A program made the position numbers and the translations under genes. A stretch of 64,000 bases of DNA from Vairimorpha necatrix (taxonomy: Eukaryota). The stretch lies in NCBI GenBank assembly GCA_036630325.1, contig CP142737.1, positions 124,001-188,000 of the forward strand, in the 5' to 3' direction. The notes below the pieces were generated by a model. The model saw only the letters and a list, made by a program, of their open reading frames with translations. It searched no databases and was not told where the DNA came from. Position 1 is the first letter of the stretch. Each line of letters opens with the position of its first letter. Of the stretch, positions 1-64,000 are shown one piece after another.

Positions 1-1253
1 GCAATATTCATCAAAAAAATGTCGAATTAAATCAAAATCTATAGTTAAAACAAACTAATGATTATATACTAAGAGGACATTTATATCATAGTCGTGTATA
101 GAAAATTTAACAAAGTTTTATTTTACAATATTAATTTGATTGCTTTGTTTCTCATCAACCATTGTAGATAGCTTCATGTCCATAGACCAATTTTGTTTAT
201 TCCTCTAATTTATGTCTATCAAAAACTTAGATTAAAAGAATAATAAAAAATTATAGAACTAAATAATTATCAAAATATAACTTTGCATGTTTTTGTTATT
301 ACGAAAATAATGAGATATACAGGTTCACTAAAAATCACAAGCATAAATGCTTAAATTATAATATGAATCATAAGCAAAGTATCAATACCGGACAAAATGT
401 GCATTTTAAGTATAGGTAAAGTCATAATAACACAAATTAGTAATTTACATAATAAACATTTTGACAATTATCTAAAAATATAGTTTGTTTAGATTTGTGT
501 CCAAATTTGAAGCAAAAAGTTAGTTATATTTTATTGAGTTTTCGATTAAAGCTATTTACTATTATGCTCAGATCATTATTGTCAAACTCCTTAGCGCTTA
601 TTTAATCGATATTTAAAACATTTTGCATTTGCAATAGAAGTCATTTTTTTAATTGACTTAATTGTATTTTCTATGTTTTTACTCCGTTAAATCTCTTGAT
701 ACTAAAAGAGTCTAGATTAATGTCATGTGTATGTGATCATAATTGAAGCATTACTAAAAAAAAAATGATGACATATTTAATTTTCTATAGCATTAAAATA
801 TCAATATCTAAAATTTAAATAACATAAATATCATATGTAGAATATATATTTACGAACGAAGCTATGCATATAAGAGTTTTAGTTTATAATTTTTTTCGTT
901 GAAAAATGAACTAATCTAAAGCTTTTATATGATTTTTTAATTTTACAAATGATATATAATCTCTGCTTCAAAAATTAAAATACATTAGTCCATTAAAGTC
1001 TCCTTGCAATTTCAAACTTCAACACCAATAAGTCAATTTATACGCTTTTTTAGACTTATATAAATATATACTGTAATTTGGTTATTAACTTCTATATAAT
1101 TACTAATCGTTTTGTTGACGCTAAAAATATTAATTAATATATAATTTACTAATAAATATTGAGAAATGGCCACAGTTAAATTATACTATAAGCAGAGGGA
1201 AAATAACAAAAAAATATTAATATATAAAAAGTTGACAATCTTATGCCCATATA

Positions 1254-2213
1254 ATGCTTAAAATAATTCATATGATCGAATGCACTGGAATTTTAAATTA
1301 TTCAAATAAATTAAATTTGGTGAAGGCGAGCGATATAATGTCGTATAAAAATTATGAAAAAAAAACTAATGCCTCTGTAGATGAGAAAAAACTTCCGTTT
1401 AAAAAAAGGAAAAGATTATTAAACTCAATAGCTTTTTCTGAAAACATTTCAACGACAAATACTCTTCCTTTAAACACCGATTATATTCATAGTAATGATA
1501 ATTTAAACCAAGTCGGCCAATATAAATGTGAAAAACAAAAAATAAAGTAATATGAATTAAATCAAAAGCATAATAAATATAATAAGAATCAGATAAACAA
1601 TTTCGATTTTAATTCGGCACTAGAAATACTAAATGACATAATAGAACATTGGAGTTCGGAAGATAAAAAACAGCCATATGACGATATGATTATTATTTGC
1701 GACAGTTCAACAAGCGAATACAAAAATTATATAAAATCTAGAGACACTATCAATAGAGTTTTCTATTATTTTAGAATTAGTTTAGAGTTTCTCATATCTA
1801 CAATCAAGAGTGCTTTAAAAAGATCTTTAAAAAACGAAAGATGTACTGTTTTATTATTCAAACAATTGTTGTTTTGTGAACAATGCGTTAATTATATAGC
1901 CAAAATGACAAATGTTAAATTGAAATACAAACTTTCTAGCCAGAAATTAATATTTATCTATAATAGTATACCTATAAAATTAAAAATTTTTAATGAACAT
2001 TTGAAACTAGTTGAAAATTTTAAGATTTTTAAATTCTGGATGCAAAAGACGTGTGCTAATGTTTTAAACGAAAATGAGAAAAATGCTATAAACATAATTG
2101 ACGAAAAGTTGAAAAATTTATTTCGAAAATTAAGAAAAATAGACGAACATTGTTCAAGTATCGTGTTGAACCTTAAAACACTTAGATCCAAATTTGGAAA
2201 AAAATATGTATAA
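1254..2213 (+). pseudogene. Secreted basic-motif family member with one in-frame stop (TAA 1548-1550)
   Basis: ORFs 1254-1550 and 1686-2213 share a frame and read through cleanly (YELNQKHN...IEHWSSED) apart from one TAA. Shares C-T-x N-terminus, KKLPFKKRKR, W, CD and LNLKxLRxK motifs with 19702-20646. CCC before ATG. Confidence 0.8.
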
Positions 2214-5200
2214 ATCTTTGTTGTTTGATATAATAGACCAATCAAGACTAGCAACAACTATTTTAAAAGAAATAAAATTTTTTCGTTGTAATTGAGCTAT
2301 TTTCGTAATATGTCAAGGACAAGATTAAAAATACGACTACACATCTACCTTATGATAATTTTATATTAATTTTAGAAATAAAAGATTTTCTTTTGTTTTT
2401 TAGTTGAGTATTGATCTGAAATAATTCTTGACGTTTTTTATGGTTTAAATTGTGGTTAGGAGGTCTATAACTCGGCTGTTTAAGAATTAGTTTGTTTTTT
2501 GACCATTAGACATTGAAACTCAGCATTCGCTCGTTATTTAATTTAGATAATACTTTAAAATGACATTTTCGTGTTCCGATTACAATTGTATTTCTATTAT
2601 AAAGTCTTTGCTAATACTGCAAAAAAAAAAAATTATGCTTAAGACAATATCCATCTGGTATATAGAATTAGATTTTGTGGAATGACAAATGTTACTTTAC
2701 GACAGTAATTTATAGAAAAAAAAATTTTTATAGAGTCATTACAAATAATTTATTAGTAAATGAAAGGACTTATAGAAAATGCATCTCAAGATATACCATA
2801 GGCCAAGTAAATTCTTGTAAGTATAAAGCGACACAGTGCTTCTTAAACATGATGAAAACTATCAAAACACGTTATTACATTTATAGATAATCATAACGTC
2901 GTTATGATGCATACTTTGGATTAAAATTTCGACGTGTGATTGCTAGAGAAATATGTATCTTTAGTAGACGAAGTAGATATGGCATACATATATAAAGAAA
3001 TATCGCAATAAAAAAGATTCACAGCCGTGGAGTTTACAACCCTGGAAACATAACTTTTAATTGCATTCAAATACAAAACTCAATGATGAGTTTGATTCAA
3101 CCATCAAAGCTTAAGTTTAGTGTTACTTACATATTTTGCAGATTACGAAAAAATTGTCAATAATAAAATATTTTCGATCCTCAACGATATAAAAATACAA
3201 AATTCAAAATTGTGCAAATATACAAATATATTACAAAACATGATACGGACAAGTCTGATCATTTCAGAGGCATATCAATCAAAATTATCAGAGTCAATTA
3301 ATGGTCTACAAATAAAATCGTAAATAACGCATACATTTAAATTTTATAGTGATGATGTAAATTGAAATTGAGACTATTCAGTTTTTCTAGACAACGTTTT
3401 TTTTCTTATATTTATACAAAATTGTGATTCTTTGGGTAATTAATAACAATATTTGCTGTAAAAAAACTGTTAGTAAACGGAGAGTTGATTAATTAAGAAG
3501 AATTTTATATGAAAACAACTAAGTTTTAATAGTATCTAACACTATGGACATATTATCTTTCTGCGTTTTTTGTTTTACTATATTGGTAGGATATAGACAC
3601 AGATACTAACATAAAAAATACAATAAATAAGATATAAAGCGAGTGTCGTTTCATTGTTTGTTGAGAAATTGTCCAGAAAAATAAAAATTATATAAGAAAT
3701 TAAATAGGTTTATAGTTCATATATAAATTGAATCCTTTTCCATATTTGTATATATAATGACACATTGTAGAAACTAAAACAATGTATAAGATAGGTACAT
3801 ATATTTGAGACCCGAACTTTTGATATTTGGTTTATCAAAAAGTAAATATTTTGTTTTGATCTCGGGCAACCCTTTAATGTTTTTTACTTTTTTTTAATAC
3901 TTATACAATGTTTTTTGAAAAAAATCATACTTCTCTATGTTTCTTTTGATTTTTTATGTGACATGTGCGGCAAACAACAATTAAACCAAGAATCCAAATT
4001 TTTAAAACCAAATAAAACACTACCAGTTGATCATACTAAATTACAAGTTGTTTCAGTAATAGATAATAAACCCCCCCCCCCCCAAATAAAAAAAGAAGGG
4101 GAAGTTCTTTATAATTTATGTTTGATTAATACACATCTTATAAAAGAATTTACCGTTTAAACCCATTATCTTTTCGATTTCATAACAATTCTAATGCGTA
4201 CACTAAAATCCTTTGTTAAAATTCAAAGTAAAATACCAAGAAATTGGTACAAAATCAAAACAAAGAAAAAAATATGAAGAATAAGAAAGAATGTAAATTA
4301 TGACTAAAAAACTTTAAGCCTCATATCGAAAAAAAATTTAAAAGATAAATAAATTACGACAAAATCGAAAATAAAATTTTTAAAATGATTCAAAAAAATA
4401 TAAATCTCATATAAAAACATAAAACGCATCAAGTAGGTTAATCACAAGTTTAAGACTAAATTTTGATAATAACCATAATATTTATAAAAACATGGTTAAG
4501 GTTTTTAAACATTATAAACAAAGAAGTTTCTACATAACCAATTTCTATTCTTACAACATTGTATTTAATTTGTTAATAATATGTTGCCCAACCAACAACG
4601 TTACAAGTACGAGAGTCACATATTGATTATCGCGTAGGTAAAATATATAAGCGATTGTGAGCTTTATGTAAAAAATTCAAAACTTTTCTGTATAATTTAA
4701 AATGATCATGTTAAAGGGCATTGAATACAAATGAAGAAAATGCAATTAGACGAATATGTGCAAAATTAAGATTTTTATTTATACATTTACAAATAAACAA
4801 GTATTGCTGAGATATTGCATTATATCTTACAGTGTTGGAATAAAAAAATAATCAATGTAATTAATTATTTTGCCATTTTAATTTTTCAAACAAAAATGTA
4901 AGTTTATGTTTTGTCTGCTCGGATAATGTAAGCTAAAGCACGTGTGTCTATTGTTTACTTTGTTAGTACTGTCCGCCTCTTCTGCCTTTAATGTTTTATC
5001 CCATCAAAGTAAATTCTGACCAAAAAATTGAATAATTTTTTAAATGGAAAGATTGATATTTTAATGAAATACGTAAATAAGAAGCACAACTTTTAGAGTT
5101 TATCTCTATAAGTTGCATTACAGATGAGCTTTCATGTGTTTTTAGAAAGTTTTTGAGGTTTCATTTTAATTCAACAATAAATGTTCATTCTACTAAAATC

Positions 5201-5657
5201 GATATCTAAAATCTAACGTCTTTAATAAAATACATGATATAAATAATAAAATTATGTAAAACTACTGATATACGCAAAAATGCGACAAAGTTTTAACTTA
5301 TATTCGGTAACTTTCATTAAATATTTTATATCAAAACTGAACTGATATTTTTGGTTATGATATATTTCTGATATGACGTATTATTATTCAGAAAAGCGTT
5401 ATCAAAATGCTTAGAACATTTGGATGATATAATTTATAAAATATTTGGTATAATGTATCCCATATATAAAAAAAAGACTTTCTTAACCCACACAATATAG
5501 TAAAGAAATATACGAAAATGTCTGTGCAACGTTTTAAATGCTATTTATTAAATCTTATATATTTAAAAATTATTAATTATTTAGATATATTTTTTAAAAT
5601 TGAAATGCCACCTTTTGTGCTATTTTTTATAAATAAAAAATTATCCGCCCCTTTGAT

Positions 5658-6568
5658 ATGTTTCAATTTATTTTTTTTAGTAGTATGTAATGATATTGCA
5701 AATCAAACTAATGATTCTAATCTATTGCAAGCAAATTATTACTTGCAGTACCAACATAAAAAAATAAATATTATACGGCCATAGATGAATACAAAATACA
5801 TTGAAAATGCGGAAAAAATTGTACAATTCGTCGAATAAAAAATAGAAATCAACAGCCCAAACTAGCAATTTTATTCCAGCAAATTATTATTCCAAAGATG
5901 AGCCAAATTAAATCGATAAGCGTATAAACGAGGATCAAAAATGAAAGACAGCGGAACACAATCAGAATAAAATCAAAAAAAATTTTGATAGTTAATACTG
6001 TACAAAATTCAGTATTAGACAATCTGAAAGATAAAATTCAGAAGATAAGAAAATCGAAATTGGCGCCATAAAAATAAAATGCGATACTCCACCAAACGAA
6101 CTCAAAAAAGATTTTAAGTTTATCAATAGCATTGTTGACATATTTAAAAGTTTCGAAAGTGAAACTAGAAACAGTTAATAAAGTTATTCTCAAAGATTGT
6201 AGCGAAGAAAACCATAAGAGATTATTATATGACTAATATTTATTTCTTAAAAGTTGCTTGAAATATAAATAATATGTTACCTAATGAAAAGAGGCATTAG
6301 ACCAAGAGTAATATATTGATAAAATTATATTTTAAAATATATAATCGACTCAGAAATTTTTTTATACAAAGTTTAAGTAGTAAAAAATTTTAAAAATTTA
6401 CCATAATTTAAATAAACATATGTGAAAATTCCTTAACTAAAGATAAAAAATATATGTTTTACCAATTAAGTAAAAATTCGCGATTTTTTTCAAATTATAA
6501 TCAAATAGATCAAAGTTATCTTGAAAGGACATCAAATCAAATGTTTCATAGAAAAAAAATGAAATAAA
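5658..6568 (+). pseudogene. Decayed paralog of the same secreted family
   Basis: Fragments VVCNDIANQTNDSNLL and IKCDTPTNEL align by eye to ICTEVLIQTNESNLL and INCDTTANDF of 19702-20646. gcccc precedes ATG 5658. Many frameshifts and stops; 3' end approximate. Confidence 0.7.
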
Positions 6569-6919
6569 ATTAAATTAGGTACAAAATAGGTTTGTAATCT
6601 ATAAACACAAAAAAAAATTGTATTCTACATTTTTTTAACTAATATGCTCATTTTAGTCAGAATACAAATTAAATATTTATTTTTTCAATGGTAAGACAAG
6701 AAGAAACTCTCCATAGGAATCGTCAGTAGTTAGACTTTTTTTTGTAATACAAATTCTCTGTCATACTTTTAACAAAACTCTGACATTTTTAACTTTTTAA
6801 GGAAAAAACAATACCCCTTTGATTATTGCCTTTGGACCAAAAAAATCAGTAAATATTTTAGACTATATCGCAGGTAAAATATTTACAAGTAAAAAAATAT
6901 CTAGTGGGTTCATTGCCCG

Positions 6920-9900
6920 GAAGAGTCATCATCAGTTTTACTTATAAGACCTCTGATTTCATCTTCATGCATACATCTATTTGCCCCTAAGTTTTTTTTT
7001 CATAATTTTGAACTCTATAGCCATTTTAATCTGATCAAGTTGTTTTTTATGTACTATAATCCTTAGAATATAGTATTACACATTAATTCTACTGTCCGTT
7101 TCAATAAATTTTTTTTATTTTCAAAGTTCTTTTCTTCCGCTTCTTTACTCATCTTAGAAATTATGGCAATAAAAATATCAACATTTATCCTCCTTAAGAA
7201 TAGGGTCATCAATGATAAGTTTGAGTTGAGATATATGCCTTTTAACTTTCTTTTCCCGGCGTCTAACATGTACTTATTACCCTCTAGATATTTCTTAATT
7301 TTACCTCTTAATTTAAATCTCGATGGCCCCTTCTTATAAATTCCTTCTTCTTTCATAATTACTATATCGTCTTTATCCAATTTAATTTTTTTTGATTTTC
7401 TCATTTGGGCTGTATTATATGCAACAATATTCTTAATTTGTGCATTTTTTAATCAATCCGTATTTTCTAAATAGAAAGCTTCATTTGGAGTCATCCTCGT
7501 AGCCGAATGATAGCTATTATTGTATATCTCTATTCCTCTGTTAACCTTTTTAGTAAGTAATTTTTCCTTTTTATTTTTATAGATTAAATCTTGTATAGTA
7601 CGATTAAACCTTTCTACACGCCCATTTGACTGGTGATGGAAATGTGTGGTATAATGTAATTCTATTTTATTTGCTTTGCAATACATTTTTACCTTACTAC
7701 TGAGATTTTCTTTCGATTGATCTAAGTTCAATGTCTTCTAAAGCAAAGCTAGATTTATTTCTTTTATAAATTTAACTATATTTTCATCTTTTCTCTTATT
7801 TATCAAATTAGCAAATCTCTTTCTCGTAAAATAATCAATCCCGGTTATAATGTATTGTGTGTTTTTTAAACCTAGCATATCTATAGCAATTCTTTCTCCC
7901 TTTGCATATGAGGTGACAAATTTGTGTTGCTTAGATTTTTTAGAATTATACTCGTTGCATTTTTCACATCAATCTATAATTCTTCCAATCAAATTGTGTG
8001 AATTTTTTATAAATACCTCTCTTATATATCTCATATTTCACTACTGTATCCCACGGTAAGTAACTCATTATGAATTTCTCGGATCATCTGAAGCATTTTT
8101 TTTTCGTCTATTTTTTCATATTGATTTATCAATCCTTCGTGTAAATTCAATCTCTTATCGTTTATTGCCAACCCCGAATTCGACTTAACAATCTACATGA
8201 GGAATTTCTCGATCTCGTCTATATCTAATCAAGAATTAAACAATTACAATCTATCTAGCTATCTTTGTATTTCAGAGACTGATTCTCTTTCTATATAAAG
8301 CTTCTAACGCTTTATAATCTGTGACAATTTCAAAATGTGTACCGTATACAAAATATCGAAAGTGTTCCATTGCCCATAACATGGCTAGACATTCCTTTTC
8401 GCTAATACTATCTTTAATATCATGTTCTAATAGCCTTCTCGATGCAAATGCAATTGGTTTTTCATTTTCATCAAACTTTTGCGAGAGTATTCAAGCTATC
8501 CCTTCATTGAAGCGTCGGTCTCAGTTTAAATTCTTTTGACCAATCTGGCTGAAATAGTCCGACCGTATTGTAAAAAAATCCTTTTAACTTCTTTAAAAGA
8601 GTTCCCTTATATATTTGTCCATTTAAACTCTTTCTTATCTTTCATATATTCATACAAAGGACCACATACAATTATACAGTTTTTAATGAATTTTCTATAA
8701 TAGTTTATGGCGCCTAAAAATTTTTGAACCTGTTTTTTGTCCTTGGGTGGTTTTAATCCTCAATAGCTTGCATCTTATCTATGAACGGAATAATGATGTT
8801 GTTTTTTATTTTTTATCCAAGGAATATAACTTTGGATTGTCTAAATACAGACTTTTCCTCATTGATTTTGAGACTATTTCTAGTAAAAGTTTTCGAATTC
8901 TATTATATGATTCGTCATGCTCTTTTGCTGTTTTCCAAATATTAAAATATCATCTACGTAGCAGAAACAACTTTTACCAATTTCATCTCTCAAAACTTTA
9001 TCCATTTTTCGTTGAAAAAATTGCAGGAGCATTCTTAAACCCCCGTGGCATTACTTATCACTCATATAATTTATGTTTATATCAAAATTCCGTTTTATAT
9101 CTATCTTTGGTGCCAAAGGAATTTGAAAAAAATCCATCCTTCAAATCCAATATAGAAAATACTGTCATGTATCTTAAATTACAAAGGATTCACTCTATTC
9201 TTGGTAAAGAATAATTATCCTGTTCTGCCAACCTATTAAGTGCGATTAAATTGGTTGTAACCTTTACAGTGCCATCTGTTTTTATCGCGGAACTCAAATT
9301 ACTACCCCACGTTGATTTTGAGTTTTGTATAAATCCCTTTTCTAATAATTTATTAATTGTAATTTTGATTCTTACTTTCAATTATTTTGGTAAATTATAT
9401 ATCTTCTTATCACTTTTGAACCTTCAGGTATTTTGATTTCACATGTATAACACAGTTTCTCAACATTATTAAGTCTAATTAATGTTTCTCTTCCAAAGAG
9501 GATTTTTTTCATTTCGTACTTTTGGCAATATATAAAACTTCGATCTATATGAGTGTCATTTATATGTGTAATTTGATATGACATGTTTTTTTTTATTTCA
9601 AATGATTCTTCCAAACATGTCCAAATTTTTAATGTTATTGTGTAATTATGTTAAAAGTATAAATCTTGCTACACTAGCACTATTTATAAAATTGTAATTT
9701 GTACCTGTATTAAACAATACTGGAACCTTTTCCCCACAAGTGTAAACTGAATTTTTCTTATCTAATAAATCTCTAAGTTTTCTAGTAATTTCATTGAAAT
9801 TTCTCTTAAGATTATTACTTCGCTCTGGCTTTCGACAATTCAAGCGTAATGCCCTAAGCTATTACAGTTGTACATTTAACTGTTTTCTTGTCCTGAAGTT

Positions 9901-10480
9901 TAAAAGAATAAATTTTTTCAATCATTAATTTTGTATTTTAAATCGATGTAATTCAACTATACACTCACTTTCTAATTTCTTGATTGTCTCTAGATTTTTG
10001 TCTGTAATATCGCTTTTTGCCAATAAAAATCTTTTTACATCGCCCATTCCTGTTTTAAGTCATGCTGTAATTATATCAATGATTTTCTTTTTTGCAAGTT
10101 TATACTCTCTAGCTGAATCTCTAACTCATTCTATAAACATTAGAAGTTTCTTCATTTCGTTGTACCATACGATATAATCAACTATAGTTAACTGTTTCTT
10201 ATGAAATTCGCTTCTAGCCAACTCTTTCCATTTTTCGTAATCCAACGAACACCTCCTTTTTGTGTCCATTACTCATGGAGCCAATCTACTAAAGTAATCA
10301 GCTCTTCTAATCAAATAATCATTTTTCCTCTCATCGCACATTTCTCTGAAGAAGGTCATATTTTCTATCTTCTACATTCACTCATCAAAACTTCCTTTTT
10401 GATGGTAGTTTCAACTGGCTTTGTTATAATATTCTCCACAATTTTATTTTTAAAGTTCTTTTCTCCACTTCCTTACTTAT
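6920..10480 (-). mobile_element. Degenerate Ty3/Gypsy LTR retrotransposon (gag-PR-RT-RNaseH-IN)
   Basis: Minus-strand fragments in Gypsy order: CCHC knuckle (NCNSLGHYA, ~9840-9875), protease-like LFNTG, RT (DNYSLPRIE; YVDD ~8950), RNase H (PIAFASR, EKECLA), integrase HQSNGRVERFNRT (7453-7731). Many stops and frameshifts. No LTR pair recognised; ends approximate. Confidence 0.9.
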
Positions 10481-11723
10481 CTTAGAAATTGGAAAAAAAA
10501 TATGAAAATATCAACAATTTTAAACAACGAATTACAAAAAAGCGCATTTTCCAAGTTTTATATAGTATATAAATACTTAAAAGTACATAATCGTAGACAC
10601 TTGACCAATTTTTTCGGTCTAAACATGCATTCTAAACTAAATTATCCTCTTTCCCTTTCTATACAACAAACTGGTTTATATTCAATTATTTAGAAAAGAA
10701 TAAAATATATTTTCGCAAAAAAAAAAAACTTTTTAATTTTAACAGCACATTTTGTTTATACTATTTTTTTGCTTATAAAAGAGTCTTCAGTCTTCATAGT
10801 TTTATTTATTCTTCTCTTAATCACAATTTACCAAAAATTAAATATAGACAATAAGAATTAATTTACTTCGTAACATTGAGAATTTTGCATACGAATTTAA
10901 AGTTTTAAGCTAGATTAATTGTTTTTAAGCAAAAACATAATTAATTGCAGATGATATTTGTTTTATTAAGTTATATACATATATAAAGGGTTAAAATTCC
11001 TCGTTGATATATTTATAAATTCTACTCTTAATACTTCAATAATGCACTTTACAGCTGTTTTGTTTTTTCTGTAAGTAACTATTAGCAAGGATTTATAGTA
11101 GCTCTGTTCTCTATTCAGATTCTGTTAAATGATTCTTTTCTTGGGCCATATTCGTTAGCTGATTTTATCATATTTTACCCAATGATGATGATTTTTAAAT
11201 GCATAATCTGTTATATTAACATTTACCATAAACTTTTTATTTCACAGTATTAGTCTATTGCTGATTTACATTATTGTATAGTTTAATAAAAAACGAAATG
11301 CTTTTATGGTTATAATATGTAGATATACATGCGTGTCAGAGCAAAAATACTGTTAATAAACAAGTAACATCAAAAAATAAATATAACAGTTACGTCAATT
11401 ATTGTGTTATTCTTGGCTCTTATTACTTCATCTCGCTCTGCTATTATTTATATTATGTTCACACAAGTTAAAAAAATAGAAATATATTGTGAATTTATTG
11501 TAAGTACCCTTACGTATTGAATATTAAACACAGTAGAGGCATTTTTATTAGGCTTTTGGAATTAGAATTTATATATTTGACGCTTTACATTTAAAACCAT
11601 TTATTAATTAAAAATCGCTAAATTACAAACACATAAAATAAGTCTACTACTGCTCTCAAAACCAAATTTAACCCAACAAATTCCCAAGAGATACGATACG
11701 CAACCTACAAAACATTTTTCAAA

Positions 11724-12857
11724 TTATGTTTTCGAACCATGCATTTCTTTGATTATTTCTATTACTGAATTTATACGTGAACACAATTGATCTTTATCAT
11801 TATAAAAGTTGTCGATTTTTTCTTTTAAAATTTTTAGATCGTTAAAAACAATATTTTCGTTCTTGCTTTTGCTTTGATTTTGACTTTTTAAGAGAATATG
11901 TATTGATTCAATCAGTTCTGATATATTAATAGCACGCGTTATTGTTTCTATTTTCCATATGTCTGAAGACAAAGTGTATAGCAACTGTATAGACTTTGTA
12001 TTTATGCATAAAAATGTCTGATTAGGCATCATAAATCTGAAGATATCAATAACTAAACTAAAGGAATCAATAATTACTTTGTCCACAGAAGAAGTCATTT
12101 GCATGATTTTATTTTTAATTCTTATAGCGTATCTAAAAATACCATTTCTAAAAATATAGTTTTTTCGTCTTAAATATAACCTAGATGTAAAGAGTTGTTC
12201 TTTATATTTTTTTTTTATTTGGTCTATACATATATATTTATTTGGCTCATGAAATATGATAAGTTCGGCTTGTTCTTTTATATTTTTAAAATTATCACTC
12301 ATTTCTTTATATTTCGAATAAAGTAAAGAATTTCCATTTATTTCGTTAATACAATTTTTTGTATTATCGTCTTTATTTTGACGTATATATTCGTAAATAT
12401 TGCCACTGGGATTTTCCAAACTACTAATACCTAAAAACTCCCCTAGATTGTATTTCGGATTATGCTCATTTTGCTTAGAAATTTCTGCTCTTGCTTTAAA
12501 ATTAGTGTTGTAAGGCATCATTGTTCCCTCTTTTTTTAGATTTACATCTATGTTCACCTTTTTTTCGTAATTTTTAAAATGACCGAATTTGCTTTGAATG
12601 TGTTGTTTAGTAACTTCTTTATTTTCTTGGGAAATTTGGTTGTCTAATGATAGGCTTTTATAACTTGCATAAAATTCCATTATGTCCTCAACATCTTCAT
12701 ACTCTATAATTTCATTGTTTCCTTCGGCCAGAATCGACTCAATATCAAAAACTTCGTCTAAATTTGCTTGATTTTCAATTGGAGATGACTTTAAAATTCC
12801 ATTATTATTATTATCTATGTAGTTCGAACATATATATATTGAAATGAATATAAACAT
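11724..12857 (-). CDS. Hypothetical, probably secreted protein (377 aa)
   Basis: Long ORF with gcccct before the ATG and a short hydrophobic N-terminus (MFIFISIYICS). No recognisable domain. Confidence 0.7.
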   Translation of the reverse strand: MFIFISIYICSNYIDNNNNGILKSSPIENQANLDEVFDIESILAEGNNEIIEYEDVEDIMEFYASYKSLSLDNQISQENKEVTKQHIQSKFGHFKNYEKKVNIDVNLKKEGTMMPYNTNFKARAEISKQNEHNPKYNLGEFLGISSLENPSGNIYEYIRQNKDDNTKNCINEINGNSLLYSKYKEMSDNFKNIKEQAELIIFHEPNKYICIDQIKKKYKEQLFTSRLYLRRKNYIFRNGIFRYAIRIKNKIMQMTSSVDKVIIDSFSLVIDIFRFMMPNQTFLCINTKSIQLLYTLSSDIWKIETITRAINISELIESIHILLKSQNQSKSKNENIVFNDLKILKEKIDNFYNDKDQLCSRINSVIEIIKEMHGSKT

Positions 12858-14957
12858 AGGGGCATAAAAAACTTCTATGGCTACAAAAAAAATTTAAAAA
12901 GCAATTGTTGAGTCTAAAACAAGGTTTTGAATAATCTTGTTTGATATATAATTTGCAAAAATCTATTCATCAATATTTACTTAACCATAACAAGTAGCAT
13001 TTGATGTATATAAGTGTTTTGATAAAATTAAATTATAAATTGTGATAAAAAAGATGTACTTTTTATGTTTTATTAAAATCACATCAATAAATAATAATTT
13101 ATTAATGAAATAACGTAATGAACCCCCATTTTTAGTAGTAGCAAAAATTATAATATACGGATGCTGAAAGATACAAGGTGTTTCTTTTCTCATAATTGTA
13201 GTTTCAACCTTTAATTTCTTTTGTCTTTCATACGAGACTAAATGTTGTATAATGACTTCAACCCTATTATAGATATATAATTTATTTTGTATGCGTCATA
13301 CAATATTCATGCATTCCCCCAAGTCGACGCAAAAAAATATCATGTTATTATTTATACCTTTAAGTGGCGCATTAATATGATATTAATGTGTCTAAACCAG
13401 AATTCAAATTCTTTGCCTTTTATAAATCGTAGGTTCTGTCTATATTTTTTCACATCAAAGCTATTACCCTTGAAAATCCTTTTATATAATCTCCGAACTT
13501 ATGAATTTTTAGAACAATATATATCATATATTACACGCTTGTTAAAAGTCTAAGAATATTTTCCAGCTGAACTGCCCAATTTAGGTCCTATACTAAAATT
13601 TTTGGATCTAAAACCGTATGGAGAAAAGTCCCCAACGTAAAAATAGACTTTAAAAAAAAGCTCTTAAAAGGAGACATAAAAATGAATAAATTTACTGTAA
13701 ATTATCATCCGTAAAGTTTATAAGACGCGTATTTCTTCAAGAAGTTTCTAACATTCATGTATTGAAATTCTATATTATAAATCTTATTTTAATTTCTTGT
13801 ATTTGTTAAAAGATTGTTTTTCTTTCTTTTGTTATTATGTTTATATATTCAAACAATTTCAAATTCCTAACCACATTAAAAGCTCAGTTAAACTTTGATG
13901 TAGTAATTTAAATTTTCTTTTATGTTAGAATTTAAATCATTCACTCAATTATTTGTAAATAGTATGTACAGTACTATCTTTCTTTTATATAATTATGTCA
14001 AAAGGGTTGGATTAACTAATTGTTCACTAATGGTAATGAAGTTTTTTTAAGTATAAATACTATAACCACGACATAAAACTTAATTAATTGTTTGGAAATA
14101 ATATTAATACTTTCTTTGCTAAAGAATATTACTCATAGCATACATTTATGTAGAAACTAAAAAAGGAACATCCTTGTATAGTTTAGAAAATCAAAAAGAT
14201 TTAAATTATTTTAAATCTGCCTGTGAATAATGAAATACAATAAAAAATAATTTTTGTGTTTGGTTAGACACTATGTAATGTTTTGTGTTTAGTCAACTCG
14301 AAAGTTAATCAAAATTATTATTTAATAATATTGCAAAGTTATAAGAAATTTTAAAATCTTCTACATATGCTTCAAATTTTATCTTTGCTGGAAGAGTAAG
14401 GGCAAAAGAGCAAAAATATGCTACATCATAAAAATGACCACTAAATCCCCCAAAAGGCTAAAGGGCAAGTAAAATGTTCCATTAATTGTAAATACCTTTA
14501 TATTCGAGTCGTTTTTTACTTTTATCAGATCAGCATGCTGTTATTTTTTCTTTAACACTTAAAAAATTTCATAGTGTATAAATCCAAGTTCAGATCTTGT
14601 CATTAATAACTTATTTCAATGTCACGATTATTAGAATAGCTAAAACTTTGATTCACTTCATGTAAAAAAAATTTTATTTTCTTTTCATGTTATGTATACT
14701 TGAATGTAATTGTAATTCTGAGTCATCGAGCAGCAATGTTGTTGCAAATACAATTTCATTTTGTGTTTTTCTGCTTGTAAGGGCATCTCTATAAAAATCT
14801 TTATACACAAATAGCATTTAAATTGGAAAGTACATAGTTTTTTATAATTATGTTTTTAATAAGTCGATATTTCAATTGATAAAATATTTTTGCTTATACT
14901 ACAATTTAATCTTAAAGTAACAAGATTATTTTTAAATAAGCCGGGCGTTTTTGTGGC

Positions 14958-15012
14958 TGTTGAGAATATAGATTTAATAAATTTAACCCTTAACTTACAA
15001 TTGTCTTTAACA
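14958..15012 (+). repeat. 5' LTR of TRIM (55 bp)
   Basis: tgttgagaatatagatttaataaatttaacccttaacttacaattgtctttaaca, identical to 15652-15706. Confidence 0.95.
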
Positions 15013-15651
15013 TGGTGGAGAATAAAATTATTGAACCCAAACAAAAACAAAAGAAGAGATCGTAAGTTCCGTCGAAGCATGTCACGTAAAAAAATGCAGT
15101 CTAGGTTAGAAAGGGGATGGTTGGTTGTCTAACAGAAGAGAAGGTGATGGCTTGCATCAGTCGAGGGACCCGGATAGGTGAAGACGTAAAGTAGCTATAA
15201 AGAGCTATGGAGAAACAGTATTGACTGTAATAAGATCTGGCATAAGAGTTGTCGAGATTGAGTGTGGTGGTAATCCCACTATTCACATTAAAGCTATCGT
15301 GGCAAGATAGTTGAACTAATAGTGTTCAAAAATCCAGAGAGATTTAAAAAGAGAAAAAAATCAAAAAGAAACTGTGTTATAGTCGAAGAATGAGATATAC
15401 GGAAAAAATTCGATTTCATTGTTGGGAAGACATGTGTAAAGAAAAATCACATGCCCATAGACTTTATGTATTATAACAGGGAAAGAAAGTATCGCGAAGA
15501 CCAGGCTAACAGGGATAGTAAGACGCGGTAGAGTAAAGCGCAGCCCATGGTCAGTTAACATAAAAATGCACTTTTATTTTGAGAGCCCAGTAGTAGGCGT
15601 AGGAAGTAGTAAAGATAATTTCATCGCCCAATTCTGAATTTAGCGCGGGGA

Positions 15652-15706
15652 TGTTGAGAATATAGATTTAATAAATTTAACCCTTAACTTACAATTGTCT
15701 TTAACA
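15652..15706 (+). repeat. 3' LTR of TRIM (55 bp)
   Basis: Identical to 14958-15012. Confidence 0.95.
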
Positions 15707-17328
15707 GTGGCGATTTAACTCTTTTTATAGCCTTCCGTAATTTAATTTCCTATGCCTTTTATTTAAGCATGTCTTTCTTTCTGATCTTGTAATCTTCTTT
15801 CATTTTTCATTTTAATAAAGTTCCTTAACATGAGAGGAATTTAAATTTTGGTAAAAAAATCATACAGTCTTCTAATGCATTAAACTGCATATTAGAATTG
15901 ATATATTTGTTATATTTGTAGGAAGTGCTACATATGTCAAATATATGGTGTTATTGTTCGATATATTTGACATGTCGTTTCTTTAAATATTTTATAATAA
16001 TTAAAACCATGTTTTAATCCCACCAATATTGTATTTCTAGTAATTATTAGTGTCGTATCCTTCTATAAATATTATATATTTTCAACCCCATGCAATTCGT
16101 AAATAATAAAGCATTTGACAATTAGTATCAAATTAATATTAATTTTGATTTTAAGAATAAGGGTTTTCTGTCAATTCTGTTTGTTCATTTCGAAATTTAT
16201 TTTAAAGGGGTATTCTTTCAAATCTTCTATTATAAGTTGGCGGCCTTTTCCACAGACCGTTTGTTACAAGTTTAGTTTTATTTTCCGCCAGAACTGCTTT
16301 AATCAAATCCTTTTTAGAGTATTCTTGGATCCAAAACTTATATTTAGCTGCGAGAATTGATCTATGGTTCAGTACCTCGTAGGCTTTAATCTCAAAACTA
16401 AGCTTCTGGGGTTGAAGCATACCATAAATTTGTTTTCGGTTGTAAGTAATTTCTAGAGTCCCGACTATAATACTACATATTTATAAATTACTCTTTGTGT
16501 TTTTATTACGGACTACAATTTTGTTCTTTTTTCTGGCCATAGAATAATTTACGCCGTTTATTGCGTCAGATAGATTTAATTAAGATTGTCGACAGATATT
16601 TTATTTGCATCGTTGTGTTAACTATATATATTTTTTATACGCAAAAATTATATTATATCATTCAAGTCGTAATTTTCGAGCATCTCCGCATTTTTCCCCC
16701 ACTTTACTTAGCGCTTCATAAAAAGTAATAAAAAAATGAAAAAAGATAAAAATCAAAAATTTACATTCCGTAGTTGACGTGAATCTCATACTATTAATAT
16801 ATCTTATAAGCCTTATGGGTCAGTAATCCTGTGTTTTAGTCATTTACATTGTACTCAGCTTACGATGAATAAAATCATATGCCACTTATTAAATTTTTTT
16901 CGAAATGATCAAAAAAGATATGTTATATTTTTTTTATTATAAAACCTTGAAAACTATTTTAGAGAAATCTAAGTATCAATGATAACGAAAATTGAAGAGA
17001 ATAAGCATTTTAAATTCCCTTGTACACAATACTGTCTAATAAGTATAAACACGAAGAAAGCAAACCATATACACGAATTATTCTTAGGAAGTAAATTTAA
17101 TCAAAGATAATGATCTCATGGTTTAGTAATTGACTACATTATATAATTTCGGCAAGTATATGTTATACAGAACAGTTATAAATTTATTTTTAATTTAAAA
17201 CCTAAAGAAATTAATAAAAAGTTTAAATCTGTACAACCAAATTGTTAAATATCTCGTTAAATTATGTATACATACATACGAAATTTTTATTAATCTTTAG
17301 AAAAATATAAAAAATATATAAATTAATC

Positions 17329-18428
17329 GGCTCTAGGGCCTATTCCCGGGTATTTTTTTGTTTAAAGGTCCCCCCTTTAAACAAAAAAATTATAAAAAAA
17401 AAGAAATCTCAATTATTAATTTTGAATTAAAAGTTTTAAGAGAGTTAAAAGGGCGTCTTTATAGGCTTGGAATCATGAGTTTTTAAATTTCTTCTCCTCC
17501 AAACATATTCTTCTATATACTCTGGCATTGAATAACCTGGTATTCCTTTCCTCGTTTTGATGTCCGATTTGAAATGAGACCACTCACATACTATTAAATT
17601 AGTGTGGTCTCCATCAGCATTGGTGAATCCTTCCTCATGGTTCACGATTTTATGTACTCCGCCAATCCCACCAACAGCGTATGGATAGGATCTGTGCCCA
17701 TCTGTTTTTTATTACAGACATAGGACTAATATTTTCAGAGAAAAAGTCGAAGAATGTTTATTTTTATATTTTGTAAAACTTTAAGAACTAGTTTTCTAGT
17801 TTTTTCTTCTACTGCGCCAATTATCCAAGTAGCTTTACTAATTGAATCATACATTTCAGATGGTGACTTAATAAGTTTTCCTTTTATTATAACACTCTCA
17901 TCCACTTGTATTGGGTGCTCTGGCCCCAATTTCTCCCATATATTCTTATTATCTTCAGTTATTACTTCTATAATATTCCTTTTAATTCTTTTTATAGTAT
18001 TTAAAGAAACCGAAGTATTTTTATTAATATTATATTCATAATTTTTTTTGAACCATGAATATATTATAAACAAGTATTCGCTTGTGTCTATCTTTGGACT
18101 TGAAATTTTTAGCCCCTCAAAAACTGATTTGAATTTTCTACACAATAAGTTAGTACATCTGAATCGAAAACCGTTCGAATAAGAAATATCATGTTCCAAA
18201 ACCATGCTCTCATAACATTACGAGCATGTTTTAAATTCTTCAAGTAAGCCATGCCTTTGAATAAAGGCCATGGCTGCTTCATTTGAAAAAATGTCAGATC
18301 TCGAATTTCTTGGTTCTTCTTCAAAATTATTCATTTTTTAGGGGTTGTAAAAATTTCCCAGTTTAGGGCCTATTCCCGGGAAATGCCGTCTTTTTTACGT
18401 TCATTACCCGGGAATAGGCCCTAGCGCC
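17329..18428 (-). mobile_element. Merlin (IS1016/ISXO2-like) DNA transposon with frameshifted transposase
   Basis: 24-bp TIRs (17329-52 and 18405-28, 23/24 match) and 8-bp TSD AATTAATC (17321-28, 18429-36). Transposase motifs QVDES, WIIGAVE, TDGHRSY, VNHEEGF...HTNL are split over several frames; ATG ~18334. Confidence 0.93.
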
Positions 18429-18809
18429 AATTAATCTAATTTAAAAATTGAATTTATTATAATGGTATTAATTTATTAGATGTCATATTATTTTTAAAAT
18501 CTTTTTTTAAAGATTTTTGGGGGATTTTTATTATTGTTAATCATTTTATCAATTGGAATTGACTAATTCCATCATTATTTATTGAATATATGTAACAATT
18601 AAGATTTTGTAGTTATACTAAATACAAATAATTTCGTAATATCAATCATCGAGAAACTTTTTTCTAAATACTAGCGTGTTAGTGTTTATGTTCATTTCTC
18701 GTACCCTTCCCTTTGTAATATTTTAAATTAATGTTATTGAAACATCACAAATCACAAGTAATATTTTATAATATAATAAAGATGTTTAAAAGTTTTATTC
18801 ATAATTATT

Positions 18810-19160
18810 CTTGGCGTGTTTACCGGGGAGCTTGCCTGTAGCAAGGAAGCATTCAATGATGCTACGGTTTGGGGAGCCGTGAAACCCGGAGTTAAAAGAG
18901 TTAAAGGGAAAGGATTGTTTATTGTTATGAAAAGAGTTTGGCTTATCTGATTTGTAGAAGGAAGAGTGTTGTTTGCGTTCTGATGTTGTACCATGTTGTT
19001 TATGGAATTTCTCTATTTACATTACATAGTAACCAATAGAAAGAAATTAGATTTGGCTGACCAATAATAGTCGACCATAACTAATCGTTCCGAAGAAGCA
19101 TCAGCGTTTAAGTATTTATTGGTTATTATAAATCATGTGGTATGATCCATTATACCACAA
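18810..19160 (+). other. Candidate structured non-coding RNA island
   Basis: Four-way junction at 18823-18889, crossing long-range helices and a terminal 10-bp hairpin. G-U pairs favour the + strand. Confidence 0.45.
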
Positions 19161-19694
19161 TTCTTTTAGCGCTTTTTTATATTATTAGAATTTAAAGCAT
19201 ATTTAGAGGATACTATTATACATAAGTTCAGTTAAGGTACGTTAAATAAAAATACGACAATAAAATAATATTTAACGAGTTTGATTTTGTACAATGATTT
19301 TTAAATTAATTTCTTAAATAACGTTTTTAAAAAATTTTTATTACCATATTTTTTCGTTCATTTAAAACTTACAAAGGAGTCTAATATGTATTTGATAATT
19401 CTTATTTTTTTTAACATTCGATCAAAGATAATTATAATATTCTATTTATTTATAGTTTTCCAATAAAATAAAAAGTACATACAAAGTTTAAGCTTGCTTT
19501 TAAAAATTAAAAAAAGCAGTTTTGAATTGCTCATATTTTTATTTTTTGTTGTAATTAAAAAATTTAATTTTTCATTGTTAATTATATGTTCACAAATGTA
19601 AATTAAATAAATACTCTATTGTTTCTGCAGAAGAATTTTATAATAGTACTGTTTAATTTATTTTTATTTCTATTTCTTTTAAGAAGATTTGTAA

Positions 19695-19701
19695 CCCCCA
19701 T
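19695..19701 (+). promoter_or_regulatory. Microsporidian CCC-type motif before the start codon (example site)
   Basis: CCC lies within ~15 nt upstream of most ATGs in the window (e.g. 1254, 12857, 37159, 38840, 43404, 49668, 51289, 57824, 63347), a known microsporidian promoter-proximal feature. Confidence 0.75.
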
Positions 19702-20646
19702 ATGCTTCATCATATTTTTTTTACGATATGTACTGAAGTATTAATACAAACAAATGAGTCGAATTTGTTAGAATCGAACATTATACAACATGAAATTGAA
19801 AATGAGGCGACCTCTTCAACAGTCATAAATCAAAAAAATCTACCAATAAAAAAAAGGAAGAGATCATCAAGCAATGCGAATGATACAGATGAAAACTTAG
19901 CAGCACCTAGTTTATATAACAATCAAAAACTTTTTTATTATAATGATAATCCTAATTCATGCGCTAAACGTTCACGCGATGACCAAAAAATGCGTTCTGA
20001 GAGATTAAATAAAAATAATAAAAGAACACTTATTCTATTATACGAATGCATACTGGAATTAACTGAATTAAAAAATCAAATTATTTTATGGAATTATGAA
20101 GATTTAAAATTACAAAATGACACTTTGAAAATCAATTGTGATACGACAGCTAATGATTTTATGAATTATGATAAAAATAGGAAAATAATTGGTGAAATTT
20201 TTAGAATATCAAACATTGATTTGACTAAATACTTGACAAAATTAGCAACTGTTATTCAAAATGTTAATATCAATGAAAATTGCAAGTATTTGTTATGGGG
20301 ACAATTTCTTTATTACAAACTATGCATTCAATATATAACTAATATGTTGCCCAACAACATATACTATATTAACTGTAGCAAATTGTTGATTTGTATATAC
20401 CGTAAAGTATATAAACGACTCAGTATTCTAAAAAATAAGTTAAAAATAAATATAAAACATAGCAAATTTTTATTTAATTTGAAAAAGACATGTTCATGCC
20501 AATTAAATGTAAATGATATTTCTGCTATCGAGCACGTGGAAAGAACTATACTATACTTATTTGCAGAATTAGATTACATTGGCAAAAAGTGTAGCGATGT
20601 CATTTTAAATCTTAAAATTTTAAGAAATAAATATGGAATTAAATAA
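19702..20646 (+). CDS. Secreted-looking protein with NLS-like LPIKKRKR (314 aa)
   Basis: Intact ORF with ccccc before the ATG and a short hydrophobic N-terminus. Paralogs at 1254, 5658 and 24923. Confidence 0.85.
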   Translation: MLHHIFFTICTEVLIQTNESNLLESNIIQHEIENEATSSTVINQKNLPIKKRKRSSSNANDTDENLAAPSLYNNQKLFYYNDNPNSCAKRSRDDQKMRSERLNKNNKRTLILLYECILELTELKNQIILWNYEDLKLQNDTLKINCDTTANDFMNYDKNRKIIGEIFRISNIDLTKYLTKLATVIQNVNINENCKYLLWGQFLYYKLCIQYITNMLPNNIYYINCSKLLICIYRKVYKRLSILKNKLKINIKHSKFLFNLKKTCSCQLNVNDISAIEHVERTILYLFAELDYIGKKCSDVILNLKILRNKYGIK

Positions 20647-21017
20647 TAAACACATCAACATATTTTAAGATCACGAAAATTAAGAATGCATTTTATTTTT
20701 TAAATACTAAGAGGTAATAACTTTATTGGAGTTCTTATTTATCATAAGTATAATTGATCTTTTTTATATGTGTATATAATGTTTGCTATGATATAAACAC
20801 AATGTCAAAACATGTTCTACTATTAGTATAAATTCATAAAGTTTAACTGTTTTGTGATATATGGTCTGAAACCAATCACAAAAATTTATTTTTAAATTTA
20901 TAATTAATTGATTGGTTATCGCTTTTAGCAAATCGTAAATAACAAAAACTTCATAATAAACAATAAAGAAAGAGCACAATTTTAGATCAGATTGATTTTA
21001 ATAAAGATAACGAAGAT

Positions 21018-21805
21018 GGTGCCCTTAGCACAGTGGTAGAATGCAATGCTTCCATTGAGCAATGGCTGGGTTCGATTCCCGGGGGCACCAAAATTGTTTC
21101 TACTTCTATGATGCAGTTGGAACAACTCAGATGATGAAAATGTCCACGACTATCATTAAGTTGATTGAATGAAACGTGTGTGTGTTCAGCCACAAGGGGA
21201 TTAGCATCTAGTGTAGAAACGCACCTCAAAGCCAAAAAGCAGTATATCGCCCTTTGGTGACTTAATTATACATAAAAGTATCTAATGGGTACGGCCTAGT
21301 TGGAGCACATGCCCGGTGCACTCTAGAGTGAGATCCTAGAGCTAAAGAGAGACTAGACGAAGTAGGGCAATAGAAGGTCTCGTGGACCCTATCCTACATG
21401 ATTCTGTAACACGGTGGCCGAAACTAGTGGGAGACTGATGGTCAACGCAGCCCAATAAAAACGCCGGGCTGGGGATGTGGTCGTGTAAGGAGCCGTGTGT
21501 GCAATACGGATGATTGTAGGGACCTTTGAGTCAGTACGATGATGTCTCTCCTCGGGTTATAGATAACCATGCCCGTTAAGTATATCCGCTGTGAGGTCAC
21601 TCTGGACGCGATTTGAGGTATAAATGGAAAGTGTTCTCCTGGAGCCAAAGTCCAATGGATACGTCGAAGCTTGCTGCCCCGGCAAGTTGTATGGAGGGAG
21701 TTTTAGTGAGTAAGAATCTCACAGTGCCAGTCGGATGAGAATCCCACCCAAATCCCTCTGGTCCCTATGTAAGGTTTCTCCCTATCTCTTACTTGCAAGA
21801 AAAAA
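21018..21805 (+). mobile_element. tRNA-headed SINE-like retroposon, copy 1
   Basis: tRNA-like head 21018-21090 (GGTGCCC/GGGCACC acceptor stem, A-box TAGCACAGTGG, B-box GGTTCGATTCC), A-rich tail and 15-bp TSD AAAGATAACGAAGAT (21003-17, 21806-20). Collinear diverged copy at 54269-55027. Confidence 0.9.
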
Positions 21806-24800
21806 AAAGATAACGAAGATTAGAACCCCAATTAAATCAAGACATTTTGTATATTACAAAAAATAAAGATTTTAAATCAATTTTAAAATGTTTAAATTAT
21901 TCGATGCTTATATTTTCTTTTAGGTTAGAAGTTTTAGCACTTAGAAATCTAAAATTTTTCAAAGAAACTAAGTTTGTGATTCACATAGTTTTTAAGATGC
22001 AAACTTCAATACAAAAAGTATTTGTAACTTAAAACAAATACTAAACTGATATGAGGTGATTATTTCTCTAACTATAGGTTTAATTAATGCAAAACCTAAA
22101 ATATGAAATATAGAATAATTCAACTACAAAAAATCCTTAAATTATTCGGCAACAATAAAAAACACACAATAAACCCCTGTTATATTTTTTTTGTACATAT
22201 CAAACATTTTTATATAATTTAATACCTAATTTTCAATTCTCAATAAGGATGTTTTTCTTTCAATTATGTAATTACCACACGGTAAAACATCATTACTTAT
22301 TTTATTGCAATTTTAATTTTGAGGTATCAATTTTTTTCAGCTAACTCTTTCTTGTATTCGAGAAAAAAGACAAACAATTTGATGAAATGTTGGAAGCCGA
22401 ATGAAACCACTTCGGCTTATAGAATGTAAAACTAAAAACAACATCAAATATTATTATTAGCACTATTAAGGTAACCCGATCAAAATTAGTGACTTATATA
22501 GTTACATGAGAAGGTTTGGAATTGAGATTAATAGAAAAATATGGATGAACTGGAATTTTTATATTGCTTGAATCATACGAATAGTCCAACGTACTAAAGA
22601 GGGCGAGGAGACACACTCTTTGTATTGAAGACGAGAATTCGATCAGGATGATGCCTAAGAAGAGATAACTAATTGTTTAGTCACTAATGTAAGAGTAACT
22701 TTAAAAAAAGAGTTTTACGTGAAAGTTGAACCTGTTAACTATTTAAGTTTTTGAGTATAAATTTTGAGTAGCAAAAAATGCATATTCCGATTTTCATAAG
22801 CTTGACGAGGAAATAAAATTTAAATGTAAAACAACGTAATAAAACTGGCGATTTAAGTAATTTAGTACAATTAATAAATAAAAATTGAAAGACATAAATA
22901 TCAAAATCTTCACTTTTTAAAGAAATAGTATAGTTAAAACTTTATACTGTAATTCTGATGTCAAACACAATAACTTAAAATAAAAAAACATTCCAAATAG
23001 AATTAAAATTCCTTAAATATCATAGAAAATGTAAAAATAAAATTATACATAATGATTTTGATCTGTTAGATAAATGATTAATTATTTGCGTTTGTTTTTT
23101 TATTTCGATACTAAATTAAAACATTTATTAATGCTAATTCTTGAATTAATTCACAGCAGCGTCTTAATGTTTTTTTTTAAATTATTAACTACTATATTTT
23201 AGACAAGTTTGAATGTATAACTACATTAACCAACTTATTTGAAGCTCTATGTCCATATCATTTTCCTAATAATCAACATACAACTTAATCTTCGAGATTG
23301 AAATTTAGAAAAATTGATATAGTTGTTTTACAATAAATTATTCACTTTGGAAATCAAAATACTTATGTTTCCACGATATGTGATAAATTTTTGTTTCGAT
23401 TGTAATATTTTCTATTATCTCAAAGAATCCAATCTCTAGCATCATTCCATTAAGCGGACTCTATAAACATATAACATTGCTTGAATCTAGCTTGTTATTT
23501 ATGAGTCTTGTCCTCATTAATACATAAAGAAGTGATTATTGATACTACCCCAACACCGTAGTATCTTATATGTAATGGTTTAAATAGTCAATATCTTATA
23601 ATCTGCGTTAGATCTCCCTCTGCGTAATATTAAAGCTTTGAGTAATTATAGATTTGCCCAAGTATGTCTTAATATAATTTATTGTTGTGAAATCTCATAA
23701 TGTGACCTAAAAAGCTTTCACGACTCCAATAATTATAATGTCGATGTATTGTTTCATGATTCTTAATGAATATTGGATAATTTCCAGCTCCGAATCTTCG
23801 TTTAAAAGACTATGGAATGATCACAAGCAAGTAATTTGTTTCCGGCTATGTAACATTCGCCAAGAAAAAAACAACCCCGCATGATAAAACTTTTGATAAT
23901 AATTTGAAACCAAACTAAGAAGAAAACTATAATAGTAAAAATGCAAAATAAAAAAGTCTTTCTTTAAATGACAATTTTTTTACACCTAGCTCTCTTTTTC
24001 ACAATTATTTTTAATTTCAATGAATTTGCTAAAGTTTTTATTTGACAACTTGTATTTTTGATTGCAATTCTGTCCTTTTCAAATAACGTTTTATACTGAT
24101 ATTACTGAGCTGGCGGTTTTTTTAATTTAGCTACATACATGTACGTTTTTTGATTTTAAATGTATGTTTTGATATTTCTCCTTATAGATTCTTTTTTTAT
24201 TGATATTAAAATGATGATTTCTGATTATTTACAAGACAAAAGGAAAGTTCATGGTATTTGATAGTTTCCTGTTCATTTTTATATAGACTTCTTAAAAAGC
24301 CAATTTTTTAAGTTGGTATGTTTTTATTAAAATATAAATTTTGCATGAAAACAGCATAAATGTCAAGTTTTAGCTGTAATGACATGTATAAGCTTTCGTG
24401 AACTACGGAGAACTCTTTTAATGTTATATATATTATGTTCCATAATGAATTTATGTTATAATTCTTTTAGATTATTTTTTTTACAATTATCTTTGACAGT
24501 GAAATTGATTGAAAAATTTGACAGCACTTGTTTTGTAAATGTTAGTAATTAATAGTATATATATAGTATTAAAATTATATTACCTCGCTGTATCAATCAG
24601 AATAAACAAAAAATTATATTTTATTGTGATTTATCTAGTATCAATATGAAACTTCTTTGGTTATCATTTGAAGTTTTTTTTCTAAATTGCTGTTCTATTT
24701 TCTAGTATTTAAAACATATAATTGGTTGCTGCATTAAAACGAAACTCGACATGTGTAATTTAATTACATGTTTTGTTACTAGATTTTAACTCTATAAATT

Positions 24801-24922
24801 CAAAGAATCATAACTAATGTGTTTTAATGTAATTTAAATTAGATTTAATAAAATATGTAAAATAATAATTTTAATATTATATTTTTTTATGAATATAAAA
24901 GAATATTTTTTTGCCCCTTAAT

Positions 24923-25843
24923 ATGTTTATATACATTTATTTAGTAGTTTGTACTGAAGGTATAATACAAGCACAACAAAAAAAAAATTTGGATACGAAA
25001 TATTTAACACACGATTATCAATTCAACTTTACATTCGATGAAAAAACCCTTCCATTTAAAAAAAGAAAAATATATATTGGTGAACTAGATCTGATCCATT
25101 TAGACAACAACATGATAACAAATAGTGGCCATTGCGAATTGATGCCCAATTTAAAAAAAGAGGAAAATAAACCTTCTATTAAGCGTAAATATAGTTCTAC
25201 GACATACAACCCAAATAGAATAAAACAACCTGTAAATTCTAAGAATATTAATGAAATTGAACAATCTACATTTACCTATCATAAAACTTTATCAAAAAAA
25301 TTGGAAGATCAAATACTAGAGTGGGACAAAAAAGATAATAATAAAAAAACAACAAGCTATGTTTTACAAGGCAATAATACAATGGAAATCTTGGCATTCA
25401 ATAATAGCAAAAAAACCATTAACAAGCTATTCTCGGCGTTTTGCGCAGCATGTAAAATGCACTTTGATAAAATCTATTATGAAGTGAAAAATATTCCCCA
25501 AATGAAAGATCAATTACATTTTTTTAAGATTTGTTTTGAATATTTAGAAAAAATTTTGGGGAAAAAATTAAATTATAAAACAGAGAGTAAAAAAATAATA
25601 GCATTATATAATACTTTACCGCAAAGAATGAAAATTTTAAAAGAAGAATATTTGATAGTAGAAAGATTCGAAGTTTTCAAGTTTAATATCTCAAAACAAT
25701 ACACTAATAATAATGAAATTAAGGTTTCTTTGCAAGAAATATCACAAAATTTGCAAAAACTATTTAATAGTATACAACAAATTAAATATAGCAGCGCAAA
25801 AATAACAAAAAATTTGAACGAATTAATATTAAACAATAATTAA
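24923..25843 (+). CDS. Secreted-looking protein with NLS-like LPFKKRK (306 aa)
   Basis: ATG 24923 after gcccc. Hydrophobic N-terminus MFIYIYLVVCTE. Shares motifs with 19702 and 1254. Confidence 0.85.
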   Translation: MFIYIYLVVCTEGIIQAQQKKNLDTKYLTHDYQFNFTFDEKTLPFKKRKIYIGELDLIHLDNNMITNSGHCELMPNLKKEENKPSIKRKYSSTTYNPNRIKQPVNSKNINEIEQSTFTYHKTLSKKLEDQILEWDKKDNNKKTTSYVLQGNNTMEILAFNNSKKTINKLFSAFCAACKMHFDKIYYEVKNIPQMKDQLHFFKICFEYLEKILGKKLNYKTESKKIIALYNTLPQRMKILKEEYLIVERFEVFKFNISKQYTNNNEIKVSLQEISQNLQKLFNSIQQIKYSSAKITKNLNELILNNN

Positions 25844-27392
25844 CTTAATTTTTTTTTTGTACGAAAATACAATTTTAGGAATGTTATTATTTTAGTCCCG
25901 AAAAATATACTTACAGGATTTAAAATTTTTTATTTTAGTCTAAAAAAATAAATGAAGCGTTTATGCGGCAAATATAATGATAATAATGATGATAAAGTCA
26001 TGTTCGCTGTTTACAGTTTTAAAATCATTTTGTTTATTCATATAGACCGAAAAAGTCGACCCTTTTGATATCTGATAAATACAGCTGCCGTTGCTTCGTT
26101 TTTTTTTGTTTTTCTAATCATATATACAAATTGCAAAAGAGAAAATATATATTTTTCATATCTATTTATTTTGCGACCATGTCATTAAACTCATATCACA
26201 TATTATGACTATTAATCAAAAAACATTAACGTATTTATATTTAGTGGGAAAAATGTAGTTAATAATGTATAAGATATTATCAGGTTCTAAAGAATGTTAT
26301 GTATACTGGGTTAAAAAAATAAAATTAAGCGGTATTGAGTTATATTATAATTTTAGGAGAACGGATAATACAAAATTTTACTTGTAAATTGAAGCATAAA
26401 ATTTCCTAAAATATCAAAAATAGAATACTACGTATAATTTAGCATACATCCTATTAGTTCGTTTTAGAAATAATATTAAGCAAATTAATTATTTCGTGTT
26501 CAAAATAGTATCCTCATCAAAGCAAAAAAATGATAAATATTAACTTAGAATCGGCCATAGATCTTATGTATTATTATATTGCTTTCGTTAATTTTTACAA
26601 TAAATTTTGCATTTAGTTTATTTTTTTGTGTTTTCTTTTTTTATGTTAAACCGGACTAAAATTCCGATTTTTCCGGACTCTTTCCAAAACGCAGTAATCT
26701 TGGTAATGATGCTGCAACCGTCATTGAACCTTTTCGGTAAAAAAACTTAATATACACAAAAAACAATAATATATGAGGGCCTTGGTCCTCAACCAAAAAA
26801 AGAAATAAGTTTATTACCTTATACCTTTTATTTCATTTTAGCTATATACTTTCATTGTCATAATTTTTTTTTAAGTTTGTAGAAGAAAAAATATTGTACA
26901 TTTGAACACCATAAACACAAAAAAAAATACGGAGAAAGCAGATAAAAAGGCATTCTCATCCCTTATAATCTTAATACACTCGAAATCTGTCCCTTGATAA
27001 TCATAACATTATTTAAAAATTTTGCAAATGCTTTATATATATGAATTGTGCAATGAAAAATCGCTTGATATGATATTATTAATAATGACTTTGGCATGCT
27101 TAGTTAAGTTTTATACAAAATAATATTCATCTATTACATTTATAAATATTTTTAAAGATCAAATCGTGCTGACTGTTTTTTAAATATGATTTAATGGCCT
27201 GATCTTCAATCGTAAGATCAAACTCCATTTGCATGCCGGAGAAACAGTTACAATGAGCAGCTTGTAAAGTTTATATTTGTATTGTAATGATTTTCGGTTT
27301 GTTTATAAAAAGGCATTACTATTAAAACATTTAGTCCAATTTAAAAATAAAATTGATTACATTTTAAATATTAAAATAATAATTTATTGGTT

Positions 27393-28664
27393 CTACTTAT
27401 TGACCAAATTATTAGTCGATGACATTAGATCATTCAAATCCATATTTTTACGCTTCAAATGAGATTTTTTCAGATGTGAATTTTTCACTAGATGGTTTTT
27501 ATGATGTCTCAATTTCGATTTCTTATGTTTCACAACTTCTTTAACACTTTGCTTGCTTTCTTCTGGAAATTCTTTGTCAACGCCTAAATGTTTTGTAGGT
27601 ATTGGTGCTTTATAAGCTTCTGTTATAAATTTAGGATCTTTTCTTCCAATTATATCTTCAATAGATGCGTTTTTCTTATTGTCGTTAACGTCATCTAAAA
27701 GAATTTCGATGTCTTTATTTTTCTTAGTTTTATTAATTTCAACTATTGACTTTTTCTGAGTGGGTTTGGAACTTTCTGAAAGTTTTTCGATATCATTATC
27801 ATTGTTGTTTTCTGATATAATATTTTTAGTACTTTTTACTTTTTTCTTTTTTACGGGGTTGGCAGATTCTTTTTTTATAGTTGTATCTTCATTAATTTTT
27901 TTATCATTATTTGAATTTTCATTGGCTAAATTTTTTTCATTTTTCGATTCTGCGATATTACTAGATTTTAGTGGAGATTTTTTAGATAAAAAAGGATTAA
28001 AGTTTTCAGGTATTTCTTTGGTTTTTAAAATTTTTTCGGGTTCTTCATCTTCACTCGATTTATCTTTTGCCTCGTCTAACTCCTTTTTCGACTTATCATT
28101 GGTATAATTTTTTTCTTCACGTGTTATTTCTAAACTTGTAGGACTAACTTCTACCACTTTTGGATCTTCTATTTCATTTTCAATCTCTTTATGACCTTTG
28201 ATTTTTGTACCGAACCTGTTTTCTAATCCTTTATGTGAGCTTTTTACTTTGTCTCCAAATTCGATTTTTATTGCTTTTGAAGATTCCCTTACTTTGTCTC
28301 CGAATCCTCCTGTAACTCCAATTATTTCTTCGTTTTCTGGTTCTTTATCTGAAGACGTTTCTCGCGATACATGTGGCGAATTAAACCAATTTCGTTTTAT
28401 CAGACTCTTCAATCCTAATAAATTATTACTAAGTAAACTATTTTCCTTAAATGGTTCTGCTTTTTCCTCTTCTGGTTTCTTTTCTCCTTCTGGTTTCTTT
28501 TCGCCTTCTGGTTGTTTATTTTCACCTTCCGCATTCTCAGTATTTTGTGGTACTACTATTTTACCAAATACATCTTTTTTATCTTCACTGTTTAGTAATA
28601 GGAAGTTGTACGCAAAATATAAAAGTGTACCCGATATAAGTAATAATAGTACGAATTGCAGCAT
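27393..28664 (-). CDS. N-terminally anchored or secreted K/E/N-rich low-complexity protein (423 aa)
   Basis: Hydrophobic first ~24 aa, KKPEGE repeats, FGDKV repeats and a basic His-rich C-terminus. Confidence 0.8.
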   Translation of the reverse strand: MLQFVLLLLISGTLLYFAYNFLLLNSEDKKDVFGKIVVPQNTENAEGENKQPEGEKKPEGEKKPEEEKAEPFKENSLLSNNLLGLKSLIKRNWFNSPHVSRETSSDKEPENEEIIGVTGGFGDKVRESSKAIKIEFGDKVKSSHKGLENRFGTKIKGHKEIENEIEDPKVVEVSPTSLEITREEKNYTNDKSKKELDEAKDKSSEDEEPEKILKTKEIPENFNPFLSKKSPLKSSNIAESKNEKNLANENSNNDKKINEDTTIKKESANPVKKKKVKSTKNIISENNNDNDIEKLSESSKPTQKKSIVEINKTKKNKDIEILLDDVNDNKKNASIEDIIGRKDPKFITEAYKAPIPTKHLGVDKEFPEESKQSVKEVVKHKKSKLRHHKNHLVKNSHLKKSHLKRKNMDLNDLMSSTNNLVNK

Positions 28665-30295
28665 GTTTATTTATCGAAAAGTGTTTAAGTAACCGATGTT
28701 TTAAATTTAAATTTTTTATTGGGTACTGAAGAAACAGGTATGAAACATTGTCAGTAAAATGAATTTAAAAAGGAAAAAGTGGTATTTTACAACTATATAT
28801 TGAAAATATATATTTTTTTTATAAAATGTGTTTCTGTCAAATGCCATTTTGATATTTTTATAAAACATTTGTATTCTTGTGTATGGGGTTTAAACAAATA
28901 CATTTTAAAAGCATTAATTTATTATAATATATGTATGTTTTTCATTTTCAATGTAATTATTAAGAAATGTTATAGTAATTAATATTCAATACGCAAAAAA
29001 GAGTTACATATTTATAAAAATAAAACATTTTTTTTTACAAACATTTAGAGTTTATGTGTCAAATGTCACATAGACGAATCAATTATGTTTGTTGTAATTT
29101 TAGGGTAAGTACATCCTACCTTTAATGTTTTAAATTTCTTATGTCTCGATGTGCGACATCTTCTAAAGGCTTATGTTGTTCTCAAAACACAATCTAAAGA
29201 GAGATTCCATACTCTTTGAGGATCAGTGCCAGTCCAAGGAGCATTTTAAATCGGCAATTTGCTTTATTTACTTCTATAATGTTTATACGTTTTTGACGGA
29301 GAAGAAGAAGTGGCTAGAGCTGTAAGCGCACTAGCGAATATGGCGACTGTTAAAGAAGTGGTGTCGGCAAAGGGGAATGAAGCTGAAAAACTGAAGTTGG
29401 AAAATATTAATAATTCCACAGAAACCAAAGTCTGTGAAGAGCTGAATCCCATGAGCGATTCCGGGGAAAGCTGTGCTTTAAATATTTAAGCTCAATGATA
29501 AATTAACTCAATAAATTCTTATTAATACTTTTTTGACCATATTATTATACGACCTATGTCATATTGTAAGATTTAATATTTTTTAACTCAAGCTTTTTGT
29601 GTTTAGATCTCTATAGATCTTTTTAGTGCTTTCAAACAATAACTTACATTTCGATAGATGTCATTCCACTTTATTATAATAAATGTGATCTTTCATTATT
29701 CTTTTACTTCTCATAGGATACACTCAATCTTCAAATATTTGACCTTACAGCTTTTTATAAATCTTCTAATACGTTCTCTAATATTAAGCTTGTATTTTTG
29801 TCACAGTTAGGCTTCTTCTCTGTTCTAAGAACTAATTTTCGGTATAAATGCTTCCGTTGAGTTCCAATCGCAGCTCTTTCGTGTTTGGGCGCCGATAATT
29901 TACGACAATTCCTGTCACAAATAAGAAACAATTCTTTGCTAAATTTGTAGCTAGAAGCCTCGTATAAAGTTTATTTTTCGCCCAAAATTGGATAAAAGAC
30001 TTTTATTTATTTGAGATTTTTATTGTGTTTTTACAGTATTAATTTATAGAATTTTTTTACAATTTAAATATTAAAAAATTTAAAAATATTTTTTTCATAA
30101 AATGTTTAATGGAATGTTTTTTAATGTATTAGGTCTTATTATTTATTTTCAAAATTGTTTAATTTTATATTTGTCAAAATTTTGAATTTCATAAATGTTT
30201 TTTACAAATTAAAAATATCAAAGATTTGAAATTTTCCACTATGTTTGAACATCATCTGCTTTCTTATTTTTTCTTTATTTTTTTGCCCTATTTTT

Positions 30296-32293
30296 ATGAA
30301 TACAAGAGGCAATTTTTCAAGTTCTACTTTTCCCAAAGCCAGTGAACTAAATACTAAACCAAAACTCAAAATACCAGATTTGAGTACTGAATTATTCAAA
30401 GACCAAAAAATATTTTATCAATACGATACTTCTATTTCTCCTCCTCCTTTGTCCACTACATCTTGTTTTATACACGAGACTGTTAATTCTGATCCTCATC
30501 TTATGAGAAGCACAATGTACGTCTTACCAAAATCGCCCAATTTTTATGAAAATTTAAATATTCCTTTTGGTGTTTCTGTCACTCCTTTTAGTTTTAAAAG
30601 TGACAGTAGACGAAGTTTACAGCACAGTGTTAGATGTTTACAATGTTTATCTTACGCAAATAATTATTGGTTAATCACAAATGACAAAGTCGTCTGTAAT
30701 ATTTGTAAACATTCCAATGACATTTTAAAAATTTGTAAAGATCCAGACAATATTTCTAATTTTTTAAAATTTCCAACTTATGAAATTAATATTCCATTTG
30801 ACCAGGAAATAAAAAGTAAAAATATGGTGGATTCTGAATATTTTGATCAAGTTATTTATAAATATCCTGTTTTTATCTTTTTATTTGATTCTTCGTTCAA
30901 ATTTATAGAAGATTACTTGGTAGAAATTAAAAATATTTTAAATGACGAAACATTTAGAAATTTATATAAGAAAATCTTACTAATGAACAATACAAGTATA
31001 TTTACACTTGATAATGACGAATTAATAGAATATAATTTGGAAATGTCTCCTTTTATACCACCAGATGTTTTTATAGAAACAAGCAAATTGAACAATAATT
31101 CGATAAATTTAATTTTAGATTTAATAACTTCAAAGATAGAAAATAAAATCAACAATTTAAAGGTTTCTGACGTACTAAAAAAAATTTCGCGATATTCTGT
31201 CGGGTCAAAAACTGTCATATTTTCTAGTTTACTTAAATTAGAAGAAATTCCAAATATGTCGATCAAAATTTTTTCAAATTCGATGAAATTTAAAAATGAT
31301 CTCATAAAATTTTGCTGTTCAGAATCTTTTTTTGATATTTCTATAGAAGTCAAAACTTCGAATGGTATAGCGAAAAATGCTGTATACGTTGACACAGAAG
31401 TACAGAATTTTAATAATGTCTTCATTTCGTCAATGGATTGTTCTAGTACTGTAGCTTATACTTTTTATATTGATGATCATATAACTGATTCTAAAAGTTT
31501 TATCCAATTTAATATAAAATATACAACCCACGAAGGCGAGCGGAAAGTTCTAATTTTAAATCAATCTTATAAAGTTAGCAAATTGCCCTATGACGTCATA
31601 AACAGTATCTCTTTTGACACACTTTTTTCGACTTTTTGTAAATATATTAGTAAAGATATAAAAAATATAAAACATAGCGAAGAAATGATGGTTAAATTCT
31701 TAAAATTCTATAGAAATTCTTGTTGTAAAGAAGTTTCTATTACACAATTTGTATTACCAGATTCCGCCAAACTTTTACCCGTACTTTTTCAATCTTTAGC
31801 TAAAAATAAAATTTTTAGTTGTTCAAATATCAACGAACAGGCTAGAAAATCAAATATTGACACTTTAGTAAAATTTTCAGTAGAACAAAATCTAAGATTT
31901 TTTTATCCAAGACTTTTTACTCTGACAGATTTTTATATGGACCAAGATTTGACTAAAATACAATATTTGAGACTTAGTATGTCTGTAATTGACCCTAGTG
32001 AGATTTATGTATTGGAAAATAGTCAGAAAATCTTTTTGTATATTGGAAAAGATGTAGACCAGAATTTAAGAGAAGCATTGTTCAAAAATGAAGAGGAATA
32101 CGCTGTACTTATGAAATTAGTAGATGATATTAATGGGACTTACGGGTATGAACTGCCAGTGGTGGTTATAGAAGAAGGAAAGAGTGCAGGAGAAATTGAT
32201 TTTTATGGATATATGATTGAAGATAATATGAATGGTGTGTGTAATTATTACGACTATGTGTGCGAATTACATTTTAAAGTACAAAAGGCTTAA
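30296..32293 (+). CDS. SEC24: COPII coat subunit Sec24
   Basis: NSDPHLMRSTM, PFGVSVTPF, zinc finger CxxC...CxxC, FFYPRL and a gelsolin-like C-terminus. ATG 30296 follows CCC (the track begins at an upstream TTG). Confidence 0.88.
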   Translation: MNTRGNFSSSTFPKASELNTKPKLKIPDLSTELFKDQKIFYQYDTSISPPPLSTTSCFIHETVNSDPHLMRSTMYVLPKSPNFYENLNIPFGVSVTPFSFKSDSRRSLQHSVRCLQCLSYANNYWLITNDKVVCNICKHSNDILKICKDPDNISNFLKFPTYEINIPFDQEIKSKNMVDSEYFDQVIYKYPVFIFLFDSSFKFIEDYLVEIKNILNDETFRNLYKKILLMNNTSIFTLDNDELIEYNLEMSPFIPPDVFIETSKLNNNSINLILDLITSKIENKINNLKVSDVLKKISRYSVGSKTVIFSSLLKLEEIPNMSIKIFSNSMKFKNDLIKFCCSESFFDISIEVKTSNGIAKNAVYVDTEVQNFNNVFISSMDCSSTVAYTFYIDDHITDSKSFIQFNIKYTTHEGERKVLILNQSYKVSKLPYDVINSISFDTLFSTFCKYISKDIKNIKHSEEMMVKFLKFYRNSCCKEVSITQFVLPDSAKLLPVLFQSLAKNKIFSCSNINEQARKSNIDTLVKFSVEQNLRFFYPRLFTLTDFYMDQDLTKIQYLRLSMSVIDPSEIYVLENSQKIFLYIGKDVDQNLREALFKNEEEYAVLMKLVDDINGTYGYELPVVVIEEGKSAGEIDFYGYMIEDNMNGVCNYYDYVCELHFKVQKA

Positions 32294-32610
32294 TTAAAAA
32301 CTTACTTTTTTTAAAAAACGAATTTCCCAATTATAATTTAGTCTCCTGGGTGTAAACATCTTTATGTTTTGATAAAAAACTATAATCGATAAATCAATAT
32401 TAAAAAATTTTATTGATATTTAATTTCAAAATAAATGTTATCGATCACAAATATAGACGATAATATCAAAGAAAATATAATTTTTATCAGGCAAATATAC
32501 ATAAATGATAAAATATTATAATTTCTTGACCACTTTGTTTGTTTTCAAATAGTTTGTTTGTTCAAAAATCATGCAAAAAAACTATAAATAAATTTTTTTT
32601 TTCATAAATT

Positions 32611-34413
32611 ATGCCGATTTCATCTTTCGATATCTTAAAAGATATAAACGATTTGAAAGACAAAAATGACAATTACTATCATTTAATTGACAAATTACTC
32701 ATGTCTTCATTAAATCAACAAGCTGATATCAAATACCAGATTTATTATATAGTAGCTAAAGAATATTATCATTTTAAGGAATTTGAGAAATCTTATGAAT
32801 ATTTTCTTAAAGTGTTTAATAATAGAAACTTGTTTATCGTGTATAATATTATAGAAGATACTGTTTTGCATATACTTCAATTGAAATGTGGAAGTATCAA
32901 AGATGTGTCGTATGCATTATACCATTTATTAATTACTAAAGATATAGATAAAATTAAAAAGATCAAGAAACCTAAAGAAATTACTATAAAAAGTAAGAAA
33001 GAAAATATATACGATAACGTGGAAAACAAGAGCAATGTAATTGACGATAAAGATGTCACTAATGACATTTACTTGGAAATTTTAAATCTCAAATATGAAA
33101 AATCCATATTTTTTTCTTATTTATTTGAACATAATGAATTAGATTTCGCTGTTCATTTCTTACCTGATGACAAATTAGATATTTTTATAGATAAATTGAT
33201 GCTTACAAATCATTATACAGATAATATCAGGAATATTTTAGTAGATTATAGAAATATAAATGTATTTTTATATTTGTCAGTATTCGACAAAAAGAATATA
33301 AAAGATTACGAAATGAAGATCAAGTCATTTAATGACAAATACAGTCAAGATAGCTTTTATTATAAATATGATCTTAAAGATGATTTTTATAGTAAGTTAG
33401 ATGATGACTCAATATATTTCTTATATAAAAATAGGAAATATCTTCAACTTACAAAATCCTTAAATTCTGATGATAATTTCACGAATAATATTTTGTATTT
33501 TTCATATTTCAAGATTTCAGACCTCAAAAATGCAGATATTTTTTATAAAAAGGCGCATCAGATTTTATTCCCCGTTGATGAGATTGAATATTTAAATTCC
33601 TTGAATTTTGATAGTTTCGTGATTAACAAGGTGAATAGTTTAGATAATCCGATAGATCTTCTTAATTCTCTAGAAGTTTTGTATTTTAGTAAGAATTATG
33701 ATGTCTTAAAAGAGTGTGTCTTGAATAATATTAAGAAGTACAAAGATATTAATATTTTCAAAGTAATGATCTCATATTTATTAATACAGAATTTAGAGGT
33801 CCATGATGTGTGTGTTTTTATACAGGAATATATACAGGGTATAGATATTTCTGATTTAGATAAAGACTGGTTATATAAAGTCGTCTATAATTCTATTATA
33901 GATGATATGGATTCTAAGAAGACATATTTAGATTTATTATACCAGTTAAAAGATCCCTGCCTAGATACAATTTATATTGCCTTACTCCTCAATACTAGAG
34001 ATTATTCTTCTTTGTATGACGAATTTGTAAGTCTTGAAGATACCAAGTCTGACTTATATTTCACAGTACTAATTTTATTTTATGAATTAAGAGAAGATAA
34101 AGATGTATTGAATAAATTAAATATAAGTCAAAGAAGAGATGATCAGATCTTAAGTTTACTAGAGATATCCACTAATAAGAATATTATAATAGAGGCCCAC
34201 ACTAGAAATATCTTGACTCCTGATATTTTAGAAAGGGCGATATTATTCAATAGTGTAAAGGGCAAGTTATACGCTTTTCTAGAGAGTATTTATATGATAG
34301 ACCCTAGGGGATATTTAAGTTACAATAGTAGAATAATATTAAAAAAGGAGATAGACATATTGACCATGTATGGGGATTATAAAGTAGTAGAGTTTTATAA
34401 GAGTTTATTATAA
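32611..34413 (+). CDS. Hypothetical helical protein (600 aa)
   Basis: Long ORF in the gene-dense core with a possible TPR-like N-terminal segment; not recognised. Confidence 0.8.
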   Translation: MPISSFDILKDINDLKDKNDNYYHLIDKLLMSSLNQQADIKYQIYYIVAKEYYHFKEFEKSYEYFLKVFNNRNLFIVYNIIEDTVLHILQLKCGSIKDVSYALYHLLITKDIDKIKKIKKPKEITIKSKKENIYDNVENKSNVIDDKDVTNDIYLEILNLKYEKSIFFSYLFEHNELDFAVHFLPDDKLDIFIDKLMLTNHYTDNIRNILVDYRNINVFLYLSVFDKKNIKDYEMKIKSFNDKYSQDSFYYKYDLKDDFYSKLDDDSIYFLYKNRKYLQLTKSLNSDDNFTNNILYFSYFKISDLKNADIFYKKAHQILFPVDEIEYLNSLNFDSFVINKVNSLDNPIDLLNSLEVLYFSKNYDVLKECVLNNIKKYKDINIFKVMISYLLIQNLEVHDVCVFIQEYIQGIDISDLDKDWLYKVVYNSIIDDMDSKKTYLDLLYQLKDPCLDTIYIALLLNTRDYSSLYDEFVSLEDTKSDLYFTVLILFYELREDKDVLNKLNISQRRDDQILSLLEISTNKNIIIEAHTRNILTPDILERAILFNSVKGKLYAFLESIYMIDPRGYLSYNSRIILKKEIDILTMYGDYKVVEFYKSLL

Positions 34414-34991
34414 AAAAGTATATAATAGAAGTCTATTATATATATTATAGATAACTACATTAGATTTATATATATTATAGATATTTATGATAGATTATAT
34501 TATAAAAATAATTGTAAGTTAAGGGTATGATTTATTATTAAAAGATCAATACACATGATCGAGATATAAAAATAATATAGATACTTTAATAAGTTGAAAA
34601 ACTACTTAGCTTATTAGTTCAATTATGTATATCTTTACCCACAATAATAAGAGATCTATGATATTTAATACATAAATCTAAAGATATTATATTAGCATCT
34701 CAATACAAAAATTTAAAAGTACTCTGATTATTTGATTAAGATTCTGTCCCCTTTTCCTTTATGACCTTGACAGGTAAATTTACAATATTTTTCCGCCTTT
34801 AAACATAAAAGACAAGTAACCCTTAAGGGCATATAGATGTAGAATATTCTTCTCAGACTGCTGGACAACAACATTCCACAATGCGCCTTAATGGCCTCTT
34901 CCCCTTTATTTTGATCTTTGATGTCTCCTTCCCCCTTTTATTTTTTCATTGGTCATTGGAGATTTAAAATATTTCGATTTCCCCTTTTCTC

Positions 34992-35456
34992 ATGGAAGAG
35001 AAATCTCAGACTCCTAAAGTCCAGAATGTTTTTACTAATCTGATGAGCAGTAAGACGCCACCCAAAGAGTTCTTTAATTTGAATAAGACTTCAGTCCCCC
35101 AGAACTGGGACACAGCCAAGAAGAGAATTTCTAACAATCTAGAGAAGTTTAAGACTTTCTACAGTTCTATTTCTCTTATCTTTTTATTTATTTTTATAGT
35201 CTTTAATCCTTCTGTCGTCTTACTTCTCGGGATTTGTGGACTATGTGCTTATGGGAATATGTACACCCCCACTATACAGGGATTTGAGTGTACTAAAGTA
35301 GTCACTAATAGTGCGACACTTGGTCTCTTTCTTTTGTATATTGTAGTATTCCCTCGGACTATGACTTTGATCTTGGCCTTGGTGAGTTTAGTGAGTCTTG
35401 GGATAGTGACGCACTCTGTTACATTAGAAGAAGATGAAATACAAGAAGACGTATAA
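34992..35456 (+). CDS. PRA1/Yip3-family prenylated Rab acceptor
   Basis: RISNNLEKFKTFY motif followed by paired hydrophobic segments; 154 aa. Confidence 0.8.
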   Translation: MEEKSQTPKVQNVFTNLMSSKTPPKEFFNLNKTSVPQNWDTAKKRISNNLEKFKTFYSSISLIFLFIFIVFNPSVVLLLGICGLCAYGNMYTPTIQGFECTKVVTNSATLGLFLLYIVVFPRTMTLILALVSLVSLGIVTHSVTLEEDEIQEDV

Positions 35457-35504
35457 CAATAAACATACCATAAAAAATCCATATAATTATATATGTATGT
35501 TTTA

Positions 35505-35972
35505 TTAACTTTCTTTACTATTATTCTTATCATTTTTCATGTTCCTTTTGGCTTCTAAGTAGTATTTTAAATATCCTGATCTTTTATATTCATCATGTGA
35601 TGTGTCTAGATTATATTCCTCATTAGTGTACATTTCACTGAATCTTTCATCATACAAATCTATTTCTAAATCTTCCACTTCTTTAACATTTAAAATTTTA
35701 CAGTTCTTTGGCTTAGTGGCTTGTTCTTTTTTGATTTCTACTTCTCTCTCAAATTCCATCTCTTCTCCTACAAATCTACAGTCTAGATCTTTCAGTATTT
35801 CGTAGATCTTTATATTGTCTTCTATAGTGGACTCTATTATGTGACACATATTCCCTTTCTTACTAGTACATTCTTTTATAGAGAAATCTAGAGTGATATC
35901 TTCTATAATATCAAATAAAGAATTAATATCTTGACAATCTAGAATAGCCAATCTTGTAGTAGGGCAAGACAT
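35505..35972 (-). CDS. ESF1: Highly reduced Esf1-like pre-rRNA processing factor
   Basis: TTRLAILDC, IYEIL...LDCRFV and a NUC153-like DERFSEMYTNEEYNLDTSHDEYK. ATG 35972 after CCC. Confidence 0.7.
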   Translation of the reverse strand: MSCPTTRLAILDCQDINSLFDIIEDITLDFSIKECTSKKGNMCHIIESTIEDNIKIYEILKDLDCRFVGEEMEFEREVEIKKEQATKPKNCKILNVKEVEDLEIDLYDERFSEMYTNEEYNLDTSHDEYKRSGYLKYYLEAKRNMKNDKNNSKES

Positions 35973-35997
35973 AATAAAAGGGCAATTAATCAAGAAG

Positions 35998-36100
35998 ATA
36001 TAATAATAATATGTATAATAATATGTAGAGATAATAATATGTAGAGTATTTATAATAATATGTATAATAATATGTATAATAATATGTAGAGTATTTATTA
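35998..36100. repeat. Degenerate (ATAATAATATGT)n-type minisatellite
   Basis: Several imperfect ataataatatgta units in the intergenic spacer. Confidence 0.7.
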
Positions 36101-36142
36101 AACTAATAAAATTTTACATATTAATATAAAATTTTGACTTTA

Positions 36143-36700
36143 TTACATTGTCTCCCATATCTTATTGGTTATTTTATATTGTGCTTCATTCTTCATTTCT
36201 TCTAAATCTACTTCCACTATACATTTCTTCTTACTACTTCGTATCCTACATATATTCCTCTTCTCTTTACTTATCTCTATCCCAAATCCCTTTATAAGTT
36301 CAAGATACAACTGATAAAAACACGGCTTATTTAATGAGACCATCTCTTCATTTGACCTCTTGATGGTCAGGTCAAGCTCGTCAACCTCACTCTTCATTTT
36401 ACTGAACTCATTCTCTAAGTCCACATACTTCTTAGCCAGTCTAAGTCTCTCATTATTTACAAATTTATATTTCTCATTGTTCTTCGTGTGGCTTAGTTTG
36501 ATCTTGTTTATCTCATTCTCGATATTGGAGATCTTCTTTTCTAAGAGATCTGTATTATTGAGAATACTACTGAGAGTAGAAGAGTGTTCTTTAAGGGAGA
36601 TGGTATTTAATTCTATGACACTAGTGAGGAGATGAACATCTAGAAGATTATCATAGTCAGTTATCTTAGCCAAGATATCATGAATATCAGAGGAGTCCAT
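36143..36700 (-). CDS. SPC24: Kinetochore Spc24-like protein
   Basis: Coiled coil followed by LYLELIKGFGI...YKITNKIW, resembling the Spc24 globular domain. ATG 36700 after CCC. Confidence 0.65.
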   Translation of the reverse strand: MDSSDIHDILAKITDYDNLLDVHLLTSVIELNTISLKEHSSTLSSILNNTDLLEKKISNIENEINKIKLSHTKNNEKYKFVNNERLRLAKKYVDLENEFSKMKSEVDELDLTIKRSNEEMVSLNKPCFYQLYLELIKGFGIEISKEKRNICRIRSSKKKCIVEVDLEEMKNEAQYKITNKIWETM

Positions 36701-36832
36701 AAGAAAGGGCAAAAACTTAAAAATGTGTAAAAAAGATATAAAGAAATAAAATACAGTATAAAACAATATAATAACTTTATACTACTATAATGAAATAATA
36801 TATATTTGATTTTATAAAGTTAATTTGTTTTA

Positions 36833-37159
36833 TTAATTAATCTTCTCAGTTAATAAATCTGATTCCCCTTCATGTAAAACACTCATCACTCCTGTCCTGT
36901 ACTTCAACTCACACAAATTTGCAAGCGCATTATTCGTCCCTTCATAAAACTTCAAGGGTATTCCACCCGCCAAAACACAGTAATATTCTAACTGCTTCCT
37001 TTTTACAGAAGGAAGACTACTAGAGACAACAATACACTTGGCCTTCTTAGTGATGACATTTCTGAGAGCACTCTTGAAACCAATATCATATTTACCAGTC
37101 TTGACTACTAGAGGAAGAGAAGCGGCTAAACCGACGGCCTTGGAATATCTGCGACTCAT
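36833..37159 (-). CDS. RPL30: 60S ribosomal protein L30 (eL30)
   Basis: [35 protein letters not shown]. Confidence 0.93.
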
Positions 37160-37233
37160 TTTTAAAGGGGCAAAAAAAAAAACAGCATAAATAAAAAAAG
37201 AAGCAAATAAAAAAAAGGAAATTTGACAATTTG

Positions 37234-37547
37234 AAAAAAGTTAACATTGACCAACTGGTACTGTGCGATTCTTACTCATTATAAAAAATCATAGCGGCAA
37301 CGCTATGTAGATTAAAACAAACATTATAAGAGATCAACAGATATAAAAGAACAAATAACTTGGAAGTCTTTTTTTGCTACCATCTGCATTTAAACACAGC
37401 CAATTTAAGCATACCATGAATTCTATGTGGACCACGCAAGCAATTAAGCCTTACGTCCCTATGATTTTAAATAGCTTAAATATTCGTCTAAAAAGGACAA
37501 AGTCCACTAAGACTGGTCACACACAAGTTTCATTGAATCAACTTAAC
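37234..37547 (-). ncRNA. Candidate ~310-nt structured ncRNA, possibly RNase P/MRP-like
   Basis: Non-coding, with complementary ends followed by T6. GAAAC-U-UGUGUG / AAUCGCACAGUAC forms a P4-like pairing. A helix closes three hairpins. End blocks are shared with both SINE copies. Confidence 0.55.
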
Positions 37548-37610
37548 CTATAAATCTATATATAAAATATAAATATATATATATTATATTTTGTGTCATA
37601 CTTAGATTAA

Positions 37611-38840
37611 TCATTTATTTTTCTTCATTTCATTGTCAATAAGTTCCATCCTTTCCACTAGCGTAGGGTGACTATGATAAAATGTCGAATACACATAATC
37701 AGGCGACAGATTCCCTTTATTCTCCTTATTAAGCTTTATCAACGCACTAGACAGTTCATTTCCATACCCCTGTCTTACTGCATATATATCAGCCTCTCTC
37801 TCATATTTCCTAGACAAAATATTATTACTCAATCCCAGAGGTATCTCCGTAATATTCAAGAAGTATATCACATAAGATATCTTTATTATCAATGGTTCAT
37901 TTTGATAAAACAAAGTCTTATTAAAGTAATCATTATTGAGTAATTGATTAGTAGACCAGAATAAGAAGAGTTGTTGTATCAAAACACATACTACTAATTT
38001 AAGAGTGTGGCTATTATACCAGTGACCGAATTCATGACACAATACTGCCAATATTTCGTCTTCATTCATTTGATTTCTTAATGTATCGTACAAGACTATT
38101 CTTTTCTCTTTACAAAGGCCTACAAAATACGCATTAGAATGCGATGATCTGGTAGATCAATCCATAATAAGAATCTTGGAAGTTTTAAATCCTATTTTAG
38201 TACAAAGATCTTTTATCTTGTCTTTTAATGATCCATCTTCTAAATTAGTAAATTTATTGAATAATGGCTGGATATAAACAGGGAAAATGACTACTAAACA
38301 GATTTGTGTAATAGACATGAATACCCACAAATAGAACCAGAAAGAATTCAGATAATTACTTATCAAATACAATACTACATGTAAAATGAAGAAGAAGACG
38401 CCATTAAGAATCATAGTACTCTTAAATAAATCCATGAAAAACAAACCCAGAGTCATTTTATTGAACCCATGGGCGTGTTCAATCTGGAAAGTCTGGTAAA
38501 GATTAAAAGGAATATCAAGTAGAGAATTAATATTGTAAACAGCTAAGAAGAACAAGACTTCAGACATGTACAAATTAGAGAAATAAGAATTATAAAAAGA
38601 CTGGTTGAGTCTGTATTTTAAGATGACTAACTCTTTACAAGTCAAGATTAAACATTTAAAAATACTGAAGAAGAGTTTGTCATTATTGTATTTCTGCATT
38701 TGAAGGTATTCCTCGTCAGATGACATGGATTTGGAGATGGCGGATTTTTCTTTGTGTAAGGCGAGTATTTGCCTAAGAGTTAAGTAGATTTGGACGAGGG
38801 AATTAAAAAGAGTAAAAAATATTATTGAGTACTCGATCAT
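37611..38840 (-). pseudogene. STE24: CAAX prenyl protease Ste24 with a single in-frame TGA (38157-59)
   Basis: PLFNKF, MD*STRSSHSNAYF, HEFGH zinc motif, SRKYEREAD, HSHPTLVER. Both ORFs are in the same frame. Confidence 0.85.
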
Positions 38841-38910
38841 AATGGGGTAAAAAAAAGAAAGATTTTAAGCAAAATATCTAAAAGAATTACCATAGTGGAC
38901 AATGTACTAA

Positions 38911-39010
38911 CTTGAAATATTATAAATGAATATCTTAATAGAGCCTGCTCCTACGAATTAATTGAAATATTATAAATGAATATTTTAATAGGGCCTGCTC
39001 CTACGAATTA
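38911..39010. repeat. 50-bp tandem duplication
   Basis: 38911-38960 and 38961-39010 are 47/50 identical. Confidence 0.95.
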
Positions 39011-39138
39011 CACGCATTTGGCAATAGAAATTTGTTTAAAATTTATATTTTATTTTGTTAAATAAATTTTTACAATCTCCACTGTGAAATTATTACAGAA
39101 TAAACATATAGATAATATTTATAAACATCTAGATATTA

Positions 39139-39987
39139 TTAAATATATTTAAATTTATTATTTCCTAATATCTCATTTACTTTCTTGAAAAATTCGTCTT
39201 TTCCTGTTCCCGTTTTACTTGACACTGACACTGTCTCAATTTCATTATAAAACTCCTCAAAATTCAAAGCCAGAGATCCAAGCAGGGGCGTCGTACTCTT
39301 TTCTTCGTCCAAATCTTCTCTAAACTTCTCATAATCTCTAATCCATGTCTCTATCTTCTCTGATTTACTTATATCAGTTTTATTAAATGTACACAATACT
39401 GGTATATTGTACCTACACATAAGACTAATACTATAAATCATATTACTCATAAAAACTGATGTATCCTGTGACATTTCACTGTCTACAACATAAATCATTA
39501 TTACATTCCCGATTTTACTAAAAAAATCTTTAAGTACGTAGCCCGGGGAAGACCAAGTAAAAGACTCAATTTGGCCGGGAGTGTCAATAATAACATATTC
39601 ACTATTAAAAACCATATATTGAGAAATATTAAGTAAAAACAAATTTAAAGATGTAGTGATCGCCCCATTTGGGCCGAGATTGTATTTCTCCATTACGTCG
39701 TAATAATCAATATGGTCTTTAATGTCCAAATTTAAAGGCATTTTACTGTTCACGACTGCGGGATCTAAATTGACAGAAAAAATGTGCTTGTTTAAGCCTG
39801 ACTTTGGGTCGATTTTACATTTGTCACTTGAGATCCAAGAATATAATCTCTGGCAAAAAGTCGTCTTACCAGATCCAGCCATACCTACTACTATAAAAAT
39901 AGTAGGTTGACTAAGTTTAAGATTGGAAATGTCTTGTTCTATATTTTTATTCGGATTTGTAATGTCTTGTTCTACATTTTTATTCAT
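39139..39987 (-). CDS. GPN1: GPN-loop GTPase 1 (Npa3/XAB1)
   Basis: GMAGSGKT, NLDPAV, LGPNG, DTPGQIESFTWS. Confidence 0.93.
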   Translation of the reverse strand: MNKNVEQDITNPNKNIEQDISNLKLSQPTIFIVVGMAGSGKTTFCQRLYSWISSDKCKIDPKSGLNKHIFSVNLDPAVVNSKMPLNLDIKDHIDYYDVMEKYNLGPNGAITTSLNLFLLNISQYMVFNSEYVIIDTPGQIESFTWSSPGYVLKDFFSKIGNVIMIYVVDSEMSQDTSVFMSNMIYSISLMCRYNIPVLCTFNKTDISKSEKIETWIRDYEKFREDLDEEKSTTPLLGSLALNFEEFYNEIETVSVSSKTGTGKDEFFKKVNEILGNNKFKYI

Positions 39988-40016
39988 TTGAAAAGGGTTT
40001 AATTTGCCCTTTTAAA

Positions 40017-40532
40017 ATGATCTGCGAAATAATGCCTATAGAAAATATCCCGTCGGTATATTTACAGACAGAATACTCAATACTCATTTGTAAACTATCA
40101 TACACACAGAAAAATGAATCAGATCCATTTATTAATATCCAGTTTAAAATGAAATCTACTACAGAAGAAAATAATATAGTGAAAAGTGTAATAGAAAAAA
40201 TAATAAAAAATAAATGTTCAGTGACACAAATAAATATAGAATTTGTAGAAATAAAAAAAGGCGTAGACATATTATCAGTCTATATAAACGCATTTGGGGC
40301 AGTAGCGAAACTTGCTAATCTTGATGTTATGGATGATATAATAGCGGGTAGTTTTACAAAAGGCGAGTATCAAGCGTGTGTAACTTATTTAGTAAAAGAG
40401 AAAACAATAATAAATTTGTATTTTAATGGGCCTGTAGACTTAAAAGAAGTGATGAGTGAATGTGAAAAAGAAGCAGAAAAAAATGAAAAATTTTTAAAAT
40501 TAGAATTAAAAAAATTTTATGAAAAAAAATAA
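40017..40532 (+). CDS. Possible reduced RNase PH-like exosome subunit (Rrp46-like)
   Basis: 171-aa ORF with CCC before the ATG and only a weak RNase PH pattern (LSVYINA). Confidence 0.5.
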   Translation: MICEIMPIENIPSVYLQTEYSILICKLSYTQKNESDPFINIQFKMKSTTEENNIVKSVIEKIIKNKCSVTQINIEFVEIKKGVDILSVYINAFGAVAKLANLDVMDDIIAGSFTKGEYQACVTYLVKEKTIINLYFNGPVDLKEVMSECEKEAEKNEKFLKLELKKFYEKK

Positions 40533-40788
40533 ATAAAATTAAATTTATTTGAGACAGTCCTATTGTGTAAAAATGCTTAGTTTTTTCACAATAACACTTT
40601 TTTAGAAAGCAGTGGTGTTTTTTACTTTTAATACATGTATTAGACACATCATATAAAACTGTTTATATTGAGATTTTATATATAAAATGCTAAAAAATTT
40701 TATCCGATTTAAAAAATTTGATTTAAAATTTTATTAGCTCGATATTATAAGTTCAATAAAAAGTATCTAAAACTTAACCAAATAATTT

Positions 40789-42072
40789 TTAATTATATTC
40801 CAGTTTTATTCCCAATTTATTACACATTTCTCTTACTTCCTCATAAAGTGACTCAAAATGTGTCGACTCATCAACTCCCTTCGTAAAATAAATATTCTTC
40901 AAATCTTCTGTCTTATAAACATTCCTTACTTCAATAAACTTCTTCTTAATATTTCCCAATTTTGATAAAACAGGCTCCAATTCTTTCTCAGGATTATCTG
41001 TCTCTTTTACTGTGCTAATTATCGCGACTTTGTAATTATCAGGCGTGGCTTCTTCTTCTTTCCCCAATATCACCATAAACATATCATTTTGTCTTTTATA
41101 CTCAGATTTCAGAAAGATGACTTGAGACGCAGGCGCCTTTTTTGTTATTTCAGATTCGCCTTCTAGTATACAAATACCTCTTATAACTTCATATGAGCTA
41201 CTATGTCTTTGTATATAACTCTGATCTGATATTATTTTATCAGCAGTAAAACACATCTCTTTTTTATCTACTGGTTCTACAACTTTTATAGTGTTAGTAT
41301 TAGTATCAATATCTTTGATCTCGGCTCTTAGCATCACTTCCGCGTTGTGAATGCAGGCATTTCTGACGAAGCCTTGGATAATACCAGAGATACCGTATTT
41401 TGGATAAATATACGGAGACTTTAGAGTACTCTGAAAAGACATTAGAGATTTGACATATAAACATATTTTATCAAATGTCTCTTTAGGATGTCTTTCTAAA
41501 TATTTATCATCCAGATTTAGAGCAATAGCGTGGCCAATAAATTCTTGCACGTCTTTACTCAAGCCGTATTTTTCGAATTCTTCTCTCATCGTATTCTGGA
41601 ATTTGTAAGTTTCCGGGTTGCCTCCGTAGGCTTTGACATCCCAGAAAAATTTCATGACATGGTATTTCTCCCAAAATCCTACTAGTCCCGTCTTAAGTGA
41701 CTGTGACTCATTGCATGGCACACTGTGCAGTTTGTTTTTGTATACGAATGAACCGGGTATATTGACAAATTCTAGTGCTTCGTCAATTTTGTATTTAATC
41801 ATTAATTTTACTACATCAGAATCTGCCAGTAGAAGTTTAGGAGTTAAATCGATACAGAAATCTCTGTCGAATTTTAATAAATCTTTGTCATACGAATTTG
41901 TCCCGAAATAATCTTCTAATTGTTTGTATTGTAAAGTGGCCAGTTCTGCGCCGTACACATCATTTCTGTCTATAATCATGACTGATTTGTTATTATTAGA
42001 AAGAATACTGGCCAAAGTACTTTCTACAAAACCAGAGCCCAAAATTATAAAATCGAAATGTTTAGACTCCAT
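40789..42072 (-). CDS. GDI1: Rab GDP-dissociation inhibitor
   Basis: FDFIILGSG, DRNDVYG, DLTPKLL, SPYIYPKYG, DESTHFES. Likely ATG 42072 after CCC. Confidence 0.93.
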   Translation of the reverse strand: MESKHFDFIILGSGFVESTLASILSNNNKSVMIIDRNDVYGAELATLQYKQLEDYFGTNSYDKDLLKFDRDFCIDLTPKLLLADSDVVKLMIKYKIDEALEFVNIPGSFVYKNKLHSVPCNESQSLKTGLVGFWEKYHVMKFFWDVKAYGGNPETYKFQNTMREEFEKYGLSKDVQEFIGHAIALNLDDKYLERHPKETFDKICLYVKSLMSFQSTLKSPYIYPKYGISGIIQGFVRNACIHNAEVMLRAEIKDIDTNTNTIKVVEPVDKKEMCFTADKIISDQSYIQRHSSSYEVIRGICILEGESEITKKAPASQVIFLKSEYKRQNDMFMVILGKEEEATPDNYKVAIISTVKETDNPEKELEPVLSKLGNIKKKFIEVRNVYKTEDLKNIYFTKGVDESTHFESLYEEVREMCNKLGIKLEYN

Positions 42073-42237
42073 TGTTAGGGGAAAGAGAAAACTATAAATA
42101 TTTACAGTTTCAGAAAAGTAAATAAAAAACAGCAAATTTTTATATTGAAAACTCATTTATTTTAAGTCAATCTTATTTGTCAGTTATGACTTTTAAGGTT
42201 AATCTAAATTGTCAGTTATTAATTAAGTACTTTTAAT

Positions 42238-43404
42238 TTAGTTATCTTCTTCATTTACAATCTTCCCATCATCAGGTCTCGGTCTAATCCAAAATCTCAC
42301 TGTGTTGTCCATAGACCCCGAGGCCAAAGTGTGGCCTACAGGATGCCATTCCATTGACCAAATAGTAAACTCATGTCCATTAGTAACAACTTCCATAGGC
42401 GTCTCATTGAACATTTGCCAATGATAAATTGTACCATCCCCGCATCCACTTACGAAATAATCAGGAATAATGGGATGTATAGCAAGAGAAGTTATTTCTT
42501 TTCTATGATCTTTATGAGAATACGCTTCTTTCATATTTCTAATATCAAAAATCCTGACTACTTGGTCTTTACCACCCGTCAGTAGATAATTACCCGTAAG
42601 AGACCACTTGAGAGCTAAAAGGGTACTCTTATGAGAATGAAGAGTGTATAACTCACTAGCTGCTCTGGGATCCCAAAACTTAATCAAATTATCTTTTCCT
42701 GCGCTGGCTATTAAACTTTTATATTTGTGCCATTGAGCATTTCTGACATCCCAATTGTGTCCAGACAAGACTGACTCGCATCTCGAATCATTAGAATCCC
42801 AGATTTTTATAGTCGAATCATCAGAAGCAGTGCAAAATTTCGAGTCATTAGCTGAAAAGCTTATGTCTCTGATAGGCTCGTCGTGTCCTTGAAAAACTTG
42901 AATATTGTTCATAGACGGGTGCCAATATTTCACGATCCCGAGATTGTCAGCGGAAACTAGAAACTTCCCAGAATGCGACCAACACATTGTACGAATAGAA
43001 GATTCGTGAGCCTGCAAAATAGTCTCGAAATTATACCCGTATCCATTCCATAATGAAAATTCCCCAGTCGCTGTGCCACTCATACACCTTCTTCCATCAG
43101 GCGTCCATCTGACCACGTGGACAGGAGAGCGGACTTTATTCATACTGAGATGTTCAAACTTGGACGTGATCGCATATGAAAGATCATTGTAACACTGGTC
43201 AGGAGATTTTAAATTTATTAACTGATTATTTAATTGATAATTTGGATTTATAGAAATTGAGTCTAAAGATCGTGTTTTCATTTGTAAAATTATTGCAGAG
43301 CTCCAGTCTACGACTTTTCGCTCTTGAAGAACTCGCATACGTTTACCGTCAAATTTGAATTTTGGATTTTCAAATCGAACATTGACAATGTCTTTAATAT
43401 TCAT
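42238..43404 (-). CDS. PFS2: Polyadenylation factor Pfs2/WDR33
   Basis: DGKRMR, WTPDGRR, NFETILQAH, WHPVGH, RFWIRPRP and WD40 repeats. Confidence 0.93.
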   Translation of the reverse strand: MNIKDIVNVRFENPKFKFDGKRMRVLQERKVVDWSSAIILQMKTRSLDSISINPNYQLNNQLINLKSPDQCYNDLSYAITSKFEHLSMNKVRSPVHVVRWTPDGRRCMSGTATGEFSLWNGYGYNFETILQAHESSIRTMCWSHSGKFLVSADNLGIVKYWHPSMNNIQVFQGHDEPIRDISFSANDSKFCTASDDSTIKIWDSNDSRCESVLSGHNWDVRNAQWHKYKSLIASAGKDNLIKFWDPRAASELYTLHSHKSTLLALKWSLTGNYLLTGGKDQVVRIFDIRNMKEAYSHKDHRKEITSLAIHPIIPDYFVSGCGDGTIYHWQMFNETPMEVVTNGHEFTIWSMEWHPVGHTLASGSMDNTVRFWIRPRPDDGKIVNEEDN

Positions 43405-43560
43405 AAGGGTCAAAATCGGATTGTAATTATTTAATTTTCTTTTATAAAAATGTATCTTTGTGAAGAAGAATTTGATGCAGTAGCGTTTTTATTGTATTAA
43501 AATTTTTAATTTTTTTTTTTTTTACAATTTTGCTTTGTCTTTTTTAAAATAAATTTTGTT

Positions 43561-44859
43561 TTAATTTGTTGGGTTGTTTAGGTATTTACTAAGTACTTTC
43601 TTCAATTTATCGTCTTCTTCTTCATATTTGATTTTAGGCTTTCTTAATTTCTCTATCGTTTTTTCTTTTACACTAAAAATATCTTTACCTATCAGAGTAT
43701 GTGGAATTTTATCAAGAAGCATATTAACTTCTCTATCTTGTTTCTGTCTCGTAGTAATAAACGGCGAATCTTCAAACGTGTCATATGTGGGATCTCCCGA
43801 TCCAGGTACAATAATATTACTGACACCTTTACTATGACCAATTGTCAAAATATCTTCGTAATTCTTAAATTGTAAACTAGAAATATTTTTACCAACTTCT
43901 CTGTGTTTTAAATAAGAAACGTCTTTTTTATTGGCAGTGCTCAGATTATTGAAAATGTGTATTTTGTCTCCATACGCGGCGGCCAAAATTGATCTCTGAC
44001 TTAGAGAAGTCGTCGTAAAATTTCCCGCCGATTTTACAGTATTCACTGGTTTGTACAACTTTCTAATGTCCCATACTTTAATACTCGAATCTATACTGGT
44101 CGTGTACATGTAAGTACCAGATCTTTCAATTTCTATATTAGAAATACCTATTTTATGACATAAGACTTTAGTAATCGGATTCTTACAATTTGGTGTCCAA
44201 AGCGAAACTACCCCGTTTTTGTGGCCAGTGTAAACAACAGCCGTAGCTTTGTTTTGCTTTAAAGATTTTATATTTTTATCTTTTATAAAATATGAACTAA
44301 CAAATCTCCCATTAGTAGTGTCTTGATATCTTAAAAATCCATCTGAAGAAGTCGAAACTAACAAAAAATGGTACGGAAGAAATTCTAAATTTTTTACATT
44401 TGAATTTTCCCGAACTGCGTGTACTTCTACACCTTGTTTATTGTAAATAAATACACAATTTGTTTGTGCAAGTGCAATAAAATCTTCATTATGAAGATAC
44501 GTAGAATCAAAAACTGTATCTTCGACATCAGCTTCGAAAAAAAGATTCATTTTGTGTGTATCAAGTGATGAAAAATACCCATTTTTATTGCGAATATTTA
44601 GAAATCTTCCGTCTCTTGTGTATTTACAAAAAATTGGACCATTTTTTATATCCAAACTAAAACACATTTCTTTAACTTTTTGGCTTACATTATTTTTAAT
44701 ATATTGTTGATTTAATTCAGTTGTTTTTATTTTGTCTTGTGTGTCTATAAACCCATTTTCTTCAGCATTTAACATTTCATGTAAAATGGCTTCATTTGCA
44801 GCAGCCTTTGCTAGTTTTTTCTCATTTTTTATTTTTTCGTTGATTAATTTTTTGGACAT
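43561..44859 (-). CDS. UTP7: SSU processome WD40 protein Utp7/WDR46
   Basis: YTRDGR, LEFLPYHFLL, IIVPGSGDPTYD, EVNMLLDKIP (BING4CT-like). Confidence 0.9.
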   Translation of the reverse strand: MSKKLINEKIKNEKKLAKAAANEAILHEMLNAEENGFIDTQDKIKTTELNQQYIKNNVSQKVKEMCFSLDIKNGPIFCKYTRDGRFLNIRNKNGYFSSLDTHKMNLFFEADVEDTVFDSTYLHNEDFIALAQTNCVFIYNKQGVEVHAVRENSNVKNLEFLPYHFLLVSTSSDGFLRYQDTTNGRFVSSYFIKDKNIKSLKQNKATAVVYTGHKNGVVSLWTPNCKNPITKVLCHKIGISNIEIERSGTYMYTTSIDSSIKVWDIRKLYKPVNTVKSAGNFTTTSLSQRSILAAAYGDKIHIFNNLSTANKKDVSYLKHREVGKNISSLQFKNYEDILTIGHSKGVSNIIVPGSGDPTYDTFEDSPFITTRQKQDREVNMLLDKIPHTLIGKDIFSVKEKTIEKLRKPKIKYEEEDDKLKKVLSKYLNNPTN

Positions 44860-44992
44860 TTTTTTAATTTGAGGGTAAAGAATTTAGTATTAATTTTATA
44901 ACGGTCAATATTTAGTTAAATTATTATTATAGAAAAGACTATATGTTTTATACGGAAATATTTAATTTAAGTAAAATTTTATGGTATAAGTT

Positions 44993-45208
44993 TTATTTGA
45001 TGTAAACAAGTTCTACACAATCATTTTGAGTAAATTCATAAGTATTCAAATCTAACATGTCAAGTAATTTTTTATTTTCTTTTCGTAAATAAAATTTTTT
45101 TGTTTTTATTTTTTCAGATATCATTTCGTGAAGTTCTTTGACTGTAATTGAATCATCAACTTTTATATAAAAACTTCCATTGCACAACACTTTGAGATTT
45201 ATAATCAT
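44993..45208 (-). CDS. Small ubiquitin-like protein (71 aa)
   Basis: Ubiquitin-fold pattern (IKVDDSITVKEL...KKLLD...LNTY) without a C-terminal GG. CCCC before the ATG. Confidence 0.7.
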   Translation of the reverse strand: MIINLKVLCNGSFYIKVDDSITVKELHEMISEKIKTKKFYLRKENKKLLDMLDLNTYEFTQNDCVELVYIK

Positions 45209-45245
45209 AAAGGGGTGAGATTGAAAAAAAATTAAAAAAATTTAT

Positions 45246-46199
45246 TTATTCGGTTTTATTGAAAAATGGATGATTTAAACATTCATCAGCAGTGTATCTG
45301 TCAATATGATCATATACAAGTATTTTGTTTAGTAAATCTACTGCCAATTTATAATCCTTACTTTTTACCATCAAAAAATCTTCAAAATCGATTCTGCTAG
45401 AAGGCACTTCGCCCCCATTAAAAATGTCTATGTCATATTTCTGGCTGTAAGTTTCTAAATCTTCCCTTCCTAGACATTTCGCTATTTTTAATAATTGGTC
45501 GTTATTGTCTTCCCCCTTAAATAACGGTCTTTTTTTGTACATCATCTCGGCAAATACACACCCAAAGGACCAAATGTCTAAGGAATAATTATAATAAGGA
45601 TAGTTTAAGAGTAACTCGGGACTTTTATAATATCTCGATGCTACTCTGACACTATAATCTTTATTGGGGTGATAAAATTCTGCTAATCCCCAATCAATTA
45701 ATAATAATTTTTTTTCTTTCTGATTGATGATTATATTGTGAGGTTTAATGTCTCTGTGCATTATCCCCCTAGAGTGTGCGTAACTCAGTGCTTTTAATAT
45801 TTGTCTAGAATAAAATCTAATGTCGTTAATGTCAAAAGTCTCAAAAAGTTTTATTGTGTCATCGTGTTTTATATATTTAAATATAAGTGAATATGTTGAT
45901 GAATCCTTGTCCATTACAACATCCTCAAGTTTGATGATATTGTCATGGTTTAGATTTTTAAGTATTAAAATTTCTCTATTGATTTTAGACTCTCGTACTG
46001 GTTTTAGTAATTTAATGACCACTCTATCATTGTCAGTCCGACCTTCAAATACCTCTGAATATTTGCCTCTGCCTAGTCTAAAAGCTATTTTGTATTTATC
46101 AATATTGCCAGTTTTAATTTTATATTCTTCATAATTATAATATGATTCTGGATTTACTTCATTTACTTCTTTATTTTCTCTTGGTGTGGATTTCAACAT
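45246..46199 (-). CDS. CKA1: Casein kinase II alpha subunit
   Basis: GRGKYSEVFEG, HRDIKPHN, DWGLAEFYHP, VRVASRYYK. Confidence 0.96.
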   Translation of the reverse strand: MLKSTPRENKEVNEVNPESYYNYEEYKIKTGNIDKYKIAFRLGRGKYSEVFEGRTDNDRVVIKLLKPVRESKINREILILKNLNHDNIIKLEDVVMDKDSSTYSLIFKYIKHDDTIKLFETFDINDIRFYSRQILKALSYAHSRGIMHRDIKPHNIIINQKEKKLLLIDWGLAEFYHPNKDYSVRVASRYYKSPELLLNYPYYNYSLDIWSFGCVFAEMMYKKRPLFKGEDNNDQLLKIAKCLGREDLETYSQKYDIDIFNGGEVPSSRIDFEDFLMVKSKDYKLAVDLLNKILVYDHIDRYTADECLNHPFFNKTE

Positions 46200-46325
46200 A
46201 GGAGGGTCATATAAAAAATAAACAATACTGTTAACTCCTTAATTTATAAATTCAATTTACCGTTATTTATTTACTAACTGAAAAAAAAAAAAAATAATTT
46301 TCTTTTAGATTTTTTTCCCACAAAA

Positions 46326-47978
46326 ATGAAAATCAAAGATAAAAGAAACAGAAATAAAATGAAAAATGATCACAAACAGGAAATAAAACAGAAATCAACA
46401 GATATTTATAAGTCAGAACATGGACCATACAAAATTGTAAGCTTTGTTGACTTGGGCGGCGATATGACAAAAATAAAAGAAGAATTTTTAGATAATCAAT
46501 CTACAAATATGTATTACAATAAACAGAAAAAACAAAATTTTATGTTTATTGATACAACTAATTTTTCAGATATTGAGACTTCTTATATAACTAGAACTTC
46601 TGATATTGTAGTGTGTGTAGTCAATACGGGTAAGATATGCGAAAAAACACTTTTATTAGTAAAAAGACATTTGCCGACTTGTTTATTTGTCGTTTTAAAT
46701 AAAAAATTTCTAAATGGATGTAAAAAATTTGTCGCAAAATTTTTACCAGAACAAAAAATTGTCGAACTAAAAAATCTGCTAGATTTTTTGTGTATCTTAA
46801 AAATTAATCCGTCAAAAATATCGTCTCGTCCTTTTATGGTTCCGTTTTCCGTATCTAAAGAAAGCGAAAATCTTTTTACAGTCAAAGGTTTTATGAAAAA
46901 AGGTCCAGTGTCGGATAAAGTAACTATTAATGGCAAATATAATGGAGAAATAGTAGAAATTAAAGGAGATAGGATTTATAAAGGACAAGAATTAGGAATG
47001 TCAGATGAAAATAAAAGTGAATTTGTTACTGTACAAGATTTTCAAGACAATGAAATGGAAATCGAAGATTATGACGAGAGTGATTTTGAGCCCGAGTCAG
47101 AAATCAATGAAGACGAAAATGAAGAAGATTATGAAGATTATTCACAGGAAAAAGAAGAATATCCGTCTTTAATAGACAAATATTCAGAATATAAAGGAAT
47201 TAGAAATATTTCGACATGTGATTTGCCAACTGACAAATATCCTGAATATTATAAAAATTTATTATTTTTTCAAGACTTTAAACATGTGAAAAAAATGATA
47301 ACGAAAAGACAAAGTGTCATTCCTGATAATCAATTTTTAGAAATCGTCATAAGAGTTACAGAAAATATTTCTGATAATATTTTTGTAATGTTTGGTCACT
47401 ATGAATTTGAAGAATTCAATACAGTCCACAATTATTCTTTCCAAGGAGCCGAACTGAAAACTGGCGAGAAGATTTTTGTAGACATGGGTCATAAGATCTT
47501 GGAAGTCACGCCGACGATTACAAAGTCAAATAACCAAAATTTATATAAACGAGAAGAATTACTGGACACGGGCGTAATAACCTTTATAGCTCCCTTGGCT
47601 TTTGATATACACAAAATTTTAGTGTTTTATCATAATCCGCTTAGAGAAATCTCAAGAGAGACATTTTTATTGATGGCAGTCCATTTAGAAATCAAAGATA
47701 GAAAATTGTACGACGAAGTTGTTTTAAAAGGCTTACCTATTAAAATTCATAAAAGATCTTGTACTGTAAAGAGAATGTTCTACAGTAAAGAAGAAGTTTT
47801 ATATTACAAAGATATAAAATTATACACCAAAAATGGAAGATCACATGGATTTATTAAGAAACCTTTGGGAGTGCATGGAGCATTTAAAGCTTATTTCTCG
47901 CATCCTATAGCCTCGAATGATAAAATATTTATGTCTTTATATAAGAGAGCTTTCTTAGAAGATTTTAGCAATAAATAA
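46326..47978 (+). CDS. TSR1: Pre-40S assembly factor Tsr1 (Bms1/Tsr1 family)
   Basis: C-terminal VLKGLP...VKRMFY...GFIKKPLGVHGAFKAYF...MSLYKRAF; no intact P-loop. Confidence 0.85.
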   Translation: MKIKDKRNRNKMKNDHKQEIKQKSTDIYKSEHGPYKIVSFVDLGGDMTKIKEEFLDNQSTNMYYNKQKKQNFMFIDTTNFSDIETSYITRTSDIVVCVVNTGKICEKTLLLVKRHLPTCLFVVLNKKFLNGCKKFVAKFLPEQKIVELKNLLDFLCILKINPSKISSRPFMVPFSVSKESENLFTVKGFMKKGPVSDKVTINGKYNGEIVEIKGDRIYKGQELGMSDENKSEFVTVQDFQDNEMEIEDYDESDFEPESEINEDENEEDYEDYSQEKEEYPSLIDKYSEYKGIRNISTCDLPTDKYPEYYKNLLFFQDFKHVKKMITKRQSVIPDNQFLEIVIRVTENISDNIFVMFGHYEFEEFNTVHNYSFQGAELKTGEKIFVDMGHKILEVTPTITKSNNQNLYKREELLDTGVITFIAPLAFDIHKILVFYHNPLREISRETFLLMAVHLEIKDRKLYDEVVLKGLPIKIHKRSCTVKRMFYSKEEVLYYKDIKLYTKNGRSHGFIKKPLGVHGAFKAYFSHPIASNDKIFMSLYKRAFLEDFSNK

Positions 47979-48093
47979 ATTACATTTTTAAAAAAAGTCA
48001 ACATTTTTATTAGTTGTATCAATATGTTCTCAATTATTTTATATTTAATCGTGCCATATAACTTGAAATAATTTTATACATCGTTTATTTTTA

Positions 48094-49668
48094 TCAGTTA
48101 GACGTGTCTTTGCACATAAAATGTATAATATCGTCTATATTTCTTTTACTAAGATTAATTCCTGAATTCACTAACTCTGTTCGTAAATTTTTACTCAAAC
48201 TTATCGTATAAAAATTTTTAAATGTTTTAAAATGTTCAGTCAACAATCTTGCCTTCTCATTATTAATCCCATAAATACCAGAAAAGGCATAAAAAAGCAT
48301 TTTATTTACACTCATATTCTTATTTTTACTTCCTTTTTCTATAAAACTACCATAACTCATTTTATAATTCCCATCTTGTACATTTTTGACTCTATTGTGG
48401 ATATTTTCTATAACAGTCGCACTTTCTTTAATATCATCAGTCTCAATAACAGTCATTCCTTCTAATTTTGTAGTAGTCAGAGATTGACATCCAGTCTCAT
48501 ATGAAATATTTTTAAAATCTGAAATTTTTAGATTTTCTACCAAATAATAAATATTTGTTATTCCTGTATCTCTAAGTCTATTTTTTTGCTCTTTATATCT
48601 TCCGTCAGTTATACTACTTACAAAATCGGAACCACATTTGCGTTCAACAATAAAATCACAAATCATTTCATTTTGAATCCAAGCGAAATCGCCAACTTCT
48701 AATTGGCGAGTCTCGAAATTTACGCCTGTGTTTTCGAAATATCCTTGGAAAAAAGATCTAAAATTCCTATTTTTGATTTCTCTAGAATCTATAAGAAGAG
48801 TAACTTCTGTGTCTGTGTTTTTTATTATAGAAGTGTCAAAAAATAACTTGTTTGCTGTAGTCAGACCTTCTTCCGTAATAAAATATTTTTTTGATCCTGA
48901 TTCTTTATACACAAAATTTTTATCAATTAGTGTTTTCATTCCCGACCAGGCGGAATTTCGAGACGTAAGGTCGAATTCGGTTGTAGAATAATTTTTAGCA
49001 ATTTGGATTATTTTATGTTTAGAAATGCCATTTTCAAGCCAAAGAGCTTTTAAAATTGCATATGGTCCGGTTTTATACCCCGGAATATATTTTTTTAATT
49101 GTTTCTTTTTGGCTAGAGGTGAATTTTTTATATTGTTAAAATTTTTTTTATCTTCTACTAATTTGACTTTATTGGCTTTTACTTTGTAATCCTCATTTAA
49201 GTTTGGATTCGGTTGTGAAAAAGATAAACAATCTTTTTTGAAATCAATAGTAACCATTTCTATATCTGAACCAGTTATATCACTTATGAAAAAATCTTCA
49301 TCAAAATGAGAAATTTCAACATATTTTTTATTTTCGCTTTCTTCAAAATTTTTTTTTTCGCTCTCTAAAAATTTTTCTTTTAGTTCGTTGTAATCTTTGA
49401 CCTGAAAAAATAATTTGTATTTTTCTAAATCTTCTAAGTTATTTGTTACTTTTTTAAGTTCTGTTTCTATGTGTTCACAAAGTAATTCTAAAGTTTTTGT
49501 CCCTACATTAGGAATATTCTTTATTTGTGTTTTAGATATAATAGGTTTATTAAATTTAGTAAATTCGTCTAGAATTTTCTTGTAAATAAATTTACTTTTT
49601 AATTTTGCTTTAGTGGCAGCTTCTAAGAGACTTTTAATTTTTGTAATTATAATTTTATTAACTAACAT
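48094..49668 (-). CDS. MUS81: Structure-specific endonuclease Mus81
   Basis: YIPGYKTGPYAIL winged helix; ERCC4 motifs IDSRE, LEVGDF, VERK, DGRYKEQK. Confidence 0.92.
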   Translation of the reverse strand: MLVNKIIITKIKSLLEAATKAKLKSKFIYKKILDEFTKFNKPIISKTQIKNIPNVGTKTLELLCEHIETELKKVTNNLEDLEKYKLFFQVKDYNELKEKFLESEKKNFEESENKKYVEISHFDEDFFISDITGSDIEMVTIDFKKDCLSFSQPNPNLNEDYKVKANKVKLVEDKKNFNNIKNSPLAKKKQLKKYIPGYKTGPYAILKALWLENGISKHKIIQIAKNYSTTEFDLTSRNSAWSGMKTLIDKNFVYKESGSKKYFITEEGLTTANKLFFDTSIIKNTDTEVTLLIDSREIKNRNFRSFFQGYFENTGVNFETRQLEVGDFAWIQNEMICDFIVERKCGSDFVSSITDGRYKEQKNRLRDTGITNIYYLVENLKISDFKNISYETGCQSLTTTKLEGMTVIETDDIKESATVIENIHNRVKNVQDGNYKMSYGSFIEKGSKNKNMSVNKMLFYAFSGIYGINNEKARLLTEHFKTFKNFYTISLSKNLRTELVNSGINLSKRNIDDIIHFMCKDTSN

Positions 49669-49789
49669 TCTAGGGGGAAAATTTTACAAATCAAATATTT
49701 ATAAAAATTACAAGAGCAGTCTTAAACATAAAAAACATCAATAAGATAAGTTTATATTATAAAAATTATATAAAAAAGTTTTTTTTTTT

Positions 49790-51289
49790 TTAATAACTTC
49801 TACCAAATAAAGTGTATCTTTTACATGTACCATTACAAATTATACATGTCTCATTATTAAATTCTTTAGATTCAAATGGAATGCACAGAGACTTCGCCCC
49901 TGCTAATAAAATTTTCCCATCTTCATATTTCGTACTTCGTTTTTTTATTTCTTCCTCACATTCCGATTTCTCGCACCACGGCGTCATCAGTAAAAAATTA
50001 TTATCTAAAAATTTGATAAATTCTGGGAAATCTTTGACGTATTTTATTTTGCTATTTTGTTCTACTAAAGCCTTGTCGTATAATTCTTTCTGTATTTCAT
50101 CAAGTAATTTACTTGTTATGTTGGCAATGTCTTCGTTATATTGTACTTGAGATTTCTCCCCCGTGTTTCTTTTGTAAACACAGATTTCTTTTTTTTCCAA
50201 TTCTTCGGGTCCAATTGTAAATCTCAAAGGGACTCCTTTAAGTTCCCAGTGGTTGTATTTATATCCTACAGTAATATTGTCTCTACTGTCTACCTGTGCC
50301 CTAATATTTGCAGACAATAGTTGTCTCTTGATTTTTTCAACTACATTTATTAATTTCTTCTTGTCTTCATCTTTAGTCTTTGTTTTTATACCACAAGGAA
50401 TGATTATCACTTGTGTCTTGGCCACTCTTGGTGGCAAAACAAGACCTTTATCATCTGAATGAATCATGACTGCTATACCCAAAGATCTGGTAGTAAAGCC
50501 CCATGAATTCTGATACACAAATTCCGAGCTATTGTCGTCTATTTGAGCCTTGACGTCAAACATCTGACTGAAAGTTTGGCCCAAATGATGAGAAGTGGCT
50601 GCTTGTATTCCTCTGCCTACTTGAGGAATAAACCCCTCTACTGTAGTGGAATAATCAGCTCCGGCAAACTTCTCATTCTCAGTTTTAATTCCCTTGATGA
50701 CAGGCACTGCTAATAATTCCTTATAGATTCTATAATACAAATCTAAAACATACAAGACTTCTTCGTCAGCGTCTGATTTCTTCAGATGGGCCGTATGACC
50801 TTCTTGCCATAAAAATTCTTTACTTCTGATCAAAGGTGTCGTGCCTCGCAATTCCCATCTCAAAATATTGCACCATTGATTAATTTTCAAAGGCAAATCT
50901 CTGTGACTGCTGATCCATTTCGCAAATGAAGGATATATGACAGTTTCTGAAGTCGGCCTAATTGCTACTGGTTCGTGTAAAACTTCATCCCCGCATTTTG
51001 TGATCCAAGCCACTTCAGGTGAGAAATCAGAAATGTGAGAGGCCTCTTTCTCTAAAAAAGCTTTAGGAATTAGCATCGGGAAAGAATATTCTTCAACATT
51101 AATTTTTTCTATTTCATTAGTGAACCATCTCCTAATTTCTGACCATATAAATTGTCCATTGGGTCTGAGAATATAACAACCCTTTACGTCGTAATAGTCA
51201 AGAAATTCTCCTTTGTCCAAAACTTGAGTGTACCAAGTTGAAAAATTTTCAGATTTTTTTACTGTTAAGCCAAATTTTTGTTTGCTCAT
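49790..51289 (-). CDS. Prolyl-tRNA synthetase
   Basis: IRPTSET, EFLWQEGH, QAATSHHLGQ, QNSWG, C-terminal GRSY. Confidence 0.96.
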   Translation of the reverse strand: MSKQKFGLTVKKSENFSTWYTQVLDKGEFLDYYDVKGCYILRPNGQFIWSEIRRWFTNEIEKINVEEYSFPMLIPKAFLEKEASHISDFSPEVAWITKCGDEVLHEPVAIRPTSETVIYPSFAKWISSHRDLPLKINQWCNILRWELRGTTPLIRSKEFLWQEGHTAHLKKSDADEEVLYVLDLYYRIYKELLAVPVIKGIKTENEKFAGADYSTTVEGFIPQVGRGIQAATSHHLGQTFSQMFDVKAQIDDNSSEFVYQNSWGFTTRSLGIAVMIHSDDKGLVLPPRVAKTQVIIIPCGIKTKTKDEDKKKLINVVEKIKRQLLSANIRAQVDSRDNITVGYKYNHWELKGVPLRFTIGPEELEKKEICVYKRNTGEKSQVQYNEDIANITSKLLDEIQKELYDKALVEQNSKIKYVKDFPEFIKFLDNNFLLMTPWCEKSECEEEIKKRSTKYEDGKILLAGAKSLCIPFESKEFNNETCIICNGTCKRYTLFGRSY

Positions 51290-51448
51290 TTTAGGGCGGA
51301 AAAAAAATGTAATAAAGATTCTTAAATCTTTTTGATTGATATGTTTTATAAAACTATAAAGATTAGTTGAGTTTTACTTGAAAAATTATCTTAACATTTT
51401 TTGTTGTAATATGTTTTTTGTACAAATTTATTCTGTTTAGCATATGTA

Positions 51449-52985
51449 CCGGGTTAAGAGATCCACCCCCAAAAGTCGAATTTTGCGACTTTATAAAAAG
51501 AAATTATTATACTAGTATAAGAGGTCCACCCATATAAGAGATCCACCTCCAGCCAAATGGTAAAAAAATTAATTAAAAAAAATGAACCCTTTATTATAAT
51601 AAACCTTTGTATTTCTATGTGATCTTCAAATGAATTCCACAGTCTAGGCCTTCGTCTTCAATTTTAGCACAATAAAGAACATCTTGAAGTTTATTGTTTA
51701 AATTTAAAGTGTTGTTTTCAAGAAAAATTGAATCTGTTTCACACGATCTAAAAGCCTTAGAAGCCATTTCAGGAGTTATTTTTTTAATGCATCCGCTATT
51801 GAATTCAAAATATATTCCCAGCTCGGTCTACGCATTTAACCTTTATTTGTATATTCCTTTAACCCGTTTGCAAACCATTCCTGCCATTTTCTTTTTAATT
51901 CGGCCTTAAATGAAGAATTTATCAAAACATCTAATGGTTGTAAATAAGACGTAGTTTTTGGGGGAAATTAAAACGGGTTCAATGTTATTATTAGCAACAC
52001 CTTCCTAACTTTTCCAGTATAATGAGATTTATAGGCTTCAAGAATAAGATTTTTTTTTATTTTCAAATGGCCCATATTTGTTAAAACATGCTCGAATCCA
52101 TAATAACACCAGATATTGATCCATGTTCCCCGATTCAGATGTAGCTACAATAATATTATTTGGCACAAAGCATTTTGGCGGTTTTTTAAGGTCTTTTAAA
52201 ATGGCCATTCCCCTTAAAACAGTACCTTCTGAGGAAATAGCAATAACGACGAAAATTTTAGTCTTCAGATTTCCAGTTGTATATACTTCAGTGTTTTTTT
52301 CACTGAGGAATAATAATGTCCGCGATTGCATCATATCAATGTACATAGGAGTTTCATCCATATTTTACACCACTGTTTGGCTGCCCAAAAGTTAAATTTA
52401 TGATTAAAGGCTCCAAAATAATTCAACACGGTTTATTTAATCTCCTAAGGCCTTCTGTTGTCTTCCTGTCCAAAAGATGTTATTTTTTTAAATGAAAAAT
52501 GATTTCTTCTTTTTAACCCCATCAACCAACTCATACTTGCCTTAAAATCTGTAATGGACAACTTCTCTGCTATTTCAAAAGCCTTACCTCTAATATTAAA
52601 AGTTAAAATAATTCGCTTCTTTTCACCTCGCTCTACATTCACCCAATCCACCAACATTTTTTCAAGAGGAGGCCATTTGGTAGAAGTACCGGCACGCATT
52701 CTTTTAGTATTTTTAATGTTGCTTTGGCTGATCATTTGGACTTCGGCCTTTTTCCAATCACGAAGCATTTTCCTAGTAATCTGCAACTCTAGAGCAGTCA
52801 TACTTATATTCCCATTGTTTTCACGTAATCTTTGTAATCCTACTAATTTTTCTTTAAGAGTGTACGCTTTTTTTTTCATGGGGTAAATTTAGAAAAAAAA
52901 TGAAAAGAAATTTCAAATATTTTATATCAATAGAAAAGATCCATGGTCTCTTCTATGGGAGGATCTCTTAACCTGGAAACCACGG
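51449..52985 (-). mobile_element. pogo/Tigger-like (Tc1/mariner) DNA transposon with disrupted transposase
   Basis: TA flanks (51447-48, 52986-87). TIR core GGTTAAGAGATCC at both ends, with the left end shortened. Subterminal TATAAGAGRTCCACC repeats. CENP-B-type HTH (FKASMSWL, 52445-52879) plus DDE_1 pieces (MDETP; LQPLDV on the minus strand ~51930). Confidence 0.88.
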
Positions 52986-54268
52986 TACTATTTATATCAA
53001 ATAAAAAAGAAAAAGCTTGTAATAAAATCGAATCGAAATTTTCATACAAAATAATGGTGCTTTTAAAAATTCAATTTTTAGACGATGTTTTGCTCGAATT
53101 ATAATATTTTTAATTTTAAACATGATTTCGAGTTTGAAATGCAAAAAACATTGCTGTAATTCATAGACAAGCAAAATTTAATGATTTACTAAGTCCATCA
53201 AATAATAAAATTTTACTAAATTTTTACGCCTTATTTAAAATATCAGAAATCCGCAAAAAAAAATTTCATTATAACATGCACCATATTTTTTGTGCATAAC
53301 CTTTAATCCATATATGAAATTAATTTAAAGCGTTTGTTCATATTACAATATTGCATATCGGTTTTCTTTTACAATCAATCGTGTTACTATTTGCCTCATC
53401 AAATTATTTCTATTTGAATATCTATTATCATGTTTTTATTGTGACATTGGCTGTTCAAACTGTGCGACGTGGCCACTCTTTGATTAAGGTCATAAAATTT
53501 ACAGTAGTCGGCTGTGTGTTAAAAGTATTTTCAAAGGCTATATTGATATTTTTAAGCCCAAAGTAATTGTATATCTTTTAAATGAATTATTTTTCTCATT
53601 TTTTATATTCTAATCCATGTTTAGAGCGGAACACTATCTAGCACATAATTGTACAGTGAACACTTGAACTTAATTAATAAGTAGTCATCGTAATGTGGAT
53701 TAAAATTCGTAGTCACTATCCTGACAACAAAAAATTAAAACCTTTTTCCTGTGCATGACCGTTTGAAAACTGCATTGAAAATTAAAAAAACGTGAAAAAT
53801 AATAAGCATTAAAAAAGACTTTGCGGGTTAACTTGAATAATGAAAAAAGATGATTTTGACGCTGTTTTTTTTTAAACAAGACCTAAGGAATTGTAAATGT
53901 AATCATAGGAGTTGTCCTGGTTTATTCCATGTTTAGACCGATTATCTCTCTCGGAAAGAAAGCAAAATCTCTCAATTTGTTTGATATTGTGTCTCAGAGT
54001 CGTTAAAATTAACGAAATTGACAACGTTCTTCACAGTCTTGTGTCCATCCCTGTTATTTGTCTATGAGGCATCTTATGCTCTCCATTTATCACAATAAGA
54101 CTCGTTAATATATTATCTTGTATTGCCTCAAGGAAACTTGTATCATTTCTACTGAACACAAAACAAGTAAAGCACACGCGGGTTCCACATTATTCAATTT
54201 CTTTAAAATAGACGTTAATTTTTTTTTCCATTTCAAAAAAAACTCATCTGTTTTAACAAATTTTGTAA

Positions 54269-55027
54269 GGTACCCTTATAGCCCAATGGTAAACAGCGAT
54301 GCTTTCAAGGAGAGAAGGCTGGGTTCGATACCAGGGCAGCAAAATTGTTTCTATTTTCTATGATCATTGGAACAACTCAGATGATGAAAATGCCCACGAT
54401 AATCATTATGTTGATTCAATGAAACTTGTGTGTGTCAAGCCATAGGGTAATTAGCATCTAGTGTAGAAACGTACCTTAAGGACAAAACATGCGATCCTCT
54501 TGTGGAGACTTAATGATACATAAAAGTATCAATGACTACGGCCTAGTTGGAGCCCATAGCTGGCGCGCTTTAGTATTGGATCTGAGAGTTAATAAGAGAC
54601 TAGATGAAGTGGGGCAGTAGAACGTCGCGTGGACTCTATCCTACACGAAAATGTAACACGATGGCCAAAGCTAGTGGAAGATTGCTGTAAATGCAGCCCA
54701 ATAAAAACGCCGGACTCTTAATTTAATTAAGTTATGAGCCGTGTGTGCAATACTGATGATTGTAGGGATCTTTAAGTCGGTACGGTGACATCTCTCCTCG
54801 GGTAATATGTAACCATGCCTGTTAGGTATATCCACTGTGAGATCACTCTGGAAGGGGGTTATGGTTTCTTTGATGACAGATTCTTTTGGTGCCAAATTTT
54901 TATAGATATGGCTTAGTTGCTGCGCCGGCAGGTTATATTGAGGGAGTTTAGTGAGAAAGAATCTCATAGTACCAGTGGATAAAAATCCCTATGTAATATT
55001 ATTCCCTACTTCTCACTTGCAAAAAAA
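54269..55027 (+). mobile_element. tRNA-headed SINE-like retroposon, copy 2 (diverged)
   Basis: Collinear with 21018-21805. A-box TAGCCCAATGG, B-box GGTTCGATACC, ends ACTTGC-A7. No TSD visible. Confidence 0.88.
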
Positions 55028-55966
55028 GAGATTATATTGCATTTACAGCCAATAATGAAACCATTAATATGTACAAAGATTTTATTTATATTTTTTAAAC
55101 CTCATTTTTATGGTTTTAAATTATTATATTAATAATATCAAAGTTATATTTAACATTTTATTTATATCGTTGTAAAGCGTTTACTTTATGTTAAAAGCTG
55201 CTTCCTTTTCTTTCATAATATTTTTAGATGATAAATTTTTTATTATTTATAGTAAATATTTTACATTTGATACTTTGGGTAAGTATCTACAAAAAGTGAT
55301 TACGTGATAATTTCAGCCACTAGATTATCATCCTTAAACACTATATATTAATGCGGTTTATTAAATTGTTATTTTTAAAAGAGTTAATTTCAAAATATCG
55401 TCAACTTCGTTTTTTAAATTTATTTAACCCTTCAACAGAATTCCAAAATGTTTAAACATCGAGAATTTATAAAAAAATTTGTTTGAAAATGAGCTCAAAA
55501 CCATCAGATCTCATCACATAAGAATTTTTGAAATTGCCTGTTCTAAATTCTTATTTAGGTTTAATTTGTAAACTACATTTTGTTTATCTTAAGTTTACAC
55601 CTCTCCATTTTTTATTTCGACTAAACTGGAATCTTAAAAAAATGAGAGAGGATGTACTTAAAAAAAAATATATAAATCAAGTTCTTAAAACGGGAAAGCA
55701 TATTCTATTGTAAACTTGCTCTACTAGGAATTACAAATGTTGGATGCTTAAAAGACTGCTAATTAACTAAGAGATATTTTCTACTTATAAAACTTCAGAG
55801 TAGTAGGATAATGGTATACTTTGTACGATGAAAGAAAGTAAACCAAAAAAATCTGTATAAATCTGATTTTTAATATTTTGTCTTTGTTGGCCGATAGATT
55901 TTAGGCGAGTTCTGCCATACCTCAACCAATAAGAAATTAACCCACTATAATTATAGATCTTTTATT

Positions 55967-56500
55967 CTATATTTTTAGTATCTCGTTGACTTTATATAAA
56001 TTATTCTTCTTTATTATTACTTCTGTATATAATAAATTGTTCATTCCTCTTCTTATATCTTCTTTACAATGTTTTTCTATCTCTTCATAACTTGCTTCTT
56101 TATTTTTCACTATATACTGAAATATCTTTATATTTATATCACTCTCATGATAATACGCAGAAGGCATATAAAGAGAAGTATACACAGATCTGTATATATC
56201 TGCACTAAATGATATCTCTAAGCCCCGTGGATCTTTACTCACTACTTTATTGTATGTTTGTAGTCTGTCTATCGTCTTATTTCCTTCTACTTTGATCTCT
56301 AAATACTTAAACTTAGAGACTTTAAAGAGTAAATATTCTATATTTATATTGGTGATGTATAAGTCCAGATTATTAATATAGAAATACTCGATAATGTCGA
56401 GATCTAAAGAGAAGAGAATGTATTTTACTGAGGAACTAATAGAAGAAGAAGATTTAAGAGGGGTCTTATTAGAAATATTCTCTGTAATGATAAGGGCCAT
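55967..56500 (-). CDS. Hypothetical protein with a possible C-terminal winged helix
   Basis: ATG 56500 after cccc; 177 aa; coding-like composition. Confidence 0.65.
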   Translation of the reverse strand: MALIITENISNKTPLKSSSSISSSVKYILFSLDLDIIEYFYINNLDLYITNINIEYLLFKVSKFKYLEIKVEGNKTIDRLQTYNKVVSKDPRGLEISFSADIYRSVYTSLYMPSAYYHESDINIKIFQYIVKNKEASYEEIEKHCKEDIRRGMNNLLYTEVIIKKNNLYKVNEILKI

Positions 56501-57823
56501 ATAAAAAAGAAAAGGGGTAAATATTTTATAAACCACAAAAATACTCTTTTGTGTTACATCTACTCTATGTTTAATTTTTTACACTAATGCTGATTTTAGC
56601 CATTTTTATAATTCATTTTTTGTTTCCTTTTATTTATGCTATTTTTCCTCTTGCTTTTTTTATATTCATCTCCTAGAAACTAAGTCGACCCGAAAGAAAG
56701 TTCAACAAAGTTAAGGCAAATAACTAGGTCATTATTAAAAATTCATCTGCCTGGTTGGTCAAAGTAATTAATCGAAATTAACCTGAAGCAATTTTTGCAT
56801 CTTATAAAATGAAGGATCTTTTGAAGACAAAGCAAAAAATGTCTTATTGTGGAACAATTAGCTAATTGTGTGTCAAATATTGGAATTTGATTAAATGAAA
56901 GGCCAACGAGCAAATTAAATGTACTGCCTCTTTTTATGTACTAAATATAATTTAAACAGTTAAAAAAGATATGTCGACACTCAAAGCAGGGCATCTTGAA
57001 AATTACAGAGCTGAAAATCAAAATGCCGGGAATATTTGCAAATATTAAAAAAAAGCCTGATACAAATAGGAAAATATATAAATGTTGAATTATCTAACCA
57101 GGATTAAATTACTATAGTCGAGAATGTTAGATAGGAAAACATGGTCCTCTTCTACATTTTTTCAAATCCAAAAATGGAGACTTATGTACAAGAATTGAAT
57201 CTTTTTGATCCAAAACTATAGAAATTATATTATACTATTTTCTTTTAACTTTTTCTTGCTGCAAAAGCCAATTGGTTTTGTAAAAAATACTTGAAAAATT
57301 AGCTCATTAGTTCGATAACAGGAATATGGACAGAATAATGAGCTAAAGTTTAAGTTCATAATTTTTGGATGAATAATTGTATAGTAAGATTAAATTATTA
57401 TAAGCAAAAACATTGGCCACAAGCTATAAAAAATAGATCATAACGAAAATTGGTTATAAAAAGTAGCGTCTAGATTTTTTAAGTTGGTCACAAAATGAAT
57501 AAATCTTTTCGTTAGTGTCTAATTATATGTCTAGTGCCATATTGAAGTTGAAATATTTAAAATTATAGCATCCTTTTTGGAATTAAATTTAACGATAATA
57601 ATTTTAATAGCGTGCTTGCAAAATGCCATCTATGTGAAACTGTTTATTATAATTTGTTAAAACTATCTAGAAGCAGTTCTAGACTTTTTTTTTGTTTTTT
57701 TTTTTTTTTGGGGGGGGGGGCTTAAAAAATAAAAAAAAACTCTAAAAAATGAATTAAAAACGGCTTTTTTATTTTTTTTCTAAAAATGTCAATATAGATT
57801 TATTCTTCATTTTAGCCCATAGT

Positions 57824-59803
57824 ATGACTGAGATGTATCGAAATGATCCACGGAAAGATATCGAAATTTATAAAGAAGAGATATCAGCACCAGCTAAATT
57901 TAGAAAACTAACTCCAGTAGAAGAAAAAAAGATCAAAAGAAGAGAAATGGAAAATTTGTATATAAGTGATAATCATACCATGTTAGATGATATATCTGAT
58001 ATAGAAGTAGAACTACTTAGACATCCATCTGGTCTTGTCACTAAACTAATGGATTACCAACTTTATGGAATATCATGGATGAAAAGTAGAGAAAAAAGCG
58101 ACATTAAAGGCGGTATATTAGCAGATCAAATGGGTATGGGTAAAACAATACAAACTATCGGACTATTACTTTTGGGAACTTCAAGTGACGTGAACTTAAT
58201 AATACTTCCTTCTATAGCACTTAATCAATGGATCGAAGAAATAGAAAGACACGCGCCAGGAATGTTCAATATTATGAAAAATTACGGAAATCTTAAAATG
58301 AAAACTGAGACATATCAAAAAAATCAAAATAAAAAAATTGATATAATTTTAACGACTTATGGAACAGTAGAAAATGAATACAGAAGAAAATCAGGAATAT
58401 TGTATTCTATGGAATATACAAGAATTATTCTAGACGAAGCACATTATGTCAAAGATTCTAGATCGAAAACTAGTAGTGCAATTTCATTATTAAAATCGAA
58501 ATATAGATGGGCTTTGACAGGGACGCCTGTACAAAACAGAGTAGGAGACTTGCTTTCTTTAGTTAAATTTCTTAAGCTCTTCCCATTTTCTCATTATTTT
58601 TGCAAAAAATGTTCTTGTACTTCGATTCATTGGCTTAGGTACAATGAAAAAGATGAGTCGCACTCTAGAGGATTTTGCGTCTGTGGACATTTTGGCGCAG
58701 TTCATTTTTCGTGGTGGAATCGGAATATTGCTACACCAATAAAAGAATTTGGATATACTGAAGAAGGTAAAGCGATATTCGATAAACTACACAAATTCAC
58801 GAAAAAAATTATTTTAAGAAGAACAAAATTGGGTATTGAGGCGGAATTAGGATTGCCTAGTAAAGTGGTTTCTATTGATAGGTTATATATTAATGAAAAA
58901 GAATTAGATTTTTATAAAAGTTTATATTCTAATACAAAAAGTAAATACGATGAATACAATCTTAGAGGAGAAGTAGTAAATCATTATGCGCATATTTTTG
59001 ATCTACTTTTAAAAATGAGACTGGCTGCTAATCATCCATATTTAGTATATAAAAATAATGAAAATGCTATGAGTGACATACCAATTTGTGGATTTTGTAA
59101 TGAAGAATGTGACGATCCTGTGATTTCGAAATGTAAACACGTTTTTTGTAGAGAAGAAGCTAAAAAATTTTTACTTTTGTCTTCTGAATGCCCAGTTTGT
59201 AAAATCAAAATAACTATCGATTTAAACCAAGTTTACGAGTACAAACTTACCACAAAACTAGATCCCACAAACTGGATGAGTTCTACTAAAATTGAATATT
59301 TAATTGAACAACTTACAAGATTAAATTCTAACAAAAATAAAATTGAGAAAAGTATTGTTTTTTCTCAATATGTAAATTTCTTAGAAATTTTAAGATGGCG
59401 ATTAGAACGAGCAGGTTTCCGATGTGTTACGATTTATGGGAACATGCCACAAAATCAAAGAAAAGCTGCTATAGAGAAATTTAATAATGAATCAGAAATT
59501 ACTGTATTTTTAATTTCTTTAAAAGCTGGTGGGGTAGCTTTAAATTTGACGGAAGCCAATAATGTCTTTTTAATGGATTTATGGTGGAACCCGGCGGTAG
59601 AAGAACAAGCTATGGATCGTATTCATCGTATTGGTCAACATAGACCTATTAGAATTCATAGAATTATTATACAGAATTCTATTGAATCTAAAATTTTGGA
59701 ATTACAAAAGAAAAAAAAAGTTTTGTTTGAATCAGCAGTCGAACAGAATTATGGAGCGGTAGAAAAGATTAATGAAGAGGATCTTCATTTTTTATTTTCT
59801 TAA
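57824..59803 (+). CDS. RAD16: Rad16-like SNF2 helicase with RING finger
   Basis: GGILADQMGMGKT, LDEAH, TGTPVQN, Rad16-type Cys insert (YFCKKC...CGH), RING, WWNPAVEEQAMDRIHRIGQ. Confidence 0.93.
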   Translation: MTEMYRNDPRKDIEIYKEEISAPAKFRKLTPVEEKKIKRREMENLYISDNHTMLDDISDIEVELLRHPSGLVTKLMDYQLYGISWMKSREKSDIKGGILADQMGMGKTIQTIGLLLLGTSSDVNLIILPSIALNQWIEEIERHAPGMFNIMKNYGNLKMKTETYQKNQNKKIDIILTTYGTVENEYRRKSGILYSMEYTRIILDEAHYVKDSRSKTSSAISLLKSKYRWALTGTPVQNRVGDLLSLVKFLKLFPFSHYFCKKCSCTSIHWLRYNEKDESHSRGFCVCGHFGAVHFSWWNRNIATPIKEFGYTEEGKAIFDKLHKFTKKIILRRTKLGIEAELGLPSKVVSIDRLYINEKELDFYKSLYSNTKSKYDEYNLRGEVVNHYAHIFDLLLKMRLAANHPYLVYKNNENAMSDIPICGFCNEECDDPVISKCKHVFCREEAKKFLLLSSECPVCKIKITIDLNQVYEYKLTTKLDPTNWMSSTKIEYLIEQLTRLNSNKNKIEKSIVFSQYVNFLEILRWRLERAGFRCVTIYGNMPQNQRKAAIEKFNNESEITVFLISLKAGGVALNLTEANNVFLMDLWWNPAVEEQAMDRIHRIGQHRPIRIHRIIIQNSIESKILELQKKKKVLFESAVEQNYGAVEKINEEDLHFLFS

Positions 59804-59986
59804 AAATGTTTTTTAAGTTGTCAGGGAATATTTAATTTTTACCTTAAAAATAAATTAATTTAATTTTGTTTTAATTTTAAAAATAAGTATTTACATTATA
59901 CTTTAAACATTAAAAACATTATTTATAATATTTAACTTGTCAAAAAATTTTATAATTTTCAATATAAGAATTTTTAACTTATTTTT

Positions 59987-60577
59987 TTATTCGTGTGGAT
60001 CATCTGAGACATAATAAACCATAATATTTCCAGATTCCGCTGTTAAATGAAGTTTATATGAGCCTTTGTCATATTTCGGCATATCCATCACCATGTCGGC
60101 CGGCGCCTTTACAGTAAAAATTAACTTATCTTTTAAGCTTGGGATGCTTTCTAAGTCATTAAATGTGACATAGGCCTTTTCCAAATTATTTTGACACTGA
60201 GAGAGTTCGTTTATTTTATTATTTAATTTTGCTATTTGCCGATCGAGATCTTTTTCTTCTTTACTTATAATCTTCTCATTACAAGAATTAATATTTTCTT
60301 TATTATCGCTTTCACTTCCAATATGCTCATCAATATTTCCACCAATCCACTTTGCACTACTTACAGACCATTTACTTAGAAGACCTAGTCCTTCTAGTAC
60401 ATTTGTAATATCATAAACTCTTCTTTTATGGACTCCAAGTTCACTGGCGGCTGTGTTTAAATTTATGACTTTGTCCTGTGAAGATCTTATAAGTTGCATA
60501 AATTTTTTCGTCAAAGTGAGAAGACTGTTCTCAGATCGAGCAGATGATAACTTGTCTGAAGTGAAATATTTAGTCAT
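59987..60577 (-). CDS. E2F-family transcription factor
   Basis: SLLTLTKKF, KRRVYDITNVLEGLGL, AYVTFNDL, VKAP. Confidence 0.92.
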   Translation of the reverse strand: MTKYFTSDKLSSARSENSLLTLTKKFMQLIRSSQDKVINLNTAASELGVHKRRVYDITNVLEGLGLLSKWSVSSAKWIGGNIDEHIGSESDNKENINSCNEKIISKEEKDLDRQIAKLNNKINELSQCQNNLEKAYVTFNDLESIPSLKDKLIFTVKAPADMVMDMPKYDKGSYKLHLTAESGNIMVYYVSDDPHE

Positions 60578-60601
60578 AAAAGGGATATTTTTAATCCTTA
60601 A

Positions 60602-61080
60602 ATGTCTAAGAAGATTGAGTATTTTGTTTACTCGTACACAAAAGACATAAAAAATCTTTGGTCTAATTTTCTATTTAAAAAAACAAAATGCCAAGAGTTT
60701 TTATTTAAAAAAGTTGACGAATATTTGATCATAAGAATTTATTCTGATCATATAAAAATTATTAAAGAAGAAATATTTGATAAATTAAAAGTAAAAATTA
60801 TTTGTGTCAAAATGTTGGAATTACAGACGTAGGATATAAAGATGAATTTATAGATACTTTTAAGACTTTAACTAGAGATTTTAAATATGAGAAAATATCT
60901 GAAGAAAATAAGGAAATATATAATTTTGAAAATGAATATTATAATTTAGAAATGTTTTATAATGAAAACAAGTCTTTATATTTTATAAAATTGTCGGCAT
61001 ATAAAAAAGAAGATTTAGAAAAAGCAAAAGAAGAACTTGAAAATTATTGTAAATTTATGAAGCCAAGCATAGAAATTTAA
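60602..61080 (+). pseudogene. Probably one gene split by a frameshift near 60800; weak Med18-like similarity
   Basis: MSKKIEY... reads on the + strand from 60602 (the track labels it -) and overlaps + ORF 60802-61080 in another frame. The second ORF lacks its own ATG near its start. Confidence 0.55.
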
Positions 61081-61340
61081 AATTTTCATAAATTACCAAT
61101 AAAATCAAATAAATTTTATTTTAACAATTATTATAAGAAGAAACTTTATATTTTAGTATTCTTTATAGAATATTTTTAAATTATTTCTTTATAGAATAAA
61201 TACAGAGTAATAACATAAAATATTATTTTAAAATGTCATATGACATACTAATTCCAGTATATCATATTTTTTATATCAGTTAGATTTGAACACACAAATT
61301 TATAAAAATTTATGCAACGCATCTAACTTTTAAGGGGTAA

Positions 61341-61649
61341 ATGTCAACAGAAAGCATAAAGAAATTGGTACAATTCGAAAAACAAGCAAAAGACATGTTA
61401 GAAGAAGCTAATAATAAATATGAAGAGATGAAAAGACAAGCAAGAGAAGATGCTAAAGAAGTAGTAAAAATTGAGAAAGAAAACAGTAAAAAGAAAATTG
61501 AAGATCTAAAGAAGACAGTTGATGAATATATTGAATTAGTAGAAAAAAATAAGAAAGAAGAATTTGAAGAAAAAATTAAATCTTTAAAAATTAATGATTT
61601 AAAAAATAAACTTGTTGATGAGCTACTAAAGAAAATTTGCAAAAAATAA
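61341..61649 (+). CDS. VMA10: V-ATPase subunit G
   Basis: SIKKLVQFEKQAKDMLEEA...KRQAREDA coiled coil; 102 aa. Confidence 0.8.
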   Translation: MSTESIKKLVQFEKQAKDMLEEANNKYEEMKRQAREDAKEVVKIEKENSKKKIEDLKKTVDEYIELVEKNKKEEFEEKIKSLKINDLKNKLVDELLKKICKK

Positions 61650-62054
61650 ATTAGTTGGTTTATAAACAAACAAAGTGTTTTTTAAAAGCATAAATAAAAA
61701 AAATCCTGCATAAAATAATATGAAAATTTAAACACAAAAAATAATTTGAATGTTTTTGTTTATTGAGTTTGGAAAAACTTGTTTACGATACTGCAAGTAC
61801 AAGGCATTCATTTAACCCATCACCAAGACCCTTAGCTTAGTAATCCTTCTGCTTATATCCCTCATATATTTTTATGAAAGCTAATTTTTAGTCTTGTCAG
61901 TGACAATTAGCTATAGAAAATAAACTTAAATAATATAATAAGGCATGAAAGTTCGATTTGACTTTTATTTAAGTACGAATGCAAATTTATGCTTAAACAT
62001 ACAAGTAGAACAAAATATCTATTTTAATTTAGGTATATGTTAATCTTTCACTGT

Positions 62055-63347
62055 TCATTTTTCAGTGCATAAAAATTCGTCTCCCAGTCCTGAAATATAA
62101 ATCTTCATAATACCATCCTCGTCATACCCGAGTGTACAGACAGAATTAGAAGTTACACTTAAAAGACCTGATAAATTATTAGGAAACTTACTATACAAAA
62201 TATTATTCTCGGTCATAAGATATTTACAGTCTATCTTAAACTTCTTATTCATAAATTTAAAAAGATCTAAGGCAGTAGAATTCTCTCTATGCACTAAATA
62301 TACCCATTTCTTAGAGCACACTGAACAGTCACTGTTCTTATCACTGGGATATAATTCATTATAGAGCTTATTCCCCAGTGTAAGGAAATAATACTTGTTA
62401 GACTTCTCACTGAGGAGCATGAACGAAGCCACAATAGAATTAGTAGTACAAAGGGAAGGAATAATATTATTGGCTATATTCTGAAAGTCGAAGTAACTCA
62501 GAACATCTATCCCTGCTGATTTAGATCTCATACAAGACAATCTGTAAAGTAACTTGACCTTGTAAATTTCATCCTTATCATAATCAGAGATCTTATTATA
62601 TTTCTTAAGAAGGAAAGATATATACTTTATTAATTTCTTTATATCTCTTCTGATTTTATTATAAAATAAATCCAGAGAAACTTGGTCCTTATTTACTAGT
62701 AAGTTACTAACTACAAATTTCTTGTAAAACTTCCTTGGTGCTCTAAATTTCTTGATGATTTCCTTGAAATCAAATTCGTCGTCAAAGAAGACACTTTTTA
62801 CAAACTCAATACAATGCTCAAATTTAGTAGGAATAGATCTTATAGTGCACAAATTGTATGTCTTCTGATTGGGTTTAGGAAGGCAATCAAAGCATTCATT
62901 AGAATAGTCAAAAATACAAGATTGTCCTTTAAATCCACTTGATCCGCCATCTATAAGTTTTATATTTCCCAAAAAGCATCTCAGATTGACATATGAACGA
63001 GTCTCATTATTATCAAGACAATTATAAACCACATCAAACTTCTTAAAAAAATCTAGATCGTATTTGAAAATAGATTCAGTTATTGTTGTAACATCCCAAT
63101 TTGTGAGATCTTTGATCTTCTGTCCTACTACTTCAGATTTATATTTGCCAATATCTTGTTCAGTAAAGAAAAACTGACGATTTAGATTTGTAAGTTCTAT
63201 AGTATCAAAATCTATAATAGTGATCTTTAGTTCTGATGATAGACATAATAATTTAGATAATTCACATCCTATACCACCAGCACCAACAACTAGAACATTC
63301 TTCACATGGGTCTTATGTTCCGAGACAGAATAAATATTTTCAACCAT
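62055..63347 (-). CDS. UBA2: SUMO-activating enzyme subunit Uba2
   Basis: VVGAGGIGCEL, TNLNRQF, CFDC, CTIRSIPTKFEHCI, NIIPSLCTTN. Confidence 0.88.
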   Translation of the reverse strand: MVENIYSVSEHKTHVKNVLVVGAGGIGCELSKLLCLSSELKITIIDFDTIELTNLNRQFFFTEQDIGKYKSEVVGQKIKDLTNWDVTTITESIFKYDLDFFKKFDVVYNCLDNNETRSYVNLRCFLGNIKLIDGGSSGFKGQSCIFDYSNECFDCLPKPNQKTYNLCTIRSIPTKFEHCIEFVKSVFFDDEFDFKEIIKKFRAPRKFYKKFVVSNLLVNKDQVSLDLFYNKIRRDIKKLIKYISFLLKKYNKISDYDKDEIYKVKLLYRLSCMRSKSAGIDVLSYFDFQNIANNIIPSLCTTNSIVASFMLLSEKSNKYYFLTLGNKLYNELYPSDKNSDCSVCSKKWVYLVHRENSTALDLFKFMNKKFKIDCKYLMTENNILYSKFPNNLSGLLSVTSNSVCTLGYDEDGIMKIYISGLGDEFLCTEK

Positions 63348-64000
63348 AAAAGGGCAAAATATATAAGATTTAATAGTAATTAATAGACAATATAATATGA
63401 GATAAATTAAGTTATAAGATCATATATATAAGAGTATAAATGTTAGCCAATATACAACTGACGTCAAGATATATAAGCATAAGCTTCATGGAAAAATATT
63501 TACAAGAAATAATATAAGATTATATGTAAATGATCATTAAGCAAGACCCACGAGAATTACGACCTTAAAACTTACGATAGTTAATATATTTATTGAAAAA
63601 AAATAAATTCAATTTCCTATTCTGATTCTCAAACGGCGAATCATAATTGACCATTGATTATTACAATAGTATACAATATGTCGAAGAATTAAATTAGATT
63701 ATAAAAAGTACAACAGCTTCGCGATTATAATTGTAGATAAATATATGTTAAAATTTCCATCGAAAGGTATGAATTGTAAGCTTTTATAATTTGTGCTGTA
63801 GAGACGAGAAAGAAGCACAAATACGACTTGTATGAAGTTCATGTGGGTATTATTTACAGACTTATGTTTAATATTGCTCCTTGTATGTTGACTCAGAAAA
63901 TAATTATAACTAATTTTCACGGCAAACACCTAAAAGTAAGATTAAAACTTTAACGAAAGCATACATACAGACAAGAGTCAAAAATTTTAAATTGTAAAGT

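Follow-up and report, generated by a model that had tools for sequence, protein, structure and literature searches.

We have identified a 788-nt retroposon on the plus strand at positions 21018-21805 of a 64,000-nt stretch of microsporidian DNA (hereafter the window). This element, copy 1, is probably a full-length, tRNA-headed and poly(A)-tailed SINE, and as such a non-autonomous non-LTR retroposon, in a microsporidian of the Nosema/Vairimorpha clade. It combines Pol III promoter boxes in a tRNA-like head, a non-coding body, an A-rich 3' end with a target site duplication (TSD) and dispersed copies elsewhere, and its length places it at the long end of the SINE size range. Our verdict is that this SINE family is new and its kind ordinary. 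A relation of its body to RNase P or MRP RNA is not supported. Two short internal blocks, A and B, recur in a separate intergenic locus (locus 3) and are the part of the element that calls for further explanation.

Architecture of the element

Copy 1 is bounded by two perfect copies of the 15-mer AAAGATAACGAAGAT (Table 1). By chance, 0.03 matches to this 15-mer would be expected, and two occurrences were seen in 0 of 100 shuffles. The insertion target is A/T-rich; the preceding base is a T, after which the TSD opens with AAAG. Both the A-tail and the perfect 15-bp TSD of an earlier, preliminary description of this DNA were thereby recovered.

Table 1. Features of the element and of related loci in the window
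Feature	Position	Strand	Basis or remark
TSD, left copy	21003..21017	+	exact 15-mer, twice in window
tRNA-like head, Met-CAT-like	21018..21091	+	ARAGORN, Rfam tRNA model, A and B boxes
Linker, head to block A	21092..21155	+	no T-run terminator after the tRNA-like part
Block A (P4 5' strand of the preliminary description, with flanks)	21156..21191	+	common to locus 3
GC-rich non-coding interior	21192..21700	+	no ORF, no Rfam family
3' region, weak match to R2 3'UTR model	21695..21783	+	Rfam RF00524; lead only
Block B (P4 3' strand of the preliminary description, with flanks)	21701..21734	+	common to locus 3
A-run, 9 A	21800..21808	+	final 3 A also in right TSD copy
TSD, right copy	21806..21820	+	exact 15-mer
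Locus 3, AT-rich intergenic	37234..37549	-	BLAST of blocks A and B
Copy 2, older and decayed	54269..55027	+	BLAST, alignment with copy 1

The head was called as a tRNA-Met(CAT) at 21017-21091 by ARAGORN, and it scored 27 bits with the Rfam tRNA model, slightly below the gathering score of 29. Its A box (21026-21036) and B box (21070-21078) are both intact, its discriminator is A, and CCA is absent. The search patterns for the two boxes were the consensuses given in PMC5499648. When both strands of the window were searched, the A and B box pair occurred twice, and these occurrences are the heads of copies 1 and 2. The tRNA-like Pol III head of the preliminary description is borne out by these results.

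The body of approximately 700 nt is GC-elevated, as had been described, with 47% GC in the element versus 22-26% in its flanks (genome ~25%). The element has no coding capacity; its longest stop-to-stop frame (92 aa) runs past the element edge, and a coding body was rejected, with no ORF lying inside the element. In the linker, Rfam gave only C/D-box-like matches of 11-13 bits, which were taken as noise, and in the interior no Rfam family was found at E ≤ 10 beyond noise. Matches to mascRNA, GcvB, archaeal C/D sRNAs and miRNAs were likewise discarded as noise. The body had also been called hairpin-rich. This did not hold up, as the MFE of copy 1 is not beyond that of shuffled sequence (z-scores of -0.73 on the plus strand and -0.56 on the minus strand; 20 shuffles per strand).

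A second copy and a dispersed family

Copy 2 is 78.7% identical to copy 1 over 733 columns. Its head is decayed and drew no tRNA call from ARAGORN or Rfam, the A and B boxes still matching. Its tail is shortened by a deletion of 21 nt, and it carries a 7-A run and has 41% GC. No exact flank repeat was found at its 5' end, nor any repeat of 10-15 nt with at most two mismatches.

Twelve public runs were considered, eight of which contain part of the window and none of which contains at least half of its words. Pieces of the element were present in the contigs of all four runs examined, with 470 pieces in one run (X1), 258 in another (X2), and 20 and 3 in the remaining two. The X1 pieces were distributed across identity classes, with 94 at 99% or above, 116 at 95-99%, 136 at 90-95% and 124 below 90%. 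Contigs with loose ends and unlike flanks before 21018 numbered seven records in X1 and four in X2 (agreement 0.58 and 0.57, respectively), and poly(A) continues behind 21808 in 29 X1 records. Many variant copies with common ends, at 21018 and at the poly(A) at 21808, and with unlike flanks on either side, agree with the retroposon reading of the preliminary description. Elsewhere, the block A pattern had 0 matches in metagenome contigs, 174 pattern matches to the GDI protein in such contigs yielded 0 confirmed, and viral contigs contained two chance 20-mer matches without extension, with 0 and 0 matches in further scans.

Instead of belonging to a selfish SINE, the copies could be processed pseudogenes that stem from a functional host gene in two parts, a tRNA-like promoter or leader with a long non-coding RNA behind it. 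Head and body were copied as one RNA, without CCA and uncut at the tRNA 3' end, and leaders and upstream tRNAs are known to drive other RNAs in yeast and plants. However, the 470 and 258 pieces, spread over all identity classes, fit sustained amplification better, and no candidate master gene was seen. We consider a pseudogene origin very improbable.

Proposed mode of amplification

Under the preferred SINE reading, RNA polymerase III would start at or just before tRNA +1. It could read through the nearly T-run-free body into the A-run, because TTTT occurs only once and T5 not at all in the 788 nt of copy 1. The resulting RNA would be copied by a LINE reverse transcriptase at a nicked A/T-rich target, through target-primed reverse transcription. 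Inserted copies would then decay neutrally toward the A+T bias of the host, as in copy 2, in which broken MFE pairs of copy 1 (54 of 222 ungapped) far outnumber compensated ones (4). As to the source of the enzyme, 4-15 LINE families are given for four Nosema species in Table 1 of PMC4202319; in the window itself, a reverse-transcriptase domain was found in 0 of the 27 ORFs scanned.

Blocks A and B recur in an otherwise unrelated locus

In locus 3, block A lies at 37546-37507 and block B at 37284-37251, with a spacing of ~260 nt. BLAST of copy 1 against locus 3 aligned 29 nt of block A at 93% and 34 nt of block B at 85%. When the majority letters of the family (from X1 and X2) were compared with locus 3 instead, the agreement was 29/29 and 34/36 for block A and 31/34 for block B. 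The 450-nt intergenic gap that holds locus 3 is flanked on one side by the Ste24 stop (37611) and on the other by an eL30-like ORF (36833-37159). The GC content of locus 3, 33.9% versus 26.3 ± 4.5% in non-ORF windows, falls in the top 6%. In the MFE structure its paired ends form a possible terminal stem that is followed by T6; a T6 run also precedes block B, at a distance of 14 nt.

Beyond the blocks, the upstream region of locus 3 has no similarity to the element, and its interior has no further copy within the window. Locus 3 was rejected as a decayed SINE copy, with interior z-scores of -0.33 and 0.19 and a tail similarity equalled by 53% and 79% of shuffles. The reading of locus 3 as a window-internal repeat was also rejected, since no second copy of its interior is present there. 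Blocks this little changed in an otherwise unrelated locus must therefore be special in some way, although an identity as P4 is not implied. A plain selfish SINE of unknown body falls short as a full account, because the blocks match locus 3 while all else is unrelated. The preliminary description had singled out the blocks as notable, and their recurrence (29/29 and 31/34) speaks in its favor; the P4 role that it assigned to them is unsupported.

One explanation is that everything between blocks A and B, the blocks included, stems from a cellular RNA gene of the locus 3 type. Read-through from a tRNA-like gene upstream would have captured this RNA, whose conserved ends were kept while its centre was replaced or expanded. 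Locus 3 would then be the resident gene, possibly for an RNase MRP-like RNA. The agreement of the blocks amid unrelated surroundings fits constraint on them in locus 3. The solitary position of locus 3 in its intergenic gap, its pairing ends with T6 behind and its elevated GC content also point this way. On the other hand, focused Rfam searches of locus 3 returned no family, P and MRP included, and its fold is unexceptional (z-score of -0.93, with 18 of 100 shuffles equally good) with no P4 formed in the MFE structure. The T6 run ahead of block B is a further difficulty, and the prior for such a gene falling within one 64-kb window is low. Taken with the comparison to MRP RNA below, we think an RNA-gene origin unlikely.

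Should locus 3 be a cellular RNA gene, Alu and B1 offer a parallel: the element would keep stretches that match both end regions of that RNA and would differ from it in the centre, and Alu has likewise kept both ends of its source RNA, 7SL RNA. According to PMC13023118, 7SL SINEs arose after a central deletion. In contrast to Alu and B1, the present element has a tRNA-like head, and the shared blocks are internal.

Comparison of the body with RNase P and MRP RNAs

In the preliminary description, the body was taken for a domain related to RNase P/MRP, with the tRNA-like head of the same molecule as its substrate in cis or with a role in recruiting Pop proteins. The three signs that it named as refuting this reading were all found, to the extent that the data allow. 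Similarity to P or MRP models was absent: no Rfam match to either at E ≤ 10 was obtained for the element, copy 2, locus 3 or the whole window, and this includes the P model with its CR-II/CR-III T-loops. For MRP, this silence is weak evidence, because the Rfam model missed the Nosema MRP RNA; according to PMC5499648, Nosema MRP RNA is absent from Rfam 12. The same absence can be counted in favor of an MRP-like gene at locus 3.

Between the two SINE copies, blocks A and B are no more conserved than the rest of the element, with identities of 0.861 and 0.857 that are matched by 22% and 30% of same-length windows, respectively. Covariation was not found between the copies. Of the MFE pairs of copy 1, 133 are the same in copy 2, 31 are changed on one side but kept, 4 are compensated, 54 are broken and 18 are gapped, so that 222 ungapped pairs include only the 4 compensated ones. 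The P4 strands differ between copies by one-sided changes only. Covariation has low power among neutrally decaying insertions. An RNAalifold consensus contained neither the cloverleaf nor P4, and with only two copies as input it makes no test.

The P4-like helix had been reported as retained in both copies. The quoted strands are indeed present as written, but their pairing is not above chance. Duplex energies for blocks A and B are -11.1 in copy 1, -9.6 in copy 2 and -11.2 in locus 3, and these were equalled in 30%, 37% and 42%, respectively, of 1000 dinucleotide shuffles, which also counts against an RNA gene at locus 3. The pairing contains a U-U mismatch in both SINE copies. Block A has stronger partners than block B elsewhere within the same molecule, and in the MFE structure of copy 1, block B pairs locally with itself as a 5-bp hairpin. 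By eye, the blocks can be drawn as two crossing helices in P2/P4 order, as an RNA-gene origin would have it, while the MFE pairs the strands of these P2/P4-type helices elsewhere. A P3 helix cannot fit between the P2-like and P4-like strands. The difference said to fall on the bulged base is real (G in copy 1 versus U), but the G at 21176 is private to copy 1; T is the majority letter at this position in both X1 and X2, which gives the family a U at the bulge.

Two sequence motifs were compared with published descriptions. GARAR is the MRP-specific P8 pentaloop, and some lineages lack it (PMC1796607, PMC13184271). One GARAR pentaloop hairpin occurs in copy 1 and is lost in copy 2, and GARAR is absent throughout locus 3, contrary to what an MRP-like gene there would favor. 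CR-IV, of 8 nt in P and 6 nt in MRP, stands just before the P2 3' strand (PMC13184271), and the MRP CR-IV motif is AnAGUnA (PMC1796607). In all three loci, an AGUAAG was noted by eye that stops 3 nt short of the 3' strand, the AGUAA core being 4 nt away from it. It is a short motif; in block B it agrees with AnAGUnA (PMC1796607) at the final five of seven positions, and its place just before the 3' strand could count toward an MRP-like RNA gene.

Overall, the resemblance to the RNAs of nuclear RNase P and MRP consists in two strands ~540 nt apart (~260 nt in locus 3) that can be drawn by eye as a bulged helix, in an A-rich stretch before the strands and in the AGUAAG ahead of the 3' strand. 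Unlike those RNAs, the element has no covariance-model match, its pairing is at chance level, the GARAR hairpin is not kept and covariation is lacking. The U at the bulge in most family members, the recurrence of the blocks in locus 3 and the many copies that start at tRNA +1 could be cited for a domain acting in cis. However, a cis ribozyme is not required for the start at tRNA +1, because a Pol III start or trimming by cellular RNase P suffices and either is expected to give it. Together with the missing model matches, the absence of excess structure, the ordinary conservation of the blocks and the local hairpin of block B, this makes a P/MRP-related domain that acts in cis or recruits Pop proteins extremely improbable.

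A more elaborate proposal joins the SINE to locus 3 directly. The element would have arisen when a tRNA-like gene was joined to a homologue of the ~310-nt RNA gene resident at locus 3, with the conserved 5' and 3' core blocks of that RNA kept, and the blocks would be the P2/P4-type pseudoknot of a highly reduced RNase MRP-like RNA of this lineage. We regard this as speculative and very unlikely. If true, the family would be the first case of a SINE that derives from a catalytic RNP RNA, and the element RNA might still bind Pop proteins.

The 3' region and the partner LINE

SINE tails are usually LINE-derived, and R2 elements are rDNA-specific. In the 3' region, the Rfam model of the R2 3'UTR (RF00524) matched 21695-21783 with 20.2 bits, far below its gathering score of 38, and with E-values of 0.078 for a search of 709 nt and 0.03 for one of 271 nt. 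This is the sole non-tRNA Rfam match with E < 0.1 in the element. It is on the right strand and at the 3' end, it covers block B, and its three helices are placed as in the model. It was absent in a 2-kb search, in copy 2 and in the surroundings of block B in locus 3, and the present family is dispersed, unlike R2.

The match bears on whether blocks A and B could have come, as modules, from the partner LINE's 3' untranslated region, which the LINE reverse transcriptase recognises. In that case the body would be largely LINE-derived, and locus 3 would be what is left, after truncation, of a related LINE or non-autonomous element in which these modules were retained. The general LINE origin of SINE tails and the position of the R2 match favor such modules, and fragments of many-copy families are a priori common. 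The low score of the match and its absence from the other searches weigh against them, as do the distance of block A from the 3' end (~650 nt) and the lack in locus 3 of an A-tail or of similarity to the SINE tail (equalled by 53% of shuffles). A LINE origin of the blocks is thus decidedly unlikely, and the tRNA-headed SINE remains our preferred description of the whole element.

Relation to known repeats and implications

Rodent B2 and ID are examples of the tRNA-headed, poly(A)-tailed class of SINEs. The element resembles tRNA-derived SINEs in the A and B boxes of its tRNA-like head, the lack of an ORF, the A-tail, the TSD of ~15 bp at an A/T-rich site, and the many dispersed copies with neutral decay. 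It differs from them in its long body of ~700 nt and its microsporidian host.

Surveys of microsporidian transposons, in the portions of the published texts searched, describe LTR elements, LINEs and DNA transposons, and no SINE was found described in those same portions (PMC4202319, PMC7313128, PMC11585130, PMC13702014). The preliminary description had suggested an undescribed SINE class; these texts agree with the family being undescribed, but without support for a P/MRP domain it is of an ordinary kind rather than a new class.

A possible counterpart exists in N. ceranae. The section on sequence repetition in the first genome paper for this species (Cornman et al. 2009, PMC2685015) left its main dispersed repeat, of ~700 bp, unclassified and without a GenBank or Repbase match. 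Like the present family, that repeat has a core of this size, is non-coding, is found in hundreds of contigs (250), has subtypes and belongs to the same host clade, with which the proteins of the window agree. Tandem copies are mentioned there, whereas none were seen here, and a tRNA-like head, a tail and a duplication go unreported there. Likened by description alone, the two may be the same. A tRNA-headed poly(A) family would supply a mechanism for the unclassified N. ceranae repeat.

More broadly, a SINE family in this clade would show that LINE machinery has been active enough for its spread. RNA genes are difficult to detect in genomes this rich in A+T, and the blocks common to locus 3 may indicate an unannotated RNA gene. 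SINE heads would account for a spurious tRNA gene that annotations show at each copy, and the insertions could serve as markers for strain and species typing in this clade of bee parasites.

Anatomy and proposed mobilization of the element

Judged by its anatomy, which was read directly from the sequence of 20700-22200, the element (copy 1) is a tRNA-headed, poly(A)-tailed SINE. The preliminary description holds for most of what it observed, and its reading of the element as a retroposon is borne out by promoter boxes in the tRNA-like head, a lack of coding capacity, an A-tail, a 15-bp duplication and many copies with the same ends. G + C content is 42% in the kilobase containing the element vs. 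~25% for the window. The window holds two exact matches to the duplicated 15-mer, against 0.03 expected by chance, and none of 100 shuffles held two. ARAGORN called the head as tRNA-Met(CAT) at 21017-21091, the sole tRNA call in the 64 kb, and the Rfam tRNA model gave it 27 bits against a threshold of 29; since this score is slightly below threshold, the head is regarded as tRNA-like and not as a good tRNA. It has a discriminator A, lacks CCA and is not followed by a T-run. When both strands were scanned with the microsporidian tRNA-gene consensuses given in the text of PMC5499648 (A box, TRGYNNANNNG; B box, GWTCRANNC), only two correctly spaced box pairs were found in the window, and these are the heads of copies 1 and 2. 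None of the reading frames checked across the element fills it. Automatic annotation would gain one false tRNA-Met gene from every intact copy of the family.

Positions of the element, its parts and related sequences in the window
Feature	Description	Position
Target-site duplication, left copy	15-mer AAAGATAACGAAGAT	directly 5' of head start 21018
tRNA-like head	74 nt, cloverleaf-like, begins GGTGCCC	from 21018
Body	~700 nt, G+C-rich, last letters CTTGCAAG	ends 21799
A-run	nine A	21800-21808
Target-site duplication, right copy	15-mer AAAGATAACGAAGAT repeated	21806-21820
Block A	first "P4" strand of the preliminary description, with flanks	21156-21191
Block B	second "P4" strand, with flanks	21701-21734
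Copy 1	whole element	21018-21805
Copy 2	related sequence	54269-55027
Locus 3	intergenic stretch with block A- and block B-like sequence	37234-37549(-)

RNA polymerase III would start at approximately +1 of the head and transcribe through the body; the longest T-run of copy 1 is a single TTTT, so such a transcript could cross it. The reverse transcriptase of a LINE would then copy the element RNA by target-primed reverse transcription. The duplication starts with AAAG and is preceded by T, and at A/T-rich nick sites of this kind a poly(A) tail can prime. Pfam named a reverse transcriptase in none of the 27 ORFs scanned in the window. LINEs with such an enzyme do occur in the clade: Table 1 of PMC4202319 gives 4 LINE families for N. 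ceranae, 15 for N. apis, 11 for N. bombycis and 6 for N. antheraeae.

The tail of the element may, as a lead only, be a LINE-derived 3' region resembling the 3'UTR of an R2 retrotransposon. When the body alone was searched, the corresponding Rfam model matched 21695-21783(+), spanning block B and the tail (20.2 bits; E = 0.078 over 709 nt and 0.03 over 271 nt), and the 3' region of a SINE is expected to be LINE-derived. However, the score is weak against a threshold of 38, and the match was missing from the 2-kb Rfam search, from copy 2 and from the surroundings of block B at locus 3. The element resembles the tRNA-headed SINEs in every defining feature tested; Pol III transcription and a partner LINE are predicted.

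Family members and boundaries

A BLAST search of the window with the element as query gave copy 2, which is 78.7% identical over 733 columns. Its G + C content is 41% (47% in copy 1), its head was recognized as a tRNA by neither ARAGORN nor Rfam, and its tail has a 21-nt deletion and a terminal run of seven A. No recognizable target-site duplication was found at copy 2, which looks like an older insertion drifting to host composition.

A 1701-base query stretch was partly present in 8 of the 12 public sequencing runs listed, and half or more of it in none. Contigs of four runs (X1-X4) were compared with the element at 80% likeness, and all four held pieces of it (470, 258, 20 and 3, respectively); as these are contigs, depths do not equal copy numbers. 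Identity among the X1 pieces was at least 99% for 94, 95-99% for 116, 90-95% for 136 and below 90% for 124. Upstream of 21018 the contigs part into dissimilar sequence rich in A+T (7 records in X1 and 4 in X2; agreement 0.58 and 0.57), and downstream of 21808 they continue as poly(A) (29 records in X1); the ends assigned to the element are therefore those of the family. Copy 1 has several letters peculiar to itself; at 21167, 21176, 21186, 21726 and 21732 the majority letters of X1 and X2 are C, T, C, A and T, respectively.

No described microsporidian SINE was found in the open-access literature searched, and judged against that literature this is a new tRNA-headed SINE family. Neither PMC4202319 nor PMC7313128 uses the word SINE in its main text; PMC11585130 has it only in a RepeatMasker row that is empty (0 elements), and PMC13702014 only for a category of repeats named in the methods and one figure legend. 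Cornman et al. (2009, PMC2685015) describe a novel dispersed repeat of N. ceranae with a conserved core of ~700 bp in 250 contigs, unclear boundaries, no coding potential and no GenBank or Repbase match. By this description it may well belong to the same family.

The body and RNase P/MRP RNA

The body had been proposed to carry an RNase P/MRP-related domain acting in cis on the tRNA-like head, an idea that found no support in Rfam, folding, duplex, conservation, covariation or GARAR tests. Gathering scores were applied in an Rfam search of the whole window, and E-value thresholds in searches of the flanked element, the body and its 3' part, copy 2, and locus 3 at three sizes; no RNase P or MRP match appeared at E up to 10 in any of them. 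The element, with its supposedly hairpin-rich body, is no more stably folded than shuffled sequence (z = -0.73 for the + strand and -0.56 for the - strand), and in the minimum free energy (MFE) structure the "P4" strands pair with other regions, block B forming a local 5-bp hairpin. Duplex energies between blocks A and B were -11.1 in copy 1, -9.6 in copy 2 and -11.2 in locus 3, equaled or bettered in 30%, 37% and 42% of 1000 dinucleotide shuffles, respectively, and 11-30% of other windows in the same molecule were stronger partners for block A. A U-U mismatch is present in the P4-like helix of copies 1 and 2.

Nor are the blocks conserved beyond the rest of the body: identity between copies 1 and 2 is 0.861 for block A and 0.857 for block B, values reached by 22% and 30% of same-length windows, and the longest perfect runs lie elsewhere. 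When the 240 MFE pairs of copy 1 were read in copy 2, 18 were gapped; the other 222 comprised 133 unchanged, 31 kept with a one-sided change, 4 compensated and 54 broken. Covariation is thus not evident, and the pattern is that expected from neutral decay, although the test has low power because the copies are insertions, and a structure in the master RNA may still exist. The GARAR pentaloop hairpin, an MRP hallmark according to the text of PMC1796607 and PMC13184271, occurs once in copy 1 but is not retained by copy 2, and locus 3 has none. The start of the element at tRNA +1 is as expected from an ordinary Pol III start, and the 5' end would be the same if the RNase P of the cell trimmed a leader off the tRNA-like head.

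Archaeal C/D-box sRNA models matched the linker and block A at 21127-21202(+) in copy 1 and 54377-54434(+) in copy 2. With 11-14 bits and E of 5-9 these were treated as noise, yet they occur in both copies. The linker contains the conserved GAUGAUGA.

Two blocks shared with locus 3

The BLAST search that gave copy 2 also gave two short minus-strand matches, 37546-37518 and 37284-37251. They lie in a 450-nt gap flanked by the stop of the C-terminal Ste24 ORF (37611) and an eL30-like ORF (36833-37159). Only blocks A and B are common to this locus and the element, in the same order and orientation, spaced ~260 nt apart in locus 3 and ~540 nt in the element. Identity to copy 1 is 27/29 in block A and 29/34 in block B, rising with the family majority letters to 29/29 (34/36 extended) and 31/34. 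The interior has no similarity to the element (z = -0.33 and 0.19 against shuffles) and no further copy in the window, and neither tail nor upstream sequence is related to the element. With the likeness thus confined to the blocks, a decayed copy of the element is ruled out. This unexpected near-identity of two blocks with a single unrelated locus deserves further pursuit.

The ends of locus 3 can pair as a terminal stem (MFE). One T6 run follows the locus and a second lies 14 nt before block B, the latter counting against Pol III read-through. With 33.9% G + C the locus ranks among the top 6% of non-ORF windows; its folding energy is not unusual (z = -0.93), and Rfam named no family. By eye, the blocks can form a pair of crossing helices, ordered as P2 and P4 are and with one U bulged, a drawing that passed no statistical test and leaves no room for a P3 helix. 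AGUAAG, which block B contains shortly before the 3' strand, fits, by eye and without statistical support, the last five of seven letters of AnAGUnA, given as the MRP CR-IV motif in the text of PMC1796607. According to PMC5499648, Rfam 12 contained Nosema RNase P RNA and not MRP RNA, further Nosema ncRNAs emerged only from interspecies comparison of intergenic regions, and the P3 of the sister genus is strongly reduced; there is therefore still a small chance, at low odds, that locus 3 encodes an MRP-like RNA.

Host and neighboring sequence

The window's ORFs are densely packed, ordinary eukaryotic housekeeping genes, with a Pfam family in 17 of the 27 scanned. Products include Sec23/24, Spc24, a GPN GTPase, GDI, WD40 proteins, Tsr1, Mus81, a SNF2/RING helicase, E2F, a ThiF-family enzyme, a split Ste24 and prolyl-tRNA synthetase (ProRS). 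The nearest named proteins to ProRS are from Vairimorpha bombi (76%), Encephalitozoon hellem (61%) and Nosema granulosis (57%), which places the host in the Nosema/Vairimorpha clade of microsporidia, in agreement with the initial guess. The gene for Ste24 (CAAX prenyl protease; 37611-38840(-)) lies in two ORFs, with Peptidase_M48_N at 38157-38840 and Peptidase_M48 at 37611-38093; the split may reflect a frameshift, pseudogene formation or faulty assembly.

Positions 1-20000 are gene-poor relative to the remainder of the window, with only 10 ATG ORFs of at least 80 aa; Pfam named no family for the four ORFs scanned there or for the adjoining ORF at 19702-20646. A non-coding patch at 15000-15400 has no long ORF and no Rfam family at gathering score, and its G + C content of ~40% is the highest of all non-ORF windows. 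In and beside it lies a 58-nt direct repeat with 98% identity (14955-15012 and 15649-15706). A 72-nt repeat with 83% identity occurs at 7113-7184 and 10442-10509. At 29140-29500, outside long ORFs, G + C content is raised to ~39%, with only a 69-aa acidic frame.

Follow-up and report, generated by a model that had tools for sequence, protein, structure and literature searches.

SINE-related blocks in a microsporidian STE24-RPL30 spacer and their resemblance to the P4 core of RNase P and MRP RNA

What is the short minus-strand stretch that separates a STE24-type protease gene from RPL30 in a microsporidian genome, and how did it come to share two blocks of sequence with a SINE family? We asked this of a window of 64,000 nucleotides, by which we mean the whole stretch of DNA that was analysed. 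The preliminary description treated the stretch as a candidate non-coding RNA. It proposed that the two blocks, A and B, pair to form a P4 core like that of RNase P and MRP RNAs and that this core is common to the SINEs, and it offered as identities either the host RNase P or MRP RNA or a domesticated relative of the SINE. Our analysis leads to a different reading, to which we assign a probability of roughly 0.5, namely that the stretch consists of two SINE-derived patches in a spacer that is passively transcribed.

The source of the window is a microsporidian of the Nosema/Vairimorpha clade, and the product of the GPN-loop GTPase gene at 39139-39987 shares 76-77% identity with proteins of Vairimorpha bombi and V. 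ceranae and 68% with that of Nosema granulosis. The flagged element starts 65 nt past the STE24 stop and ends 75 nt ahead of the RPL30 start (Table 1), and the spacer has small ORFs of 21-51 aa, with nothing to suggest that it is coding. Its G+C content is 33%, compared with a median of 27.4% and a 90th percentile of 34.7% for 314-nt windows and with 28% for the window overall. TTAA is present at both ends of the locus, the ends of ~18 nt are complementary to each other, and a TATA-rich stretch lies just upstream of the element. The STE24-type gene is itself broken by one in-frame TGA (38157-38159, minus strand, ...IMD*STRSSHSNAYF) at a position where its relatives presumably have glycine. The gene may be a pseudogene, or the stop may belong to one allele or stem from an assembly error; of the two sequencing runs considered below, X1 and X2, neither has a contig across the site, and an X2 record at 37645-37853 shows no differences.

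Table 1 Positions in the window of the flagged stretch, its parts, its neighbours and the two SINE copies
Feature	Position	Strand	Remarks
Flagged stretch, 314 nt	37234-37547	minus	within the 450-nt STE24-RPL30 spacer
Block A, 29 nt common with the SINE family	37518..37546	minus	GAAAC + (UG)4 stretch, proposed P4 5' strand
Interior, 239 nt, 33% G+C	37279..37517	minus	without detectable likeness to the SINE interior
Block B, 25 nt common with the SINE family	37254..37278	minus	AAGAAU-CGCACAGU stretch, proposed P4 3' strand
3' end	37234..37253	minus	strand pairing with the start of block A, then T6 (element position 311)
STE24-type CAAX protease gene, upstream neighbour	37611..38840	minus	Pfam PF16491 + PF01435
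RPL30 upstream region	37160..37233	minus	T-rich, GCCCC motif ~10 nt before the ATG
RPL30 gene (L7Ae/L30e family), downstream neighbour	36833..37159	minus	Pfam PF01248, E 1.5e-11
Spc24-like gene	36143-36766	minus	Pfam
SINE copy 1	21018..21805	plus	tRNA-Met-like head, ~700-nt body at 47% G+C, poly(A) tail
SINE copy 2	54265..55027	plus	77% identity to copy 1 over ~790 nt

Both blocks were found where the preliminary description had placed them, and their only matches in the 64-kb window are the two SINE copies, with order and orientation kept. A 17-nt core of block A has three matches in the window, the candidate itself without a mismatch, 21168-21184 with one and 54418-54434 with none, and three matches were reached in 0 of 100 shuffles. 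Similarly, a 24-nt core of block B has three matches, with 0, 2 and 3 mismatches, and a shuffle mean of 0.00. Permissive blastn of the candidate against the SINEs returned two colinear same-strand matches only, one of 34-47 nt at 83-88% identity and one of 34-35 nt at 80-85%, and the E values of the block A and B matches within the window ranged from 2.6e-05 to 0.004. In a three-way alignment 26 of the 29 columns of block A are invariant, and block B reads TGAG-N-AAGAATC-N-CA-N-AGT-N-CCAGT. The candidate agrees with the SINE copies at 27/29 and 28/29 positions of block A and at 23/25 and 22/25 positions of block B; for copy against copy the figures are 26/29 and 22/25. Because the distance from the candidate to each SINE copy is the distance between the copies themselves, the locus behaves as a member of the family in these blocks. 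Judged by these alignments, blocks A and B are homologous to the SINE family.

The family has a length of ~790 nt, a body of 41-47% G+C in a window of 28% G+C and, by depth in run X2, tens of genomic copies. At the head of copy 1 ARAGORN reports a tRNA-Met at 21017-21091, which scores 27 bits with the Rfam tRNA model, under the gathering score of 29. This copy is bounded by a perfect 15-bp target-site duplication, AAAGATAACGAAGAT, at 21003 and 21806, and, as a sequence that Pol III must transcribe in full, it contains no T-run beyond T4. Copy 2 has no clear target-site duplication. The two copies, at 77% identity, have many fully conserved blocks of 17-27 nt. Beyond the window, a block A pattern had no match among metagenome, viral and prokaryote genome contigs, a second SINE block had none among viral contigs, and of 181 pattern matches of the RPL30 protein to metagenome contigs none was confirmed.

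Outside blocks A and B we could find no such likeness. The preliminary description had reported that the spacer between the blocks differs, and this was borne out, with 239 nt here versus 522 and 517 nt in the SINEs and interiors that do not align. When the interior was compared with those of the two SINEs, the local alignment scores were equalled by 87 and 65 of 300 shuffles and the chained alignment scores by 197 and 11 of 200. The 154 nt upstream of block A fared no better against the SINE 5' parts (37 and 111 of 300 shuffles reached an equal score), nor did the sequence past block B against the SINE tails (125 and 249 of 300). A tRNA-like head is absent from the locus, the copy 1 head being the only one that ARAGORN reports in the window, and there is neither a poly(A) tail, the minus strand there being T-rich rather than A-rich, nor a target-site duplication. 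The locus thus resembles tRNA-derived SINEs and their intergenic fragments in that its blocks are homologous to a tRNA-Met-headed family, but it differs from them in having no head, tail or duplication, in an unrelated interior and in sharing only ~60 of ~790 nt. Conservation is uneven, blocks A and B being ~90% identical to the SINEs and the remainder unalignable, and a single decaying insertion would not give a pattern in which these blocks are kept while all else is beyond alignment.

The suggestion that the stretch is the host RNase P or MRP RNA did not hold up. We searched Rfam 15 with the whole window at the gathering score and with 37100-37700, 37228-37552 and both SINE copies at E <= 10, and in these searches neither RF00009 nor RF00030 was matched; at the gathering score no family matched the window at all. 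PMC5499648 counts Nosema RNase P RNA among the RNAs available in Rfam 12, so a true RNase P RNA of this clade should have matched. By our count from the totals in section 3.1 of that paper, the Nosema MRP RNA is not among the Rfam 12 finds, so that failure to match Rfam weighs less heavily against MRP than against RNase P. Among other RNAs, we saw no convincing match to SRP, U1, U4, U5, snoRNA or telomerase RNA motifs by eye, and Rfam gave none. A match to GcvB (18.1 bits, E 0.062), which is a bacterial family, was put down to chance, probably to a hairpin followed by a U-run.

We expressed the P4 signature as a descriptor consisting of GAAA-N, a U bulge, 2+6 pairs of which no more than one could be G.U, strands 80-500 nt apart and GAA no more than 5 nt before the 3' strand. 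The descriptor has one match in the window, and this is at the flagged locus. First-order Markov shuffles contained a mean of 3.29 matches per window, and 97 of 100 had at least one, so that the signature is without statistical weight in DNA of 28% G+C. For MRP RNA, PMC1796607 gives the P4 consensus gaaAGuCCCC / acnnnanGGGGCUna and the search form gaaAGuCCCC ... acnnnanGGGGCUnannnu with the strands 80-500 nt apart, the loosest search allowing two deviations. At the locus the strict 5' pattern is absent; only one of the six consensus pairs agrees, and neither the unpaired 'ac' nor the final 'a' is present. PMC1796607 also describes microsporidian MRP RNAs as being without P3b and P6, lists P1, P2, P3a, P4, P8 and P10 as universal and gives a GARAR loop of P8 and a CR-IV motif AnAGUnA for MRP. 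Neither of these motifs, nor AGARA, occurs in the 316-nt element. Furthermore, the terminal helix ends at U14 and GAAA begins at position 19, and no hairpin fits between them, so that P2 and P3 cannot be accommodated; the preliminary description had likewise found no convincing place for them upstream of block A. We also tested the element with what we take to be the consensus motifs of RNase P regions CR-II, CR-III and CR-IV; UGNAA occurs only inside block A, and one AGNNNNAU occurs at element position 61, which is the wrong place.

Signals that would mark the start and end of a gene were also considered. The 94 nt that precede block A contain no CCC/GGG start motif; PMC5499648 places this motif near the start of all Encephalitozoon and Nosema ncRNA and mRNA genes. 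Two T-runs that the preliminary description had missed, T5 at 37494-37490 (element position 56) and T6 at 37288-37283 (element position 262), lie upstream of block B, and a Pol III transcript would thus probably end before an A/B helix could form, in a group for which section 4.3 of PMC5499648 regards the polymerase in use as not settled. Taken as a whole, the likeness to RNase P and MRP RNA lies in the GAAA followed by a helix with a bulged U, the purine-rich run before the 3' strand and the paired ends, all of which can be drawn at the locus. The differences are that the locus has no model match, no P2 or P3 and none of the motifs searched for, that T-runs interrupt it, and that the helix is unfavoured and without covariation.

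The pairing of blocks A and B was only partly upheld by folding. It can be drawn, as the preliminary description had it, as eight pairs with a bulged U, but it is absent from the minimum free energy (MFE) fold and has a pair probability of 0.002-0.004. Forcing the helix gives -68.1 versus -72.5 kcal/mol, a cost of 4.4 kcal/mol, and the GAAAC-(UG)4 stretch of block A pairs instead with a segment ~90 nt downstream, at a probability of 0.7-0.99. Nor did we find a P4 core common to the SINE family, as had been claimed, since the SINE copies do not show the A/B helix, thin as the evidence of two copies is. Complementarity between the blocks is 8/8 pairs in the candidate and 7/8 in each SINE; both SINE copies have a U.U mismatch, copy 1 has a G for the bulged U, and among the three sequences (the candidate and the two copies) there is no compensatory change in the helix. 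In a consensus fold of the two SINE copies, blocks A and B each fold locally and not together. There block B forms the hairpin GUGAG-UAAGAAU-CUCAC(U) at the apex of a nested 3' domain, in which a C-to-U change gives a G.U and keeps the stem; in the candidate two of the five pairs of this hairpin are lost. AGUUG in block A of the SINEs is paired with the stretch immediately upstream of it, with one pair changed on both sides, from U-A to A-U, and the nested stems GCAAGU/ACUUGC and AGGGAG/CUCCCU are present in both copies.

Other structural elements that had been proposed for the flagged stretch, the GACCA/UGGUC helix, the CAUAGCG/CGCUAUG hairpin, the complementary ends and the final T6, are all in the MFE fold. 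The stability of the whole fold is no better than that of shuffled sequences (z -1.14, with 10 of 100 folding as well). The terminal helix has 14 pairs, four of them G.U, and one bulge, with pair probabilities of 0.4-0.98, and T6 comes directly after it. It forms on the minus strand only, for which the MFE is -72.5 versus -53.5 kcal/mol on the plus strand, a difference of 19 kcal/mol; at the DNA level 10 of the 14 positions match. The interior also contains a 7-pair hairpin, CATAGCGTTGCCGCTATG (37307-37290, minus strand), with four G-C pairs, a UUGC loop and T6 after it, which has a shuffle mean of 0.1 and resembles a bacterial intrinsic terminator; it may also lie behind the GcvB match.

Copy number and transcription were assessed with the two runs. 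X2 is a low-depth DNA run of the same species, with ~3-fold depth at single-copy flanks. Here a 43-nt contig over 37513-37546 has a depth of 203, the block A bin stands at 336 and the block B bin at 35, with flanks at ~3, and the loose ends at 37513 run on into several variants of SINE sequence. Block A is the multi-copy core of a family with subfamilies. The interior appears to be single-copy, so that the locus would not belong to a repeated short subfamily, but this is not firm, as it rests on absent X2 cover; contigs are lacking over 37436-37509 in both runs and over 37288-37509 in X2, which is evidence neither way. Run X1 is listed as 'DNA?' and behaves like RNA, because the depth reaches 9e5 over RPL30 and is nil over STE24, and because the T-run at 36810, which is non-templated, is consistent with a poly(A) tail. 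Two X1 contigs, 37152-37244 and 37246-37374, have depths of 375-511, three orders of magnitude under RPL30, and 44 further letters of the second were aligned by eye to ~37418. Together they pass over the terminal T6 and extend as far as the start of RPL30. They show neither ends nor strand, and they fit low-level read-through better than a discrete small RNA. The X1 strain has six differences within 37332-37402, of which three fall at positions paired in the MFE fold; all three break their pair and none is compensated. As a separate observation, the X1 bin that contains block A (37510-37583) has a depth of 8232, its loose ends run on as SINE sequence, and SINE-family RNA seems to be present in the X1 sample.

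How, then, might two well-kept blocks come to lie in an otherwise unrelated spacer? On the reading that we prefer, of SINE-derived patches in a passively transcribed spacer, a member of the SINE family or a divergent relative would once have given sequence to the STE24-RPL30 spacer, and the head, tail and interior of this insertion would later have been lost or replaced. We speculate that patches A and B might have been kept near the consensus by short ectopic conversion from the many genomic copies. The sequence around and between them would be ordinary AT-rich spacer without function, the apparent P4 helix would be a by-product of (UG)4 in block A meeting CACA in block B, and transcription of the spacer would be passive, at a low level, by read-through towards RPL30. 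The family-like distances of A and B from each SINE copy and the abundance of the family count for this reading. The lack of any RNA-gene signal in fold z-score, Rfam, CCC/GGG motif or internal T-runs also counts for it, as do the X1 contigs that run unbroken across T6 into RPL30, the strain differences that break predicted pairs and a G+C content inside the range of the window. The uneven conservation, the strand-specific terminal helix with its T6, the absence of head, tail and duplication and the apparently single-copy interior count against it. The first two of these points also make a single-copy minus-strand small RNA gene, with two functional modules common to the SINE family, the main rival, if the weaker proposal. 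Such a gene could be a domesticated relative of the SINE or a host RNA from which the SINE took blocks A and B, with the blocks as putative binding sites for a common host factor. In its favour are the retention of A and B at ~90% around an unrelated interior, the 14-pair terminal helix on one strand with T6 directly after, the TATA-rich stretch just upstream and the X1 contigs over 37246-37418. The block B hairpin of the SINEs is also broken here, and A/B complementarity is perfect, 8/8 versus 7/8 in the SINEs. However, there is no CCC/GGG start motif within 94 nt upstream, T5 and T6 precede block B, the X1 contigs run past the final T6, the fold has no advantage over shuffles, the X1 strain differences disrupt predicted pairs, and no Rfam family matches. 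Of the earlier proposal of a domesticated SINE relative, it is thus the relatedness that is supported, by two homologous blocks; domestication, in the sense of an expressed and conserved RNA gene, would go beyond that.

We consider it very unlikely that the locus is the RNase MRP RNA of this lineage, and less likely still its RNase P RNA, in an extremely reduced form in which A/B would be P4, the terminal helix P1, and P2 and P3 would have been lost. The locus allows GAAA, two pairs, a bulged U and six pairs to be drawn, AAGAA preceding the 3' strand, and the spacing of 239 nt is inside the 80-500 nt of the MRP searches in PMC1796607. Microsporidian RNase P and MRP RNAs have a very small P3 and domain 2, according to PMC1636426, and the absence of the Nosema MRP RNA from our count of Rfam 12 finds also favours the MRP form of this proposal. 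Nevertheless, chance alone would give 3.3 signatures per window, RF00009 and RF00030 give no match at E <= 10, five of six consensus P4 pairs depart from those in PMC1796607, GARAR, AnAGUnA and AGARA are missing along with any sequence for P2 and P3, a Pol III transcript would stop at the T6 ahead of block B, and the SINE copies have a mismatch and a G at the bulge with no covariation. A further alternative, a MITE-like DNA element whose complementary ends would be terminal inverted repeats next to TTAA, also seems to us most improbable. It would account for TTAA at both ends and for ~18-nt complementary ends; in addition, MITEs were reported in 2013 from the rDNA of N. bombycis, as cited in PMC10946416, and PiggyBac is among the N. 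bombycis repeats in Table 2 of PMC3614468. Against it, only 10 of the 14 helix positions match at the DNA level, the other four being G.U, the 64-kb window holds no second copy, and homology to a retroposed SINE would be left unexplained. X2 also shows no multi-copy signal for the interior, a point that is not firm, resting as it does on absent cover.

Both ends of 7SL RNA are retained in Alu and B1. 7SL with Alu and B1, together with the BC1, BC200 and 4.5S RNAs, resemble the present case in that a single-copy locus has end modules in common with a SINE and the interiors differ; the difference is that evidence of a promoter signal, a discrete transcript or conservation across species did not come to light here. 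By this analogy, it is conceivable but improbable that the locus is a single-copy gene for a small RNA, and that an abundant SINE with a tRNA head took its end modules from this gene or passed them to it, which would make a counterpart of 7SL and Alu in a microsporidian; the same SINE-related gene might even be the cryptic, P3-less RNase MRP RNA of the clade. A gene of this kind would trace a SINE body in a reduced parasite genome back to a host RNA, or would reveal a route for SINE domestication. If instead the stretch is spacer with SINE-derived patches, as we prefer, the lesson would be one of caution, in that a P4-like signature arises by chance at 28% G+C and short patches derived from transposable elements can mimic conserved regions of ribozymes.

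The SINE family may merit description in its own right. In the microsporidian literature, so far as it was accessible, we found SINEs only as a class-level entry for N. bombycis, in Table 2 of PMC3614468. In SINE copy 1 the 3' domain (21695-21783) weakly matches the Rfam family R2_retro_el (RF00524; 20.2 bits, E 0.099), for which neither copy 2, where 21 nt are missing, nor the candidate gave a match at E <= 10. This weak likeness of copy 1 to an R2 3'UTR is possibly a clue to the LINE partner of the family; in the same table SINEs make up 0.18% and the LINE Dong-R4 1.04% of the N. bombycis genome.
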